DNA of 64,000 nt from assembly GCA_041674805.1 (NCBI GenBank), contig JBAYVA010000002.1, positions 83,234 to 147,233 of the forward strand. Reading direction: 5' to 3'. This DNA comes from Candidatus Magasanikiibacteriota bacterium (GTDB lineage Bacteria > Patescibacteriota > Patescibacteriia > Magasanikbacterales > UBA922). Numbering within the stretch: position 1 is the stretch's first letter; each line of letters starts with the position of its first letter. Both the position numbers and the translations under genes were made by a program. The notes below the pieces were generated by a model, which made no database searches, was not told the DNA's origin, and saw nothing but the letters and a program-made list of their open reading frames with translations. Below, piece by piece: positions 1-64,000 of the stretch.

Positions 1-305
1 CTGAAAGTTCTGAAAAAATAAGAACACGTGTCGAACGTGCTCGTGAAATACAAAACAAAAGATTTGCTGATAGTTCTTATACCACAAACAGTGAAATGAA
101 AAATAAAGATATTAAAAATTTTTGTAAATTAAATGAAGCATCTATTGAATTACTCAGACAAGCAGTCAGCCATATGAATTTATCAGCCCGCAGTTATCAC
201 CGCATTTTAAAATTAGCCAGAACGATTGCTGATTTGGCAGGTGTAGAATATATCGCCACCGAGCATATTGCTGAGGCTTTGCAATATAGAGCGAAGGTAG
301 AGTGA
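1..305 (+). CDS. comM: Mg-chelatase-like AAA+ protein ComM/YifB, C-terminal fragment (the gene starts upstream of the window)
   Basis: Frame 3 is open from position 3. The translation ...ESSEKIRTRVERAREIQNKRF...LSARSYHRILKLARTIADLAGVEYIATEHIAEALQYR matches the conserved C-terminus of the YifB/ComM family. The stop is TGA at 303-305. Confidence 0.7.
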   Translation, partial: ESSEKIRTRVERAREIQNKRFADSSYTTNSEMKNKDIKNFCKLNEASIELLRQAVSHMNLSARSYHRILKLARTIADLAGVEYIATEHIAEALQYRAKVE

Positions 306-329
306 GAGATTTAACAAAAATTTTTATGT

Positions 330-1604
330 TTAAATTTTTTTAAAAAAATCTATAAAAATATACCAAGAATATTTCACCAAACTCGGTACATTGTGTAATT
401 TCAAAATCAAAGAGGATAGACCCTTTCCTTTTTCTTTACTATCACAAAATTGAAACAAAAAGCCTTCTTTTTCTTTGGCAATTATCTTATACATTTGTCT
501 AAAGGTACGATTTGTTTTCATTCTATCCCAAACAAATCTATAAAAAACTTGTTTTTTATAATAAGTAATTATATTATGATAATTATTCATATTTTTTAAA
601 AAACTAGCAAAAACTTTATCATCACTCTTATCAAAATAATCTACTAATAACTTAGCAGATTCAATACCTGAAATAATAGAACCTTTGATACCATCTGCAG
701 CAAAAGCTCCACAAAAACCAGCTGCATCACCTATCAATAAAATTTGTGATTTATAAATATTTTTAAGAGGTCCTCCAATTGGTATCTTACTACCATAAAC
801 ACCATAAGACGCATCAACAGAATTATCTATATTTATAATATTTTTTTTCAAAAGTACTTGTATAAATTTTTTTAACAATTCTTTGGCATTTTTATTCTCT
901 TTCATTTTTTTGGCAAGACCAATACGAAAAGCTTTTTTATCATCTATTATAGTAGAAGATAGCCAACCACCATAACCAAGTGAAAAATCACCAAACCAAA
1001 AATGATAAATTGTCTCTTCTGGATTTGGCCCTAATAAAATATTACCAAAATAAACTTCTTCTATACCAAATAGAAATTTTTTATTTTTTTCTAAAGAATT
1101 TTGTAAAGCAACCTTCGAGCTACCACCATCAGCTCCTATCAAAAATTTTGTTTTTACATTTATTTTATTACCTTTTTGCAAAAAATTGACTGTCATTTTT
1201 TTATTTTCTTCATCGATTTTACTATTATCTATATAAATAGTTTCTGTCCACAAAGTAACATTTTCTGATAAATTATTAGCCATTTCTTGTATCAATTTTT
1301 TTGTATCTGTTTGATAAATCCAAGGATCTTCCTTACTAGAAAAAAAATGTTCTTCAAAATCAGTAGTAACAACACCTATTGTTGTTATTTTATTAGTAAT
1401 ATAATTATCTATTTCAAAAAAACTATCAAATATTTGTCTAGTATGTTCTGTTATCAAACCTGTAGATTCTACAGTAAAACCAACTGATGGTTTAGCTTCT
1501 ACTATCAAAACTTTTATCTTAGAATCTTTAGGTAAATTACGAACAAAAGATAAACCAGAAAAGCTAGCTCCAACTACGACGATATCAAAATATAAATCAT
1601 TCAT
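330..1604 (-). CDS. FAD-dependent oxidoreductase, geranylgeranyl reductase family
   Basis: The N-terminus has a Rossmann dinucleotide-binding motif, DIVVVGASFSGLSF...VLIVE. LLIGDAAGFCGAFAADGIKGSIISG is typical of the GGR/FixC family. Confidence 0.7.
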   Translation of the reverse strand: MNDLYFDIVVVGASFSGLSFVRNLPKDSKIKVLIVEAKPSVGFTVESTGLITEHTRQIFDSFFEIDNYITNKITTIGVVTTDFEEHFFSSKEDPWIYQTDTKKLIQEMANNLSENVTLWTETIYIDNSKIDEENKKMTVNFLQKGNKINVKTKFLIGADGGSSKVALQNSLEKNKKFLFGIEEVYFGNILLGPNPEETIYHFWFGDFSLGYGGWLSSTIIDDKKAFRIGLAKKMKENKNAKELLKKFIQVLLKKNIINIDNSVDASYGVYGSKIPIGGPLKNIYKSQILLIGDAAGFCGAFAADGIKGSIISGIESAKLLVDYFDKSDDKVFASFLKNMNNYHNIITYYKKQVFYRFVWDRMKTNRTFRQMYKIIAKEKEGFLFQFCDSKEKGKGLSSLILKLHNVPSLVKYSWYIFIDFFKKI

Positions 1605-1697
1605 AATTTTAATAATTATTTATATAACAACTAAATTACAGCCAACTAAGCATACCACATTACAAAAAAAAGAAAAGCATATTTATACTTTTCTTTG

Positions 1698-1771
1698 TCG
1701 GAGTGAAAGGACTTGAACCTTCGACCCTCTGGTCCCAAACCAGATGCTCTAGCCAACTGAGCTACACTCCG
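1698..1771 (-). tRNA. tRNA-Pro (anticodon TGG)
   Basis: Reverse complement is CGGAGTGTAGCTCAGTTGGCTAGAGCATCTGGTTTGGGACCAGAGGGTCGAAGGTTCAAGTCCTTTCACTCCGA. It folds as a cloverleaf with anticodon loop TTTGGGA. Confidence 0.85.
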
Positions 1772-1774
1772 TTA

Positions 1775-1850
1775 TAAGTTAAAAGTTCATAAAGTTATAA
1801 AGTTTTTAAAGTTAAAAGTAACTTTTAACTTTATGAACTTTAAAAACTTT
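1775..1850. repeat. Long AT-rich imperfect palindrome between tRNA-Pro and tRNA-Phe
   Basis: Core perfect palindrome AAGTTAAAAGT-A-ACTTTTAACTT (about 1809-1831). The flanks are reshuffled complementary blocks: TTCATAAAGTT / AACTTTATGAA and AAAGTTTTTAAAG / CTTTAAAAACTTT. Confidence 0.6.
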
Positions 1851-1861
1851 CAACTTCTCTG

Positions 1862-1933
1862 TGCCGAGGGGGAGAATTGAACTCCCGACACGAGGATTTT
1901 CAGTCCACTGCTCTACCACTGAGCTACCTCGGC
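1862..1933 (-). tRNA. tRNA-Phe (anticodon GAA)
   Basis: Reverse complement is GCCGAGGTAGCTCAGTGGTAGAGCAGTGGACTGAAAATCC...GGGAGTTCAATTCTCCCCCTCGGCA. Anticodon loop is CTGAAAA. Confidence 0.85.
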
Positions 1934-2027
1934 TTTAAAAAACAGTTGACACTTGACTGTTAACAATTAACTTTCAAAATTACATCAATGTTAAATGTCA
2001 CAAGTCAAATGTCAACTGTCGATAGTG

Positions 2028-2100
2028 GACCAGACAGGACTCGAACCTGCCACATCCGCCGTGCAAGGGCGGCGCTCTACCAGATGAGCTACTGGCCCAT
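2028..2100 (-). tRNA. tRNA-Ala (anticodon TGC)
   Basis: Reverse complement is GGGCCAGTAGCTCATCTGGTAGAGCGCCGCCCTTGCACGGCGG...GGTTCGAGTCCTGTCTGGTCCA. It carries the G3:U70 Ala identity pair. Anticodon loop is CTTGCAC. Confidence 0.9.
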
Positions 2101-2194
2101 TATAATACAGACTTTTATACAACATTTTTAGACGAGAAAATTATATCAATAATACGATTAAAAGTCAATACTTTTAAGACACCTTTCCACAATA

Positions 2195-3892
2195 CTACTT
2201 TAAAAAGCTAATTCCTGAGGTAAATCTTAGTTGCATTTCATCTTTTTGACTTTTACGAAGATCAAAAAATGTCTTATTTGTCAAAGGTTTATTTTGAATA
2301 ATATCAGAAATCCACTGTCCTCCCAACAAGTGTGTCATCATCACATAATTGGCTCCAGCTTCATATAAATCATCCAAATAAGTATTATGATAAAGATTAC
2401 CAATAATAATAACTTTTTTATTTATTTTTCTAATGTGTTTGAACAAAATGATTTGATCATCAGGATTAGGTATTGTACAAACTATCATTTCTGCTTTTTC
2501 CAAAGGCAAACTTTCCAAAAATTCTATATCACTAACATCCCCAAAAAATGCCGGAATATGTCTATTTTTCAAAACTTTTACTGCTTCAGGATTATAATCC
2601 ACTACCGCATATTTCATATTTTTTTCAGCAAAACCTTCACACACTTTCCAACCAATACGATGATAACCAAAAACCCAATTAGTAAAAATTTCTTCATTTT
2701 TTTCTATTTGTTTGTGCTTATCATGTCCGAACAAATTGAAGACTGGACGCAAAAATTCAAAAATCTTCTCACTATAAGTAATAAGATAAGAAGATACAAT
2801 AATAGTTGTCAAAGCGACAATAGTAAAAATTTCTAATTCTTTGCCAACCACATGTCCCAAATTTCTTCCAACAATCAAAAGCACAAAACCAAATTCACTG
2901 ACCTGAGCCGCTGTCACACCAGCCAAAAAACTATTTCTTCTTGTGAATTTTTGTGAACGAAAAGCCCAATACAAAACAAAAGGATTACCAATCAAAATAA
3001 ATAAAGATAAAATCAAACCATTTATCCAAATTCCATCCAAATTAGTAAGTGACATTTCACTACCCAAAATAATAAAAAATATCACAATAAAAAAATCACG
3101 CAAAGGTTTGATACGACTAGAAATTTCTGATTGAAAAGGCGAAGAACCAAGAGTAAGACCAGCTACTATAGCACCAATTTCCAAAGAAAAACCCAACCAA
3201 TATAACAAACTAGAAATACCAAAACACCAAGTCAAAGTAAAAATAAAAAGAAATTCACCAGACTTCGCCACACTTTGTAAAATTTTTGGAATAATATATC
3301 TCGCTGTCAGTCCAACAAATCCCAACAAAATAAATATCTTACCAACTAATTCTCCTACTTCTACCCAAATATTATTTCCTTGACCTAATGATGTCACCAT
3401 CATCATAATAAAAATAGCCACAATATCTTGTACTACCATGAGACCAATAGTATATCTACCATAAACACTTTCAGTGTCTTTTTTGTCTGCCAATAATTTT
3501 ACAATAATAATAGTACTAGAGAAAGTCAAAGCCAAAGCCAAATAAATAGCTGACGATGCTGAAAATTTCATGGCAAGAAGTATCAAAAAGCCAAGAGAAG
3601 CTGTAAATATTACTTGGGCCATACCTGTAATGACCGCAACTTTACCAATACTCTTGATATGTTGAATATTGAGACTTAAACCTACCACAAACAAAAGCAA
3701 CACAACACCAAATTCAGCCAAAGCATCAAAAGTATGTCCACCTTCTTGCAACAAATTCAAAAACATCGGACCAGCAATAATGCCAGCAATCAGATAAGAA
3801 ATTAAAAGTGGTTGTTTTAACAAACGCAATACAAAAGCTACAGAAACAGTAATACCAAGCAAAGCAGAAATTTGAAGAAAAATATTATCCAT
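2195..3892 (-). CDS. Monovalent cation:proton antiporter-2 (CPA2, KefB/KefC-like) with C-terminal RCK/TrkA-N domain
   Basis: About 12 predicted TM segments in the Na+/H+ exchanger fold. The C-terminal part, VVDYNPEAVKVLKNRHIPAFFGDVSDIEFLE...AEMIVCTIP, is a Rossmann RCK domain. Confidence 0.8.
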   Translation of the reverse strand: MDNIFLQISALLGITVSVAFVLRLLKQPLLISYLIAGIIAGPMFLNLLQEGGHTFDALAEFGVVLLLFVVGLSLNIQHIKSIGKVAVITGMAQVIFTASLGFLILLAMKFSASSAIYLALALTFSSTIIIVKLLADKKDTESVYGRYTIGLMVVQDIVAIFIMMMVTSLGQGNNIWVEVGELVGKIFILLGFVGLTARYIIPKILQSVAKSGEFLFIFTLTWCFGISSLLYWLGFSLEIGAIVAGLTLGSSPFQSEISSRIKPLRDFFIVIFFIILGSEMSLTNLDGIWINGLILSLFILIGNPFVLYWAFRSQKFTRRNSFLAGVTAAQVSEFGFVLLIVGRNLGHVVGKELEIFTIVALTTIIVSSYLITYSEKIFEFLRPVFNLFGHDKHKQIEKNEEIFTNWVFGYHRIGWKVCEGFAEKNMKYAVVDYNPEAVKVLKNRHIPAFFGDVSDIEFLESLPLEKAEMIVCTIPNPDDQIILFKHIRKINKKVIIIGNLYHNTYLDDLYEAGANYVMMTHLLGGQWISDIIQNKPLTNKTFFDLRKSQKDEMQLRFTSGISFLK

Positions 3893-3953
3893 GTTTTTTT
3901 ATTATTTGTTTATAAACATATTATAACAAATTTTTAATTTTTTTTCTACAATT

Positions 3954-6900
3954 TTATTTAGAAATAAATTTTTTAATCAATTTTTTTATTTTTGAAAAAA
4001 TATTTTCTCCATTACTTTTCAAAAAAAGTCCAAACAAAATAGCAGTAAAACCACCAGCTGTAGCTGTTAAATATTTTTCAACAATATCCGCGTTGTCTTG
4101 CTCTTTGGCTTTTTCTTTTTTTGTTACCAAATCTTCACTAACACCTGTTTTAATAATATCATTTTGATCACGTGGCAACAATTGATATTCTGTTTTTGTT
4201 TGATGAAGTAGTCCAGTAATACTTACTAAATTACCTTCTTCAAATATATCTTTTTTTATACCAGCTCCTCTCTTAAAATATACTTTTATTTCCTCAGTTC
4301 CATCGTCTACATACATATAAGAACTTTTTATTTCTGTAATTTCACCACTTACCAAAATAAGACTACCTTCATATTGTTCCCCCACATCTTCTAATTCCAA
4401 GACTCTACCAATTGGTAATTCACTATGTCCCAATTTTTTTATATCATTTTTTTCTTTTAATTTTATTCTAGTTTCACCAGAAGTTTCTGTAATTTCTCCC
4501 ATAACTTCTATTTTGTCTCCCCTTTTTAAATCTGGAAAATCTTTACTAAACATATAAATTTGTACACCAGCATTTTCAGAAACTATATAAAAAATTTGTG
4601 TACCCATTATACCTGGTTCTACTGCTACTGTACCTGTCACACTAATCATATCACCCAAATCTTCATCACGTATTTTTTCTAAACTAGTGTTTATAACTGC
4701 TTTCACTGAATTACTCTTACTTTTTACTATTTTAACGGATTTTACTTCTGTTATTTCTTCTACAAAATTTACCTCACCAGGGCTAATAATTTTATTCCAA
4801 ATCCAGTTACCTTCACTATTACGAACATAAGAGGCTCCTTCTATTACATCATCAAATCTTACTTCCATTATAATAGTTCCATCAGGATACAAAAGACGCA
4901 CAGAATCACTAGTGTTATTCAAAGCCAACTTTGTATCTTGGCGACCAAAGACTTTATATTCTTTAGCTTTTATCAAAGTATTAGCTCCTACAGTATAAGC
5001 TTTTGATCCACCTTCTTCATCATCAATTTTTAAACCCGAAATATCAACATCTTCTTCTGTAGGATTGTGAATTTCAATAAATTCAGTAGTATCTGAACCT
5101 ACTGGATTTGGCAAAATCTCTGAAATGTACAAAACAGATATATCACTTGTTCCAGCATAACCACCCACAAAATCTTGAGACAATTTTACACTTAAAACAA
5201 CATCCTTTTTACTTTCATTACTACCATCACTTACTGTCAAAGATACAGTATAAACTCCTTGTTGCAAAAATTTATGTTCTACACTCGCGCCATCTTCATC
5301 AGTCCCATCAGCAAAATCCCAATGAAATTTTAAATCTTTTCCTTCTGGACTAACAGTATCAGAAGCATCAAATTTCACCCATTCATTTACAGCTACTTCG
5401 GTATCTACATCAAGTGCAATAATTGGTGCTGCACTTTTACCTTCTACTATGTTTTTGCTTCCAGCAGTAATTTTACTACTCCATACCCAAGTAGCATCAT
5501 CTTGCCTCACATAACTAAAAGAATCACTAGCACTACCAGGATAACTTACACTATTTACGATTGCCCCATTTGGAGAAAATAATTTTACTTCATCTCCTCC
5601 TGTATTATTTAGAGCTATTTGTGTCATAGTTCTTTTGAAAACAATGAATTCATTTGCTTTCAATACACCTTGTTTTATTGTATATTTTTTCTTACTAGAA
5701 TCAGATAATTGCCAATCTTTCAAATCAATAGTTTCTGTACCTTTATTCCAAATTTCAATAAACTCATCATCACTATCACTACCTGGAGGATTTGGATAAA
5801 TTTCATTCAAAACTATGTTTGTTTGCAAAGAAAAAATTTCTTGTTTTTCCAAATCTTCAGCTTTTAAAGATAAAACATTTTTTTGTCCCCTAGTAATAGT
5901 ATCTGTAATTATAAAATCATAATAATCATTATCAGCATCTTGTCCATCTGTTTTTCTTATCAACGAATATGGATCACTTGCCACAGCAGCATTATCATAA
6001 GTATTACCATCATCCCAATTGCCATAAGTAACTTTATCTATTTCTTTTTTACTAGGATCTAATAATAACAAAATATCACCAGCATTATTGAGACTTCCTT
6101 TTGGTTCCTCAATTACAAAAAAACCTTTAGGCAAAATAGTCCCTGTCAAAATCGTAATTGTTTCACTACCATCTTCCAAAGACCAATCATTTAAATCAAT
6201 AATTTCTGAAGTGTTGTTATATATTTCTACGAATTCTTTTTCTCCATCACTAGGATCAGAAACCAACTCGTTTATGACCAAATCTCGTGCATTATAATTT
6301 TTTGTTGTTACTTCAGAACTAGAAGACGAACCTCCACCAGAACTAGAAACTGGAATATTTTTAATAATATTGACTTCACCTGGCGTTGGTTCTGTGGTAA
6401 TAGAAAAATCATTTTTATTATTTCCCGTGTTTTGACCATCCACGATTCTCGCCACAGAATAAGGATCACTGTGTGCAGGAGCGTTGTCTGAAATATCTTC
6501 ATCAAAAAAATCTATCCAATCACCAAAACGCACTGTGTCTATCAAATTACCAGAATTATCATACAAAAAAATACCATCACCATCATTGTTCAATTTACTA
6601 GACAAAATATTTACTCGCAAAAAACTTTTTGTTTCCAAAATATTATCCAAAACCAAAATTTTTTTTGTGCTACTACTACTTTTGTCACCTTCGTGCACTT
6701 CCCAATCTTTCAAATCAATAGTAGAGGTAGAATTATTATATATTTCTACCCATTCATTTTCACCAGCCACAGGATCACTTACAAATTCATTAATAACTAT
6801 TTCATAATTAGGAATAGTATTTGTCGTGGTAGTAGTACTTTCAAAATTTTCTACTATACTAAAGTTAAAAATGTCACTTGCAAAATCATTTTTATCATCT

Positions 6901-7697
6901 ATAACTTTTAATTCAAGACTAAAGTTGCCAATATCAGAAAAAATATATGAAAAAAAAGAACTAGTTGATAAAAGTATATTATCAAACAACCAATTATACT
7001 CTACTATTTGGCCATCACTATCACTAGAAGTACTACCATCAAAATCTACAGCTTTTGATTTTTGAAAAATGTTTCCACTTGTAACAATTTTGGCAACAGG
7101 TTTTTGATTTTGAATATCATTATTATCTAAAGACCAATAATTTTTTTGTCCTACCGAATTATTGTCTGGATGTTCTTGCCAATTATCAATATTATTTATT
7201 GGCTGAAATACATCCATTCTTTCCAAAGAATGATTATTTTGGATGGCTTTATAAACAAAATTTTCTATGAAACTATCATCTTTTTTTAAACCTATTTCTT
7301 CTCCACCCTTGTTCAAAGTTGTCCAAGAACTGTCCAAAATTAAAGAAGAAAAATTTGGATATCTCTCAAAAAAATTCAAATCATTTTGAGTAATTACAGC
7401 GTATCCTTTTGGAGCTAAAATAAAAGTTTGAAACAAACTTTTTTCACTAATATTTAAACTATGATTAGTATCTGCTTCCCAAAATTTCCAGCCAGTCAAA
7501 TCCATACTTTCATCACCTTTGTTATAAATTTCTATCCACTGAAAACCACTTTCAGCACAACCAGTAGGACAAATTTCTGTAATCACCACATCATTATCAG
7601 AACCAAAAACAAAATTTTTAAATAAAAAAACACTCAATATAAGTGCTAAAAAAAACAAACTAAATTTTCTTAATTTAATAAAAAAAATTTTAATCAT
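3954..7697 (-). CDS. Giant secreted/membrane-anchored protein with multiple lamin-tail (LTD) domains, a PKD domain and a C-terminal OB-fold
   Basis: N-terminal signal/TM. At least five LTD-like repeats: VITEICPTG..WIEIYNKGDESMDLTGW, NEFVSDPVAGENEWVEIYNNS..DLKDW, INELVSDPSDGEKEFVEIYNNT, LNEIYPNPPGSDSDDEFIEIWNKG, ISEILPNPVGSDTTEFIEIHNPT. PKD-like HWDFADGTDEDGASVEHKF..YTVSLTVSDG. C-terminal OB-fold (ISVTGTVAVEPGIMGTQIFYIVSENAGVQIYMF) followed by a TM helix. Confidence 0.8.
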   Translation of the reverse strand: MIKIFFIKLRKFSLFFLALILSVFLFKNFVFGSDNDVVITEICPTGCAESGFQWIEIYNKGDESMDLTGWKFWEADTNHSLNISEKSLFQTFILAPKGYAVITQNDLNFFERYPNFSSLILDSSWTTLNKGGEEIGLKKDDSFIENFVYKAIQNNHSLERMDVFQPINNIDNWQEHPDNNSVGQKNYWSLDNNDIQNQKPVAKIVTSGNIFQKSKAVDFDGSTSSDSDGQIVEYNWLFDNILLSTSSFFSYIFSDIGNFSLELKVIDDKNDFASDIFNFSIVENFESTTTTTNTIPNYEIVINEFVSDPVAGENEWVEIYNNSTSTIDLKDWEVHEGDKSSSSTKKILVLDNILETKSFLRVNILSSKLNNDGDGIFLYDNSGNLIDTVRFGDWIDFFDEDISDNAPAHSDPYSVARIVDGQNTGNNKNDFSITTEPTPGEVNIIKNIPVSSSGGGSSSSSEVTTKNYNARDLVINELVSDPSDGEKEFVEIYNNTSEIIDLNDWSLEDGSETITILTGTILPKGFFVIEEPKGSLNNAGDILLLLDPSKKEIDKVTYGNWDDGNTYDNAAVASDPYSLIRKTDGQDADNDYYDFIITDTITRGQKNVLSLKAEDLEKQEIFSLQTNIVLNEIYPNPPGSDSDDEFIEIWNKGTETIDLKDWQLSDSSKKKYTIKQGVLKANEFIVFKRTMTQIALNNTGGDEVKLFSPNGAIVNSVSYPGSASDSFSYVRQDDATWVWSSKITAGSKNIVEGKSAAPIIALDVDTEVAVNEWVKFDASDTVSPEGKDLKFHWDFADGTDEDGASVEHKFLQQGVYTVSLTVSDGSNESKKDVVLSVKLSQDFVGGYAGTSDISVLYISEILPNPVGSDTTEFIEIHNPTEEDVDISGLKIDDEEGGSKAYTVGANTLIKAKEYKVFGRQDTKLALNNTSDSVRLLYPDGTIIMEVRFDDVIEGASYVRNSEGNWIWNKIISPGEVNFVEEITEVKSVKIVKSKSNSVKAVINTSLEKIRDEDLGDMISVTGTVAVEPGIMGTQIFYIVSENAGVQIYMFSKDFPDLKRGDKIEVMGEITETSGETRIKLKEKNDIKKLGHSELPIGRVLELEDVGEQYEGSLILVSGEITEIKSSYMYVDDGTEEIKVYFKRGAGIKKDIFEEGNLVSITGLLHQTKTEYQLLPRDQNDIIKTGVSEDLVTKKEKAKEQDNADIVEKYLTATAGGFTAILFGLFLKSNGENIFSKIKKLIKKFISK

Positions 7698-7823
7698 ATT
7701 CCCCCCTTAAAAGATTAGATTATAAAAACAAAAATATTATAACATAAAATTTTAAAAAATAAAAAGCCGTTTGACAACTTTGTGGACAAAGATCTATACT
7801 TACTAAAATAAAAAGAAAAAAAT

Positions 7824-8126
7824 ATGAAATACAATAAACTTATTCGTGATAAAATCCCAGAAAATTTAAATAAAAAAAACGTAAAATACAAAATTCATAT
7901 TGCCGACGAAAAAGAATATGAAGAAAAATTACGAGAAAAACTCGGTGAAGAAATGCAAGAATTTTTAAAAAATTCCAATGTAGAAGAATTAGCCGATATC
8001 TTGGAGGTAATATACGCTCTTTGCACTTTTTATAAGATAGACAGAAAAGACTTAGAAAAAACAAGAAAAGAAAAATTCGAAAAAAAGGGAGGTTTTAATG
8101 ATAAAATTATTTTAGAAGAAAGTTAA
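7824..8126 (+). CDS. MazG-like / phosphoribosyl-ATP pyrophosphohydrolase-like nucleotide pyrophosphohydrolase
   Basis: 100 aa. YNKLIRDKIPE...EKLREKLGEEMQEF...EELADILEVIYAL...KKGGF matches the small all-alpha NTP-PPase family. Confidence 0.65.
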   Translation: MKYNKLIRDKIPENLNKKNVKYKIHIADEKEYEEKLREKLGEEMQEFLKNSNVEELADILEVIYALCTFYKIDRKDLEKTRKEKFEKKGGFNDKIILEES

Positions 8127-8187
8127 AAAAATAAAAATACTCTTAGTTTAACAAGAGTATTTTTATTTAAATAACTAATAACTATAA

Positions 8188-9591
8188 TTATTTTCTAACG
8201 TAAGAAAGTGGATTAACAAATTTTCCATTTACACGAATTTCAAAGTGAGTGTGAGGTCCAGTAGAACGACCTGTAGATCCCATCAAGGCAATCGTTTGTC
8301 CTTGTGTCACATAGTCACCAACTTCTACAAATAATTTTGAGTTATGCCCATATAAAGATACTACACCATTACCATGATCAATTTTGATATAACAACCATA
8401 TCCACCATTATAACCACATTGTGAAGTAATTACAGTACCAGCTTTGGTTGCATAAATGGCTGTACCAATAGGGCCTGCAACATCCAAGCCAGTGTGTTTC
8501 AACCCATAATATTGGGTAACAATCTTAGCAGCAGTTGGCCACAAATAACCAGAACCAGCAGGAGCTTCTACTGAAGAAGGTAAAGCAACTACATTATTAT
8601 AAGAAGCAGGCCTTGTCGCTACATAAGTTGGTTTTTTAATTTCTTCCACTTTTTTGCCACCAGGAACGATAAGCAGTTCCCCTATCACAATATCAGCACC
8701 ACCCTCTTCCAATTTATTAAATTTTATAATTTCATCAGAATTCGCACCATAAACTTTGGCAATTTTGGAAATAGTATCATTTTTAACTACTTTGTGTGTC
8801 ACACCATCAGTTGGTAAAATAATCAAAGTTTGATTTGGTTTAATAGTAGACCTTGCAGTTAAATTGTTTGCCCATAAAATTGTATTTACACTAATACCAA
8901 AACGACTTGCTATTTCTCCTATTACATCCCCAGACTGTACAACATATTCCAAAATTTCACTTCTATTAGTTTTTACAATTTGTGAACCATTCGAATTTTG
9001 ATTTGCCAACTCTGAACCAGGAATAATTGTTGGTTTAGTTACTGCACTACCACCGACAGTGACACTTACCAAATCTTCTAATTTATTACTTTTATTTAAA
9101 ACTTCTTTGCTATTTTCTACAGAAATACTACCATCTTTCCAATTCAAATTACTTTTATCACTGTTATTTGTGTTTATATTGTTTACAAGTATTTCTTCTT
9201 CATAAAAGTCTTGATCACTAGTGTCGATAATTTTATATAGCAAAGAATTTCTACCAGAAATTTCACCAAATTCTTTGGTATATAATTTAGTATGGGGATA
9301 CATAATAACAAAAAATATTATAAACAAAAAAATCTGAAGAACACCTCTTCTACCAAAAATTTCTATTTTACTTTCTTGTCTAAATAATTTTAATTTATTT
9401 AAATTTTTTTTACTATAAAAAAGGGCTTTAAACAATACAAACCCCAAAGTTCTTTTATAAATATTATTAACAAATAACAAAAATTTCCAAAAAAAAGATA
9501 TCCCGAAAAAAGTAAACCTTTTTAAATATATCAAAGACTTAAGTAAATATAATATAAATTTGTAAAATTTTTGATTCATAGGTATGTCCAA
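8188..9591 (-). CDS. LysM-domain M23 family metallopeptidase (peptidoglycan endopeptidase)
   Basis: Two LysM motifs: VQSGDVIGEIASRFGISVNTILWANNL and VKNDTISKIAKVYGANSDEIIKFNKL. C-terminal M23 signature: HTGLDVAGPIGTAIYA...GYGCYIKIDHGNG..SLYGHNSK...GSTGRSTGPHTHFEIR. Confidence 0.85.
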   Translation of the reverse strand: MDIPMNQKFYKFILYLLKSLIYLKRFTFFGISFFWKFLLFVNNIYKRTLGFVLFKALFYSKKNLNKLKLFRQESKIEIFGRRGVLQIFLFIIFFVIMYPHTKLYTKEFGEISGRNSLLYKIIDTSDQDFYEEEILVNNINTNNSDKSNLNWKDGSISVENSKEVLNKSNKLEDLVSVTVGGSAVTKPTIIPGSELANQNSNGSQIVKTNRSEILEYVVQSGDVIGEIASRFGISVNTILWANNLTARSTIKPNQTLIILPTDGVTHKVVKNDTISKIAKVYGANSDEIIKFNKLEEGGADIVIGELLIVPGGKKVEEIKKPTYVATRPASYNNVVALPSSVEAPAGSGYLWPTAAKIVTQYYGLKHTGLDVAGPIGTAIYATKAGTVITSQCGYNGGYGCYIKIDHGNGVVSLYGHNSKLFVEVGDYVTQGQTIALMGSTGRSTGPHTHFEIRVNGKFVNPLSYVRK

Positions 9592-9701
9592 TTATAACTC
9601 AAAATAGACTTTTTTTCAATTCTAAACAATTTTTTAATCAAAAACAAAAAACTATTGAATTTTATAATAATCTATGCTATTATAATTTCACACAAAATAA
9701 T

Positions 9702-9776
9702 GGTACCGTAGCCAAGCGGTAAGGCAGGGGTCTGCAAAACCTCTATTCGTGAGTTCGATTCTCGCCGGTACCTCCA
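9702..9776 (+). tRNA. tRNA-Cys (anticodon GCA), CCA encoded
   Basis: GGTACCGTAGCCAAGCGGTAAGGCAGGGGTCTGCAAAACCTCTATTCGTGAGTTCGATTCTCGCCGGTACCTCCA. Anticodon loop is CTGCAAA. Confidence 0.85.
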
Positions 9777-9787
9777 TAATTATACAA

Positions 9788-9816
9788 AAAAACAGCTTAC
9801 CTAAGCTGTTTTTTAT
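9788..9816. terminator. Bidirectional Rho-independent terminator (tRNA-Cys / 3D-domain gene)
   Basis: A-run, then hairpin AACAGCTTA-CC-TAAGCTGTT, then T-run. Confidence 0.6.
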
Positions 9817-9824
9817 AATTTTTT

Positions 9825-10373
9825 TTATTTGTAAAAAATTTCCATTTTTACTCTTTTTACACCAAAATTTACAGCTTCATTTCTAGTTGGCATCCAAATA
9901 TCACCACGTCCGTAACCATATCTAGCATTCATTCTATCTCTTACTACGAAGATTTTGTCAACATAAAGATCTGGAAAACGTACTTTTGTTCCTAAAGGTA
10001 AAAAGTTAGCAGCAATTGTATTTTGTTCGCCAAACTTTTCATAGTTTTCACACAAATTATACTTATAATCTGCAGGAATACAAGGTGTGCTATCAGTTTG
10101 TCCAACATCACTTGAATAAGCTGTCATCACAGCCATTACAATTTTTCTAGGTTCAGCATCTTCAATATCAGGAAAAGAAGCTACTTCTTCCTCAGTTTCT
10201 TCTGCTTGAGCTACGTTATTTTTGAAAAAATCGCTAATTTTAGCAAAAAAGTCTCCTTTTGCTTCTACAACTTCTGGTTGTAAGGTATTAAACAAAACAG
10301 AGAAGACAACTATCAAAGATAAACTACCCTTAAAAAGGTGTTTATTTAGCTCTTTTTTTAATGTTTTTTTCAT
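9825..10373 (-). CDS. 3D-domain protein (MltA-C/YuiC-like, putative cell-wall lytic transglycosylase-like) with N-terminal signal/TM
   Basis: The C-terminal region, DSTPCIPADYKYNLCENYEK...LPLGTKVRFPD..VVRDRMNARYGYGRGDIWM, matches the three-Asp (3D) double-psi beta-barrel domain. Confidence 0.65.
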   Translation of the reverse strand: MKKTLKKELNKHLFKGSLSLIVVFSVLFNTLQPEVVEAKGDFFAKISDFFKNNVAQAEETEEEVASFPDIEDAEPRKIVMAVMTAYSSDVGQTDSTPCIPADYKYNLCENYEKFGEQNTIAANFLPLGTKVRFPDLYVDKIFVVRDRMNARYGYGRGDIWMPTRNEAVNFGVKRVKMEIFYK

Positions 10374-10528
10374 ATTTGTGTTTGTTTTTGGCTTATTTAA
10401 GCCTTTTTTGTCAGTTAAATAAATTATAAATTAATTACGATTGTTTAATTTAACGACGGCTTATTGTACCATAAATTAGCCTTTTTGTCAATATTTTGAT
10501 AGAATAGAAATAACTAATTATTTCTTTT

Positions 10529-13363
10529 ATGCCGATACAAAAAAGGTCTTATGGTTACCTAAATAATCACAAAAAAAACAAAAATAACCCAAACTCCGAA
10601 CTAAAAAAGAAAATCAAAAAAATTATTTTATTAAGTACTTTGTTTTTATCTGTTTTCACGATACTTTTTGTGACAATTTTAACAGCTTGGATTAGTAAAG
10701 ACTTACCAGATCCAAACAAACTAACTGATAGAAAAATTGCCCAAAGTACCAAAATTTATGATAGAACAGGACAACACTTACTCTATGAAATTTTTGCTGA
10801 TGAAAAACGTACCCTTATTGAATTTGAACAACTACCAAAAGATTTGATAAATGGTGTAGTTGCTACTGAAGATACCAAATTTTATGAACACAGTGGTATT
10901 AGACCTTTATCTATCTTTCGTTCTATCATTGCAGGTATTTTTACCAAACAACGCATTGGCAGTGGTGCCTCTACTCTTACTCAACAACTAGTCAAAAATG
11001 CTATTTTAACTAATGAAAGATCTGTCTTACGTAAAATAAAAGAAGCAGTCATGACAATAAGATTGGAACAAAAATATACCAAAGAACAAATATTAAAAAT
11101 TTATTTCAATGAAATACCTTATGGCTCTACCAATTACGGTGTAGAATCAGCTGCCCAAAGTTATTTTGGTAAAAAAACTAGTGAATTAACACTGGCTGAA
11201 TCAGCTACTTTGGCAGGTATTCCCAAAGCCCCTTCCAAATATATAAATGACAATGAAGCTTTGAAACAAAGACGTGATTTCGTTTTACGCAGAATGTACG
11301 AAGAAGGATATATTACCGAAGAACAAAAAAATCAAGCTCAAGCTGAAGAACTAAAAATTAAAAAAACTTTTCATAAGATGGAAGCCCCTCATTTTGTTGA
11401 ATATGTACACGAGCAGTTGGCTGCCAAATATGGAGAAACAACTCTTGATACAGAAGGTCTAAAAGTCATAACTACTCTTGACTGGGACAAACAACAAATT
11501 GCTGAAAAAATAATGGAAGAAGAATCTGAACAAATATTAAAAGATGCTGGCGCCAACAACACATCTTTGGTAGCAATTGATCCCAAAACAGGACAACTGT
11601 TGGCTATGTTAGGTTCTCGTAATTATTATGATGACACTATAAAAGGTCAATTCAATGTAGCAACTTTGGGAACAAGACAGCCAGGTTCTTCTTTTAAACC
11701 TATTATTTATGCTGCCGCTTTTGAAAAAGGCTATACTCCCGATACTATTTTATTTGATACATTAACAAATTTTGCTGTTTCAGGACAACCTTATATTCCC
11801 AAAAATTATGATTTGAAAGAAAGAGGTCCTGTCACTATCAGACAAGCTCTGCAAGGATCTTTAAATATACCAGCTGTTAAAGCAATGTATCTTGTCGGTG
11901 AAAAAAATGCTGAAACATTCTCCAAAAAACTTGGTTACACTACTATTAAAGATGGACAAGCTGGTCTATCATTAGTCTTGGGTGGTGGAGCTGTAAAACT
12001 ATTGGAGCATACTAATACTTTTGCCACCTTTGCTAACAAAGGTTACAAAAATGAAATAGTTACTATTTTGAAAGTAGAAGATGCCAATGGCAAAATATTG
12101 GAAGAATGGAAAAACAAAAAAGGAGAAAAAGTAATAGAAGAAGATACCGCCAATAATATTTCTAATATTTTGAGTGATGACGCTGCTCGTGCTTATATGT
12201 TTGGGGCTGGAGGAATTTTGACTTTACCTGGTAGACCAGTAGCTGCCAAAACAGGTACTACCAACAACTACGTAGATTCTTGGACTATGGGCTATACACC
12301 TTCTTTGGCTACAGGTGTCTGGGCAGGAAACACTAATAATTCACCAATGAAAGCTGGTTATGGTGGTAGTATGGTAGCTGCCAAAATTTGGAACAGTTTT
12401 ATGAAACAGGCTTTACAAAACACTGCTGTAGAAAATTTTCCACCACTACCAAAAAATACAGCTGAAAAACCTGTGCTAAAAGGATCAGAAGGAGGAAAAG
12501 TTACTTTAAAAATAGACAAAGCCACAGGAAAATTAGCTTCTACTTCTACACCTGAATATTTGATTGAAGAAAAAACATATATACAAGCTCATTCCATATT
12601 ACATTATGTAAAAAAAGATGATCCACGCGGTGAAGCTCCAGAAAATCCTAGTGACGATCCACAATATCTTGGTTGGGAAAAAGGCATAGAAGATTGGATA
12701 AATAAAAATAAAGAAGCCAATCCTGAATGGAATTTTAGTTTTGAAGAACCACCAACAGAATATGATGATGCCCATAGTTTGGAATTATTACCAAGTATTG
12801 AAATTGTATATCCTGCAAATGACGGAAAAATAAATACCCGACAATTGGATACAGATATTCGTGTTAGTGCACCAAGAGGTATTGCCAAAGTAACTTATCA
12901 ATTAGATGGCGTTTATGTTGGTGTTGTAAATTTACATCCTTTCAATCTTCACTATTACATGGAAGAACAAGATTCTGGGGAACATACTCTAAAAATAACA
13001 GCTGAAGATGATATAGGAAACCGCATGGAAAAAGAAATAAAATTTATTTTGGAAACTTCCGAAGTAAAAGCTACTGTAACATTTTTAGAAAATTATAATA
13101 TCATTAAAAAAGAAAATTTTCCAAAAACAATTACTTTGAAACCTATCAAATTAAATGAAATAAAAAGTGTATCATTATATTATGAAAATAATGGACAAAA
13201 AAATTTGATAGAAACTATAAACACTTTTGATAATTTAATTAATAATCAAATATTTATTAGTTGGAAAAGTTCCCCACAAATTGGTAAATACAAATTATTA
13301 GCAGAAACAATTGATAATAATAATGAAAAATCAATTTCAACATTAGAAATAGAAATACAATAA
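10529..13363 (+). CDS. mrcA: Class A penicillin-binding protein 1A (glycosyltransferase GT51 + transpeptidase) with long C-terminal extension
   Basis: N-terminal TM. GT51 motifs ATEDTKFYEHSGIRP, GASTLTQQLVKN and RKIKEAVMTIRLEQ. Transpeptidase motifs SSFKP, SLN and KTGTT. About 300 extra C-terminal residues. Confidence 0.9.
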   Translation: MPIQKRSYGYLNNHKKNKNNPNSELKKKIKKIILLSTLFLSVFTILFVTILTAWISKDLPDPNKLTDRKIAQSTKIYDRTGQHLLYEIFADEKRTLIEFEQLPKDLINGVVATEDTKFYEHSGIRPLSIFRSIIAGIFTKQRIGSGASTLTQQLVKNAILTNERSVLRKIKEAVMTIRLEQKYTKEQILKIYFNEIPYGSTNYGVESAAQSYFGKKTSELTLAESATLAGIPKAPSKYINDNEALKQRRDFVLRRMYEEGYITEEQKNQAQAEELKIKKTFHKMEAPHFVEYVHEQLAAKYGETTLDTEGLKVITTLDWDKQQIAEKIMEEESEQILKDAGANNTSLVAIDPKTGQLLAMLGSRNYYDDTIKGQFNVATLGTRQPGSSFKPIIYAAAFEKGYTPDTILFDTLTNFAVSGQPYIPKNYDLKERGPVTIRQALQGSLNIPAVKAMYLVGEKNAETFSKKLGYTTIKDGQAGLSLVLGGGAVKLLEHTNTFATFANKGYKNEIVTILKVEDANGKILEEWKNKKGEKVIEEDTANNISNILSDDAARAYMFGAGGILTLPGRPVAAKTGTTNNYVDSWTMGYTPSLATGVWAGNTNNSPMKAGYGGSMVAAKIWNSFMKQALQNTAVENFPPLPKNTAEKPVLKGSEGGKVTLKIDKATGKLASTSTPEYLIEEKTYIQAHSILHYVKKDDPRGEAPENPSDDPQYLGWEKGIEDWINKNKEANPEWNFSFEEPPTEYDDAHSLELLPSIEIVYPANDGKINTRQLDTDIRVSAPRGIAKVTYQLDGVYVGVVNLHPFNLHYYMEEQDSGEHTLKITAEDDIGNRMEKEIKFILETSEVKATVTFLENYNIIKKENFPKTITLKPIKLNEIKSVSLYYENNGQKNLIETINTFDNLINNQIFISWKSSPQIGKYKLLAETIDNNNEKSISTLEIEIQ

Positions 13364-13370
13364 AAAAATA

Positions 13371-13396
13371 AAATCACCTTTTAGGTGATTTTTTTG
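13371..13396. terminator. Bidirectional Rho-independent terminator
   Basis: AAATCACCT-TTT-AGGTGATTT hairpin flanked by A-run and T-run. Confidence 0.6.
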
Positions 13397-13468
13397 TAGA
13401 AAAAATTATTTAGAATTTTAAAAACCAATAAATAATTAATTAAAATGAACAATAATAAAATAGTTTTA

Positions 13469-13909
13469 TTAGAATATAAGTTTGTAAGTAAAACCTTCAT
13501 TCCATTGAGGGTTATTCCATTTCATAAAACCTACTTTTTCACACAGTTTTTGCATAGGATAGTTTTCAAAAGATGTTTCAGTAACAATCCCTATAGCTCC
13601 TCTATTTTTTGAATGTTCAATACATTTATCAATCAAACATTGTCCCATTCCAAATTTTTGAAACATTGAATCAACTAGTATCTCGCGAATAAAAAAGAAA
13701 TTATCTTCCCACCAATCTCTATCAATAGAACAAAAAGCCACAAATTTATCATTTTTTTTAGCCAATAAATATAAACTATCTTTTAGAACAAAATTTTTCT
13801 TGAGTAATTTAATTGTGCTTTTATCAAATATATAATTAAAAGATTTTTTACCCTCTAAAAGTTCAATTTCTTTTTCATTCTTTATTTCAGAAATAATAAT
13901 ATCATCCAT
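13469..13909 (-). CDS. GNAT family N-acetyltransferase
   Basis: 146 aa. Acetyl-CoA binding region QKFGMGQCLIDKCIEHSKNRGAIGIVTETSFENYPMQKLCEKVGF. Confidence 0.7.
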   Translation of the reverse strand: MDDIIISEIKNEKEIELLEGKKSFNYIFDKSTIKLLKKNFVLKDSLYLLAKKNDKFVAFCSIDRDWWEDNFFFIREILVDSMFQKFGMGQCLIDKCIEHSKNRGAIGIVTETSFENYPMQKLCEKVGFMKWNNPQWNEGFTYKLIF

Positions 13910-14122
13910 AAAATAAAAATAATTTTATTTAATTTTCAAATATAATATTGAATTTTAGATGATGTAATCTTTTTTATTACTTTGGAAAATAATTTTTTCT
14001 AGTTTTTAGCAAATTGAATTTAATTACAAGATAATTAATCATTTCAAATCTAAAAAAAATATCAACTAAATTATTATAAACAAAACAAAAAACAAATTAA
14101 TAATTTTATTTTATAAATAAAA

Positions 14123-15250
14123 TTATTTTTTAATAGGCATAACGATATACAAGTAATTGTCTTTTTCTTTTGGTCTAAAAATACAAGGAGCATCAGCACT
14201 ATTTACACCAAATTCAATGTTTTCACCTTCCATGTGTGCTAAACCATCCAACACATAGCTGTGGTTTAATAAAATGGAATTTTCTTCACCAATTACTTCA
14301 GCATCAACTTCAGAAGTATGTTCTCCAGCTTGAGTACTGGAAGAAGAAACTCCTACATTTTTTTTGCTTGGACTAAGCTCAAAAGAAACAGCATTGATAC
14401 CACCTGACGTAAACAAACTCGCTGCTTTGATTTTGTTGACCATAACACTTAGCGGAAAAGCAGCTGTTGTTTTAAAATTGTTTGGAATAATTTGTGTATA
14501 ATCTGGATAACGGCCTTCAATCAAACGACTAGTCATTTCAAAATTTCCATAACGAATAGCTATTTGATTATCACTTACCCAAACACGAACAATATCTTCA
14601 CCGCCATGACTTTTGGCAATTGTCAAAAGACGATTTATTTCATAAGCTACGCGTGCTGGTACAATACAGTGCACATTTTGAATTTCACCTTGTTTAATTT
14701 TTATTTTAGCTTCTGCCAAACGATAAGAATCTGTTGCTGCTAATACTAATCCATCATATTTTTCTGAAAAAAATGAAAAATAAATACCTGAAAATTCTGG
14801 TCTTACTTCGTTTTTGGAAACAGCTATAATAACTTTGCCAATAGCTTCTTTCAAATCATCAACTTGAACAACATAAGAATTTTTTTCTTCCACTTCTGGT
14901 AAAATTGGATAATCTTCATCTGTTGATCCTTTGATTTTAGTGCTAGAATTACCTGAAGTTATGATTAATTCATTGCCTTTTTGGTCTATTTCTACTTGTT
15001 CGCTTGTCAATAACTTAACATAATCTGCCAAAGTTTTTGCTGGAACTGTAAAATTTCCAGTAGTTTCTACTTTGGCTCTAATTTGTGTTTTTACTGCAAT
15101 TTCTAAGTTAGTACTGCTAATTTCAATACCTGAATCATTGGCTTTGATAAGTACGTTACTCAAAATTGGTAAGTTTGTATGTTTACTAGCTAAGGAACTC
15201 ACAAGACTCAAGGAATATTCTAAGTTTTCTTTTGTACATGTGAATTTCAT
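14123..15250 (-). CDS. dnaN: DNA polymerase III beta sliding clamp
   Basis: 375 aa. MKFTCTKENLEYSLSLVSSLASKHTNLPILSNVLIKA... is the canonical DnaN N-terminus. It has the three-domain length and lies directly downstream of dnaA. Confidence 0.9.
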   Translation of the reverse strand: MKFTCTKENLEYSLSLVSSLASKHTNLPILSNVLIKANDSGIEISSTNLEIAVKTQIRAKVETTGNFTVPAKTLADYVKLLTSEQVEIDQKGNELIITSGNSSTKIKGSTDEDYPILPEVEEKNSYVVQVDDLKEAIGKVIIAVSKNEVRPEFSGIYFSFFSEKYDGLVLAATDSYRLAEAKIKIKQGEIQNVHCIVPARVAYEINRLLTIAKSHGGEDIVRVWVSDNQIAIRYGNFEMTSRLIEGRYPDYTQIIPNNFKTTAAFPLSVMVNKIKAASLFTSGGINAVSFELSPSKKNVGVSSSSTQAGEHTSEVDAEVIGEENSILLNHSYVLDGLAHMEGENIEFGVNSADAPCIFRPKEKDNYLYIVMPIKK

Positions 15251-15764
15251 ATGTTTGTTGTTTTATTAGTATATATATATTTATATAACTAGTAATATAT
15301 AATAAGGCCTGTGTGTAAAGTGCGAAAGTCGTTTTTTTGTTTTGGTTGACTTATTTTTTTGTGTGGACTTCTGCGCTTAAACTGTGTTTTTAAATGTGGT
15401 ATTTCTGGTGATAACTTTTTTTTAATTTTTTTCCTGTTGATGAACTGTTGATTTGTGGATAGATTATGAACAGTCTTTTTTTAGTTATCAACTTTTTTGT
15501 TATCGAGAATTTTTTTTGTGAATTGTTTGTTATTAACTTTTTTTAAATATTATTTTTAAAGGAATAATTTTTATTAGTTTTTGTTTGTCTTGTCAGAACT
15601 CTTAGTTTGGAGTTGATAGAATGAATCTAATAAAAATATAATTTTTTGTTTGCTAATAAAACTTCTCTGTTTTTTTGTTGAGAAATTTTTCAAAAATTAT
15701 AATGATTTACAATTTTTGAAAAATCCCTCATCTTTTTTTTAAAAAGATTTTTGGGATTATTTTT
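15251..15764. promoter_or_regulatory. dnaA-dnaN intergenic spacer (514 bp) with DnaA-box-like motifs; possible second oriC module
   Basis: TGTGGATAG at 15454-15462 is one mismatch from the TGTGGATAA consensus. Weaker boxes TGTGGACTT and TTATCAACT are also present. The region is AT-rich, and TTATGAACAGT is also found at 17303. Confidence 0.4.
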
Positions 15765-17150
15765 TTAAACAGCGTTGGAATATAATCTTTGTTTTATCAT
15801 TTCCAAATCTTGTTTGAGCTTTAAGTCGTTGTCTATACTTTGTAATATTTTACTGTGTGCATGCATAGCTGTAGTATGATCTCTACCACCTAGTTCATCA
15901 CCTATATTTGGATAAGAAAGTTTCAACTCTTCTCTTAGCAAATACATGATAATTTGACGTGGAAAAGCTAATTTTTTTTCACGACTTTTGCCGAGTACAT
16001 CATCGATAGAGATATCAAAATAACCAGCTACGACATTTATTATTTCACGAGGAGTTAAAGAACGTTTCATACTTTGTTCTTCAAAACTAGATAATACTTG
16101 TTTAATAGTTTCTTCAGTTGCTTCAATATTTTTTAGTTCGTGATAAGCAATAATTTTGTTGAGAGCGCCTTCTAATTCACGAATATTATTTTTAACATTT
16201 GTCGCAATAAATTGGATAAGTTTTCCTTCAATTTTGAAATCTTTTTCCTGAGCTTTTCTTTGTAGAATAGCTAAACGAGTTTCTAAGTCAGGAGGAGAAA
16301 TATCAGCAATCATACCCCATTCAAATCTACTGCGTAAGCGATCTTCTAAAGCAGGTATGGCTTTTGGTGGTCTATCACTTGTTAAAACAACTTGTTTACC
16401 TTGTTGGTGTAATTCGTTGAAAGTGTGAAAAAATTCTTCTTGTGTTTGTTCTTTGCCACCAATAAATTGAATATCATCAATCAAAAGTAAATCAACATTT
16501 CTATATCTATCTTTGAATTCTTTGGCTCTACCTTCTTTTACAGAAGAAACAAATTCATTGGTAAATTTTTCAGAACTAACGTATAAAATTTTTGTTTGAG
16601 GATTGGCCTCAAGCATAGTATGGCCAATCGCTTGTATAAGATGAGTTTTTCCCAAACCTACTCCTCCATAAATGAATAAAGGGTTGTAAGAATCTCCAGG
16701 ACGACGAGCTACGGCTTGAGCTGCAGCATGAGCAAGTTCATTACCTTTACCTACGACAAAAGTATCAAAAGTATATTTTGGATTCAAACCAAATTGCTGA
16801 ACCAAAGTATTTTTTCTTTGGTTATTGTATAAAGGGTTTGTAATAGTAGAAATTTGTGGTAACTTCTCTGACATTTTACATTCAGATTCTTTGATATTTT
16901 TTATATTTTCTACTATATAATCTACTTTTTTGATAGGTTTGCCTGTCACTCTTTCTAAGATCTTGATTATTTGAGAGTGATGCTTCTTTTCTAACCAACT
17001 CTTTGTAAAGGAGTTAGGAACACAAATATTCACTAATCCTTCTTCATAATTTGCTATTCCTGTGTTTTTGAACCATGTCGTAAATTGAGCTTTGGATAAA
17101 CTTAGCTCAAATTCGGCCAAAACAGCTTGCCAGATTTCGTGAGTGGTCAT
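15765..17150 (-). CDS. dnaA: Chromosomal replication initiator protein DnaA
   Basis: Walker A GGVGLGKTHLIQAIGH, Walker B LLLIDDIQF, and a C-terminal helix-turn-helix DNA-binding domain. Confidence 0.95.
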   Translation of the reverse strand: MTTHEIWQAVLAEFELSLSKAQFTTWFKNTGIANYEEGLVNICVPNSFTKSWLEKKHHSQIIKILERVTGKPIKKVDYIVENIKNIKESECKMSEKLPQISTITNPLYNNQRKNTLVQQFGLNPKYTFDTFVVGKGNELAHAAAQAVARRPGDSYNPLFIYGGVGLGKTHLIQAIGHTMLEANPQTKILYVSSEKFTNEFVSSVKEGRAKEFKDRYRNVDLLLIDDIQFIGGKEQTQEEFFHTFNELHQQGKQVVLTSDRPPKAIPALEDRLRSRFEWGMIADISPPDLETRLAILQRKAQEKDFKIEGKLIQFIATNVKNNIRELEGALNKIIAYHELKNIEATEETIKQVLSSFEEQSMKRSLTPREIINVVAGYFDISIDDVLGKSREKKLAFPRQIIMYLLREELKLSYPNIGDELGGRDHTTAMHAHSKILQSIDNDLKLKQDLEMIKQRLYSNAV

Positions 17151-17733
17151 AGATAAAGTCTTTATTTTTATGTTTTTTCATTTTATCACAGTTTGCTAAT
17201 TTAAAAAATCCTCTAAATTAAGCTAAAAGTGCATAAAGTTGTGGACAACTTGTGGATTCTGTGGATAATTTGGCTAAAATACTTTATATTTTTTATTAAA
17301 AAATTATGAACAGTTTGGAGATTTTTACTTTTTTTATTTTAGAAAAATAGATTTTTTGTTAATAGCGTTTTTTTGCTAATTTTAGTAAAAAATGAATAAA
17401 AATAGTTGATTGCTTTATTATAATAACACATCCTTCACTCGTAGCAAAAACAAAGGTCAGAAATGTTTTTTTACCAATGTTTTTGTCTAAAGGTGGATAA
17501 TTACTACGAAATAATACAATTTATACCCTATTTTTGATTTTATTAGGATTTGTAGATTCATTAATTTTGATTAATGTGGTCAATTTATTAGATTTTTGTG
17601 TTTTTTGAAGTTGAAAATTTTTTTTATGTAAGTTAGTTTTTCTTATTATTGTCTAAGTTTTTATCAATACTTGACAAAACTTTAAATTTTTTGTATTATT
17701 TAGCTACATTATTTAGTTTTGAACTTATAAGTT
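17151..17733. promoter_or_regulatory. Candidate oriC: DnaA-box cluster plus AT-rich unwinding region between divergent dnaA and rpmH
   Basis: Three tandem same-orientation boxes: TTGTGGACA (17239-17247), TTGTGGATT (17250-17258) and TGTGGATAA (17260-17268). They are followed by a long A/T-rich tract at 17280-17420. The dnaA<-|->rpmH arrangement is the classic origin synteny. Confidence 0.7.
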
Positions 17734-17913
17734 ATGGCAACAAAAAGAACATATCAGCCAAAAAAACGTAAAAGAGCAAAGACCCATGGTTTTCTAGAAA
17801 GAATGAAAACAAAAGATGGTCGTAAAGTTCTTAAGGCACGTCGTGATAAAGGCAGAAAAAAACTTACAGTAAGTGAAGAAAGAACAGGTAAAAGAACAAG
17901 AAAAACACGTTAA
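17734..17913 (+). CDS. rpmH: 50S ribosomal protein L34 (59 aa, with a 13-residue basic C-terminal extension)
   Basis: Not in the ORF table because it is under 60 aa. Translation: [59 protein letters not shown]. The L34 consensus normally ends near ...KRLTV. It sits upstream of rnpA. Confidence 0.85.
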
Positions 17914-17978
17914 TTTGTCTGTTTTTAATCTAATAACCATTACTACCTCGTTTTTACGAGGTTTTTGTGTTATAATAT

Positions 17979-18362
17979 TTGTATATGTTAGCCAAAGAAT
18001 TTAGATTAAGAGGTAAAAAAGAATGGGAAGTTTTGTTTGCAGAAGGTAACTTTGCTTCGGCAAATTTTTTGACGGTCAAATTTTGGAAGATAGAAGTAAA
18101 TAAATTTCCTCGTAGAAAGTTTCAAGTATCAGATCTTAAGATAGGCTTTAGTGTTGGTTTAAAAATAAGTAAAAGTGCTGTAAAACGTAATAGTGTTAAA
18201 AGAAAAATGAGTGAAGTTGTGAGATTGTTATTAAAAGACAATAAAATTAAATCAGGTTATTTGATTGGATTCTTGGCTAAAAATAATATTTTAGATGTTG
18301 ATTACTCACAAATAGAAGCAGATATTATTAATTGTCTGAAAAAATCTAAACTATTAATCTAA
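17979..18362 (+). CDS. rnpA: Ribonuclease P protein component
   Basis: 127 aa basic protein. ...LAKEFRLRGKKEWEVLF... It follows rpmH in the conserved operon. Confidence 0.85.
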   Translation: MYMLAKEFRLRGKKEWEVLFAEGNFASANFLTVKFWKIEVNKFPRRKFQVSDLKIGFSVGLKISKSAVKRNSVKRKMSEVVRLLLKDNKIKSGYLIGFLAKNNILDVDYSQIEADIINCLKKSKLLI

Positions 18363-18388
18363 AAATTTAGCTTAAAATAGATAAAAAA

Positions 18389-18414
18389 TGAACTTACAAA
18401 GTTCATTTTTTTTG
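18389..18414 (+). terminator. Rho-independent terminator after rnpA
   Basis: ATGAACT-TACAA-AGTTCAT hairpin followed by T8. Confidence 0.6.
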
Positions 18415-18883
18415 TATTTGTTTGTTTCTTTTGAAAATATTCAAATTTTTTATAAATTTACGAAAAGTTTTGTTTTTTATTTTATTTTTTTATGAGAGAT
18501 AATTAATTTGTATTTGTTAATGTTACTTTTTGTCTTTAATTAGCCAAATATATTTATAGTTTTTTTGTTTTATTTTTTAGTAATTATAATTTTGTTATTT
18601 TTTGCTAAAAATTTGTCATAATTTGTTTTTTAAGAAAAAAATTTTGTAAAAAATTATATTATTTTTTATAGGAACTTAAAAATTTTGTTGTTAATTCAAA
18701 AAAATGGCTAAAATTAGCACAGTTTAAAAAGTAAAAATAATTTTATTTTTACATATTGTTTTAATTTGTTTTTTTTGTTACAGTTAGTTTAAAGTTAGAC
18801 ATATATATTTTGAAAAATATTTTACTAATTTTTAATAAAATATTGTCAAAATTTTACTTTTTATAATTCATAATTTTGGCTTT

Positions 18884-19141
18884 ATGAAGCACAAAATAAC
18901 ATATTTACCACGTATTCCAATTTTGTTTTTGATAAGTCTTTATCAAAAGACATTATCCCCTGATCATGGCTGGTTCAAGAAGTATCATCCTAATGGTTAT
19001 TGTCGTTTTTATCCTACTTGTAGTCAGTATGGTTATGAGGTGATAAAGAAAAAAGGTTTGATCAGAGGTATTCCTCAAACTGCTTGGCGTATTATGCGTT
19101 GCAACCCTTGGTCTAAGGGGGGTGTTGACTTGCCGAAGTAG
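18884..19141 (+). CDS. yidD: Membrane protein insertion efficiency factor YidD
   Basis: LISLYQKTLSPDHG...CRFYPTCSQYGYEVIKKKGLIRG..TAWRIMRCNPWSKGGVD is the YidD signature. Confidence 0.85.
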   Translation: MKHKITYLPRIPILFLISLYQKTLSPDHGWFKKYHPNGYCRFYPTCSQYGYEVIKKKGLIRGIPQTAWRIMRCNPWSKGGVDLPK

Positions 19142-19183
19142 TTTTGTGTTATAATATAGTTATAATTTTTAATTTAAAATAAT

Positions 19184-19543
19184 ATGAATATGGAATCTGG
19201 AGCTAGAAGGAATAGTGATTTTAAATTTTCTAGAGAAGGTAGAAAAGATGATGAGGATCCTTTGGCTGAAATTTTACCTAAAGAAGATAAAACCACAGAT
19301 GTCTTTTTAGCAGGTATGAGCCCTGAGGAATCATCTTTTTTTAGAAATTCACAAATTAAGCAAGCTCATGAGGATGTCTATAAAGCCGCAGCTGTATCAG
19401 AAACAAACCCTAGTGATTCTTTTAACGAACAAGAAACAGAATGGTTTGCACAAGGTGAAAGGCAAGATTTTCAAGAAAAAGATATACCAAGAAAAGAGAA
19501 TCTTGTAAAAAGATTGTTTAAGAGAATGTTTGGTAGTAAATAA
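19184..19543 (+). CDS. Hypothetical acidic/disordered protein
   Basis: 119-aa ORF, compositionally biased (E/D/K/S rich), with no recognisable domain. It lies in the same orientation between yidD and a DUF167 gene. Confidence 0.4.
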   Translation: MNMESGARRNSDFKFSREGRKDDEDPLAEILPKEDKTTDVFLAGMSPEESSFFRNSQIKQAHEDVYKAAAVSETNPSDSFNEQETEWFAQGERQDFQEKDIPRKENLVKRLFKRMFGSK

Positions 19544-19592
19544 AAATAATTTAGCAGCCTTTATCTGAGGCTGCTTTTGATAAAATATAATT

Positions 19593-19814
19593 ATGCTTCT
19601 AAACATCAAAGTAATACCAAAATCATCTTTAAACAAGGTTATAAGGCTTTCTGAGAATGAATTGAAGGTGAAGTTGACTTCCCCACCTGTTGATGGCGAA
19701 GCAAATAAAAAATTGATAGAAATACTTAGTAAAGAATTTAATGTTGCTAAATCAAAGATTAGAATTGTGAAAGGTGAGACTGGAAAAAATAAGGTAGTTG
19801 ATATTGAATTTTAA
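19593..19814 (+). CDS. DUF167 / YggU-family (UPF0235) protein
   Basis: LNIKVIPKSSLNKVI...LKVKLTSPPVDGEANKKLIEILSKEFNVAKSKIRIVKGETGKNKVVDI matches the YggU pattern. Confidence 0.75.
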   Translation: MLLNIKVIPKSSLNKVIRLSENELKVKLTSPPVDGEANKKLIEILSKEFNVAKSKIRIVKGETGKNKVVDIEF

Positions 19815-19871
19815 ATTTAGCAATTTTAAATTTTAAATGGTGTCATTTCAAAATTTTAAAATTTCTAAATT

Positions 19872-19902
19872 AAAAACGTCCTTAGTGATAAGGACGTTTT
19901 TG
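19872..19902. terminator. Bidirectional Rho-independent terminator (DUF167 gene / tig)
   Basis: AACGTCCTTA-GTGA-TAAGGACGTT perfect 10-bp stem flanked by A-run and T-run. Confidence 0.75.
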
Positions 19903-19915
19903 TTTATCTAAATTT

Positions 19916-21283
19916 TTAATGATTATGACCTGTATGATCTTCGTGATCTTCTTCTGCCATGGCATGTCCGTGAGAATGTTCTTCATGCTTATGTCTTTCA
20001 CCTTCTACTAATTTATCTGCCAAAAAGTTTACAACTTTTTTATTTAATAGCATGTTGTGAATAGAATCAAGTACTTCTGGTTTTTTCAAATTTTCTAGAT
20101 ACTCAGCAGTTTCTTTGTAGTATTCACGTAGATTTTTTACTTCAGCATCTAATTCATCTTTGGAAATAGTTAGACTGTGTGCTAGAGCTACTTCACGAGA
20201 AAGCAATGAAGCTTTGGCTCTATCAGTTGCTTTGTTTCTAAAATCTTCTTGTAATTCTTTTTCATTTTTTTTGATGTCTTGTAAATATTGTTCAATTGTT
20301 ACACCATGTTTTTCTAAATCATGTTGTAATTCATAAAACATTTTTTTGAGTTCAGCTTCTACTAACACTTCTGGAATTTCTTCAAATTTAGTTTCTTTGA
20401 TCAATGTTTCAAACATTTCTATTTCAGCTATTTCATCAGCTTTGTGTTCAGCTTCGTGAGTCAAATTTTCTTTGATTAGGTCTTTTAATTTGTCTAAACT
20501 TTCTTGTCCTAATACTTTGGCAAAAGCATCGTCTGCTTTTGGTATTTCTCTACCAAAAACTTCTTTTACTTTTACTTTGAATTTGCCAGTTTTACCAGCT
20601 AATTGTGCACTATAATAATTTTTTGGAAAAGGTAAATCAAATTCTTTTTCATCACCTTTTTCTAAACCAATCAAAGCATCATTGAAACCAGGGATATGTT
20701 GATGATCTTCTGATAAATAAACATTGTAATCAATAGCCTGTCCACCTTCTACTGGTACTCCATCCAAAAACAAATTCATATCTATAACGATCTTGTCTTC
20801 TTTTGTTGCTTTGCCTTTTTTGATTACTTCTTTTGCTTGCATTTTTAATAAATTATCAATAGTTTCATTTACTGATTGATCATTTACTTCTTTGACTGTT
20901 CTTTTTATTTTGATTGATTCTAATTTTGGTAATTCAACTTTTGGTAACAAAGCTACTTTGGCAGAATAAACTAAATCATTAGCAGGTGCCATTTTTTGAA
21001 TATTGATATCTGGCATGCCAATAGTATTTAATTTTTCAGCTGTTACAGTTTGATAAAAACTGTCTTGGATAATATCTTCCAAAGCTTCTTGCAAAAGTTT
21101 CATTTCACCTACTTCTTGTTTGACCATTTCAAAAGGAGCTTTGCCTTTGCGGAAACCTCTAATAGCTACACGATTTGAAATAGTAGTAGCTGCTTTTTCT
21201 AAATGTTTTTGATAATCTTTTGGACTAACTGTAATAGTAAGTTCAATTTGTGATTTTTCTAATTTTTCTATTTTGTGTTCCAT
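19916..21283 (-). CDS. tig: Trigger factor (ribosome-associated chaperone/PPIase) with His-rich C-terminal tail
   Basis: N-terminal ribosome-binding signature GFRKGKAP, a central FKBP-like domain, and a C-terminal tail ERHKHEEHSHGHAMAEEDHEDHTGHNH. Confidence 0.9.
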   Translation of the reverse strand: MEHKIEKLEKSQIELTITVSPKDYQKHLEKAATTISNRVAIRGFRKGKAPFEMVKQEVGEMKLLQEALEDIIQDSFYQTVTAEKLNTIGMPDINIQKMAPANDLVYSAKVALLPKVELPKLESIKIKRTVKEVNDQSVNETIDNLLKMQAKEVIKKGKATKEDKIVIDMNLFLDGVPVEGGQAIDYNVYLSEDHQHIPGFNDALIGLEKGDEKEFDLPFPKNYYSAQLAGKTGKFKVKVKEVFGREIPKADDAFAKVLGQESLDKLKDLIKENLTHEAEHKADEIAEIEMFETLIKETKFEEIPEVLVEAELKKMFYELQHDLEKHGVTIEQYLQDIKKNEKELQEDFRNKATDRAKASLLSREVALAHSLTISKDELDAEVKNLREYYKETAEYLENLKKPEVLDSIHNMLLNKKVVNFLADKLVEGERHKHEEHSHGHAMAEEDHEDHTGHNH

Positions 21284-21300
21284 ACTTTATTTTTTAAAAC

Positions 21301-21345
21301 GCGGAATTACGCGGACTTTTACGCGGATAGACGCGGAAAGTGACC
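21301..21345. repeat. Four phased direct repeats of the GC-rich heptamer ACGCGGA in the tig leader
   Basis: ACGCGGAatt ACGCGGActttt ACGCGGAtag ACGCGGAaag, with spacing 10/12/10 bp. The 20-mer TTACGCGGATAGACGCGGAA recurs exactly at 43445-43464. Confidence 0.8.
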
Positions 21346-21381
21346 AAAATAATGCGTTTATTTTTGATTAAAAAGTGGCTA

Positions 21382-21410
21382 TAATATAGCTTGTTTTGCT
21401 TGAAATGTCA
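21382..21410 (-). promoter_or_regulatory. Sigma70-type promoter for tig
   Basis: On the minus strand: TTGACA (21410-21405), 17-bp spacer, TATATT (21387-21382). Confidence 0.6.
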
Positions 21411-21416
21411 ACTGTT

Positions 21417-21459
21417 GGCAAGCAGAGTAAGCAAAGTAAGCAGAATAGGCATAATAAGT
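21417..21459. repeat. 43-bp promoter-proximal element with 9-bp-phased TAAGCA units (copy 1)
   Basis: GCAAGCAGAGTAAGCAAAGTAAGCAGAATAGGCATAATAAGT. A near-identical inverted copy (38/43) lies at 24971-25013. Confidence 0.8.
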
Positions 21460-21508
21460 TTTTGACGAGGATATTTTTTGGTGTTATTGTTTGTTGCGGA
21501 GGTGAGAA

Positions 21509-21646
21509 ATGAAAGAATTTCTTGAGACCCTCATCGGCATTCTCGCTTCCCTTTTTTGGGGAGCGGTGTTCGCCGTTTTCCTCTTTGATGAGGAAGCGGC
21601 GGCGACCTTCCTGCGAGGGGAGGTCAAATATGTCACGGGGGTTTGA
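21509..21646 (+). CDS. Small hydrophobic peptide (45 aa) inside the GC-rich island; SD-led
   Basis: GGAGGTGAgaaATG. Translation MKEFLETLIGILASLFWGAVFAVFLFDEEAAATFLRGEVKYVTGV has one TM helix plus a charged tail. Not in the ORF table because it is under 60 aa. Local GC is about 55%, versus about 30% for the genome. Confidence 0.4.
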   Translation: MKEFLETLIGILASLFWGAVFAVFLFDEEAAATFLRGEVKYVTGV

Positions 21647-21727
21647 AAAGGAGGGCGGTCCGGGCGTACGTGCGCGGACCAAACTCATAAATTAAGACCG
21701 TTTTTCTTTATTGAAAGACGGTTTTTT

Positions 21728-21976
21728 TTGACAGTTCATTTTTTTGTAGTAGTTTTTAAATATCTTCCACGGAAGGAGGTGGTTGTGGGTGGTGAGAGCC
21801 CCTTTCATACGCTGATCCAGTGTCCAAACTGTAGGCGTTATACGGACTCAAGAGAGTTCGAAACGCTGACAAAAGATGGGGGAGAGTACAAAAAGTGCCC
21901 ATATTGTGGGTGGTCACATCTTGTGTCTATGCCCTCGGCGTACTTTAAGTATAGGAGGGACGATGGAATTAATTAG
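21728..21976 (+). CDS. Small CxxC...CxxC zinc-ribbon protein inside the GC-rich island (likely true start GTG at 21782, 64 aa)
   Basis: GGAAGGAGGTggttGTG. ...SPFHTLIQCPNCRRYTDSREFETLTKDGGEYKKCPYCGWSHLV. The two Cys pairs form a zinc ribbon. Confidence 0.45.
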   Translation: MTVHFFVVVFKYLPRKEVVVGGESPFHTLIQCPNCRRYTDSREFETLTKDGGEYKKCPYCGWSHLVSMPSAYFKYRRDDGIN

Positions 21977-22063
21977 GTAAGGGGTGGGGAAGGTGGATGC
22001 GCGCGACTTCTACGAAAGTGGTTGTCGTGCGCGTTCGTTCAAATAAAAAATAAAATTTTAAAA

Positions 22064-22099
22064 TTAAAAAAACACTCTCAAATTGAGAGTGTTTTTTAT
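22064..22099. terminator. Bidirectional Rho-independent terminator (GC-island transcript / hppA)
   Basis: A-run, then hairpin ACACTCTC-AAATT-GAGAGTGT, then T6. Confidence 0.75.
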
Positions 22100-22119
22100 T
22101 TCAGTTTAAATCAATGCTT

Positions 22120-24108
22120 TTATTTTAACAAACCAATTATGAGCAAAGCCACAATGTTAGCCACTTTGATCATAGGATTGATTGCAGGGCCAGCTGTGTC
22201 CTTGTAAGGGTCACCTACAGTGTCACCAGTGACAGCAGCTTGATGTGCAAAACTTCCTTTACCACCGTGATTGCCTTCTTCAATATATTTTTTTGCATTG
22301 TCCCAAGCACCACCACCAGTAGTCATAGAAATTGCGACGAATAGACCGGTGATAATAGTACCAACAAGCAAACCACCAAGAGCAGCAGCACCCAAGAAAT
22401 AACCAACTAAGATTGGAGCTACAACAGGGATAACTGCTGGTAAAATCATTTGACCAATAGCACCTTTAGTTACTATATCTACTGTTTTGGCATAGTCAGG
22501 TTTGGCTTGACCTTCCATAATACCTTTGATTTCACGGAATTGTCTGCGAACTTCTTCTACTACACTACCAGCTACTTTACCTACTGATTGCATTAGTAAT
22601 GAACCAAATAAGTAAGGAAGCAAACCACCAATAAATAAACCTGTCAAAACTTTTGGATCATCAATTCTAAATACTGTACTGATACCTTCTGCATCAAGTT
22701 TGTGTGTGAAATCTGCAAATAATACTAGAGCAGCTAGAGCAGCTGAAGCGATAGCATAACCTTTGGTAACAGCTTTTGTGGTGTTGCCAACAGCATCTAG
22801 CGGATCTGTAACATTTCTAACATCTTCTCCAAGTTCTGCCATTTCGGCGATACCACCAGCATTGTCAGTGATAGGTCCATAAGCGTCGATTGCTACGACA
22901 ATACCAGTAAGAGAAAGCATAGACATAGCAGCGATAGCTACTCCGTAAAGTCCCATGAAGTGATAAGCTACAAGCATACCGGCGACAATAGCCAATACTG
23001 GCAAAGCAGTTGATTTCATGGATACTGCTAGACCTGTGATGACATTGGTACCATGACCTGTTTCACTAGATTTTGCAATTTGTTTTACAGGAGCATATTT
23101 GGTTGAAGTATAATATTCAGTAATCCAAACCATAGCACCAGTAAGTACGATACCAACTACAGTTGTCCAGAAAACATCAGCAGTAGTCGCATTTAAATCA
23201 GCAGCGTAGTGTCTACTCAAGAAAAAGAAACCAATTATTGAGAAAAGGCCAGACATTATTAGACCTTTGTACAAAGCTCCCATGATGTTGTTCTTTTTGC
23301 CAAGTCTGATGAAGAAACTTCCAAAGATTGAAGCAATAATAGAAATAGCTCCAAGCATAAGAGGAAACATAATACCTGCAGTAGTACCAACAAAAGTAAG
23401 TCCACCAAGTACCATCGCAGCGACAGCTGTTACTGCATAAGTTTCAAACAAGTCAGCAGCCATACCAGCACAGTCACCGACGTTGTCACCGACGTTGTCA
23501 GCAATTACAGCTGGATTACGAGGATCATCTTCTGGAATACCTTTTTCTACTTTTCCAACTAAATCAGCTCCGACGTCAGCAGCTTTGGTAAAAATACCAC
23601 CACCGATACGAGCGAATATTGAGATAAGACTACCACCGAAAGCTAATCCAATAAGAGCATCTAGGTCTTTGGTCAATAAATAAAAACCAGCAACTCCCAA
23701 AAGTCCAAGACCAACTACGAGTAAACCAGTAACAGTACCACCTTTGACAGCTACATCTAAAGCAGCTTTTAAACCTTTTTTGGCAGCTTCAGTAGTACGA
23801 ACATTGGCTTTGACAGATACATTCATACCTACAAAACCAGCAATTCCAGAGAAAAGAGCTCCAACTAGGAAACCTAGTCCAGTCATCCAGCCTAAAGTTA
23901 GTCCAAGAACCAAGAAAACAAGGATAGCTACATAAGAAATAGTCTTATATTGGCGAGCCAAATAAGCTTTGGCACCTTCTTGGATAGCGCGAGCAATATT
24001 TTGCATGCGTTCTGATCCTGTAGGCTGTTTGTTTATCCATTGAATTAAAAAGATACCGTAACCAATCGCCAAAACGGCTGGTCCGATAAGCAGTAGTGTT
24101 GTTAGCAT
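22120..24108 (-). CDS. hppA: Membrane-bound proton/sodium-translocating pyrophosphatase
   Basis: 662 aa, about 16 TM. Signature [22 protein letters not shown] and the conserved motif EYYTS are present. Confidence 0.9.
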
Positions 24109-24238
24109 ACTCTACTTTATAAATTAAAAATAAATGAATTAATAGGTAGATTATAGGGAAAAAGGGTTGAAAAGTCAAGGGAACTTAGTCAAAAGTCTAT
24201 AAAGTTCGTAAAGTTGAAAGTCGTTTAAAAAACAAAAA

Positions 24239-24262
24239 ATAGTCTTTTTAGGACTATTTTTT
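24239..24262. terminator. Rho-independent terminator (for the minus-strand gene 24254..24898; bidirectional)
   Basis: ATAGTC-TTTTTAG-GACTAT hairpin flanked by A6 and T6. Confidence 0.55.
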
Positions 24263-24898
24263 AATTTGGATAAGTTTGGCTAGTTGTTTTTGGCTTATTT
24301 TCAATAGATCTTCTAGTTTCGTTTCTTTATTTTTCTGTAAATAATTTTTTACCAGGAAATAGCCTATTACTCTACCTATATATGCAGGTTTGCTTTTGGG
24401 ATTATGAAACCATTTGGCAGGGTTGTAATCTTTTAGCTTAAAAAATCTTTTATTTTTGTTTATCAGGTCTTCAACTTCATTTTTGTTTAATTCAAAATTT
24501 TCGGTTAGGGCGAATTTGGTAATTGTTTTTTCAAAGTTTAGGGCCACGCCGTGCAGTAATATTTCTTCTAATAGTGTCTTAGGAAAGCCAAATTTCTGGT
24601 AAATACTGAGTAAATAAAGATCATTAGAAACAGGGCGTCTGACGTATTGTTTGAGATATTTTTTGAATTTTTTGTGTTTGGTGTCAAAAGTAACAGCTAG
24701 TACATTGTCGTTTATTATTCTGGTTTCCACAGCGCTACCAACACGAGTTCCGTCCTCCATAACTAAAATATCAACATTCTTAGTGTCAAGATATTTGGAA
24801 ATTTGTTTCAATACCAAATCAAACTCTTTTTTTAGTCGGGTGTTATAGGGTTTTAGCAGAGGGTTAGCTTGGAGAATGTGGAGGTGGATGTTTTTCAT
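24254..24898 (-). CDS. Hypothetical protein (214 aa)
   Basis: Long ORF with ordinary composition. No motif that I can assign with confidence. Confidence 0.5.
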   Translation of the reverse strand: MKNIHLHILQANPLLKPYNTRLKKEFDLVLKQISKYLDTKNVDILVMEDGTRVGSAVETRIINDNVLAVTFDTKHKKFKKYLKQYVRRPVSNDLYLLSIYQKFGFPKTLLEEILLHGVALNFEKTITKFALTENFELNKNEVEDLINKNKRFFKLKDYNPAKWFHNPKSKPAYIGRVIGYFLVKNYLQKNKETKLEDLLKISQKQLAKLIQIKK

Positions 24899-24970
24899 AA
24901 ATATATAGATAAAGTAATTAAAGTATATCTCTTTGTCTTTGTCTAGTCAAAAGCTAATAATTTTAAGGTA

Positions 24971-25013
24971 ACTTATTCTGCCTATTTTGCTTACTTTGCT
25001 TATTTTGCTTGCT
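24971..25013. repeat. 43-bp promoter-proximal element (copy 2, inverted relative to copy 1)
   Basis: Reverse complement is GCAAGCAAAATAAGCAAAGTAAGCAAAATAGGCAGAATAAGT. It overlaps the polA -35. Confidence 0.8.
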
Positions 25014-25023
25014 ATGTTACAAT
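24996..25023 (+). promoter_or_regulatory. Sigma70-type promoter for polA
   Basis: TTGCTT (24996-25001), 16-bp spacer, TACAAT (25018-25023). ATG at 25043. Confidence 0.5.
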
Positions 25024-25042
25024 ATACTGGATAATAAAAATT

Positions 25043-27766
25043 ATGACAGAAACAAAAGAACAAAATTTTAAAAAACTAGTAATAATTGACGGTAACGCCA
25101 TTGTTCACCGTGCTTATCACGCCCTACCACCCATGCGAGTAAAAGATGGTAGTATGGTAAATGTAGTTTATGGTTTTGCGTCTATGTTGCTCAAGATTAT
25201 CAATGATGTGAAGCCAGAATATTTGGCTGTGAGTTTTGATGTGGCAGGTGGTACTTTTCGTGATGAAATTTTTGCTGATTATAAAGCCACACGTGTCAAA
25301 GCGGATCAAGATTTATATGATCAATTTCCTCTTGTTTATGATTTAGTTAATGCTTTCAATATTCCTATTTTTACCAAAGAAGGATTTGAAGCTGATGATG
25401 TTATTGGTACTTTGGCGTTCGATGTTGCAGGGATACGAAATACAAAAAATACAAAATTACGAAATGTAAAATCGTTAATTGTGACAGGAGATAAAGATTT
25501 ATTACAGTTAGTAGATGATAAACATAATATCGAAGTGATGTTGCTTAAAAAAGGCATGTCAGAGTTTGAAAGTTGTAATGAGCAAGGTGTAATAGATAAA
25601 TTTGGTTTTGGTCCAGACATGATAATTTCTTACAAATCTTTGTGTGGCGATGCTTCTGATAATATCCCGGGTGTCAAAGGTATTGGAGATAAAACAGCTA
25701 CAGGTTTGATAATTCAAATAGGTAGTATTGATAAAATTTATGAAGAATTAGAAAATAAGTCTTCTGATATTTATGAAGAATTTAGTTCTTCAGTAATAAA
25801 TAAATTAATTGAACAAAAAGAAAGTGCTTTGATGAGTAAAGACTTGGCTACTATTCGTACTGATGTAGAAGGAATTGATTTTGATTTGGAAAAAGCCAAG
25901 ACACAAGATTTTGATAGAGAAAAAATAGTATCTCTTTTTCAAAAATTTGAATTTTATTCTTTGATAAAAAGATTGCCAGGTTCAGAAAATGTTTTAATAC
26001 AAAAAAACAAAAAAACAAAAAATAAATTACAATTATCAAAAAAAATAATTAGAGTAGATGAAAAAAATGTTGAAGAATTAATAAAAAATATTTTGCAAGA
26101 GAAATATTTTGTAGCCAAAGAAATTATGTTAGATGATAATATTTTTGCTTCTAATAATTTTTCTCTTTTGATTTCTACTTTGAAAGAAAACTATTTTTTT
26201 GAAAATATAAATTCAAAAGTATTCAAAATTTTTGAAAATGAAAAAATATTTTTTGTAGGGCATGATTTGAAAAATCTTATCAAACTTATTCAATTACAAA
26301 AAATTGAAATAAAAAATAAGATTTTTGATACGATGATAGCTTCTTATATTTTGAATTCTAGTACGAGAGCTCATGATATCAAGTCAGTTTGTTTGCGTGA
26401 GCTTGGCAAAGAGATTTTGATTTTGGATGCACAAAAAAGTTTGTTTGGTATAGACCCTAAAAACACTTTGGAAGAAATACAAGCTACTTTGGAAGTATAT
26501 ACTATTTATCGAGAAAAATTGAAAATAGAAAAAAATGAAGATTTGTATTTTGATATAGAAATGCCATTATTGAAAGTACTGGCTGAAATGGAGTTAAATG
26601 GTATTGCGATAGATGTAGATATGTTGAATGATTTGTCACAACAAGTAAATAAGACTTTGGGAAAACTGGAAAAACAAATTTGGGAAGAAGCTGGTGAAGA
26701 ATTTAATGTAGCTTCATCTGTACAGTTGCGTGATATTTTGTTTGATAAAATGGATTTACCTACTCAAGGTATCAAAAAAGGTAAAACTGGTTATTCTACT
26801 GCTGCAGCTGAATTGGAAAAATTGCGAGATTTCCATCCGATTATTTCTTATATAGAGGAATTTCGTGAATTGGAAAAATTGCGTAATACGTATATAGATG
26901 TTTTACCAAATTTACGTAATCAATTGACTAATAGAATTCATACTACTTATAATCAAACAGTAGCTTCCACAGGACGTCTTTCTAGTTCTGATCCAAATCT
27001 GCAAAATATTCCGATTCGTACTGAACTTGGTAAAAAAGTTCGCGAAGTTTTTATAGCTGAAAAAGGTAATGCTTTGATTGCCGCAGATTATTCACAAATC
27101 GAATTGCGTGTGGTGGCTTCACTGGCAAAAGATGAAAGAATGATTGAAATTTTCAAAAATAAACAAGATATTCATACTGCTACAGCGGCTGCTATCAATG
27201 GTGTTGATCTAAAAGATGTAACTAAAGAAATGCGTCGGGCTGCCAAAGAAGTTAATTTTGGAGTTTTGTATGGTATGGGTGCTTTTGGTTTAGCTTCTCG
27301 TACTGGTATTAGTCGTTATGATGCTCAAGAATTTATAGATAAATATTTTGCAAATTTTTCTGGTGTAAAAAAGTATATGGAAAATATTTTGAAACAAGCA
27401 GAAGAAGATGGTTTTGTAGAAACATTGTTTGGGCGTCGTCGTTATATTCCAGAATTACACTCTAATAATTTTCAATTACGTTCTTCAGGTGAAAGAATGG
27501 CAGTAAATATGCCAGTTCAAGGTACTGCAGCAGATATTATGAAACTTGCTATGATTGCAGTTAGTAATAAAATAAATATCAAAAAATATGAAAACAAAGT
27601 AAGATTGTGTTTGCAAGTACACGATGAATTGGTATTAGAAGTTAGTGAAGATTTGAAAGATGAAATTGCTGAATTAGTAAAACACGAAATGGAAAATGTA
27701 ATGAAATTAGAAGTACCTCTTGATGTAGAAGTAAATGTTGGTTATAGTTGGGGACGTCTTAAGTAA
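25043..27766 (+). CDS. polA: DNA polymerase I (5'-3' exonuclease + polymerase; 3'-5' exonuclease region degenerate)
   Basis: N-terminal FEN/5'-nuclease region: KKLVIIDGNAIVHRAYHAL. Polymerase motif A DYSQIELRVVASL, motif B RRAAKEVNFGVLYGMGAFGL, motif C LQVHDELVLEV. Confidence 0.95.
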   Translation: MTETKEQNFKKLVIIDGNAIVHRAYHALPPMRVKDGSMVNVVYGFASMLLKIINDVKPEYLAVSFDVAGGTFRDEIFADYKATRVKADQDLYDQFPLVYDLVNAFNIPIFTKEGFEADDVIGTLAFDVAGIRNTKNTKLRNVKSLIVTGDKDLLQLVDDKHNIEVMLLKKGMSEFESCNEQGVIDKFGFGPDMIISYKSLCGDASDNIPGVKGIGDKTATGLIIQIGSIDKIYEELENKSSDIYEEFSSSVINKLIEQKESALMSKDLATIRTDVEGIDFDLEKAKTQDFDREKIVSLFQKFEFYSLIKRLPGSENVLIQKNKKTKNKLQLSKKIIRVDEKNVEELIKNILQEKYFVAKEIMLDDNIFASNNFSLLISTLKENYFFENINSKVFKIFENEKIFFVGHDLKNLIKLIQLQKIEIKNKIFDTMIASYILNSSTRAHDIKSVCLRELGKEILILDAQKSLFGIDPKNTLEEIQATLEVYTIYREKLKIEKNEDLYFDIEMPLLKVLAEMELNGIAIDVDMLNDLSQQVNKTLGKLEKQIWEEAGEEFNVASSVQLRDILFDKMDLPTQGIKKGKTGYSTAAAELEKLRDFHPIISYIEEFRELEKLRNTYIDVLPNLRNQLTNRIHTTYNQTVASTGRLSSSDPNLQNIPIRTELGKKVREVFIAEKGNALIAADYSQIELRVVASLAKDERMIEIFKNKQDIHTATAAAINGVDLKDVTKEMRRAAKEVNFGVLYGMGAFGLASRTGISRYDAQEFIDKYFANFSGVKKYMENILKQAEEDGFVETLFGRRRYIPELHSNNFQLRSSGERMAVNMPVQGTAADIMKLAMIAVSNKINIKKYENKVRLCLQVHDELVLEVSEDLKDEIAELVKHEMENVMKLEVPLDVEVNVGYSWGRLK

Positions 27767-27861
27767 GCACCTAATCACTTTATCACTTAAATACTTTTTT
27801 ATTTTTAAAATAACCAACCTACGGTCACATCCGGAACATCCGGATTATCTGTATATCAGGA

Positions 27862-28830
27862 TTGTTTATGATTATATTTCTATACGGCAAAGACACTTAC
27901 CGTAGTAAACAACAACTCAAAAAAATGGTTGAGAAGTTCAAAGTTGAACGTGACCCACAGGGCTACAATGTGGTTGATTTGGATTGTGAAAAAGAAGATA
28001 AAAATAATATTTTACAACAAATGCTCACCTCCCCTTTTTTGGCAGAAAAGAAAATGGTGATTTTGAAAAACTTATTGACAACGACAGAACACAAAGATTT
28101 TTTGAAAGAAATAAAAAAAAGAATAGAGGAAAATAATTTTCCAGAAAATAATATTATTGTTTTTTGGGAGAATACTGATATTTTCAAAAATAAAAATTCC
28201 AAAGAATTATCTGAAGTTTTGAAGACAGAAAAATTTGCACAATTTTTTGGAGAATTAAAAGGTTTGGATTTATCAAATTGGATTAAACAAGAAGTTTCTT
28301 TACGTGGTGGAAAAATTGAGGTACCTTCTTTGAATTATTTGTTACAAAACTTTTCTTTGGATATGTGGTCTTTATCAAATTTATTGGATCAATTGTTATC
28401 ATATAATACAGCAATTGATTTAGTGACTACTCAAAAATTTGTAGAAGAAAAAATTGATGATAATATTTTTAATCTCGTAGATGCTATTGTCGCTGGCCAA
28501 AAAAATAAAGCTTTCAAAATGATTCGCAAACAATATGAAAAAGGAGAAGATGCACAGTTTATTTTTGCCATGTTGTTGCGTCAGTTTAGAATTTTGCTTG
28601 AGATGCGTGAAATATATGAGAAACAAGATAGTATTCATAGTAATGATTTAGCAAAGATGCTCGGACTTCATCCTTTTGTAGTTACCAAATCACTCGTTTT
28701 TGTAAAAAGATATACTTTGTCTCATTTGAAAAATATTTATTTAAAATTATTGGAAATGGATACCAAAACAAAAACTGGTCAGGGAGACCAGTCTTTATTG
28801 ATTGATGTTTTGGTGGGAACAACAATGTAA
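27862..28830 (+). CDS. holA: DNA polymerase III delta subunit-like (clamp-loader HolA family)
   Basis: 322 aa. The N-terminus IFLYGKDTYRSKQQLKKMVEKF resembles the HolA start (LYGEE...). The rest has an all-alpha C-terminal domain. The gene sits next to polA. Confidence 0.55.
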   Translation: MFMIIFLYGKDTYRSKQQLKKMVEKFKVERDPQGYNVVDLDCEKEDKNNILQQMLTSPFLAEKKMVILKNLLTTTEHKDFLKEIKKRIEENNFPENNIIVFWENTDIFKNKNSKELSEVLKTEKFAQFFGELKGLDLSNWIKQEVSLRGGKIEVPSLNYLLQNFSLDMWSLSNLLDQLLSYNTAIDLVTTQKFVEEKIDDNIFNLVDAIVAGQKNKAFKMIRKQYEKGEDAQFIFAMLLRQFRILLEMREIYEKQDSIHSNDLAKMLGLHPFVVTKSLVFVKRYTLSHLKNIYLKLLEMDTKTKTGQGDQSLLIDVLVGTTM

Positions 28831-28859
28831 TCTTGATTAGAACTACATAAACTAACAAA

Positions 28860-28890
28860 ATAAGGAAAAGGTAATTCCTTATTTTTTTTC
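28860..28890. terminator. Bidirectional Rho-independent terminator (holA-like / GGDEF-like gene)
   Basis: ATAAGGAA-AAGGTAA-TTCCTTAT perfect 8-bp stem followed by T8. Confidence 0.7.
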
Positions 28891-29883
28891 TACTAATTTT
28901 TCATAACACTCTAGAGCATGTCCTACTATTTCTTTTTCTGATTTATCTTTTAGTACTTCTTGCATAGGACGCATGACCTGTCTTATGTAAGAAAGTTTTT
29001 CTTTTTCTCCTTCTTCAAAATAAGTTTCTGTTTCTTCTGATGAAATTATTCTATCAGCTGAAGATGTATCATCTTTATCTTCTAAAAGATTCTTTGTTCT
29101 GATTAGTTTAGAAATTTCTCCTGCTTTGTCAGCCTCTTCACGCTTGTTTTTGAACAAATCTTTTTCACTTACCATTTCTGGAGCAACTACAGTATAGCCA
29201 ACACTTATAGTTTGTTTGTTTCCATCAGGTCTTTCACTGTTTTGTTCAATATTGGTTACCATTCTGGCTAAAACATTTTTTACATCAGTAACTTTGTCTT
29301 GTGGCATTGTCAAAAACATACCATATTCATCTCCACTGAATCTGATCCCTACGTCTCCTTTGGCTAGTGAAAGAGTAGCTTCCAAATTTTTGGCAACTGT
29401 TTTAAGTAACTCGTCTCCTCTTTCGTGGGTGAATGAATCATTTATTTTTTTAAAATTATCCAAATCAAAAGTCACAAAGACAATAACATTGTTACTACCT
29501 TGTATTTCAGTCATTTTTCTTTTAAATTCCTGTTGGGCACCATATCGGCTAAATAACTCTGGAGTCAAATTTTCTTGACCTTCTTTTATGGTACTTTCTG
29601 TTAGTTTTTTTAATTCAGTTAAAGACGCTGTTAGAGCTTTGTCTTGAAATTCTGGAGAAATTTCTACAGTTTCACCCTTTTTAGATTTTCTTGTTTTTTC
29701 ACCAGCAATCAATCTTTTGTAGTTTTTGGCAAACCAGTTGCGTAATTCTTCTTGATTTTGTTTAGTAAGATCTTTTTCATCAATAGTGTTGAAGTAATTA
29801 TCTAAAGCTTCATTTATACCTTTATTTGTTATAGTTTCGTCACCAAACAATATCTCTCTAGATTGGGGTGTTGTTTCACTCAT
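28879..29883 (-). CDS. GGDEF-domain (diguanylate cyclase-like) protein with variant SGDEY signature and unknown N-terminal domain
   Basis: VTFDLDNFKKINDSFTHERGDELLKTVAKNL...GDVGIRFSGDEYGMFL...TISVGYTV follows the GGDEF fold consensus (DxDxFKxINDxxGHxxGD...RxGGDEF...SiGv). Confidence 0.6.
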   Translation of the reverse strand: MSETTPQSREILFGDETITNKGINEALDNYFNTIDEKDLTKQNQEELRNWFAKNYKRLIAGEKTRKSKKGETVEISPEFQDKALTASLTELKKLTESTIKEGQENLTPELFSRYGAQQEFKRKMTEIQGSNNVIVFVTFDLDNFKKINDSFTHERGDELLKTVAKNLEATLSLAKGDVGIRFSGDEYGMFLTMPQDKVTDVKNVLARMVTNIEQNSERPDGNKQTISVGYTVVAPEMVSEKDLFKNKREEADKAGEISKLIRTKNLLEDKDDTSSADRIISSEETETYFEEGEKEKLSYIRQVMRPMQEVLKDKSEKEIVGHALECYEKLVEKK

Positions 29884-29948
29884 ATAAGTATCTTTTAAAA
29901 AATAAAAATCCTGACTTATTATAGTCAGGATTTATTTTATATGTTATT

Positions 29949-30287
29949 TTATTTTTTTGCAACTTTTTTTGTGATTTTCTTTTTAGTCGCAGGTTTTTTT
30001 GCTTTAGCTTTTGCTGGAACTACAGTTTTTTGGTCAATTTTCAATTTTGAAGCAAGTCTAGATAAGTAACGAGAAGCTGTATTTGCTTTCAAAACACCTT
30101 TTTTTACAGCTTTGTCTAGTGTTTTTTGAGCTAAGCGAATTTTTTCACTTACTTCTTTTTCACCAGATAAAACGGCTTTGCGAGCTGTTTTCAAAGCATC
30201 TTTGTAAGCTTTTTTGAAAACTTTGTTTTCTACTTCACGTTTTTTTGCTTGACGCAATGCTTTTTTAGCATTTTCTAGTATAGGCAT
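29949..30287 (-). CDS. rpsT: 30S ribosomal protein S20 with lysine-rich C-terminal extension
   Basis: ENAKKALRQAKKREVENKVFKKAYKDALKTARKAV...LDKAVKKGVLKANTASRYLSRLASKL matches S20. It is followed by the tail KAKAKKPATKKKITKKVAKK. Confidence 0.8.
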   Translation of the reverse strand: MPILENAKKALRQAKKREVENKVFKKAYKDALKTARKAVLSGEKEVSEKIRLAQKTLDKAVKKGVLKANTASRYLSRLASKLKIDQKTVVPAKAKAKKPATKKKITKKVAKK

Positions 30288-30438
30288 AATTTTTTGTAAA
30301 TTTTTTTAGTTAAAATTATATTGTTTGATACATTTTTAGGGAGAACTTTCCTAAATATTGTTTGTATCATTGAGAGCGTGATTAGTATATGTTATTTGTC
30401 TGTTTTTGTCAAGAGTTAGCTCAAAAGTAGACTAACTA

Positions 30439-31917
30439 CTAAATAGTTTTACTGATATAATAGTCTACTGGTGCAAAGTCATCTGTTAAAACTGGCATAG
30501 ATTCTTCTATTTTGCCAATCCATAAGTGTGTTAGATATTTTTGAATTTCTTCATCAGTAGACTCTAGTTTTATTTTTTTGTCGGACTTTAGAGCTACTAG
30601 AATTATATTTTGAACTTCTTTGTCATTGTGTGAATTTCTTACAGGAAATAGATAGACTTGAGGAAAAACATTTTGGTAAGTAGCATATTCTGCACGTAGA
30701 AATTTACCTTGTTCGCCGTTTATAGAAGAAATGATATTCAAAATTACAATACCTTCATCATTTAAAATATTATATTTTTTTTGTACAGCTTCTTTGGTGG
30801 TCAATTGGTAAGGAATAGAAAAATGTGAACTAAAAGCATCTCCAAAAATAACATCGTATTTTTTGTTTGTTTTATTTAAATAAACGCGTCCATCTTCATG
30901 ATAAATTTTCAAATTTGGATTTTCTTTTAAATTGAAATATTGTTTGGCAAGTTCTGTGACTTGTGGATCTATTTCAACTACGTCTATTTTAGCTTCTGGA
31001 TATTTTGATAAAAAATCTTTTGGATAAGAGTAACCAGCACCTCCGAGCATTAGTGTTTCTTTGAAATCGGGCTTGAAGTGTCTTGCTAAGTGATAATACT
31101 TAGTATATTCATAAACTAGTTCCTCACTGTTTAAAAACATTGCGGAACTATGTTCATTGTTGATAGAGAGTGTCCGTTTATTTCCAGCTTGATTATCAGA
31201 AATCCAAACGCGGTTGTAAGAGGTATCTGTATCTAAGAAGAGTCTTTTTTGATTGTTGTTATTAGAAGTGAGAGACAAAGTAGACAGATTCAAAAATATA
31301 ATTATAAAAATTGTTAATTTTGTTTTTATTAAATTTTTTGATGAAAGTATAATAGAGATTATGATAAGAGATAAAGACAAAATCATTAATAATTTATTAG
31401 TACCAAAATGTGGAATCAAATAAAATCCTGAAAAAAATGTTCCAAAAATACTACCAGCTGTTGAAATAGCATATAAATTTCCTATGGTGACTCCAGAACT
31501 ATTTAAATTATTAAGTTTTAGTTTGGCTGCATAGGGAGAAACAATACCGAGTAACAGACTTGGAGGTAAAAACAGAATCAAAGAAGCAATTACGGCTGAA
31601 GTTTTGACATCTTTTATATTATTTTGTAAAAAAATTAAGAGAATATCTTTTTGAAAAATAGTTAGACCTATAAAAAGAGCTGCTAATAAAATAATTATGG
31701 ATAAAGTATTTATATTTGGTTTTTTGTCAGCTAGTTTGCCTCCAAGATAATAGCCAAGACTAAGACTTCCTAGTATGATGCCGATGAGACTTGTCCAAAC
31801 AAAAATTGAGGTACCAAAATATGGTCCTAATATTCTAGAGCCAACAAGTTCAAAAATCATAACAATTGCACCACATGCAAAGATAGCAATTTCCAAATTA
31901 TATTTAGTTAGTTTCAT
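30439..31917 (-). CDS. Spermidine synthase-like aminopropyltransferase fused to an N-terminal polytopic membrane domain
   Basis: About 8 TM helices, then LMLGGAGYSYPKDFLSKYPEAKIDVVEIDPQVTELAKQYF...DVIFGDAFSS, which is the SpeE-type SAM-dependent fold. Confidence 0.7.
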   Translation of the reverse strand: MKLTKYNLEIAIFACGAIVMIFELVGSRILGPYFGTSIFVWTSLIGIILGSLSLGYYLGGKLADKKPNINTLSIIILLAALFIGLTIFQKDILLIFLQNNIKDVKTSAVIASLILFLPPSLLLGIVSPYAAKLKLNNLNSSGVTIGNLYAISTAGSIFGTFFSGFYLIPHFGTNKLLMILSLSLIIISIILSSKNLIKTKLTIFIIIFLNLSTLSLTSNNNNQKRLFLDTDTSYNRVWISDNQAGNKRTLSINNEHSSAMFLNSEELVYEYTKYYHLARHFKPDFKETLMLGGAGYSYPKDFLSKYPEAKIDVVEIDPQVTELAKQYFNLKENPNLKIYHEDGRVYLNKTNKKYDVIFGDAFSSHFSIPYQLTTKEAVQKKYNILNDEGIVILNIISSINGEQGKFLRAEYATYQNVFPQVYLFPVRNSHNDKEVQNIILVALKSDKKIKLESTDEEIQKYLTHLWIGKIEESMPVLTDDFAPVDYYISKTI

Positions 31918-32738
31918 TTTGGTTTAATTAGGTTTTTAATAACTTCAAATAAATCCAAGTATTTTTTAATTTCTCCTGTCCAATCATAGTTATTTTCAGG
32001 ATGGATTTGAAATTCAATATAAGTACAAGTACGAAAAACTAATGCTCGTAAAAGTAGTTGATCAAATTCTTTTATGTTTTTACCTAGATTAATTATTGAT
32101 ACATCTAAATTATCATTTGCTAACGCACTAATTAACATATCAGCAATGGGATAATTGGCTGGTCTAAAATATGGTGTCATATCAAGTATAGTAGGAGGAA
32201 GTGTATCAGAAAATAATATTTGACCAGGTCCCCAATCACCATGAACAAGTTGGTTAGGAAGATTATTTTCTTTTAGTAATTCAAAAATATTTTCAAGTTG
32301 TTTTTTTGCTGGTTCAAAATTTGGTAGTGGCAATTCTCCCCAAGCAATTTTGTCAGCAATAGCGAACACGTCTGTTTTTTTATCAAACCAGTCTGGTTTT
32401 TTGATATCTTTTAATTCATTGTGAAATATTTTACTGAGTTCAATAGCTTTTGTATAGTTATCTTTTTTATGTGCACCTTCCAAAAATTCACTAGCAGTCC
32501 AACCTTCAAAAACAAAACAATCATTATTGACTTTTTTATATTTTGGCACGCGGAATTCACTACTTTGGAGATTATTATTTATTTCTGCTAGCCAAGTTGT
32601 TTCGATTGGATTGTCTGTTGGTTTTAGTACAATATTCCCAACACGAAAGCATGTTCCTTGCCCACCATCAAGTAGTTCTGGTTTACCAGAAGTATTAAAA
32701 GCTTGTAGAATATCTTGGGTAGGAACTTTTTCTGGCAT
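31914..32738 (-). CDS. Phosphotransferase-family kinase (APH/ChoK-like)
   Basis: LVHGDWGPGQILF matches the Brenner HGD catalytic motif of aminoglycoside/choline kinase-like enzymes. A downstream Asp motif is also present. Confidence 0.55.
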   Translation of the reverse strand: MPEKVPTQDILQAFNTSGKPELLDGGQGTCFRVGNIVLKPTDNPIETTWLAEINNNLQSSEFRVPKYKKVNNDCFVFEGWTASEFLEGAHKKDNYTKAIELSKIFHNELKDIKKPDWFDKKTDVFAIADKIAWGELPLPNFEPAKKQLENIFELLKENNLPNQLVHGDWGPGQILFSDTLPPTILDMTPYFRPANYPIADMLISALANDNLDVSIINLGKNIKEFDQLLLRALVFRTCTYIEFQIHPENNYDWTGEIKKYLDLFEVIKNLIKPK

Positions 32739-32750
32739 ATTTTAAATTTG

Positions 32751-33683
32751 CTATGTTGTCCAATCTTTACTCTTAATCTTTATTTTTTTCCGTTCAGCTA
32801 ATTTTTTAATTAAAGTGAGTTTTGATATTAGTTCATCAAAATTTTTTGATTGTAACACGGACAATATTATGTCTTTTTTATTTACCTCTAATTCATCGGT
32901 GCCGACAAGATAGATTAATTCCATACATAAATCAAAAAGTATCACATTGTATTCATCAAGTTTTTTTAAACTTTCTGGTTCATCTTTTTGTAATTTTTCT
33001 CTTTCGGTCGGGTTTATTCTTATGTGGTCATATCCGCCGATTATTCCATTACTTGATAATCTAGCTAAAAGTTCTTCACGGTAGAGACTGAAACCTTTTG
33101 CAATGTGTTCATTTTTTTCATCGGTAAAAGTATGTCCATCAAGTTGTGCAAACAATCCTATCAAGTGATTTATTTCGTGAGGTATATTTTCTGATAGATA
33201 TGATTGATTAGTAGTATCTTTAATTATTATGAATGATACAGATTCCGAATCTCTTATTTTTGCAGTTTTTGCTTGGGTCCTCCCATTTTCATTTGGAAAT
33301 AAAATTTGGTAGGCAGTATCTGTCATTACGATAGTATAAATACCAGTACTTAATCTTTTTAATTGGTAACCATTTTCAGGGATTCTTTCTATAACATCTT
33401 GTGGAAATGCTTGTTTTAAAAAGTCTAAGGCCACTAGTTTTCCCTCAACAACACGTTTTTCATATTTTTCTTTATACTTTTCTGTACTTTGTAGATAGAT
33501 TCTTAACATTTTTTTTATATCTTCAGGAAATTCATCTACACTTTTTTCTTCAAAATTTGATCCACCAGACAATTGGTTTATAAAAGATATGTAGGCTTCT
33601 CCTACTTTTCTAGACAACCTTAAATATTCGTCCTCTTTAGAATAATCTCTATGTTCTGAATTAAATTTTATTTGTTCAGACAT
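32751..33683 (-). CDS. Hypothetical protein with HEXXH zincin-like motif
   Basis: 310 aa. IPHEINHLIGLF is the only recognisable signature. Confidence 0.45.
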   Translation of the reverse strand: MSEQIKFNSEHRDYSKEDEYLRLSRKVGEAYISFINQLSGGSNFEEKSVDEFPEDIKKMLRIYLQSTEKYKEKYEKRVVEGKLVALDFLKQAFPQDVIERIPENGYQLKRLSTGIYTIVMTDTAYQILFPNENGRTQAKTAKIRDSESVSFIIIKDTTNQSYLSENIPHEINHLIGLFAQLDGHTFTDEKNEHIAKGFSLYREELLARLSSNGIIGGYDHIRINPTEREKLQKDEPESLKKLDEYNVILFDLCMELIYLVGTDELEVNKKDIILSVLQSKNFDELISKLTLIKKLAERKKIKIKSKDWTT

Positions 33684-33690
33684 ATTTATT

Positions 33691-34863
33691 TTACTCTATT
33701 TCCATTTTCGGCTTATCCAACAACTCTGGTTCAACACTTTTTTCTCCGCCAGTAATACGAACGACGTCTTTGTCTATTTTGCCAAGCTCTTTGTAAGCGG
33801 TGTTGTAATGATTGACTGTAGTAGTCATGCTAATACCAAGTTTTTTCATGAAGTCTTCATAAGCATTGAGATGTTTGCTAAGTTGCTCAACATTCTTGCG
33901 AATTTCTTTGGCGCCATCTTCTATCTTCATCGCGCGTAAACCTTGCAAAACAGTTTGCAAATAGGCTGCAAAAGTTGTTGGTGAAACGATGACAACTTTT
34001 TTTTCATTGAAAGCATAATCAATAAGATTTCTGGTATTTACTTTAACAGCTCCGACTTCGTTGACTAGCAAATCATAATAAATAGCTTCGGAAGGGATGA
34101 ACATGAAAGCGAATTCAAGCGTCCCCTCTTTTGTTTTGATATATTTACTTGTTTCATCAATTCTTTTTTTCAAATCATTTTTGAAATCTACTTCCAATTT
34201 TTTACGAACGTCTTCATTTTCTTCGTGCAAAAGTCTTTGATAATTATCTAGAGAAAATTTGGCGTCCACAGGGATAGTACCTTCTTTGGTGATGATAAGG
34301 GCGTCCACAATATCACCATCATCGAATTTGTGTTGAAATTCAAAAGAGCCAGGTGGCAACATGTTTTCCATGACAAGTTGCAAACCAGCTTCACCTAAGT
34401 TGCCACGTTGTTTTTGGTGCTTCAAAACTTTTTCCAAATTTGAAAGTTGTTCAGAAAAGCCAATAACTTGTTGATTGGTTTTGTCTAAACTTGTTAGTTT
34501 CTCTGTGATGTCGGCAATCATCTTATTGCTTTGGGTAGATATGCCTTGAATAATTTTGGCATTTTGTCCAAATTGATCTTGAATAGTTCTATTTATATTG
34601 AATTGAGTGTCATTCATGGACTTGTGTGTCTCAGACATTTTTTGATCTAGAGTTTTGTTTAGGTCTTGCATTTGTTGTTGCAAAAGCATAAACATGTTTT
34701 GTTCGCCTTCTTTTGGTTTTTTCAAATCTTGTACTTTTTGATAAAGAAAAAAAATGCCGGCAAGAGTGGCTAAGAGTAATAAAGTTAATATAATAAGAAT
34801 TGCGGTTTGCATAAATAAAGTATTATTGAGGTATATTATTTGCGAAGTAAATAGACAACACAC
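33691..34863 (-). CDS. rmuC: DNA recombination protein RmuC
   Basis: N-terminal TM plus coiled coil. The C-terminal region LGEAGLQLVMENMLPPGSFEFQHKF...DALIITKEGTIPVDAKF matches the RmuC family. Confidence 0.8.
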   Translation of the reverse strand: MCCLFTSQIIYLNNTLFMQTAILIILTLLLLATLAGIFFLYQKVQDLKKPKEGEQNMFMLLQQQMQDLNKTLDQKMSETHKSMNDTQFNINRTIQDQFGQNAKIIQGISTQSNKMIADITEKLTSLDKTNQQVIGFSEQLSNLEKVLKHQKQRGNLGEAGLQLVMENMLPPGSFEFQHKFDDGDIVDALIITKEGTIPVDAKFSLDNYQRLLHEENEDVRKKLEVDFKNDLKKRIDETSKYIKTKEGTLEFAFMFIPSEAIYYDLLVNEVGAVKVNTRNLIDYAFNEKKVVIVSPTTFAAYLQTVLQGLRAMKIEDGAKEIRKNVEQLSKHLNAYEDFMKKLGISMTTTVNHYNTAYKELGKIDKDVVRITGGEKSVEPELLDKPKMEIE

Positions 34864-35006
34864 AATAGTAAACAGATTTTGTTATATTCTATTTACTCTG
34901 GTCTTTTTACTATTTACAGCAGTTGTTTACTTGCTTTTACTAAAAAAAAAGGTTACAATGGCTAACGCAATTATACCAAAGATACCAATAATAACAGATA
35001 ACATAT

Positions 35007-35243
35007 TTAAAATAGTTTAACTATTGCTAAAGTAGCAATTAATGCCCAAAAAACGTTTAATACTGTTGTTGGATAATCTTTTTTTGTACTAGAGTAGTAA
35101 ACTAAAGCTAAGGCACCAGTAACATTCATCGATTGGTATAAAAAAGAATTAGAATTGGTAATTTCAAAACTGGTCAAAGCAAAAGCTACAAGGATTATAA
35201 TGGCACCGTACCATCCAATTAGGTTGTGTAAAAGTCTGTGCAT
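35007..35243 (-). CDS. Small two-TM membrane protein (CBU_0592-like family)
   Basis: 78 aa. HNLIGWYGAIIILVAFALTSF...VTGALALVYYS. Confidence 0.5.
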   Translation of the reverse strand: MHRLLHNLIGWYGAIIILVAFALTSFEITNSNSFLYQSMNVTGALALVYYSSTKKDYPTTVLNVFWALIATLAIVKLF

Positions 35244-35326
35244 AAGTTGATTTATTCACAGCTATTATAACATTTTTGTTTTTAATTGTATAGAATACTC
35301 TACTATTTTATAAAAAATATACACAG

Positions 35327-35368
35327 ATTCTCATTTAGTTCAGTGGATACCTGCCCGCCCTTACTTAT
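35327..35368 (+). pseudogene. tRNA fragment (a D-arm copy TAGTTCAGTGGATA plus a GC-rich stem) immediately upstream of tRNA-Arg
   Basis: TCTCATTTAGTTCAGTGGATACCTGCCCGCCCTTACTTAT duplicates the D-arm of the adjacent tRNA. No complete cloverleaf can be formed. Confidence 0.45.
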
Positions 35369-35440
35369 GCCCCTGTAGTTCAGTGGATAGAACAAGACAC
35401 TCCTAACGTCTAGACACATGTTCGATTCATGTCAGGGGCA
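35369..35440 (+). tRNA. tRNA-Arg (anticodon CCT)
   Basis: GCCCCTGTAGTTCAGTGGATAGAACAAGACACTCCTAACGTCTAGACACATGTTCGATTCATGTCAGGGGCA. Anticodon loop is CTCCTAA. There is an A31:C39 mismatch. Confidence 0.7.
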
Positions 35441-35515
35441 CAGGCAATGGCAGACGAGAAACAATACACTGCTAACGTTTAGGTATATATTGTGTTTATA
35501 TAGTTTATAATATGT

Positions 35516-35548
35516 ATATTTGTATACATTTGTGTATACAAATATAAA
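35516..35548. repeat. Perfect 13-bp inverted repeat ATATTTGTATACA-tttg-TGTATACAAATAT
   Basis: Read directly from the sequence. It lies between tRNA-Arg and the recombinase gene. Confidence 0.8.
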
Positions 35549-36041
35549 CAATTGTAACTATTTTTTTTAGTAAAACATAATGTTTGCAATAATATTGTAA
35601 ATGAAATTCTTCCACAGATGGCTGTGGATTATTTTTTTAATTTGGATTTCTCCTTTAGTTTTCATTTTTATCTTTCTTATAAAATAGATTAAGCTTTTTA
35701 TGTAAGCAAAGTGAATAAGTTTAAATTTTTTTTATTAGTCTGAATTAGCGATCCAACTGTTGCCTCTTTTCCGATTTCAGTGTAACTTCAGAGTAGCTTA
35801 TTATAAAATATAAAAAAATAGAAATTTGATCTATAAATTCATTAGGACTATCTATAATTTGTATAAAGATGCGAAAAAAATAAAACGAACTATTAGATGA
35901 ATCTTTTAAGAATTTTGAAAGTTTATATATAATATGTATATACAAATTATGGATGTATACAATATACTATACAAACGCAAACAAAAAACGCCAGTAAAAG
36001 GCGTTTTTTGTTATGTTTCACGTGTAACATTATATATTTTG

Positions 36042-36062
36042 TTTCATGTTTCACATGAAACT
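36042..36062. terminator. Hairpin GTTTCATGT-TTC-ACATGAAAC at the 3' end of the recombinase gene
   Basis: Perfect 9-bp stem overlapping the stop codon. A CACGTG palindrome sits nearby. Confidence 0.45.
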
Positions 36063-36889
36063 TGATCCAAATGGCTGAAAATATTGAGTGTTTGTACAGG
36101 CTTACTTGTTTTGTATTTTTTGGTAGTACGAATATTTTTATGGCCAAGTATTTTTTGAAGTTGTTTTTCATCGATTCCCCTTTCAAGCATTTCTTTACTA
36201 AAGCTGTGTCGTAAAGATTGAAAAGTTATTTTTTTAGTTATTTTGGCACGTTTTAGGGCTTCTGTGAAAGCTTTTTCAACAGATCTGATACTTAGTTGTT
36301 TATTTTGTGGGTTTATAAAAACAAAATCATTCATTTTTTTGAAAGCGACAAATCTTTTCAATTCATTTTTTATTGTCTGAGGTAATATAGTTTCTCTATT
36401 TTCTTTAGTTGATTTGTTGTTTAGGGTAATAATGTTGTTTTCAAATTGTAAATTTTTGACTTTTATATCTATAATCTCACTTATTTTTAATCCTGAACCA
36501 TAAGATAATAAAAAAATGAGACAATGTTTTTGATTTTTGGTATTTTCTATTATTTTCTCAAATTGTTTTTTGTTCAAAGTATTTATCTTGTTTGTATTTG
36601 TTTTAAAAAAAATTATAGACACTGTTTGTTTTTTGAAATTTTTGTAATAAAATGACAAAATGTTTAAAATTAAATTTTTTGTTTGATTTGATTTTTTTTG
36701 TTGAGTTTTCAAAAATAGTTTTATTGATGTATTTTCGTCAGATATTTTTTTTTTATTTAAAAAAAATAAATATTTTTCTAAATAAAAAAGGTAGGATTTA
36801 ATAGTTGTTGGCTTATAGTTTTTTTGTAGTAAATCAGTTTTTATTTTTGATAAAATATTTTTTTCTGAAATTTTTTTTTGTTTTTTCAT
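36044..36889 (-). CDS. Tyrosine recombinase/integrase (XerC/D-like, phage integrase family), possibly degenerate
   Basis: The C-terminus has box II LRHSFSKEML and LGHKNIRTTKKYKTS with the catalytic Tyr. The box I position reads GLKISE (Lys where Arg is expected). The N-terminus is a SAM-like core-binding domain. Confidence 0.7.
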   Translation of the reverse strand: MKKQKKISEKNILSKIKTDLLQKNYKPTTIKSYLFYLEKYLFFLNKKKISDENTSIKLFLKTQQKKSNQTKNLILNILSFYYKNFKKQTVSIIFFKTNTNKINTLNKKQFEKIIENTKNQKHCLIFLLSYGSGLKISEIIDIKVKNLQFENNIITLNNKSTKENRETILPQTIKNELKRFVAFKKMNDFVFINPQNKQLSIRSVEKAFTEALKRAKITKKITFQSLRHSFSKEMLERGIDEKQLQKILGHKNIRTTKKYKTSKPVQTLNIFSHLDQVSCET

Positions 36890-36939
36890 ATAAATTTATT
36901 ATAACATAAGTTCGTATAATATACAATATATAGTTATTA

Positions 36940-36964
36940 ACAATAACTATATTGCTATTTCTAT
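36940..36964. repeat. Perfect 11-bp inverted repeat ATATAGTTATT-aac-AATAACTATAT upstream of the recombinase start
   Basis: Read directly from the sequence. It is a candidate recombinase-binding or operator site. Confidence 0.75.
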
Positions 36965-37034
36965 AAGATATGGTACGAAAAGCTTTTGTGGTGTATAATA
37001 TTAGTACTTATGAAAAATTATATACAAAAGCGTT

Positions 37035-37862
37035 ATGCAAAAACAATTGAAATCTTTTGATGGTACTCAAATAAATTATGATATTGTAAGAGTGAAGAAT
37101 TCAGAAAAGTTTTTAATTTTTTTACACGGCGTCGGTAGTGATCTTACCTCTTGGCACAAAGAAACAGTACCTTTCCATAAAAAAGGCTATTCAACTTTGG
37201 TGTTAGACATGAGGGGGCATGGTAAGTCTGATAGACCAGAGACACCACAAGATTATGATTTGAACAATTTTGCCAAAGACGTTTTTCTTATTATTAAACA
37301 TGAGAATATTGAAAAATTTGTTTTTGTAGGGCATTGTTTTGGGGCAATGGTATCTATGATGTTCCATAAAATGTATCCCAAATTGGCAAAATCTTATATT
37401 TTAGTTGATTCTACTTACAAAGCACCAAGATCACTCAGGCTTATTTTTCATAAAAATTTGTTTTTTGTAAAATTACTTAATTATTTTTTGATTAGAAGTG
37501 TTGATAATAAGAAAATTTTTGGTCACAATAATTTTGATAAATACGTGGGAACAGGGGACTGGAACATACAAAGAATTTTTGCTGATATTACTCATACCAG
37601 TTTCAAATCTTGGATTTTTACTTATCAAAATGTCGCAAAGTTTGATGCTATAGACATAATGAAAAAAATAAAACAAAGAGTATTGATTGTAGAGGGTGGC
37701 AGAGATAGTGTAATAAGTGTTTTGCAGGCCAAAAAAATGCATAGTTTAATCCAAAATTCTGAATTGTCAATTGTACCTGAGGCTAATCATATTATTATTC
37801 TCAATAATCCAAAAGAACTTGAAGTGGAAATTTATAAATTTTTGAAATCATTGAATTTTTAG
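37035..37862 (+). CDS. Alpha/beta-fold hydrolase
   Basis: FLHGVGSDLTSW, nucleophile elbow GHCFG, and the C-terminal His of the triad. Confidence 0.7.
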   Translation: MQKQLKSFDGTQINYDIVRVKNSEKFLIFLHGVGSDLTSWHKETVPFHKKGYSTLVLDMRGHGKSDRPETPQDYDLNNFAKDVFLIIKHENIEKFVFVGHCFGAMVSMMFHKMYPKLAKSYILVDSTYKAPRSLRLIFHKNLFFVKLLNYFLIRSVDNKKIFGHNNFDKYVGTGDWNIQRIFADITHTSFKSWIFTYQNVAKFDAIDIMKKIKQRVLIVEGGRDSVISVLQAKKMHSLIQNSELSIVPEANHIIILNNPKELEVEIYKFLKSLNF

Positions 37863-37888
37863 ATTTATAATATTATATAAAATAGTTT

Positions 37889-38455
37889 ATGAACAAAAAA
37901 ATAAAATCCTTACTTATTGGTGGTAATTTGTGGTATTTAGGTGAGGGCATGTTTGGTCCTTTGTTAGCTGTTTTTACTGAAAAAATTGGTGGTGATGTTC
38001 TTGATATAAGTTATGCTTGGTCGATTTATCTTTTAGTTATGGGTTTGCTAACAATGTTTGTTGGTAAGTTTTCTGATAAATCTGATAAAGCAAAAATAAT
38101 GGTATTTGGTTATGCTTTGAATGCTTTTTTTACCTTTGCTTATTTGTTTGTAGATTCATCTTTGAAACTTTTCGTTGTGCAGGCTGGTTTGGGTATATCA
38201 GCTTCTTTGGCTGCTCCAACTTGGTATTCATTGTATGCTAAGTATGAAGATAAAAATAAAGATGGTATGGAATGGGGTTTGGCAAGTGGTAGTTCGAATA
38301 TTATTACAGGTATTGCAATTTTAATTGGAGGTATTATTTTGAAATTTTATTCTTTTAATATTTTATTTTGTGTAATGGGTACTTTGCAGGTTGTGGCTAC
38401 TATTTATCAATTCCAAATTTTGAAAAAAAAGAAATTATTATTTTTTAAAAGATAG
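37889..38455 (+). CDS. MFS-transporter-like half protein (about 6 TM); possible gene fragment
   Basis: 188 aa, hydrophobic, with MFS-like loop motifs. No partner half is adjacent. Confidence 0.4.
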   Translation: MNKKIKSLLIGGNLWYLGEGMFGPLLAVFTEKIGGDVLDISYAWSIYLLVMGLLTMFVGKFSDKSDKAKIMVFGYALNAFFTFAYLFVDSSLKLFVVQAGLGISASLAAPTWYSLYAKYEDKNKDGMEWGLASGSSNIITGIAILIGGIILKFYSFNILFCVMGTLQVVATIYQFQILKKKKLLFFKR

Positions 38456-38458
38456 TTT

Positions 38459-38815
38459 ATGTTTAAGAAATTGACTCCTGAAGAAGAACAAATAATTTTG
38501 AACAAAGGCACTGAGGCTCCTTTTTCGGGTGAATATTATTTGAATAATGATAAAGGTGTTTATACTTGTAAACGTTGTGGTACTAAACTTTATAAATCAG
38601 AGGACAAATTTGATTCTGGTTGTGGTTGGCCGAGTTTTGATGATGAAATTGAAGGTAGTATAAAAAGATTGGTGGATAGTGATGGTTTGCGTACAGAAAT
38701 TCAATGTGCTAATTGCGGGGCACATCTTGGTCATGTTTTTGCTGGTGAAGGTATGACTCCAAAAAATATTAGGCATTGTGTAAATTCTTTGTCTTTGTTA
38801 TTTGAAAAGGACTAG
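38459..38815 (+). CDS. msrB: Peptide-methionine (R)-S-oxide reductase
   Basis: Two CxxC pairs, CKRCGTKLY...CANCGAHLGHVF, and the catalytic CGWPSF. Confidence 0.9.
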   Translation: MFKKLTPEEEQIILNKGTEAPFSGEYYLNNDKGVYTCKRCGTKLYKSEDKFDSGCGWPSFDDEIEGSIKRLVDSDGLRTEIQCANCGAHLGHVFAGEGMTPKNIRHCVNSLSLLFEKD

Positions 38816-38883
38816 TAATCTAGATGGTCATTTTATTATTTCAATTTTATCTCTTCGTTATTGTAAAATAAGATAGATATAAG

Positions 38884-38899
38884 GAGATAAAATGGAGAT
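38884..38899 (+). promoter_or_regulatory. GAGATAAAATGGAGAT 16-mer (copy 1), in the msrB-msrA spacer, which is packed with GAGATA(A) motifs in both orientations
   Basis: Exact 16-mer. Additional GAGATAA/TTATCTC copies at about 38845, 38906 and 38930. Confidence 0.6.
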
Positions 38900-38978
38900 G
38901 ATTAAATTATCTCTATCTTATATCTGTTTTATCTCAATTTTTTGCTCGAGTCTTTAGTAAATAAAACACAAATTATAT

Positions 38979-39476
38979 ATGAACATTCTAAAAAAAATGA
39001 ACAAGGCATATTTCGCTGGTGGTTGTTTTTGGGGAGTGCAATATTATTTTGATAAGCTCCCGGGCGTTGTCAAAACAACAGTTGGTTATATGGGTGGAGA
39101 AAAACAAGAACCAACTTACCAAGAAGTTTGTGCTCATACGACTGGTCATTTGGAAGCTTTGGAAGTTGTATTTGATTCTGACAAAATAGATTTTGAAAAA
39201 GTATGTAAATATTTTTTTGAAATTCATGATCCAACTCAAAAAAATGGACAAGGACCTGATATTGGAGAACAATATTTGTCAGCTGTATTTTGTGTAGATG
39301 ATGAACAAAGAAATATTACAAAAAAATTGATTCTTATTTTGAAAGAAAAGGGGCTTGATATTTTTACTAAAATTTTACCAGCTGGAGAATTTTGGGAAGC
39401 AGAAAATTATCACCAAAAGTATTATGAAAAAAATGGACATGAACCTTATTGTCATTTTTATACTAAGCGTTTTTAG
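38979..39476 (+). CDS. msrA: Peptide-methionine (S)-S-oxide reductase
   Basis: AYFAGGCFWGVQYYF active-site signature. Confidence 0.9.
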   Translation: MNILKKMNKAYFAGGCFWGVQYYFDKLPGVVKTTVGYMGGEKQEPTYQEVCAHTTGHLEALEVVFDSDKIDFEKVCKYFFEIHDPTQKNGQGPDIGEQYLSAVFCVDDEQRNITKKLILILKEKGLDIFTKILPAGEFWEAENYHQKYYEKNGHEPYCHFYTKRF

Positions 39477-39539
39477 AGGATTGATTCAAATATTCGGATA
39501 ATTCAAATAACAGATATAATAAATTATTAATTTTAACTT

Positions 39540-40022
39540 ATGAAAATAGATTTCAAAAAACTAACAATATCTATTGTTGGTACACAACTTGCAGGTGTCT
39601 TAGGTTCGGTTTTTAATTTTGTTTCTATACCTACTTGGTATACAACTTTGAATAAACCAAGTTTCAATCCACCAAATTGGGTATTTGGACCTGTTTGGAC
39701 AATTTTGTTTTTGATGATGGGAGTTGCTGTTTATTTGGTCTGGACCAAAAAGACAATTTTTCATCAAAAAAAGAAAAAAGAAGCTTTGCAAATTTATTTA
39801 TTGCAACTTTTGTTAAATGTTTTGTGGAGTGCTTTGTTTTTTGGAATTTTGAATCCAGGTTTGGCTTTTGCTGAAATAATTGTTTTGTGGTTAGCTATTG
39901 TAATAACTATTTTCAAATTTAATAAATTTTCTACATTGGCTGCATGGTTGTTGGTACCTTATTTATTGTGGGTGAGTTTTGCTAGTATTCTGAATTTTTC
40001 GATTTGGATTTTGAATTTTTGA
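39540..40022 (+). CDS. tspO: TspO/MBR (tryptophan-rich sensory protein) family
   Basis: Five TM helices. W..L.KPSFNPPNWVFGPVWTILFLMMGVAVYLVW is the TspO signature. Confidence 0.8.
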   Translation: MKIDFKKLTISIVGTQLAGVLGSVFNFVSIPTWYTTLNKPSFNPPNWVFGPVWTILFLMMGVAVYLVWTKKTIFHQKKKKEALQIYLLQLLLNVLWSALFFGILNPGLAFAEIIVLWLAIVITIFKFNKFSTLAAWLLVPYLLWVSFASILNFSIWILNF

Positions 40023-40079
40023 TTTTTGACAAAATCATATTTTGTTGATAATATGTTTTTACTTTATTTGAAGTAAAAA

Positions 40080-40153
40080 GGGCCTTTAGCTCAGCTGGCT
40101 AGAGCGCTTCCATGGCATGGAAGAGGTCATGGGTTCAAGTCCCATAAGGTCCA
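40080..40153 (+). tRNA. tRNA-Ala (anticodon GGC)
   Basis: GGGCCTTTAGCTCAGCTGGCTAGAGCGCTTCCATGGCATGGAAGAGGTCATGGGTTCAAGTCCCATAAGGTCCA. G3:U70 is present. Anticodon loop is ATGGCAT. Confidence 0.85.
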
Positions 40154-40170
40154 CAATTAAATAAAGCAAA

Positions 40171-40244
40171 GGGCCGTTTCCCGATTCATCGGGAGGCTAG
40201 AGTGCCCGGACGGGAGGTCGCTGGTTCGAATCCAGTAAGGTCCA
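40171..40244 (+). other. Atypical tRNA-like element (intact acceptor and T-arm, no standard anticodon arm)
   Basis: GGGCCGTTTCCCGATTCATCGGGAGGCTAGAGTGCCCGGACGGGAGGTCGCTGGTTCGAATCCAGTAAGGTCCA. The acceptor pairs 6/7, and it has a G3:U70-like pair. The T-arm GCTGG-TTCGAAT-CCAGT carries compensatory changes relative to the neighbouring tRNA-Ala. The middle folds as two short hairpins, CCCG-ATTCAT-CGGG and CCCG-GA-CGGG, not as an anticodon stem-loop. Confidence 0.4.
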
Positions 40245-40318
40245 CAAAAAAACTTTCTATTTTATAGAGAGTTTTTTGTTTTTTGATTACATGTTATACT
40301 ATAAAAATAATATAATAA

Positions 40319-41185
40319 TTGAAATATATGCGACCACAAAATTTTAAAACAAAAATATTTCTTGATAGTGGTAATCCAGTTGAAACCAGAGAAGCAATTA
40401 AACTTCTTGGTTTTCTTGATGGACAAACTACCAATCCAAGTCTTATTGCCAAAAATCCAGAATTGCAAGCCAAAATTTTTGCAGGAGAAAAATTAACTTC
40501 TGAAGAAGTAAATGCTTTTTATAAAAGTGTAATAGAAGAAATTCGTGCTTTGATTCCAGAAGGTTCTATTTCTATAGAAGTCTATGCAGACAAAGAAACC
40601 AGTTTAGAAAAAATTTTGATACAAGCAAGAGAAATGAATAGTTGGATAAAAAATGCTCATATTAAGTTGCCTATTACAAAAACAGGTTTGGAAGCTGAAA
40701 AAATTTTAGTTGAAGAAAATATCAAAGTGAATATGACTCTTTGTTTTTCACAAGAGCAAGCAGCGGCTGTATATAATATGAGTAATGGCGCAAAAAAAGG
40801 GGATGTATTTGTTTCTCCTTTTATTGGTAGACTTGATGATAAGGGACAAAATGGTATGAGTTTGATTGCTAATATCCAAAAAATGTACGAAAAAGGGGAT
40901 GGACATGTTGAATTGTTGGCGGCTAGTGTCAGAACTTATGAACATTTTATGGCGTGTTTGGCTTTGAAAGTAGATATTATTACAGCTCCTTTAAAAATTT
41001 TGGAAGAATGGTGGAAAAGAGATTTGGAGTTACCTCAAACAGATTTTGTGTATAACAAAAAAGATTTAGTAAATTTGGATTTTGAGAATGTAGATTTATC
41101 AAAAGCTGAATATAATATTCAACATGAATTGACAAATATTGGTTTGGAAAAATTTGTAAGTGATTGGAAGACATTGATTACATAG
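40319..41185 (+). CDS. tal: Transaldolase-family protein
   Basis: FLDSGNPVETREA...GQTTNPSLIAKN and the Schiff-base lysine context HIKLPITKTGLEA. Confidence 0.8.
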   Translation: MKYMRPQNFKTKIFLDSGNPVETREAIKLLGFLDGQTTNPSLIAKNPELQAKIFAGEKLTSEEVNAFYKSVIEEIRALIPEGSISIEVYADKETSLEKILIQAREMNSWIKNAHIKLPITKTGLEAEKILVEENIKVNMTLCFSQEQAAAVYNMSNGAKKGDVFVSPFIGRLDDKGQNGMSLIANIQKMYEKGDGHVELLAASVRTYEHFMACLALKVDIITAPLKILEEWWKRDLELPQTDFVYNKKDLVNLDFENVDLSKAEYNIQHELTNIGLEKFVSDWKTLIT

Positions 41186-41288
41186 ATTCAAAAAATATTA
41201 AACTAATAAAAAAACAGGTTTTGAAACCTGTTTTTTGTTTAAAACATTGACAAAAAAATCCTTTTCATATATAATCTTAACCATCAAT

Positions 41289-41361
41289 GCGGATGTCGTA
41301 TAATGGCTTATTATCTCGGCCTTCCAAGCCGATGACGCCGGTTCGATTCCGGTCATCCGCT
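41289..41361 (+). tRNA. tRNA-Gly (anticodon TCC)
   Basis: GCGGATGTCGTATAATGGCTTATTATCTCGGCCTTCCAAGCCGATGACGCCGGTTCGATTCCGGTCATCCGCT. Confidence 0.85.
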
Positions 41362-41449
41362 CTAAAGGCTTTGACCTTAAAATTTACACAGTGTGGTTAG
41401 TTAAAACGTTTAGTAGGAAGAATAAATATATCGTAGTATTCAAACATAT

Positions 41450-41523
41450 CGCGGGATAGAGCAGTCAGGCAGCTCGTCGGGCTCATAACCCGAAGGTCGT
41501 CGGTTCAAATCCGACTCCCGCAA
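41450..41523 (+). tRNA. Initiator tRNA-fMet (anticodon CAT)
   Basis: CGCGGGATAGAGCAGTCAGGCAGCTCGTCGGGCTCATAACCCGAAGGTCGTCGGTTCAAATCCGACTCCCGCAA. C1xA72 mismatch, and three G:C pairs in the anticodon stem (GGG/CCC). Confidence 0.75.
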
Positions 41524-41574
41524 CAAAGGTATTTACATTTTTTGTAAATATGTTAAAATGAATTTCGCAAAAAT

Positions 41575-41647
41575 GCGGTAGTAGTTCAGTTGGTAGAACG
41601 CTTCCTTGCCAAGGAAGAGGTCGCCGGTTCGAATCCGGTCTGCCGCT
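41575..41647 (+). tRNA. tRNA-Gly (anticodon GCC)
   Basis: GCGGTAGTAGTTCAGTTGGTAGAACGCTTCCTTGCCAAGGAAGAGGTCGCCGGTTCGAATCCGGTCTGCCGCT. Confidence 0.85.
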
Positions 41648-41654
41648 CTTATAG

Positions 41655-41679
41655 ACACCAATTATATTGGTGTTTTTTT
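41655..41679 (+). terminator. Rho-independent terminator after the tRNA cluster
   Basis: ACACCAAT-TATA-TTGGTGT followed by T6. Confidence 0.65.
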
Positions 41680-41955
41680 ATCTTTAAAATGTTCAAAATA
41701 AAAATATACACAGGTTTTGGGGATAACAATAGACTTTTTTTGTTTTTTTGTGTATAATAGTTTTATTGTTGAGTTGAATACAATTTAACAATATTGAAGT
41801 AGCAATACTTCAAACAAGGGTTATAATTTATTTTAGCCCTCACTGTATGGCCACAGAAACTCCTCTTTTTTCGGGGGGTTTTTGTTTTGCTCAAGTTCAC
41901 TTGCGATAGTCTTTTAATTCTGTTAAAATTCAATTATATATTTTAACTTTTTATT

Positions 41956-42438
41956 ATGCCTATTGAATCACGTAAAGATTTTATTTCTTGGGATGAGTGT
42001 TTTATGCGCATTGCTCACGTTATTGCTTTGCGTTCTAAGGATCCTTCTACGCAGGTGGGTGCTGTAATTGCTGATAGGGATAATGTGGTTATTGGTCTTG
42101 GTTATAATGGTTTTCCAAGGGGTATTGAAAGTGATAAATTACCTTGGGATAGAGAAGGTGAAAAATTATCTGATACCAAGTATGCCTATGTTTGTCATGC
42201 TGAAGAAAATGCAATATATAATTCAAGTAAACAGCCAAAAGATTGTAAAATTTATTGCTCTCTTTTCCCTTGTAATGAATGTGCTAAGACAATTGTCCAA
42301 AATGGAATTACAGAAATAGTTTATGAGAGTGACAAATATCATGATGATGATATTTTTGTAGCCTCACGTCGTATCTTGGATGCGGCTGGTGTAGTTTGTC
42401 GACAATTTATTTCAGAAGAAACAAAAAATAAAGAATAA
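41956..42438 (+). CDS. dCMP deaminase (ComEB-like)
   Basis: Zinc-binding CDA motifs HAEENAI and PCNECAK. Confidence 0.85.
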   Translation: MPIESRKDFISWDECFMRIAHVIALRSKDPSTQVGAVIADRDNVVIGLGYNGFPRGIESDKLPWDREGEKLSDTKYAYVCHAEENAIYNSSKQPKDCKIYCSLFPCNECAKTIVQNGITEIVYESDKYHDDDIFVASRRILDAAGVVCRQFISEETKNKE

Positions 42439-42443
42439 AAAAT

Positions 42444-43007
42444 ATGTCAAATAAAATAATTTTAGGTTTTGTTGGTGATTTGGCTTCTGGTAAGGGAACC
42501 TTGGCTAAATATTTACAAGAAAAGTATAATTGTAATACTTACAGATTTTCTAATATGCTTCGTGATGTTTTAGATAGAATCTATGTAGAAAAAAATCGTG
42601 AAAATATGCAACTCGTTTCAAAAGTATTGCGCGAAAATTTTGGGCAAGATGTGATGAGCAATGTCATTGCCAAAGATGTGGTTGGTGACAAAAATGAACT
42701 TGTTGTGGTAGATGGTATTAGACGTCCAACTGACATCACTTATTTACAAAATTTAGAAGGTTTTCATCTAATATATATTACAGCTGACGTCAAAACTCGT
42801 TGGCAAAGAATGGTGAATCGTCAAGAAAATCCTGATGAAAAAGACAAAACGTTTGAACAATTTTTACTTGATGAACAAGCAGAAGCAGATATGCTGATAA
42901 AAGAGCTTGGTAGTAAAGCTGAAAAAACAATAAATAATGATGGTACAATCGAAGAACTTTATAACAAAATAGAAAATATTTTAGAAAGTTATGGACATAA
43001 AAATTAA
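42444..43007 (+). CDS. P-loop nucleoside/nucleotide kinase-family protein
   Basis: Walker A GDLASGKGT, 187 aa, NMP-kinase-like size. Embedded in the dTTP-synthesis cluster, so a dNMP kinase role is inferred. Confidence 0.5.
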   Translation: MSNKIILGFVGDLASGKGTLAKYLQEKYNCNTYRFSNMLRDVLDRIYVEKNRENMQLVSKVLRENFGQDVMSNVIAKDVVGDKNELVVVDGIRRPTDITYLQNLEGFHLIYITADVKTRWQRMVNRQENPDEKDKTFEQFLLDEQAEADMLIKELGSKAEKTINNDGTIEELYNKIENILESYGHKN

Positions 43008-43425
43008 ACGCATAGACAAAAGTTTACCTTTACCAGAATACAAAACACAAGGCTCTATTGCTTTTGATATGTATTCTCGCGAAGAAATGAAAATTGCGCC
43101 AAAATCTTTGGCACTTTTACCAAGTAATTTCATTATCAAAACTCCAGAAAGTCACGGACTTATTTTGTCAGCTAGATCTAGTCTTGCTAAGAAAAAAGGT
43201 TTGATGCTCGCCAATGGTGTTGGTACAATTGATAGGGATTATTGTGGTGAAAATGATGAAATATTATTGTCAGTTTATAATTTTACAGATGCAGAAGTAA
43301 TTGTAGAAAAAGGTGAGCGTATCGCCCAAGGTATGTTTATGCGTATTGATAGTGGTAATTTTGTAGAAGTAGAAAAAATGGAAGAAAATGATAGGGGGGG
43401 GTTTGGGAGTACAGGTTCGTTTTAA
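42991..43425 (+). CDS. dut: dUTP diphosphatase
   Basis: Trimeric dUTPase motifs AFDMYS, ANGVGTIDRDYCGE and the C-terminal GGFGSTG. Confidence 0.85.
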   Translation: MDIKIKRIDKSLPLPEYKTQGSIAFDMYSREEMKIAPKSLALLPSNFIIKTPESHGLILSARSSLAKKKGLMLANGVGTIDRDYCGENDEILLSVYNFTDAEVIVEKGERIAQGMFMRIDSGNFVEVEKMEENDRGGFGSTGSF

Positions 43426-43444
43426 TGCAGATTAGTATTGATAT

Positions 43445-43464
43445 TTACGCGGATAGACGCGGAA
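43445..43464. repeat. TTACGCGGATAGACGCGGAA (two ACGCGGA units) 16 bp upstream of the thyA start
   Basis: Exact copy of the 20-mer in the tig leader (21321-21340). Confidence 0.8.
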
Positions 43465-43479
43465 TTAATTTTATAAAAT

Positions 43480-44352
43480 ATGAAAGCATACTTGGATATT
43501 GTTAAAAAAATATTAGATAGTGGAATAGAAAAAACAGATAGAACAGGTACTGGTACTATTTCTATACCTGGCATCATGTTTGAACATGAAATGAGCAAAG
43601 GTTTTCCATTACTTACCACAAAAAAAATGCCTTTCAAAATTTTGGCTGTGGAGTTGGAATTTTTTATCAAAGGTCTTACTGACAAACAATGGTTGATTGA
43701 TAGAAACTGTCATATTTGGGATGAATGGGCAAATCCTGAAAAAGCTCCTTATGGACATGACGAAGCTAGCAAAAAAAGAATGGCAGAAGAAAGAGATTTG
43801 GGGCCAGTTTATGGTTTCCAATGGCGTCATTTTGGTGCACCTTATTATAATTATGATAGTGATTATACAGAACAAGGTTTTGATCAGCTGAAATATGTAG
43901 TTGATAATTTGAAAAATAAACCAGACGATAGAAGAATGGTTGTAAGCGCCTGGAATCCTGCAATGGCTTCTAAAATGGCTCTCCCTCCATGTCACTATGC
44001 TTTTCAAGTTACGGTTACTGATGGTAAATTAAATCTTATGTGGAACCAAAGATCTGTGGACACTATGCTAGGGCTTCCTTTTAATATCGCTAGTTATGCT
44101 TTGTTATTACATCTTTTGGCAAAAGAATCCAATTTGGGTGAGGGTAAGCTCGTTGGTTTCCTTGGTGACACTCATATTTACAAAAATCATATAGAAGGTG
44201 CAGAAGAACAACTTAGTCGTGATTCAAATAAATATCAATTACCAAAATTGGAAACAGAAAATTTCACTTCTATTTTTGACTGGAAAGCTGAAGATACCAA
44301 AGTCGTTGGTTACGAAAGTTTTGATAGAATAAAATTTGATATTGCTGTTTAA
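43480..44352 (+). CDS. thyA: Thymidylate synthase
   Basis: Catalytic-Cys context LPPCHYAFQ, folate-binding region, 290 aa. Confidence 0.9.
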   Translation: MKAYLDIVKKILDSGIEKTDRTGTGTISIPGIMFEHEMSKGFPLLTTKKMPFKILAVELEFFIKGLTDKQWLIDRNCHIWDEWANPEKAPYGHDEASKKRMAEERDLGPVYGFQWRHFGAPYYNYDSDYTEQGFDQLKYVVDNLKNKPDDRRMVVSAWNPAMASKMALPPCHYAFQVTVTDGKLNLMWNQRSVDTMLGLPFNIASYALLLHLLAKESNLGEGKLVGFLGDTHIYKNHIEGAEEQLSRDSNKYQLPKLETENFTSIFDWKAEDTKVVGYESFDRIKFDIAV

Positions 44353-44363
44353 TTTAAAAATAT

Positions 44364-44834
44364 ATGCTTTCACTTATCGCCGCTATTTCAGAAAATAATT
44401 GCATTGGAAAAAACAATGCTTTGCCTTGGAATATCAAAGAAGACATGAAACATTTCAAAGAAATTACTAGTGGAAATATTGTTCTTATGGGACGTAATAC
44501 TTGGGAATCAATTCCCGAAAGATTTCGTCCACTGCCAAATAGAAAAAATATTGTGATTACTCGCGATGAAAATTATTTGTTGCCAGAAAATGTAGAAAAA
44601 TATTTTAGTATTGAAGAAGCTCTTGAAAAATACAAAAATGAAAATGTTTTTATCATTGGTGGAGCAAGTATTTATAAACAAACAATTGATATTGCTGATA
44701 AACTATATATTACCGAAGTTCACAAGACATTTGATGGAGATGTTTTTTTCCCAGAAATAAATAAAAATATTTGGAAAGAAGTTGGGCGTGAAGATTTTGG
44801 TGAATTTAGTTTTGTTGAGTACTCTCATAAATAA
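44364..44834 (+). CDS. folA: Dihydrofolate reductase
   Basis: MLSLIAAISENNCIGKNNALPWNIKEDMKHFK...LMGRNTWESIP. Confidence 0.85.
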   Translation: MLSLIAAISENNCIGKNNALPWNIKEDMKHFKEITSGNIVLMGRNTWESIPERFRPLPNRKNIVITRDENYLLPENVEKYFSIEEALEKYKNENVFIIGGASIYKQTIDIADKLYITEVHKTFDGDVFFPEINKNIWKEVGREDFGEFSFVEYSHK

Positions 44835-44837
44835 ATT

Positions 44838-44853
44838 GAGATAAAATAGAGAT
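44838..44853 (+). promoter_or_regulatory. GAGATAAAATAGAGAT (copy 2, one mismatch) plus a third GAGATAAT half-site, 35 bp upstream of tmk
   Basis: TTGAGATAAAATAGAGATACAATTGAGATAATT. Confidence 0.55.
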
Positions 44854-44887
44854 ACAATTGAGATAATTTTTTTAAATAAAATAATTT

Positions 44888-45475
44888 ATGAAAAATGGAT
44901 TATTCATAGTTTTACACGGAATAAATAATTTGGGCAAAACTACTCAAGCCAAAATGTTGGTTGAAAAATTGCAAGCAGAAGGACATAAAGCAGAATATAT
45001 GAAATATCCTGTTTATGATTTGGAACCATCTGGTGTAATTTTGAATAATTATTTACGTGAGGGAAACAAATTTAGTCTGACTCCTCGTGAAATTCAAACA
45101 ATTTACGCTCTCAATCGTACACAATATGAATCAACTTTGAAAGAAAAGTTAGAAAGTGGTATAAATATTATTGCCGAAGATTACACTGGCACGGGAATTT
45201 GTTGGGGGATTGGTGCTGGAGTGGATGAAGAATATTTGAAATTAATAAATTCACATTTATTAAAAGAAGATTTAGATTTTCTTTTTGATGGTAAACGTTT
45301 TACAGAAAGTACAGAAAAAAATCATAAGCATGAAACAGATGAAGAACTTTTGGAAAAAGTGAGACAAACACATTTGAGAATAGGTGAAGAATTTGGTTGG
45401 AAAAAAATAAATGCTAATTTAACAATTCTAGAAATTCATGCTATACTATGGGAAGAAATAAAAAAATTAATTTAA
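44888..45475 (+). CDS. tmk: Thymidylate kinase-like
   Basis: FIVLHGINNLGKTTQAKML is a P-loop in the dTMP-kinase arrangement. About 195 aa. Confidence 0.7.
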   Translation: MKNGLFIVLHGINNLGKTTQAKMLVEKLQAEGHKAEYMKYPVYDLEPSGVILNNYLREGNKFSLTPREIQTIYALNRTQYESTLKEKLESGINIIAEDYTGTGICWGIGAGVDEEYLKLINSHLLKEDLDFLFDGKRFTESTEKNHKHETDEELLEKVRQTHLRIGEEFGWKKINANLTILEIHAILWEEIKKLI

Positions 45476-45484
45476 AATAATTTT

Positions 45485-46264
45485 ATGTTGCCTTCCATTA
45501 GTAAATTTTTTGTGAAATCTAGCAAAATTTATTTGTCTGTTTTTACAAAAATGTGGCCATATTTTATAATTTTGGCTGTTTTTTCATTTGTTATTTTATT
45601 GAAAGATATATCAAATGTTGTTTTAGTTGATTTAATAAAAAATGTATATTTGAGAACTTCATTGATAGGTCTCGCTGCTTTTATTTTTTCTTTGTTAAGT
45701 TTTTCTTTGTCTATTTCTATAGTACGTTTTTTTTCAGCTTTTGTTACAAACAGTATTTTGCCAAAATTTTTTTCTAATTTAAAAGAATCTTTTTTTATAG
45801 CTTGGAAACATGTGGGGTTAGTTTTGATTTTTATGATACCTACAATTTTGATTTATTCTATTTTCATAGCTAGTTTAGCAGGAGTATTGTCTTTTGGGCA
45901 GATGATTATCTCTAATTTTGTTTTGTTGTTTTTATTACTCTTAGTTGTTTTGTGGTTTGTAGTATTAGGACAAGCTGTTGCTTTGGAAAATGCTGGAAGT
46001 TTTGCTTCAATAAAAAATTCTATTTTTTTGGTAAAAGGTAGAGTGTTTGAATCTTTTTTATTGACTGCTCTTCCTTTACTTTTGGTAAGTATTGTTTTCA
46101 ATTTAATATTTGATAGTATATTAACTATATTTTTATCTACAGATAGTTGGTTTTATTCATTATTGCTTCTTTTTGCTGTTATTTGTATTTTTTCTTTTAG
46201 TTTATTATTGACTACTTTGTTATATTTTGAACTAAAAAATAATAAAAATATTGAAAATGTTTAG
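45485..46264 (+). CDS. Hypothetical polytopic membrane protein
   Basis: 259 aa with about 6 predicted TM helices. No known motif. Confidence 0.5.
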   Translation: MLPSISKFFVKSSKIYLSVFTKMWPYFIILAVFSFVILLKDISNVVLVDLIKNVYLRTSLIGLAAFIFSLLSFSLSISIVRFFSAFVTNSILPKFFSNLKESFFIAWKHVGLVLIFMIPTILIYSIFIASLAGVLSFGQMIISNFVLLFLLLLVVLWFVVLGQAVALENAGSFASIKNSIFLVKGRVFESFLLTALPLLLVSIVFNLIFDSILTIFLSTDSWFYSLLLLFAVICIFSFSLLLTTLLYFELKNNKNIENV

Positions 46265-46283
46265 ATTTATTTTTTATTTTCAA

Positions 46284-46312
46284 GAGACCTCCAAAATTTG
46301 GGGGTCTTTTCT
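46284..46312 (+). terminator. Rho-independent terminator
   Basis: GACCTCC-AAAATTT-GGGGGTC followed by a T-run. Confidence 0.65.
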
Positions 46313-46460
46313 TTTGTCTTTTCTCGTGTTACAATCAAGTTATGGATGTCTAACTTTGACTTTTTTTAGAGTCATCCTATAGACGTGCTATTAAGTTATT
46401 TTAAAAAAGATCCCTCTCCTTCGACTCCTTCGTCGCTCAGGATCGGGATGACAAAAACAT

Positions 46461-48002
46461 ATGAAACAATACGTCCCAATTATTGGCATGGAAGTGCATG
46501 TTGAATTAAAAACAAAGTCAAAAATGTTTTGTTCTTGCTCAAACAATCCTAATATTGATACACCAAATAAAAACATTTGTGAAATTTGTCTTGCTCATCC
46601 AGGAACTTTGCCAGTTCCAAACAAAAAAGCGATAGAATGGACTGTTTTAGTTGGAAAAGCGCTAAATTGTCATATTTTGGAATTTTCCAAGTTTGATCGT
46701 AAGCATTATTTTTATCCAGATTTACCAAAGGGTTACCAGATTTCTCAGTATGAAGAGCCTATTGCTGAACATGGATTTGTTGATTTGGATTTTATAGGAG
46801 AAAATCCTATTCGTGATACTGCTAAGATTGGTATTACTCGTGCTCATCTTGAAGAAGATACTGCTAGACTAAATCATGGTGAAGATGGAAGTACTCTTGT
46901 CGATTTCAATCGTTCTGGGGTGCCTTTAGTTGAAATTGTGACTGATCCAGATTTCAAGTCAGCTCTTGAAGCTAAGACTTATTGTCAAGAATTACGCAAC
47001 ATTGTGCGTTATTTGGGGGTGAGTGACGCTGATATGGAAAAAGGTCAAATGCGTTGTGAAGCCAATATTTCTGTCCAAGAAGTTGGTAGTTTTGAAATAG
47101 TTGACGGTGTGGTAAAACCTTTGAACGGTACAAAATTAAATAACAAAGTAGAGTTGAAAAACCTGAATTCTTTCAAAGCTGTTGAGCGTGGTATTGATTT
47201 TGAAATCAAAAGGCAAACAGCCATGATAGAAAAAGGTGAAACTTGGGTACAGCAGACTCGTGGTTGGGATGACAGCAAACAAGAAACTGTGATGCAACGT
47301 ACCAAAGAAAATGCAGCAGATTATCGTTATTTTCCAGATCCAGATATTCCACCTTTTCATCCTCTCAAAATTGCCGGAAATATTTCTTTGCCAGAGTTAC
47401 CAGCTCAAAAGAGATTGCGTTTTCGTGAAGAATATTTTCTTTCTTTTTCTGATGCTAAGATTTTAACAGACAGCAAAGAACTATCTTATTTTACTGAAGC
47501 TGTGATGAGTGACCTTGTTGAGTGGTTGGATTCTATGCCAGAATCAGAGAACAAAGCCGAAAATGTTCCACAAAAAATTAGTCGTTTAGCTGGCAGTTGG
47601 ATTACTACCAAACTTTTGGGAATTCTCAAAGAAAAAAATATGGATATCACTGATGTCAAATTTTCTCCTGAGAATTTTGCTGAACTTATTGCCCTTATTT
47701 ATAATAACAAAGTAAACGCTACCAATGCTTACAAAATTTTGCTTATTATGGTTGGTCTTGGTGTAGACAAAGATCCAACACATATTTTGGAAGAAAAAGG
47801 TTGGGGACAGGTTTCTGACAGTGGTCAAATTGAAAGTCTTGTTGATGATGTGATTGCTAATTATCCAGACCAAGTTGCTCAAGTCAAAGCCGGCAAAGAA
47901 ACTGTTATCAAATTTTTGATTGGTATGGTGATGAAAGCAAGTGAAGGAAGTGCTGATGTGAAAGTGGTGGAGGAAATTTTGAAAAACAAATTGTCATCAT
48001 AA
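46461..48002 (+). CDS. gatB: Asp-tRNA(Asn)/Glu-tRNA(Gln) amidotransferase subunit B
   Basis: MKQYVPIIGMEVHVELKTKSKMFCSCSN..., 513 aa, with a C-terminal GatB/YqeY domain. Confidence 0.9.
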   Translation: MKQYVPIIGMEVHVELKTKSKMFCSCSNNPNIDTPNKNICEICLAHPGTLPVPNKKAIEWTVLVGKALNCHILEFSKFDRKHYFYPDLPKGYQISQYEEPIAEHGFVDLDFIGENPIRDTAKIGITRAHLEEDTARLNHGEDGSTLVDFNRSGVPLVEIVTDPDFKSALEAKTYCQELRNIVRYLGVSDADMEKGQMRCEANISVQEVGSFEIVDGVVKPLNGTKLNNKVELKNLNSFKAVERGIDFEIKRQTAMIEKGETWVQQTRGWDDSKQETVMQRTKENAADYRYFPDPDIPPFHPLKIAGNISLPELPAQKRLRFREEYFLSFSDAKILTDSKELSYFTEAVMSDLVEWLDSMPESENKAENVPQKISRLAGSWITTKLLGILKEKNMDITDVKFSPENFAELIALIYNNKVNATNAYKILLIMVGLGVDKDPTHILEEKGWGQVSDSGQIESLVDDVIANYPDQVAQVKAGKETVIKFLIGMVMKASEGSADVKVVEEILKNKLSS

Positions 48003-48014
48003 TTTTTTGATTTT

Positions 48015-48047
48015 AAAAAAAGCTATCAATATTTGATAGCTTTTTTA
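48015..48047. terminator. Bidirectional Rho-independent terminator (gatB / PRTase-deaminase gene)
   Basis: A6, then AGCTATCAA-TAT-TTGATAGCT, then T6. Confidence 0.75.
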
Positions 48048-48065
48048 TTTTATTATTATCAATTT

Positions 48066-49232
48066 TTAGGCAAAAGAAAGTCCTGGTTCCAACATCATTT
48101 CTTCATTTTCTATTTTTGTTTTTTGAAAAATATTTTGGTTGGCATAAAATTTTTCATTGGTTGCCATTAGTCTAATGTTTTTACCATTTTCTACTAAATA
48201 CTGAATACCGTTACCACAAATTTTGTTGTCAGCTACATCTTTTTGACCAATGATAACCCATTTTAGTTGTGGCATATCAGATATAAGATGTGAGCATGGT
48301 GTATATTTGCCATTACGATAGGTGCATGGTTCCATTGTACAATAAAGCATGTATTCGTGTTCTTCCCAATCAGGAGTATTATTTTTTAGCATAGACAAAG
48401 CATCTTGTTCAGCATGAACATGTCCACGTCTGTATCCCCAAGCAGAAATTTCGAAAGTTTCAGAATCTACCAATGTGGCTCCTACGCCATAGCCGTGTCT
48501 AGATTTATTTGAAACATCTTCAGCTAATCGTTCAGTGATAGTATAAAATCTACGGTTTACGTCAGCCCAAAAAACATCTTTGAAACGACTAGACATACTA
48601 CAAATTACTTTATTATTTTCTATATAAGTATCAAAAAGGTAGGAATAATCATATTTTTCAAAAATATCATTTTTTTGTCTATAATTACTTTTATCATTTA
48701 CACAATAAATGCCTGTAATTTTTGTATCTGAGCTTATTGACTCAACTGCTTTTACCATATTTACAATAGTTCCTCCAGTTGAAGCCATACAGTCTACAAT
48801 AGCAATTTTTTTATTTTTTAGAGCTTTACTCATATACATTGTACGTTCGTAATAGCCTGTTTGTTGTGAAAAATCAACACATTCTATATCATAATGAAAT
48901 GTTTTGGCAATAATCAAAGGAAGTCGTAATTGTGCAGCGATCAAAGTAGCAATGCCTATACCATCAGATTCTATAGACAGTATAACTTCGGTATCTTTTG
49001 GTATCATTTCTGCTAAATATTTTGCCAAAGTGTTATAAATTCCTTGATTAGCTAGAGTAAAACCTTTGAAAGGATATATAAAATATTGATAATTAGAAAC
49101 AGTACCACCTTTACTATCAGTTGTACGTATTTGTGCTTCACGAAATAAATTCATAGCATCACCTACATCTTTTTTTATGGCTATTATTTCTTGATATGTT
49201 TGTTGAAGTTCTTTTTCAAGAAGATTTAACAT
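48066..49232 (-). CDS. Fusion protein: type I phosphoribosyltransferase domain (N-terminal) + CDA-fold zinc deaminase domain (C-terminal)
   Basis: PRPP-binding loop KIAIVDCMASTGGTIVNMV. Deaminase motifs GHVHAEQDAL and CTMEPCTYRNGKYTPC, ending ...VIIGQ. Confidence 0.65.
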   Translation of the reverse strand: MLNLLEKELQQTYQEIIAIKKDVGDAMNLFREAQIRTTDSKGGTVSNYQYFIYPFKGFTLANQGIYNTLAKYLAEMIPKDTEVILSIESDGIGIATLIAAQLRLPLIIAKTFHYDIECVDFSQQTGYYERTMYMSKALKNKKIAIVDCMASTGGTIVNMVKAVESISSDTKITGIYCVNDKSNYRQKNDIFEKYDYSYLFDTYIENNKVICSMSSRFKDVFWADVNRRFYTITERLAEDVSNKSRHGYGVGATLVDSETFEISAWGYRRGHVHAEQDALSMLKNNTPDWEEHEYMLYCTMEPCTYRNGKYTPCSHLISDMPQLKWVIIGQKDVADNKICGNGIQYLVENGKNIRLMATNEKFYANQNIFQKTKIENEEMMLEPGLSFA

Positions 49233-49438
49233 ATTATATAAAATTAGTCACACCAAAGTGGTATGTAGTAAATAAAAAATCATCCGTATTAGGATGATTT
49301 TATTGTATATATAAAGAAATGAACACTAGCGGATAGCTGGATTTGACTGTTTCTAAATTGTTGTATTGAAGTTATATTCATACCTTACTAATAATAGCAT
49401 GTTTTGAAATAAACAACAATCATAAATTGTGTATATTT

Positions 49439-50089
49439 TTATTCTATATTTATTTTATCTCCCAAAAACTTTGGTTGAATATCAAATAATAAATCAAGCA
49501 TCATTTTGAGTCGTGCGAAGCTTTCCCTGATTTGTATTTTTGTATTAGCATAAGATTTTACATTACGAGCATTGTATCCTATAGCGTCTATACCTTTTTT
49601 GTTGGCAATATATATGGCACGTTCATTGTGGAATTTTTGTGAGATGATAGTAATATTCTCTTGTCCAAATATTTCTTTGCTTCGGACGACTGAGTCTAGA
49701 GTTCGAAAGCCAGCATAATCGAGGAAGATGCTCGAAGTCGGCACGCCAGCTTCTATCAAATCATTTTGAATAGTTGTTGGTTCATTGTATTTCTTTGTGC
49801 TGTTGTCTCCACTTACTAAAATAAAATCAATTTTGTTAGCTTCAAAAAGTTTTTTGGCAGCTGTAATTCTATAAGCATAATAAGCATTTATTCTGCCATC
49901 TTTCAAATATTTACTTGTGCCGAGTAATAATCCGACTTTGTTGTGAGGAATATTTTCTATTGAATCATAAATTTTTTCGTCAGTGTTTTTTTCTATTATT
50001 TTGTTGGTGATAATAATAGATGAAGAAAGAAAAATAAAACTCAAGAAAAAAATTAGTAAAAGTTTTAAGAATATTTTTTTCATAATCAA
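49439..50089 (-). CDS. SanA/YdcF/ElyC (DUF218) family protein
   Basis: N-terminal TM. ILVSGDNSTKKYNEPTTIQNDLIEAGVP...DYAGFRTLDSVVRSKEIFG. Confidence 0.7.
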   Translation of the reverse strand: MIMKKIFLKLLLIFFLSFIFLSSSIIITNKIIEKNTDEKIYDSIENIPHNKVGLLLGTSKYLKDGRINAYYAYRITAAKKLFEANKIDFILVSGDNSTKKYNEPTTIQNDLIEAGVPTSSIFLDYAGFRTLDSVVRSKEIFGQENITIISQKFHNERAIYIANKKGIDAIGYNARNVKSYANTKIQIRESFARLKMMLDLLFDIQPKFLGDKINIE

Positions 50090-50643
50090 AACTTCTCCGT
50101 AATATGCAAATGTTTTCTAATTTTATTTTTCCAAGTTTCAAAACTTTCTACCAAAGTTATCAATCCCAACATCACCATGATGAATACTACTGGCTGAGTA
50201 GAATATTGAGGCAGATTAAAAATGCTAAAATTTTGTAAAAATAATTTTAATAATTGCCAGATAATCATTGAGACTAGAGTTGCTAACAAAAATTTAATTA
50301 CGAAAAAATCAAAGTTGAGAAAATTCTGTATGAACTTGCCATCCATTTTTTTTAACCAATTAATATATTTTTGGGAGACAGGATGTTTTTTTGTGTATAG
50401 TAAAAATAATTTGATTATGAAAATAATGATTCCAGAAATAAGAATAGTCAACATAATATCGAAGACTACATGCCACCAAGTAGGGTATTCTTTTCTGATA
50501 GTATTAACCAAAGGTGTGTCCATTAGTTTTAAGCCCGCTGGCAAGGTGAGGGTGGCATAGAGGAAGACAATAGCCGTGACTCTCTGTATCCAGAGCAATA
50601 TTTTGCTGTGTGTTTTTTGGTTTGGATAGTATGTTTTGTTCAT
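50086..50643 (-). CDS. Hypothetical membrane protein (about 5 TM)
   Basis: 185 aa. It overlaps the downstream gene by 4 bp, suggesting an operon. Confidence 0.5.
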   Translation of the reverse strand: MNKTYYPNQKTHSKILLWIQRVTAIVFLYATLTLPAGLKLMDTPLVNTIRKEYPTWWHVVFDIMLTILISGIIIFIIKLFLLYTKKHPVSQKYINWLKKMDGKFIQNFLNFDFFVIKFLLATLVSMIIWQLLKLFLQNFSIFNLPQYSTQPVVFIMVMLGLITLVESFETWKNKIRKHLHITEKF

Positions 50644-50700
50644 AGTTTATAGACTTTACAAAGGTTCAATGTTATGTTATTTTAACATATGCGGAAGATA

Positions 50701-50729
50701 TTGACAAAAGTAGCAAAATGTGCTACACT
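50701..50729 (+). promoter_or_regulatory. Sigma70-type promoter for surface-protein gene A
   Basis: TTGACA, 17-bp spacer, TACACT. A conserved leader of about 140 nt follows. Confidence 0.5.
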
Positions 50730-50866
50730 ACTCCGTTTATTACACATATATAAAAAGGCTTTATTTAGCCGATTAATTCATAATTTACAAATGGTTGTGA
50801 TTTCCATAAACCATTATAATGTGTAGTCATTTTAATTTATACATATTAAGTCTAATATATTCGTCT

Positions 50867-53788
50867 ATGAAAAAGAACTTTTTCGCTAAACTAGGCCATT
50901 TTTTCCTGGTTTCAGCTGTTTTATTCAATGGTTTTGGTGTAGCCTTTGTGAAGGCTGATGTTGTAGAAGTTTTGGGTATGTCTCCAAATACAGCAACTTT
51001 GTCTGAGGGTGACATTAACCCTATTTCTTTAGTAACAATTTCTAATTCATCTACTAGTACTATAAATCTAACATTTACTATGTCAGGTGAAGCTGTTAGA
51101 AGTATAGATGGTAGTGGTGATTATGAATTGTTTGTTGGGGAAGGTTCTCCATTTGTAGTTGTTGATACAAACTTAATAAGTGTGCCTGCAAATGATTCTG
51201 TCATCTTTCCTATAAATATTATAAATGACACAGTATCAGAAAATGCAGAATCTTTTGGTTTGACATTTGAAACAGCTAGTTATGATGATGAAAATAGAAC
51301 ACCTGTAGAAGGTTTTAGTTCTCGTGGTGCTATAAATTTTACTATCAATGATAATGATATTACACCTCCTACTTTTGATACTATTGTCCCTAGTCCATTT
51401 TCAAGAAATGAAAGTGATAATTTTGGTGGTATTGCTACTTTTATAAATAATGCTAGTACAACTTTAGATTTTCATTTTGAAATTAGTGGAACAGCTTCTA
51501 CATCTGATTATATAATTGAAACAACTAGTCGTAGTATAAATGAAAATGGAGATGTTATGGCGGTGCCTAATAGTGTGGATTTAGAAAATGGTATAATTAG
51601 TGGGGTTACAGGAAATGAAAAAAGAAGATTTAATTTTAAACCAGTAGAGGACACAGAAGTAGAAATTGATGAAACAGTTATTATTACATTGAAATATGCT
51701 ACTGATATTGAACAAAGAGTTTATGATTTTGCAGATATTTCTTACACTACTATTATTAAAGATAATGATACTGCATCCACTACTACCACAGCTAACGTCA
51801 CATTTTCTTTTTCAACTTCTACTATTAATGAAAATTCTGGTAATGTAAATGTTGCTAATGTTATTAATAATGAAAATCAAGATGTATCTGTGAAATTTAC
51901 ATTTTCTGGCACAGCAGTATATGGCACAGACTATACTTTGAGATCAGGAACTGGTACTTCTATTTTTGGTAATGGTACAGAAGCAGTACTTTTGATAGGT
52001 ATTAATAGTAGTAGTAGTTTTCCTTTGACTCTGAATACAGTTGATAGTGATAAAACTGTTGAAATTACTCTTACACAAGTAAATTTTGCGGATAATTCAA
52101 CAACAACATCTTTCACTGCAGGAAATGTTACAACACATACACTTACTATCAAAAATGTTCCTACATCAGGTGAAAATAATATTCCAACAATAAAAACACC
52201 GATAGCCACACAATATATAGATCTTTATGTTACTTCTACATTAACTATTAATAATGAAATATTAAAGAATTTATTTTTTGATTTAGATACTAATGATAGA
52301 GTTGGTATTAGTTTGACTAATAATACAGATGCTACTGTTGTAACAACAACATCAGACATAGAATTTTCTAGTTTAGTATTAACAGGTTTAAAAGTTGGAA
52401 CAAGTACTATTGAACTTACTGGTGATGATCATCGTGGTGGTATTGTTACCTCAACTTTCGATGTAATCGTTACTGATTCTACTCCTGTTGAGGGAAATAA
52501 TGCTCCAACATCAACTGTAATAGATGATAAAACATTGGAGGTTGGTCAGACTTTTGATATTATTCCTAGTGTTATTTTTGAAGATGTAGAAGATAGTGAT
52601 GATAAGTTAACTTATGGTGTAGAAATTAGTGCTGGTTCTGTTGTTTCTGTAACAACAACAAATTTTACAAATTCTTGGGCATATACTTTTACTGCTGAAA
52701 GTGTAGGTACTTCTACAATTACTCTTAGTGCAACTGATTTGGGTGGTCTTAGTACAAGTACATCATTTAAGGTAACTGTCACAGAAGATGTAACACCTAT
52801 ATTAATAAAAGAAATAGTTAATCAAACTTTAAAAGTAGGTGAAAGTGTAGTTTTGAACTTAAATGATTATTTTTCAGATCCAAACGAAGATGTCTTGTCT
52901 TTTTTAACAAGTATTAACGTTCCAAATTTAATTACTACAACACTTAATACTGAAACAAATAAATTAACAATTACTGGTGTAGCTATAGGTACAACTCTTA
53001 TGAGTGTTACTGCCTCTGATAGTCAACATAGTGTTTATGATATATTTAATGTCACAGTAAAAGAAAATAATGAAGGTAATACTGATAACAATACCGGTTC
53101 AAGTAACGGCGGTGGTAGTTTATTACCAAACACAGCTCCTCAAGCTTCTATGGTTGTTGGTCAAGAAGTAACTATCGAAGTAAACAAAGAAATTACTTTT
53201 GATGCTAGTAGTAGTGTAGATAAAGAAGGAAACATTAGATTTTATTTCTGGAACTTTGGTGACGGAAGTGATGAAGTATATTACACTGTCCCAACAGTCA
53301 AATATACTTATACTAAAATAGGTAATTACACTTTGAATATCAAAGTAAAAGATGCTTACGGTGCTGAGAGTAGTGCGCAAGTAAAGGTAAAAGTTGTAGC
53401 TGGCAAAGCTTCTACAAATACGGGAACTCCAAATACTAATACTGAAAGTGGAACTAAAACTGAAACTGAAACTACAACTTCTACTTCAACAACTGATACC
53501 CCAACTCCTGTAGAAGAAACTGGAAGTACTGGTAGTACAAATAATAATACTAACAATAACACTTCTGCTAATAATACTGAAGAAGAAGCAATAACAACTG
53601 AGGAAGAAAATACTTCTATAGAAGAAGAGACTACTTCTGAAAATACTGAAGAAGAAATTACTGAAGAAGTACCTGCTGAAACAACAGAAGAATTACCAAC
53701 TTGGATCAAGATCATCTTTGGCAGTGGTGCTCTAGCTGCTATTGCTGGCGCTGGACTTGCTATCAATAGAGTGAGAAAAAATGTGTAA
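50867..53788 (+). CDS. Giant cell-surface protein A (signal peptide, Ig/cadherin-like repeats, PKD domain, Thr/Glu-rich stalk, C-terminal TM anchor)
   Basis: The likely true start is MKKNFFAKLGHFFLVSAVLFNGFGV, which matches the paralog start. The ORF-table start at 50819 adds 16 non-conserved residues. PKD: FYFWNFGDGSDEVYYTVPTVKYTYTKIGNYTLNIKVKDAYG. C-terminal EELPTWIKIIFGSGALAAIAGAGLAINRVRKNV. Confidence 0.8.
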   Translation: MKKNFFAKLGHFFLVSAVLFNGFGVAFVKADVVEVLGMSPNTATLSEGDINPISLVTISNSSTSTINLTFTMSGEAVRSIDGSGDYELFVGEGSPFVVVDTNLISVPANDSVIFPINIINDTVSENAESFGLTFETASYDDENRTPVEGFSSRGAINFTINDNDITPPTFDTIVPSPFSRNESDNFGGIATFINNASTTLDFHFEISGTASTSDYIIETTSRSINENGDVMAVPNSVDLENGIISGVTGNEKRRFNFKPVEDTEVEIDETVIITLKYATDIEQRVYDFADISYTTIIKDNDTASTTTTANVTFSFSTSTINENSGNVNVANVINNENQDVSVKFTFSGTAVYGTDYTLRSGTGTSIFGNGTEAVLLIGINSSSSFPLTLNTVDSDKTVEITLTQVNFADNSTTTSFTAGNVTTHTLTIKNVPTSGENNIPTIKTPIATQYIDLYVTSTLTINNEILKNLFFDLDTNDRVGISLTNNTDATVVTTTSDIEFSSLVLTGLKVGTSTIELTGDDHRGGIVTSTFDVIVTDSTPVEGNNAPTSTVIDDKTLEVGQTFDIIPSVIFEDVEDSDDKLTYGVEISAGSVVSVTTTNFTNSWAYTFTAESVGTSTITLSATDLGGLSTSTSFKVTVTEDVTPILIKEIVNQTLKVGESVVLNLNDYFSDPNEDVLSFLTSINVPNLITTTLNTETNKLTITGVAIGTTLMSVTASDSQHSVYDIFNVTVKENNEGNTDNNTGSSNGGGSLLPNTAPQASMVVGQEVTIEVNKEITFDASSSVDKEGNIRFYFWNFGDGSDEVYYTVPTVKYTYTKIGNYTLNIKVKDAYGAESSAQVKVKVVAGKASTNTGTPNTNTESGTKTETETTTSTSTTDTPTPVEETGSTGSTNNNTNNNTSANNTEEEAITTEEENTSIEEETTSENTEEEITEEVPAETTEELPTWIKIIFGSGALAAIAGAGLAINRVRKNV

Positions 53789-54158
53789 GATTGTTTGATA
53801 ATATAAAAAATAAAGAAGCTATTCATATATATTGAGTAGCTTCTTTTTTTATGAAGTTTTGATTGTTCACACATAGACTTTACAAGATATAAAGATTATG
53901 TTAATTTAATATATGTAGGATGTTGACAAAAATAGTATGGTATGTTGTTAATTTCTCTCATATTTAGATACATTCAAAGGCTTTATTTGGCCAATTAGTA
54001 ATTCAAAATGGTCGTGACCATTCACATAAACCATTGTAATATATAGTCAGTTTACTCATACTTAAAAAGTATGATAAATTTATCTATTAATTCATACTAA
54101 TTGAGTATGATATATTTAACTTATTAATTCAAAATTACCAAGTTTAATATATTTACTT

Positions 54159-57100
54159 ATGAAAAATAATTTTTTTGCTAAACTGGGAAACTTTTTTCTG
54201 GTTTCGGCTGTATTGTTCAATGGTTTTGGGGTAGGTTTGGTAAGTGCAGAATATGCAGAAGTTGTCTCTCCCACATTCTCTTTACTTGTTGATAATGTAA
54301 AAGAAGGAAATTTAGGAGAAACAACTACTTATAATGTTGGTGTAAAATATAATGGTCCAGTTTTGGTCTCTGATTATACTGTGGAAGTAATATTTTATAG
54401 TGTTTTAAATGATACTTTTGCTGAATATGGTGTTGATTATGAGGTACCTAATTCTGTGCCTAATTTGGAAGATTCTTCGTATTTTCTTACTTTTACGCCA
54501 GCAACACAAAATGATGAATTGTTTGTTCCTGTAACTGTTATGGGTAACGATACTATTAATAGTTTTAATGTTTTATTCAAATACATTATTTTTACTATAA
54601 AAGGTATTAATATCGACCAACCTGACCAGCTGTTTGGTTTGAGTATTGAAGATGATGATGTTCCTACTATTATTGAACCAATATTTACTCCCGCTACTTC
54701 TGTTGTCTATGAAGGTGTTGCTACAGGAGCTAATGTTACTAAGTTGGTAAACAATAATAATACTGATTTAATTTATACTATTGAACTTACTGGTGATGCT
54801 TTACTCGAACAAGAATTTGGATTGTCTGTTATTGATGAACAAAATATCTCTACACCAATCATGAGTAATTTTTTCAATCTTTCTGTACCAAGAAATTCTA
54901 GTTCTACTTTTTCTGTTCGTACAAATGGTATTTATGATAATTCGTCTTTTGATAATGTTGCAAAACAGACAATTTGGACTGTAACAAATGCGTTTGATGA
55001 GAGTATCTTTATTGATTATGATTTATCTTTAAGTAATATCAACTTTACTTTGGATATAAAAGATGAGGAAAATGATGTAGGTTTTATAAATCCAGCTTCA
55101 TCTGTTGCAGAAGGAATTTCATTGAATGACTCTAATTCATCACTTGTATACAACAATGGTACTGACAATGATGTGTCTTTGACATTTGAACTTTCGGGTA
55201 CGGCATCTTCTTTAACGGATTATACTGTAAGAACAAATGAATTGAGTTCAGGTTCTACTTGGGTAGTACCAAAAAATTCTATTAAATCTTTTCCTGTAGA
55301 TATCTTGAATGTAACTGGTGAAAAAAATTTAGTGTTTACAATTACAAAAATAGATTTATTAAATGACAATGGTACCATTAAAAATGGAAATATTACACCT
55401 ATTTTACCGAATGCACAGACACACACTTTGACAATTCTGGATAATGTTGTACCGCCTGTAAATCATGCACCTGTTGCAATTATGCAACCAATACTTTTGG
55501 GTAATGTTAATGTTGGTTCAAACTCAACCCCTGTTTCATTTTCAACCACTTTTTCAGATCCTGATTCAGATGTACTTACATATAGTGTAGAACTTTCAAA
55601 TCCTGTAATTGCAACATCTCAAATAACAGCAGGTGAGTTGGTACTTACAGGAACAAGTGTCGGTACAACAACAGTAACAATGATGGCTACAGATCCTGAT
55701 GGCTTGAGTGCTAGTACCACGTTTAGTTTGACTGTCGTAGAAAATAATAATGGTGGTGGAAATAATTCTCCAACAGTAAATATTCCAATAGCCACACAAT
55801 ATATTGATCTCTATACTACTTCCACATTAACTATTAATAATGCAATATTGCAGAATTTATTTTCTGATGCTGATGTTAATGACATAGTTGGTATTAGTTT
55901 GACTAATAATACAGATGCTACTGTTGTGACAACAACACCAGGCATAGAATTTTCTAGTTTAATGTTGACAGGTTTGAAAGTCGGTGCAAGTGTTATTGAA
56001 CTTACGGGAGATGATACACATGGTGGTATTGTTACCTCTACTTTTGCGGTAATCGTTAGTGACTCTACTCCTATAGAAGGAAATAATGCTCCTACATTAT
56101 CAACTACAACAGTATTTGTAGATAACGAAATTTCTTTGCAAGAAACATTTGGATCAAATCTTCATCTTTATTTCGAAGATGTTGATGCGGGTGATACATT
56201 AACTTTTTCAGCTACTACAACTGATGCTTCTATAGTGACAAGTGGAATTGACGCATTGGGTCAAATAACACTGACACCACATAATTATGGTACAGTTCAA
56301 GTAATTGTTACTGCCACAGATAATCAAGGTGCTAGTGTCTCTGATGCATTTTCTTTGAAAGTAAATACTCCACCAGAATTAACAGTAAATACTTTAGGAA
56401 ATAAACAAATTGATTTGAAAGTATCATCTAGTTTGTTAATAGATAGTAATACAATTCGTGGTGTTTTTACAGATAGAGATGGAGAAATACTTACTATTTC
56501 TGTAAGTGATAATAGTGATAATACTGTTGTAACAACTACTCTTGGAGAAGATGATTCTCTCACTTTACTTGGTTTAAAAGTGGGAACAAGTACGATTGAA
56601 ATCACTGCTGACGATGGTTATGAAATTACCTCTACTACATTTCTTGTTACGGTTGTAAATTCTACATCTGAAGAAACAGGGAATAATGGTGGCAACTCTG
56701 GCAGTTCAAGTGGATCTAGTGGCGGTGGTGGTTCTGCTCTTCTTTCTAATACAGCTCCTCAAGCTGCTATAACTAATGGTCAAGAAGTAACTGTGGAAGT
56801 AAACAAAGAAATTACTTTTGATGCTAGTCAAAGTACTGACAAAGAAAATAATATTAGATTTTACTTCTGGAACTTTGGTGATGATAGTGATGAAGTATAT
56901 TACACGGTACCAACAGTCAAACATACTTATACTAAAATAAGTAATTACACTTTGATAAGCAAAGTACGTGATGCTTACGGTGCTGAGAGTATTGCTGAAG
57001 TAAAAGTAAAAGTTGTAGCTGCTAAAGGTTCTACAAATACGGGAACTACAAATAATACTTCAAATACTAATACAGAAAGTGAAACTAAAAATGAAACTAC

Positions 57101-57431
57101 AATTCCAAAAACTGATACAACTACATCTGTAAAAGAAACTGGAAGTACTGGTACTACTACAAATACTAATAACAATAATTCTTCTAACAATACTGAAGAA
57201 GAAACAGTTATTGAAGAAGAAATTATAGAAGAAAGTACAATTGAGGAAGAAGATACTTCTTCTGAAGAAGAGTTTATTTTTGAAAATATCAAAGAAGAAA
57301 GTATTAAAGAAACACCAGTTGGAGAAGTAGAAGAACTACCAACTTGGATAAAAATCATCTTTGGTAGTGGTGCTTTAGCTGCTGTAGCTGGCGCTGGTCT
57401 TGCTATTAATAAAGTGAGAAAGAATATATAA
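54159..57431 (+). CDS. Giant cell-surface protein B (paralog of A)
   Basis: MKNNFFAKLGNFFLVSAVLFNGFGV signal peptide. PKD domain is about 85% identical to A. C-terminal EELPTWIKIIFGSGALAAVAGAGLAINKVRKNI. Confidence 0.8.
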   Translation: MKNNFFAKLGNFFLVSAVLFNGFGVGLVSAEYAEVVSPTFSLLVDNVKEGNLGETTTYNVGVKYNGPVLVSDYTVEVIFYSVLNDTFAEYGVDYEVPNSVPNLEDSSYFLTFTPATQNDELFVPVTVMGNDTINSFNVLFKYIIFTIKGINIDQPDQLFGLSIEDDDVPTIIEPIFTPATSVVYEGVATGANVTKLVNNNNTDLIYTIELTGDALLEQEFGLSVIDEQNISTPIMSNFFNLSVPRNSSSTFSVRTNGIYDNSSFDNVAKQTIWTVTNAFDESIFIDYDLSLSNINFTLDIKDEENDVGFINPASSVAEGISLNDSNSSLVYNNGTDNDVSLTFELSGTASSLTDYTVRTNELSSGSTWVVPKNSIKSFPVDILNVTGEKNLVFTITKIDLLNDNGTIKNGNITPILPNAQTHTLTILDNVVPPVNHAPVAIMQPILLGNVNVGSNSTPVSFSTTFSDPDSDVLTYSVELSNPVIATSQITAGELVLTGTSVGTTTVTMMATDPDGLSASTTFSLTVVENNNGGGNNSPTVNIPIATQYIDLYTTSTLTINNAILQNLFSDADVNDIVGISLTNNTDATVVTTTPGIEFSSLMLTGLKVGASVIELTGDDTHGGIVTSTFAVIVSDSTPIEGNNAPTLSTTTVFVDNEISLQETFGSNLHLYFEDVDAGDTLTFSATTTDASIVTSGIDALGQITLTPHNYGTVQVIVTATDNQGASVSDAFSLKVNTPPELTVNTLGNKQIDLKVSSSLLIDSNTIRGVFTDRDGEILTISVSDNSDNTVVTTTLGEDDSLTLLGLKVGTSTIEITADDGYEITSTTFLVTVVNSTSEETGNNGGNSGSSSGSSGGGGSALLSNTAPQAAITNGQEVTVEVNKEITFDASQSTDKENNIRFYFWNFGDDSDEVYYTVPTVKHTYTKISNYTLISKVRDAYGAESIAEVKVKVVAAKGSTNTGTTNNTSNTNTESETKNETTIPKTDTTTSVKETGSTGTTTNTNNNNSSNNTEEETVIEEEIIEESTIEEEDTSSEEEFIFENIKEESIKETPVGEVEELPTWIKIIFGSGALAAVAGAGLAINKVRKNI

Positions 57432-57449
57432 TTTCTTAATTGTGAAATT

Positions 57450-57484
57450 AAAAAACACTGTCCGTGATAGGACAGTGTTTTTGT
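57450..57484. terminator. Bidirectional Rho-independent terminator (surface protein B / miaA)
   Basis: A5, then AACACTGTCC-GTGATA-GGACAGTGTT, then T6. Confidence 0.75.
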
Positions 57485-57494
57485 TTTCTTAATT

Positions 57495-58445
57495 TTAATC
57501 TTTTAAAAATTTTGCTATCAATTTTTCTGCTTCATCTCTATTTTCTAGCCAGTTGATTCTTTGGTCACGCTTGAACCAAGTCATTTGTTTTTTGGCAAAA
57601 TGTTTGGTCTCTCTTTTCAGTTTTTTGATAGCATCTTCCAGGCTTTCTTTTCCTTCTAAATGATCACGAAATTGACGATAACCAATACCACTCATACTTG
57701 GTAAGTCCCAGCTGTATTTTTGTTTTTGTAGTTTTTTTATTTCTTCCAAAATTCCTTCTTGTATCATTTTGTCAACGCGATCCTCTATTCTTTGGTGAAT
57801 AATTTCTTTTTCTGCTTTGAGGCCAATTTGTAAAATATCAAAAAGTTGTTCGCCCATTTTTTGTTGAGTAGAAAATGGTTCACCGCTGAGGATACTGACT
57901 TCTAGAGCTCGGATAATTCTTCTTTTGTTGTTGATATCAATTATTTCGGCAGAAATAGGATCTACTTGTTTTAACCATTCGACTAGATCTTCAATACTTT
58001 TTTCTTCGAAACTTCTTCTTAGTTTTTTGTTGGGAGCAATTCTTGGCATCTTATAATTATCAACTAGTGATTGTATATACATACCAGTACCACCGACCAC
58101 AAAAGGAATTTTATTTTTCATGTGGATCATCTTGGCATACTTGATGGCTTGGTCGTGAAATTCGGCGGCAGTGAAATATTTGCCAGGATCAAGGAAATCT
58201 ACCAAATAATGTGGAACATCATCAACATAATAATTTTTTTTGAAACCCTCGCGTTTCCATTGACCGAGAGGTTTGGCTGTGCCTATGTCCATTTTTTTAT
58301 AAAGTTGTCTTGAATCTGCTGAAATTATTTCTCCTCCAAATTTTTTGGCCAAATGCAAACTCCAATCAGTTTTGCCACTGGCGGTAGGTCCCAAGATGAC
58401 AATTAGTTTGGGAAGTTGTGTGTTTTCTGTATGTTTGTTGGACAC
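57495..58445 (-). CDS. miaA: tRNA dimethylallyltransferase
   Basis: P-loop LIVILGPTASGKTDWSLHLAKKFGGEIISADSRQLYKKMDIGTAKP. Confidence 0.9.
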   Translation of the reverse strand: MSNKHTENTQLPKLIVILGPTASGKTDWSLHLAKKFGGEIISADSRQLYKKMDIGTAKPLGQWKREGFKKNYYVDDVPHYLVDFLDPGKYFTAAEFHDQAIKYAKMIHMKNKIPFVVGGTGMYIQSLVDNYKMPRIAPNKKLRRSFEEKSIEDLVEWLKQVDPISAEIIDINNKRRIIRALEVSILSGEPFSTQQKMGEQLFDILQIGLKAEKEIIHQRIEDRVDKMIQEGILEEIKKLQKQKYSWDLPSMSGIGYRQFRDHLEGKESLEDAIKKLKRETKHFAKKQMTWFKRDQRINWLENRDEAEKLIAKFLKD

Positions 58446-58473
58446 AAGATTGTAAGTTATTTATATATTGTTA

Positions 58474-59814
58474 TTATAGCATTTTCCCCCATAAAATCCA
58501 GTGTCCTGCTTCGGTGATGATTACTTTTACTATTTTACCAATCAAAGATTTGTCTCCTGGAAAATTGATGCGTTTCATTTCGCGAGAGTTGCCACCGCAC
58601 ATTCCGTTTTTGAAAGTGTCCACCAAGACAGATACTTCTTTGTTTAAGTATAATTGATTTTTGCGTAAAACGATATCTTCCATCAAATGTTGTAATTTAA
58701 ACCAACGTTTTTTCTTTTCATCTTGAGTAATATTGTCTGTGAAAGCTTTGTCAGCTGTCGTGCCAGAACGAGTAGAATATTTGGCAGTATAAGATATATC
58801 AAAATCACATTCTTGATAAAGTGAAATAGTTTCAGCAAAATCTTCGTCTGTCTCATCACAAAAACCAACAATAATATCTGTACCAATTGCAATGTCTGGT
58901 TTTTTTTCTCTGATTTTCTTTATTTTTTCTAAATACAATTCACGAGTGTGCTTGCGATTCATTTTTTTCAAAATCTTGCTACTGCCAGATTGCACTGGTA
59001 AATGTATAAAATTCAATTGTTTTGGCAGTGTCAAAGCATCAATTACTTCATCGTCCATGTGAATCGGATGTGGTGCTGTCCAGTGAATACGTTCTAGCCC
59101 CTCAATTTGATTTAGTTCCCATAGCAATTTGGCAAAATCATTTTGTGTATAAGGATTATTTGAACTGAATTTGTCGTCTTCTTTGGCAAGCCAATGATTG
59201 ACTATTTGTCCCAAGAGTGTGATTTCTAGACAGCCATAGTTTACTAGAGATTTTACTTCATCAAGAATATCTTTGAGTGGTCTGTTTACTTCCATACCTC
59301 GAGCATAAGGTACGACACAATAGGTACAGAACTGGTTACAACCTGTCTGAATGGTCACAAAAGCCTGGAATTTACTTTTGACGTGTGGTTTGACACTTAG
59401 ATAATCAAGTTCTAAATCTATTGGTCTAAGCTCTGGATTGAGTTCTGAGAGCCACTTTGGCATCATAATCACATCTTTAGTCGGGAAAAATAGATCTACG
59501 CCTTTCAATCTTTTGCGTAATGTGCCATCTTTGTCACGTCCTGGCATACAGCCTGTCACTGCGACGATTAAGTTTGGTTTAGTTTCTTTTAACTTTGCAA
59601 ATTCATGAGAAAAACTATAGATACGATCTTCAGCCGATTCGCGAATAGAGCAACTGTTCATGAGTATCACGTCAGCTTCTTCTGGCTTATCTGTTGATAT
59701 CATATTCATGGACTCAAAAATAGATTCAATACGCTCTGAATCATTTTTGTTCATTTGGCAACCGAATGTTATAATATGATAGTGGAATTTTTTGTTTTCT
59801 TGATGGTCTTTCAT
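58474..59814 (-). CDS. miaB: tRNA-i6A37 methylthiotransferase (radical SAM)
   Basis: N-terminal MTTase Cys triad (FGCQMN...), radical-SAM CNQFCTYCVVP, and a TRAM domain. Confidence 0.9.
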   Translation of the reverse strand: MKDHQENKKFHYHIITFGCQMNKNDSERIESIFESMNMISTDKPEEADVILMNSCSIRESAEDRIYSFSHEFAKLKETKPNLIVAVTGCMPGRDKDGTLRKRLKGVDLFFPTKDVIMMPKWLSELNPELRPIDLELDYLSVKPHVKSKFQAFVTIQTGCNQFCTYCVVPYARGMEVNRPLKDILDEVKSLVNYGCLEITLLGQIVNHWLAKEDDKFSSNNPYTQNDFAKLLWELNQIEGLERIHWTAPHPIHMDDEVIDALTLPKQLNFIHLPVQSGSSKILKKMNRKHTRELYLEKIKKIREKKPDIAIGTDIIVGFCDETDEDFAETISLYQECDFDISYTAKYSTRSGTTADKAFTDNITQDEKKKRWFKLQHLMEDIVLRKNQLYLNKEVSVLVDTFKNGMCGGNSREMKRINFPGDKSLIGKIVKVIITEAGHWILWGKML

Positions 59815-59967
59815 AAAATTTTAACATTTATAACTTACAATAAGGAATGGGGAACGGGGAATGAGGAATGTTTATTAAAAAAATGATTAGTATAAATTCT
59901 TGTTAAGATTAGTGTTACAATTATAATGATTTTTTCAAAAAATGCAAGAGTTAGCAAAAAATTGACA

Positions 59968-59996
59968 TTGACAAAACGCGTTTTTTGTGCTATAAT
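59968..59996 (+). promoter_or_regulatory. Perfect-consensus sigma70 promoter
   Basis: TTGACA (59968-59973), 17 bp, TATAAT (59991-59996). About 34 nt upstream of the ATG at 60030. Confidence 0.7.
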
Positions 59997-60029
59997 AAGT
60001 ACATAAATTAATATTTTTAATATAAAAAT

Positions 60030-60329
60030 ATGGAATCAGAAAGAAAAATACCTTTAGGTCATTCTGAATATAACATGCCTGCTGTTGGAATTTCTATGGG
60101 TAACTCAAGTAAAAAACCTGAATTTGTTAATACTAAAGTTGCAAGATCTTACGCTGAAAAAGTTCCTTCTCGTGATATACAAAAATCTCCATTAGAATCA
60201 TTAGAAACACAAACTATAAAACAAAAATCAGAAACACAAACTACAAAACAAAGAATTGAGGATCTTCGTAGTAGAATTTTGAAAACAAGAAGAGATTCAA
60301 ATACTCCCTCATCACTTTCAAAAGATTAA
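60030..60329 (+). CDS. Hypothetical low-complexity protein
   Basis: 99 aa, S/T/K/Q-rich, predicted disordered. Confidence 0.45.
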   Translation: MESERKIPLGHSEYNMPAVGISMGNSSKKPEFVNTKVARSYAEKVPSRDIQKSPLESLETQTIKQKSETQTTKQRIEDLRSRILKTRRDSNTPSSLSKD

Positions 60330-60365
60330 AAACAATATTTATCATCTTTATTTAATTCAAAATAT

Positions 60366-61412
60366 ATGAATTCAAGATCTCCAGAAGAGCGACATCCTCA
60401 AAAGGGTATAGAGGATTTTACAGGTTCTGGTTCTAATGTGAAAAAAGAATCTAACGTTGTGTCTGTTACTGAACAATTAGCTCAAAAGAAACGTGAAAAA
60501 TTTCTTGCAGGTTTTGCAGTTGGAAACAAGAGACAGATAAAAGATATGATAGCAAATAGAAAATCTGCTCCGGATAATGGTGGGTTGTCTGTTACTGAAC
60601 AATTAGCTCAAAAGAAAGGTGAAATTATTGAATCTAAAAAAGAATCAGAATTAAAATCAGATATTGATACTACAAAACCTATGAGAGATCGTAGTTTTTT
60701 GGCTGAAGCTAGATCAGCTGAAAGAAGAAGAGAAGAATATGTGGCTACAGGCAAAAGAAAACAACAAGAACAAGAAGAGGAAAAACTTGATTTAGAAGTT
60801 GCTTATAAAAATTTGGCTTCTGCTGTTGTTAAAGATGCTACAAAATTAGAGGAATATTTGGATAATGATGTTTTGAATAGACAATATTTTGCTAAAGATG
60901 GAGATATTCGTAGTGATAAAATTGCAGAAGTAAGATCTGGTTTTGTGGATAATGGAAAAGTTTCTGGAGATAAAATAGTTGTAAGAAATATAGATGAAGA
61001 AGCATTTTTGAGAGATTATAAAGAAACTGGAGTAATAAAACATTTTGAAGAAGAAAAAACACACACACCAGAAGAAACTGGAGTAATAAAACATTTTGAA
61101 GAAGAAAAAATAAAAACACCAGAAGAATTAAAAAGTGAATGTATCGTTATTATCAAAGAATTAAAAACTAATTATGGTGTAAATGTAAATGAAGATGGTA
61201 CTATTCCTGCTGGTTTCTTAGGAATGAATAGAAAAAAAGTTTTGAAGCTTGAAGAAACAGTTCCTATTTTTTCTGCAACAACTAAAGAGCTCGTTGATTT
61301 GAATACACAAATATATGCTGCATCTCACAATACTAATAATGTGCGTGTAAGTAGTAATGTTAAAAGAAATAATACTCCAAGAACAGGAGGCAATGTCTTG
61401 ACAGGTAATTAA
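60366..61412 (+). CDS. Hypothetical protein with internal tandem repeats
   Basis: Repeats LSVTEQLAQKK(R/G)E... x2 and ETGVIKHFEEEK(T/I)(H/K)TPEE x2. K/E-rich. Confidence 0.5.
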   Translation: MNSRSPEERHPQKGIEDFTGSGSNVKKESNVVSVTEQLAQKKREKFLAGFAVGNKRQIKDMIANRKSAPDNGGLSVTEQLAQKKGEIIESKKESELKSDIDTTKPMRDRSFLAEARSAERRREEYVATGKRKQQEQEEEKLDLEVAYKNLASAVVKDATKLEEYLDNDVLNRQYFAKDGDIRSDKIAEVRSGFVDNGKVSGDKIVVRNIDEEAFLRDYKETGVIKHFEEEKTHTPEETGVIKHFEEEKIKTPEELKSECIVIIKELKTNYGVNVNEDGTIPAGFLGMNRKKVLKLEETVPIFSATTKELVDLNTQIYAASHNTNNVRVSSNVKRNNTPRTGGNVLTGN

Positions 61413-61423
61413 TAATATTTTTT

Positions 61424-61630
61424 ATGGAAGATAACACACAAAAAACAAATCCAATTCCTGATTATACAAACATGACAGAACAAGAAAGAATGGACGCCGC
61501 TATGAAACAAGCTGGTATGGCTCCAGGTGATATTGGTAAGATGGTTGCCAAAAATATGGCTACCAATATGGCCAAGAGTACTGCTAAGAATTGGATTAGA
61601 ACTTTGCTTCATAGTATTTTTAAGTTTTAA
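61424..61630 (+). CDS. Hypothetical small protein
   Basis: 68 aa. Alanine/methionine-rich MAKxxA repeats and an amphipathic C-terminus. Confidence 0.4.
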   Translation: MEDNTQKTNPIPDYTNMTEQERMDAAMKQAGMAPGDIGKMVAKNMATNMAKSTAKNWIRTLLHSIFKF

Positions 61631-61740
61631 ACATTTTTTTGTTGAAAGTGCTCCTTAGTTTTTAAGGAGTATTTTTTTGACATTGCAATAACACAAATAC
61701 TCACGAATATTCACAAATATTTTTTTTGGTTAGTTCTATT

Positions 61741-61756
61741 ATCTCCATTTTATCTC
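61741..61756 (-). promoter_or_regulatory. GAGATAAAATGGAGAT (copy 3, exact, minus strand), about 110 bp upstream of the pseudouridine synthase gene
   Basis: The plus strand reads ATCTCCATTTTATCTC. Confidence 0.55.
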
Positions 61757-61863
61757 TATTTATTATTAGATTTTATTAAAATATAAAAATATTCCGCCCA
61801 AGGCTGATCAGTCTTCGCTGAAAAAGTATTAAAACACTCTCGTTAAGTAAGTATTTCAAAATT

Positions 61864-62622
61864 ATGCTCGTTCGTCTCCAAAAACACATCGCAGATTTAG
61901 GAATTTGTTCTCGTCGTAAGGCTGAAGAACTTATTTTGGCTAAAAAAGTAAAAGTAAATGGAAAATTAATTACAGAAATGGGTGTAAAAGTGGATCCAGA
62001 AAAAGATAAAGTTGAAATCATAACAGACAAAAAAACAAAAACATTTGTAAAAAGAACTTTTGATAGTCCTGTTAATAATAATGGCAAAGTTTATATTATT
62101 TTGAACAAACCTGTTGGTTACATTACAAGTGCTTCTAGTGAACAAGGTGAATCAGTGTTGGATCTTTTGACTTCACAAAACTGTGTAATGAAAGGTGGAG
62201 AAGTGAAGGCTAGAGTTTATCCTGTTGGTCGTTTAGACAAAGATTCTGAAGGATTAGTACTTTTGACTAACGATGGTGATTTGACGAATGAACTTACTCA
62301 TCCTCGTTATGAACACGAAAAAGAATATGAAATTACTATTGATGGTTTTCTTACCAAAGATGCTGTGAAGATATTGACCAAGGGTATGCAAATAGGTGAT
62401 GATTATGTAAATGGTATACAGCTTGTGAAAGAATTCAAAAAAGGACGTACTTCTATTATTACAGCAATTTTAACAGAAGGTAAAAACAGACAAATTAGAA
62501 AGATGTTTGGTAGTATTGGTTACCGTGTAATGACCTTACGTCGTAGCCGTATAAATAAATTGAAATTGGGTGTATTGCCTGTGGGAAAGTGGAAATATAT
62601 AACTAAAGATAAAATTGTTTAA
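61864..62622 (+). CDS. Pseudouridine synthase, RsuA/RluB family (S4 domain + catalytic domain)
   Basis: S4: LQKHIADLGICSRRKAEELI. Catalytic: GRLDKDSEGLVLLTNDGDLTNELTHP. Confidence 0.85.
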   Translation: MLVRLQKHIADLGICSRRKAEELILAKKVKVNGKLITEMGVKVDPEKDKVEIITDKKTKTFVKRTFDSPVNNNGKVYIILNKPVGYITSASSEQGESVLDLLTSQNCVMKGGEVKARVYPVGRLDKDSEGLVLLTNDGDLTNELTHPRYEHEKEYEITIDGFLTKDAVKILTKGMQIGDDYVNGIQLVKEFKKGRTSIITAILTEGKNRQIRKMFGSIGYRVMTLRRSRINKLKLGVLPVGKWKYITKDKIV

Positions 62623-62694
62623 ATCATTTTTACTGGAGTATTTTAGATTTTGGTTTAGTATGATATACTAAAAGTATAATATTAATTTTTTTAT

Positions 62695-63756
62695 ATGATA
62701 AAAGGTACAGCAAATTTTAGTAAAATGAGATCAATATTTTTTTTCGGTCTTATTGGTATTTTGACTTTAGGAGTATTATATCTTTTTGCTCCATTTTTTT
62801 ATCCTATATTTTGGGCAGCCGTGCTCGCAGTAATTTTTTATCCACTTTATAAATGGTTTTTAAAATTATTTAAAAAAGAAGGAATAAGTGCTGGTGTTTC
62901 GGCAAGTATTGTTTTTTTGATGTTGATTTCGGTAGTTAGTATTTTATCTTTTTTATTGGTTAACCAATCAATATCTCTATATAATGATGTCTCAAGTAGT
63001 GGTGTGTTCCAAAATTCAACTAATAATTTTTCTTCTTGGCTAGAAAAAACTCCTTTGTCACCATATTTTACAGAACTAAAAAATAATTGGACTTCATATA
63101 TTAATGATTTCACTAAGAATCTTAGTGTTTGGATTGTTAATTTTGTAAAGGATGGTACTACTGTTTCTATAATATTTGTATTCAAAATTTTTATAATGTT
63201 TTATACTTTATATTATTTTTTTAAAGATGGTAAAAGATTATTGATTTGGTTAGAAAAAATATCACCTTTGGGGAATAAATATGAAGTAAGTCTTTATGAT
63301 AGATTCACTTCTACGGTGAGGGCTACTTTAAAAAGTACTTTATTTGTCGGTACTATACAAGGTACTTTGGGTGGTTTTATATTTTGGTTGACAGGTATAA
63401 AAGGAGCTTTTGTTTGGGGTGTAATCATGGTTATTATTGCTATTATACCTGCTGTGGGACCTTCTCTTGTCCTTGGAATTGCTGCTATTATAATGCTTGT
63501 GGTTGGAAATATTTGGCAAGCTATAGTTTTGGCTATTGCTACTGTAGTTATTAGTTTTGTTGATAATCTTATTCGTCCTGCTTTTATTGGCAAAGATATT
63601 CAAATGCATCCTTTATTAGTTTTCTTTAGTATTTTGGGTGGTTTGGCTTTGTTTGGGGCTTCTGGTTTTGTTATAGGTCCTGTGATTGCAGCTCTTTATC
63701 TTTCTGTTATTGCTATTTATGAAAGTTATTATAAGAAAGAGTTGAAAGATAATTAG
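62695..63756 (+). CDS. AI-2E family transporter (PerM/YdiK/YhhT-like)
   Basis: Eight TM helices. The C-terminal conserved block ...ISFVDNLIRPAFIGKDIQMHPLLVFFSILGGLALFGASGFVIGPVI. Confidence 0.8.
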   Translation: MIKGTANFSKMRSIFFFGLIGILTLGVLYLFAPFFYPIFWAAVLAVIFYPLYKWFLKLFKKEGISAGVSASIVFLMLISVVSILSFLLVNQSISLYNDVSSSGVFQNSTNNFSSWLEKTPLSPYFTELKNNWTSYINDFTKNLSVWIVNFVKDGTTVSIIFVFKIFIMFYTLYYFFKDGKRLLIWLEKISPLGNKYEVSLYDRFTSTVRATLKSTLFVGTIQGTLGGFIFWLTGIKGAFVWGVIMVIIAIIPAVGPSLVLGIAAIIMLVVGNIWQAIVLAIATVVISFVDNLIRPAFIGKDIQMHPLLVFFSILGGLALFGASGFVIGPVIAALYLSVIAIYESYYKKELKDN

Positions 63757-63923
63757 TAAAGTAAAAAATAATAATATAAATAAAACGTTTTATTAAATAA
63801 TAGAACGTTTTTAATTACAAATTTCTAATGTCAAAACTTTTTGTAATTAATAATTTGAAATTGATTTGATATTTGGATTTTTTAATTTGAAGTTTGTTTC
63901 TTAGTAAGAAAATTTATATATTA

Positions 63924-63950
63924 AAAAATAGACTTAGTAGTCTATTTTTT
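63924..63950. terminator. Bidirectional Rho-independent terminator
   Basis: A6, then TAGACT-TAGT-AGTCTA, then T6. Confidence 0.6.
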
Positions 63951-63951
63951 G

Positions 63952-64000
63952 TACCGCGGGCGGGACTTGAACCCGCACGACATTGCTGCCAAGGGATTTT
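63952..64000 (-). tRNA. Partial tRNA (3' half; gene continues beyond window end), isotype undetermined
   Basis: Reverse complement is ...GTCGTGCGGGTTCAAGTCCCGCCCGCGGTACA. It has a T-arm GCGGG-TTCAAGT-CCCGC and acceptor 3' strand CCGCGGT, with discriminator A. Confidence 0.6.

Follow-up and report, generated by a model that had tools for sequence, protein, structure and literature searches.

Among LPXTG proteins, the YSIRK-type signal peptide forms a conserved specialized type, which the signal peptide of the proteins considered here recalls. The haloarchaeal S-layer glycoprotein has a Thr-rich stalk and a PGF-CTERM processed by archaeosortase A, and the Vsp/Vlp proteins of Mycoplasma and the Opa and pilin cassettes of Neisseria represent recombining families of variable surface proteins with constant ends. 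For JDVT-CTERM, the gene of a CPBP-family intramembrane protease is adjacent in 16 out of 17 cases (Haft, bioRxiv 10.1101/2023.06.07.544157). In Candidatus Mycosynbacter amalyticus, a bacterium without an outer membrane, anchoring by a C-terminal membrane helix has been proposed for PamC, PamD, and PamR (bioRxiv 10.64898/2026.03.03.709456).

Here, we describe two neighboring plus-strand genes, g1 and g2, from an uncultured Magasanikbacteria (CPR) genome, analyzed within a 64-kb stretch of DNA (the window; Table 1). Our data support the assignment of g1 and g2 as tandem paralogs from a modular surface-protein family, a small one restricted to Candidatus Magasanikbacteria and their close relatives. 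The adjacency of this family, in all loci with sufficient flanking sequence, to the gene of an orphan membrane protein (the partner) is the new point of this analysis.

Table 1. Features of the g1/g2 locus (window coordinates).
Feature	Position	Strand	Description or basis
Partner gene	50086..50643	-	Orphan product of 185 aa, four membrane helices predicted; divergent from g1
Divergent intergenic region, partner gene/g1	50644..50866	.	Sequence
g1	50867..53788	+	973-aa surface protein
g1 signal peptide, MKKNFFAKLGHFFLVSAVLFNGFGVAFVKA	50867..50956	+	Sequence
g1 block A, Ig-like domain (PIATQYIDLY...)	52169..52510	+	84–85% nucleotide identity to g2 55755–56096
g1 PKD	53129..53392	+	aa 755–842; Pfam PKD_4, E = 4.8e-16; domain nearest to the membrane
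g1 stalk, Thr/Asn/Glu-rich, low-complexity	53405..53686	+	Sequence
g1 tail, EELPTWIKIIFGSGALAAIAGAGLAINRVRKNV	53687..53785	+	PTW motif followed by a membrane helix rich in Gly/Ala and a basic end
Terminator-like hairpin 3' of g1, intrinsic type	53812..53846	+	14-bp stem and T run
g2 upstream region	53850..54158	+	Homologous to the g1 upstream region, ~74% identity
g2	54159..57431	+	1090-aa surface protein
g2 block A	55755..56096	+	Nucleotide match to g1 block A
g2 PKD	56748..57011	+	aa 864–951; Pfam PKD_4, E = 6.2e-13
g2 stalk, low-complexity, predicted disordered	57024..57329	+	Sequence, AF2 model
g2 tail, EELPTWIKIIFGSGALAAVAGAGLAINKVRKNI	57330..57428	+	Match to g1 tail
Terminator-like hairpin 3' of g2, intrinsic type	57451..57482	+	13-bp stem and T run

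Organization of the Gene Pair

The two proteins share the signal peptide, two blocks with about 84% nucleotide identity, the PKD domain, the low-complexity stalk, and the 33-aa tail. An earlier reading of the locus made from the sequence only (below, the sequence-only reading) had listed products of 974 and 1090 aa; the pair and the second length stand, the first one being shorter by one residue, and the same two products result from an independent gene call in an ENA contig. The g1 protein (MFA7245127.1, annotated by NCBI as "PKD domain-containing protein") consists of the signal peptide (aa 1–30), weak Calx-beta-like and Ig-like beta-sandwich domains, PKD, the stalk, and the tail. Structure prediction of the modules, suggested in the same reading, yielded for g2 an AF2 model where the signal peptide is followed by approximately eight beta-sandwich domains including PKD, a disordered stalk (disorder at aa 956–1065), and a C-terminal helix (aa 1070–1089). 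Weak HMM matches in the bodies of the proteins are to Calx-beta, Big_9, and He_PIG, and Foldseek matches include cadherin ectodomains and S-layer proteins.

The signal peptides, MKKNFFAKLGHFFLVSAVLFNGFGVAFVKA in g1 and MKNNFFAKLGNFFLVSAVLFNGFGVGLVSA in g2, are identical by 86% over 28 residues, in agreement with the conservation noted previously; according to the AXA rule, the former is likely cut after VKA. Across all loci collected, the MKKNFFAKLGHFFLVSAVLFNGFGVAFVKA-type signal peptide is restricted to ORFs bearing the tail.

Both genes are equipped with a promoter-like region and a terminator-like hairpin of their own. The region between g1 and the partner gene contains sigma-70-like sites arranged back-to-back (50701–50729 on the plus strand and 50707–50679 on the minus strand). 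Two boxes upstream of g1, 50746–50775 and 50800–50834, are repeated 5' of g2; the g2 upstream region has the boxes 53968–53997 and 54020–54054, as well as the box TTGACAAAA, in common with that of g1.

Mosaic Structure and Recombination

Of the near-identical segments reported by the sequence-only reading, a block of ~330 nt is indeed present, with identity of 84.4% (52177–52510 vs. 55763–56095) and not ~88%; the PKD block, claimed to be ~85% identical, shows 84.3% in register (53120–53400 vs. 56739–57019), with a Pfam call in each gene, and the g1 PKD domain proper is 86% identical to 56748–57047 of g2. For comparison, random 300-nt pairs of segments from g1 and g2 have mean identity of 53.5%, with the maximum of 78%. 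Block A and PKD have dS of 0.35 (0.30–0.36 for block A, PKD, and stalk) vs. ~0.97 in the rest of the genes. In the stalk, dN and dS are nearly equal (0.29 and 0.30, respectively).

Related contigs allowed us to map the mosaic over the whole family. In one locus (L003), the flanks are 92–95% identical to the window, and approximately 1.5 kb of the g1 body cannot be aligned; in three others (L016, L020, L006), identity falls from 100% to 63–83% at sharp breakpoints. Because the shared blocks have dS of ~0.35 vs. ~1 and breakpoints in related contigs are sharp, the data support the origin of the mosaic by recombination or gene conversion, as had been proposed. Some apparent breakpoints could be chimeras of metagenome assembly; the L020-type combination of the ectodomain and tail is also found in two contigs from other samples, complete in L026 and lacking the 5' end in L021.

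The near-identical blocks themselves could in principle have been created by a collapsed or chimeric repeat, given that the window is part of an assembled metagenome and that conserved blocks can seed chimeric joins. We consider this practically implausible: the blocks are 84–87% identical and hence are not identical copies, both ORFs are intact with their own promoter-like regions and terminators, and the same tandem pair has been assembled independently at least six times (L003, L004, L022, L023, L027, L031).

One could also suppose that the conserved ends as such are without function and are similar only through ongoing gene conversion between the tandem copies, as lower dS in block A, PKD, and stalk (compared with the rest) and demonstrably frequent recombination would allow. 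This is very improbable in view of the ends proper. The signal peptides of g1 and g2 retain their protein identity at saturated synonymous sites (dS 1.42, dN 0.06), and the comparison with the L004 orthologue yields 100% protein identity at dS of 1.6. Moreover, the invariant tail residues are encoded by two to four different codons across the family, and the tail is recognizable in lineages with 42–47% GC whose partner identity is only 34–40%.

The C-Terminal Tail

The tails of g1 and g2 coincide in 30 of 33 residues (91%; 99 nt at 86.9% identity; dS 0.56, dN 0.05), and thus the almost identical C-termini following the stalks, as described in the sequence-only reading, are confirmed. A tail HMM, recommended there, was built and run against 1.84 billion representative proteins, yielding 18 real matches, all at the extreme C-terminus, all behind PKD and the stalk, and all from the same family. 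The DNA-pattern scan of 185,579 genomes produced seven tail loci with one or two copies per genome, and the scan of a metagenome collection produced 21, every one of the same family. The motif varies as (L/M/A)P(T/E)W. The invariant tail residues use two to four synonymous codons each (except Trp, having a single codon), with mean pN/pS of 0.30, and purifying selection maintains FGSGA, the Gly/Ser-rich segment where the helix begins. The C-terminus of the other large surface protein encoded in the window (3954..7697) is different.

The tripartite layout had led to the suggestion that the tail is a lineage-wide sorting signal akin to LPXTG, PEP-CTERM, and PGF-CTERM, with LPTW as a variant motif cut by a housekeeping enzyme (sortase, exosortase, or rhombosortase) whose gene lies in another part of the genome. 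The presence of an N-terminal signal peptide agrees with this. More than half of CPR genomes encode a sortase family, with a patchy distribution outside Microgenomates (PMC6744442), and the genome was inspected over 64 kb only. This suggestion, now largely refuted, seems to us highly unlikely, as a search of 185,579 genomes and 1.84 billion proteins shows the tail in one protein family only, no alignment of L-P-T-W-I with L-P-x-T-G is possible, and no curated sorting-domain HMM, including the LPXTG, PEP-CTERM, PGF-CTERM, and GlyGly-CTERM models, matches the tail (the best score is 16 bits vs. the cut-off of 29, in the helix only). The search for a co-occurring enzyme gave no Pfam match to sortase, exosortase, rhomboid, or CPBP in the 64-kb window, nor is the TLxTC motif found there. 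Hence, by its sequence and distribution, the tail appears to be a constant C-terminal module of one family and not a general sorting tag.

The Adjacent Membrane Protein

A homologue of the partner gene adjoins the gene of the tail protein in every locus with sufficient flanking sequence (L003, L005, L006, L009–L012, L016, L020, L022, L023, L026–L028, L031, L034–L037), with the partner identity decreasing from 95 to 34%. The adjacency is retained despite differing other neighbors and one rearrangement of orientation, and in one case COX80_02805 and COX80_02810, two successive locus tags at NCBI, confirm it.

The partner has no match in Pfam, NCBIfam, PDB sequences, or PDB folds. Its AF2 model, based on 13 sequences, is helical with moderate confidence (pLDDT 72), and the N-in/C-in topology is predicted by the positive-inside rule alone. 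Most of the invariant residues, including EYPTW, with which helix 2 begins on the outer side, are at the predicted outer face of the membrane, where the two loops or the starts of helices account for 16 out of 26; the invariant polar ones are only R21, T43, E52, Y53, T55, Y147, Q150, E166, and S167, with no invariant Cys or His. The most divergent tail has APEW, and its partner retains EYPTW. Among the 17.6k residues encoded by ORFs of the window, PTW occurs two more times, and the similarity of EYPTW and ELPTW could be due to chance.

The sequence-only reading had stated that its sorting idea would fall if only these proteins carried the tail and no sorting enzyme existed. This came out by half: a narrower idea survives because the adjacent, co-distributed orphan membrane protein fits the published one-to-one signature. 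The tail would then be a true signal, and the 185-aa protein a new kind of enzyme that recognizes it at the outer face and cuts it close to PTW, so that the protein is either set free or passed on to an acceptor (lipid or cell wall). In favor of such a dedicated system, the tail has attributes 1 and 3–6 of those published for tripartite C-terminal sorting domains, the target and a membrane protein are regularly adjacent (the substitute criterion for dedicated systems), the invariant partner residues cluster where the motif would sit, and FGSGA is selectively conserved. Still, we regard it as rather doubtful: by HMM, sequence, and fold the partner is unlike known sorting enzymes and proteases, the invariant Cys or His is missing, and the tail is not more conserved than the PKD domain (pN/pS 0.30 vs. 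0.31). As the tail is always combined with PKD and the stalk, it is indistinguishable from an ordinary family-specific C-terminal domain.

Proposed Model

Taking all this into account, we favor, as the probable explanation, that g1 and g2 encode Sec-secreted, membrane-anchored, cassette-swapping surface proteins with a dedicated membrane partner. Each protein would be exported by Sec via its family-specific signal peptide and would display a string of weak Calx-beta-like, then Big_9/cadherin-like Ig, and then PKD domains, spaced from the cell by the long acidic Thr/Asn-rich disordered stalk. The C-terminal helix would act as a stop-transfer anchor retaining the protein in the cytoplasmic membrane, with P-T-W at the outer interface, the small-residue FGSGA...AGAG packing face, and the basic cytoplasmic end. 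The sequence-specific conservation of the tail and the invariable adjacency suggest its partnership with the four-helix protein, on which the anchor helix would dock; alternatively, the role of the partner might concern the ectodomain or its regulation instead of the tail. The exposed body is diversified by homologous recombination between tandem paralogs and apparently between lineages, with crossovers in or beside the constant parts (around the signal-peptide region, block A, and the PKD–stalk–tail module), which explains the mosaic pattern. The proteins may act as an adhesin, which according to the sequence-only reading would fit an episymbiotic lifestyle, or as a surface coat.

Against the anchor, the layout of the tail is exactly that of cleaved sorting signals, and a neighboring gene for a multi-pass membrane protein is also what has been published as the hallmark of dedicated sorting enzymes.

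Comparison With Known Systems

Like LPXTG proteins of Gram-positive bacteria, processed by sortase A, g1 and g2 have a Sec signal, a repeated Ig-like ectodomain, a low-complexity region corresponding to the wall-spanning one, and a motif–hydrophobic–basic end. Unlike them, the motif is (L/M/A)P(T/E)W, the LPXTG HMM has no match, the tail is present in a single family, and no sortase is found in the 64-kb window.

The large beta-rich ectodomain, the Thr-rich stalk by the membrane, the motif–helix–basic C-terminus, and one or few copies per genome resemble the haloarchaeal S-layer glycoprotein, and an S-layer role is conceivable. In contrast to that protein, here we observe no PGF motif and detect no archaeosortase homologue, and the lineage is bacterial (CPR).

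PamC, PamD, and PamR are unrelated to g1 and g2 and have been described without a conserved tail motif or a dedicated membrane partner; nevertheless, these are also Sec-exported beta-sandwich proteins with a proposed tether to the cytoplasmic membrane by the C-terminal helix.

As in the Vsp/Vlp and Opa/pilin families, conserved 5' signal-peptide and 3' regions flank a hypervariable exposed body, and tandem paralogs form mosaics by recombination. The differences are that the g1/g2 family has only one or two expressed copies, that no silent cassette archive, phase-variation repeats, or invertible elements are seen for these genes, and that exchange seems to extend across lineages as well.

Finally, compared with JDVT-CTERM, the g1/g2 motif lacks the invariant Cys, the partner is not CPBP/Rce1-like and has no recognizable catalytic signature, and the tail is never detached from the PKD–stalk. 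The likeness lies in the motif, helix, and basic cluster at the extreme C-terminus of a protein bearing a signal peptide, in one or two targets per genome, and in the adjacent gene of a multi-pass membrane protein, here in every informative locus.

Shared segments and architecture of the gene pair

The two adjacent surface-protein genes described in the sequence-only reading, g1 and g2, are both present, encoding 973 aa (from the MKKNFF start) and 1090 aa, respectively (see the table), and a separate gene call for the 187-kb ENA metagenome contig ERZ27247358 yields identical products. According to BLASTP, the C-terminal halves of the two proteins are 53% identical (E = 1e-110), and the N-terminal halves, 27%. 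A repeat finder identified four DNA segments common to both genes, namely, the 5' ends, an Ig-like block (block A), the PKD block, and the 3' ends, whereas random 300-nt pairs drawn from g1 and g2 show a mean identity of 53.5% and a maximum of 78%. The block of about 330 nt, for which 88% identity had been quoted, does exist, at the lower identity of 84.4%; the PKD block, quoted at 85%, is likewise shared, with 84.3% identity in register. The C-termini are as similar as had been claimed: the 99-nt tails are 86.9% identical at the DNA level and coincide in 30 of 33 residues. Each protein contains one Pfam PKD domain, again in line with the initial description (PKD_4, 59 bits in g1 and 49 bits in g2, cut-off 27), and by this match both are PKD-domain proteins. 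Entries for the family in public databases carry only the annotation "PKD domain-containing protein"; our literature searches retrieved no publication on the family, and those combining Magasanikbacteria with sortase or PKD gave no relevant match.

An assembly artefact had been considered as a source of the near-identical blocks. However, no fewer than six other assemblies contain this tandem pair (L003, L004, L022, L023, L027, L031; here and below, L denotes related loci or contigs from genomes or metagenomes, and P, related proteins), which makes this explanation practically negligible.

By sequence inspection, the N-termini of g1 and g2 are typical n-h-c signal peptides ending in VKA or VSA, with no lipobox and no pilin-type site, and a similar start is seen in all complete members of the family. 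Searches with domain-sized slices of both proteins yielded Big_9 at the threshold, and He_PIG, Cadherin_5, and Calx-beta below it. Structure prediction, suggested earlier for the repeat modules, was carried out for g2 (AF2, 17-sequence alignment, mean pLDDT 66, domains mostly 70–90), and in the model about eight beta-sandwich domains come first, and then a Gly/Ser linker, the PKD domain, a region of disorder (aa 956–1065), and a terminal helix (aa 1070–1089) of low confidence. Its Foldseek matches in PDB are cadherin ectodomains, bacterial S-layer, nuclear-pore, and ciliary proteins, and other Ig arrays; being generic, they support a bead-on-a-string beta-sandwich architecture for the modelled protein and nothing more specific. 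The cleavable signal peptide, the single C-terminal hydrophobic helix (also seen in the AF2 model), and the positive charges on its cytoplasmic side form the layout of type I (signal peptide plus stop-transfer) membrane-anchored surface proteins; retention by the helix is predicted for g1 and g2.

Each gene is followed by its own terminator-like hairpin, and the upstream regions are homologous to each other, hence g1 and g2 are two transcription units that arose by duplication including the promoter.

The upstream regions contain two boxes with 83% identity between the genes; these lie in what is presumably the 5' leader and include short inverted repeats (GGCTTTATTTAGCC; AATGGTT...AACCATT). 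No Rfam family matched these boxes, which may represent an operator or an RNA structure. The long antisense ORFs overlapping the stalk- and tail-coding regions are mirror images, of low complexity, of the Thr/Asn/Glu-rich stalk and most likely do not represent genes.

Features of the window, in window coordinates. Identities are between g1 and g2 at the nucleotide level; those of the four common segments are from the repeat finder.
Feature	Coordinates	Strand	Remark
Large secreted protein	3954–7697	-	1247 aa
GC-skew sign change	12000–18000		cumulative minimum at about 12–16 kb
dnaN	14123–15250	-	
dnaA	15765–17150	-	
H+-translocating pyrophosphatase	22120–24108	-	about 40% GC
tRNA gene	35369–35440		
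Tyrosine recombinase	36044–36889	-	phage-integrase family
Partner gene	50086–50643	-	185 aa
Upstream boxes, g1	50746–50834		
g1	50867–53788	+	
5' ends of g1/g2, with 35 nt upstream			76% identity
Block A, g1/g2	52169–52468 / 55755–56054		85% identity
PKD block, g1/g2	53129–53428 / 56748–57047		86% identity
Final 205 nt of g1/g2			80% identity
Antisense ORF, g1	53356–53874	-	
Hairpin after g1	53812–53846		terminator-like
Upstream boxes, g2	53968–54054		
g2	54159–57431	+	
Antisense ORF, g2	56975–57358	-	
Hairpin after g2	57451–57482		terminator-like

Origin of the mosaic

Compared codon by codon, g1 and g2 show dS of 0.36 for block A, 0.35 for the PKD domain, and 0.30 for the stalk, as opposed to approximately 0.97 for the remaining body; the baseline between orthologues (g2 and L004) is 0.22. 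The stalk evolves in a roughly neutral manner (dN 0.29, dS 0.30). Lower dS in the shared blocks implies their more recent common ancestry, and hence gene conversion or domain exchange. The domain-level gene conversion suggested in the sequence-only reading is thus supported, both by the difference between 0.30–0.36 in the shared blocks and the value elsewhere, and by sharp switches in similarity between loci.

At the strain level, L003 and the window share 92–95% identity in the partner gene (the divergent neighbour of g1), promoter, signal peptide, and 3' PKD–stalk–tail region, but in place of about 1.5 kb of the g1 body L003 has sequence that cannot be aligned, and it lacks a 0.6-kb segment. 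Between lineages, L016 and L020 match at 100% throughout the partner gene and for the first 2.3 kb, after which identity falls to 63–83% in the last 0.8 kb; L016 and L006, conversely, share 52–83% over the partner, promoter, and signal peptide, and 99–100% from there to the end. The combination of ectodomain and tail seen in L020 recurs in two more contigs from other samples (L026, complete, and L021, lacking the 5' end), which argues against assembly chimeras. According to the sliding-window map, g1 is a patchwork whose segments have their best relatives in different family members. The breakpoints fall in or beside the constant parts, that is, the signal-peptide region, block A, and the PKD–stalk–tail module, and thus these parts also act as recombination anchors. 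The ectodomain of P0033 (L038, 109–3207) includes a Pectate_lyase_5-type beta-helix region, showing that the variable body can recruit non-Ig folds, possibly with affinity for polysaccharide.

Further, the signal peptide of g2 (54159–54242) is 100% identical in protein to that of L004 (3189–3272) with dS of about 1.6, compared to about 0.2 in the rest of the gene; the 5' end of g2 seems to have been swapped in from another allele, with the peptide sequence kept. As for other sources of diversity, phase variation and diversity-generating retroelements were considered and rejected; in the window, neither a reverse transcriptase nor simple repeats nor promoter features of an invertible type were seen.

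The C-terminal tail and known sorting signals

Tripartite C-terminal sorting domains are described by a published list of attributes, including a hydrophobic membrane segment, a basic end cluster, and an N-terminal signal peptide in the carrier; further attributes are many carrier pairs with only the signal in common, and homologues elsewhere that have no signal or a different one (Haft, 10.1101/2023.06.07.544157, section 5). The 33-residue tail of g1 and g2 has attributes 1 and 3–6 of this list. All 18 matches of the tail HMM end 0–2 residues from the C-terminus; P and W of the motif are invariant, T is replaced once by E, and I or V follows; then come the hydrophobic segment IKIIFGSGALAA(I/V)AGAGLAI and the basic cluster N(R/K)VRKN(V/I). 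The most divergent tail is APEWVRIAFGSGALLAAVGAGVWINRVRKLV. As for homologues with another signal or none, the relatives found (P0011–P0015) are similar at the domain level only; their C-termini differ, but these proteins are not orthologues.

Two attributes are lacking. Signals of this kind occur many times per genome, whereas a stringent DNA pattern finds the tail in 1–2 copies per species-representative genome; within the window it is confined to g1 and g2. Many carriers should be otherwise unrelated, whereas here the PKD domain and stalk directly precede the tail in every carrier. It is by these two attributes that a sorting tag can be told from the ordinary C-terminus of a single family, and a general sortase-like role, proposed in the sequence-only reading, is therefore not supported. 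The same follows from the wider search for carriers suggested there: a search of 1.84 billion representative proteins with the tail HMM, in which no word index was used, produced 18 genuine matches, all with the same PKD domain and stalk. A degenerate DNA pattern for PTWI(K/R)I.FGSGA detected seven loci in 185,579 species genomes, all in Magasanikbacteria and with one or two copies each, and a looser pattern, 21 metagenome loci. Every complete ORF with the family signal peptide also has the tail.

Two candidate carriers were set aside. The weakest HMM match, P0040, is a repeat protein with internal FGSG-like repeats and no tail. In P0030 (L024, 248–1681, on a 1.7-kb contig), an unrelated N-terminal stretch of 270 residues is joined to the PKD–stalk–tail module; this ORF may be genuinely fused, but it may also be a pseudogene or a chimera of assembly. 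The window also encodes a second large secreted protein (3954–7697), which has five LTD (lamin-tail) and two PKD domains and, in its C-terminal part, an OB-fold/DUF5689 region; its hydrophobic and basic C-terminus is unrelated to the LPTW tail.

The claim that LPTW differs from known sorting motifs holds, since full-length g1 and g2 have no match in NCBIfam, a collection with curated LPXTG, PEP-CTERM, PGF-CTERM, GlyGly-CTERM, MYXO-CTERM, and related models. The LPXTG models match neither the whole proteins nor the isolated tails at E up to 10, and L-P-T-W-I cannot be aligned to the L-P-x-T-G pentapeptide of that class. From NCBIfam as a whole, the isolated tails obtain only a match of 16 bits (cut-off 29), limited to the helix. 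GVDTG_CTERM and DLW-39 were rejected as sub-threshold NCBIfam matches, the former confined to the helix.

The tail could still be a general signal read by an enzyme encoded elsewhere. The sortase family is found in more than half of CPR genomes, with a patchy distribution outside Microgenomates (PMC6744442); the restriction of the tail to one family, with one or two copies per genome, makes this explanation very unlikely. The sequence-only reading suggested looking for a co-occurring sorting enzyme; in the 64 kb of the window, TLxTC is missing from all six frames, and Pfam detects neither a sortase nor an exosortase, rhomboid, or CPBP domain.

Selection on the constant ends

In 19 distinct tail-coding sequences, each of the invariant residues P4, I9, F11, G12, S13, G14, A15, G21, A22, G23, N27, and R30 uses 2–4 synonymous codons; W6 is also invariant, but uninformative, as Trp has one codon. 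Thus, conservation of the tail is not merely due to recent copying, and gene conversion as the sole cause of the similar ends is hardly credible. Mean pN/pS is 0.30 for the tail, 0.31 for the PKD domain, and 0.19 for the signal peptide. Between g1 and g2, dS greatly exceeds dN both in the tail (0.56 and 0.05) and in the signal peptide (1.42 and 0.06), hence the amino acid sequences of both ends are under purifying selection. This constraint exceeds the demands of simple hydrophobicity, and the pattern of small residues FGSGA...AGAG would suggest specific helix packing.

The partner gene

The partner ORF lies directly upstream of g1 and is transcribed divergently. Its family shows the same narrow distribution as that of the tail, all of its 12 clusters bearing just the name hypothetical protein, from Magasanikbacteria or Patescibacteria, and a homologue adjoins the tail-protein gene at every locus with sufficient flank (L003, L005, L006, L009–L012, L016, L020, L022, L023, L026–L028, L031), while the remaining neighbour genes vary. 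This holds also for the most divergent tail proteins, on contigs of 42–47% GC: the orientation is divergent in L035 (partner 40% identical), L036, and L037, and in L034 the partner (34% identical) lies immediately downstream on the same strand. In an annotated genome, the two genes have the consecutive NCBI locus tags COX80_02805 and COX80_02810.

Next to the partner, these GC-richer lineages carry clustered genes of the glycoside-hydrolase-like, EamA, and DUF6938 types (L034–L036), and a CAP/PR-1 domain protein is encoded just downstream of the tail-protein gene (L036–L038); in L035 a TrmB-like gene lies between the tail-protein and CAP/PR-1 genes, and L034 has no CAP/PR-1 gene. Both the cluster and the CAP/PR-1 gene are absent from the window.

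Four membrane helices are predicted for the partner (AF2, pLDDT 72, and the hydropathy profile), with both termini cytoplasmic by the positive-inside rule. Twenty-six residues are invariant in 15 homologues, and 16 of these map to helix starts or to the two outer loops of the predicted topology (P35, L40, TPLV 43–46, EYPTW 52–56, P145, Y147, QPV 150–152). The invariant E-Y-P-T-W-(W/Y/F) leads into helix 2 and is similar to the E-L-P-T-W-I of the tail in the same orientation. PTW is not very rare, occurring twice more in 17.6k ORF residues of the window, and the resemblance is suggestive only.

Membership in a sorting-enzyme family requires an HMM, sequence, or fold match together with catalytic residues (Cys/Arg/His; Ser/His; Glu/His). 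The partner has no Pfam match, no match in the PDB profile search, only a sub-threshold NCBIfam match to an oligosaccharide repeat-unit polymerase (19.5 bits, cut-off 40), and a best Foldseek match in PDB with E of 1.1 and TM below 0.33. With no invariant Cys or His either, it was not assigned to the sortases, exosortases/archaeosortases, rhombosortases, or CPBP/myxosortases.

A dedicated system, in which the partner processes the tail, would be compatible with the gene order, as the criterion published as a substitute for one-to-one sorting systems is a target that regularly adjoins the gene of its enzyme, a multi-pass membrane protein (10.1101/2023.06.07.544157). The same membrane-protein family is indeed adjacent at every informative locus, its enzyme status being only putative; at the same time, the partner contains no invariant Cys or His and resembles no known sorting enzyme, and we consider processing by it improbable. 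Docking or co-anchoring by the partner is at least as likely. Similarly doubtful is the broader proposal that the partner and the (L/M/A)P(T/E)W tail constitute a previously unrecognised dedicated sorting or anchoring pair specific to Magasanikbacteria, that is, a new class of membrane enzymes or a docking factor that would process or hold the C-terminal end of a surface protein that is hypervariable and passes from lineage to lineage.

Other features of the window

GC skew changes sign beside dnaA and dnaN, and the chromosomal replication origin is probably located around the cumulative-skew minimum. The H+-translocating pyrophosphatase gene is the only stretch of about 40% GC, compared to about 30% elsewhere, which could reflect compositional constraint or foreign origin. 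A tyrosine recombinase gene lies approximately 600 bp from a tRNA gene, and this stretch (35369–36889) may be the edge of an integrated element.

Significance and comparison with known systems

Taking all this into account, g1 and g2 probably represent a family-specific, Sec-secreted surface protein held in the membrane by its C-terminal helix. In this model, the constant PKD–stalk–anchor module would be paired with the dedicated four-helix membrane partner, the exposed body being diversified by cassette-like recombination; the role of the protein could be that of an adhesin or that of a surface coat.

CPR bacteria presumably live in attachment to other cells, and to our knowledge, very few of their surface molecules are understood. 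The locus offers a compact testable unit, with one or two exposed multi-domain proteins that have constant ends and an outer body exchanged even between lineages, the pattern expected under pressure from hosts, phages, or predators, and that are coupled to a single conserved membrane protein without a known fold. If the partner processes or docks the tail, the few mechanisms of C-terminal sorting and anchoring known in prokaryotes would gain a new member, and a tool would be at hand to tag or display proteins on CPR cells; the interest of the locus would be greater if the partner is a processing enzyme. If it does neither, an over-reading is corrected, as a motif–helix–basic tail alone does not make a sortase-like signal.

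Anchoring by a C-terminal helix has been proposed for the CPR surface proteins PamC, PamD, and PamR (bioRxiv 10.64898/2026.03.03.709456). The architecture of g1 and g2, that of a modular Ig-like surface protein anchored at its C-terminus, belongs to a known kind, and what is new are the family-restricted tail, the obligate gene partner without a known fold, and the documented exchange of cassettes between lineages.
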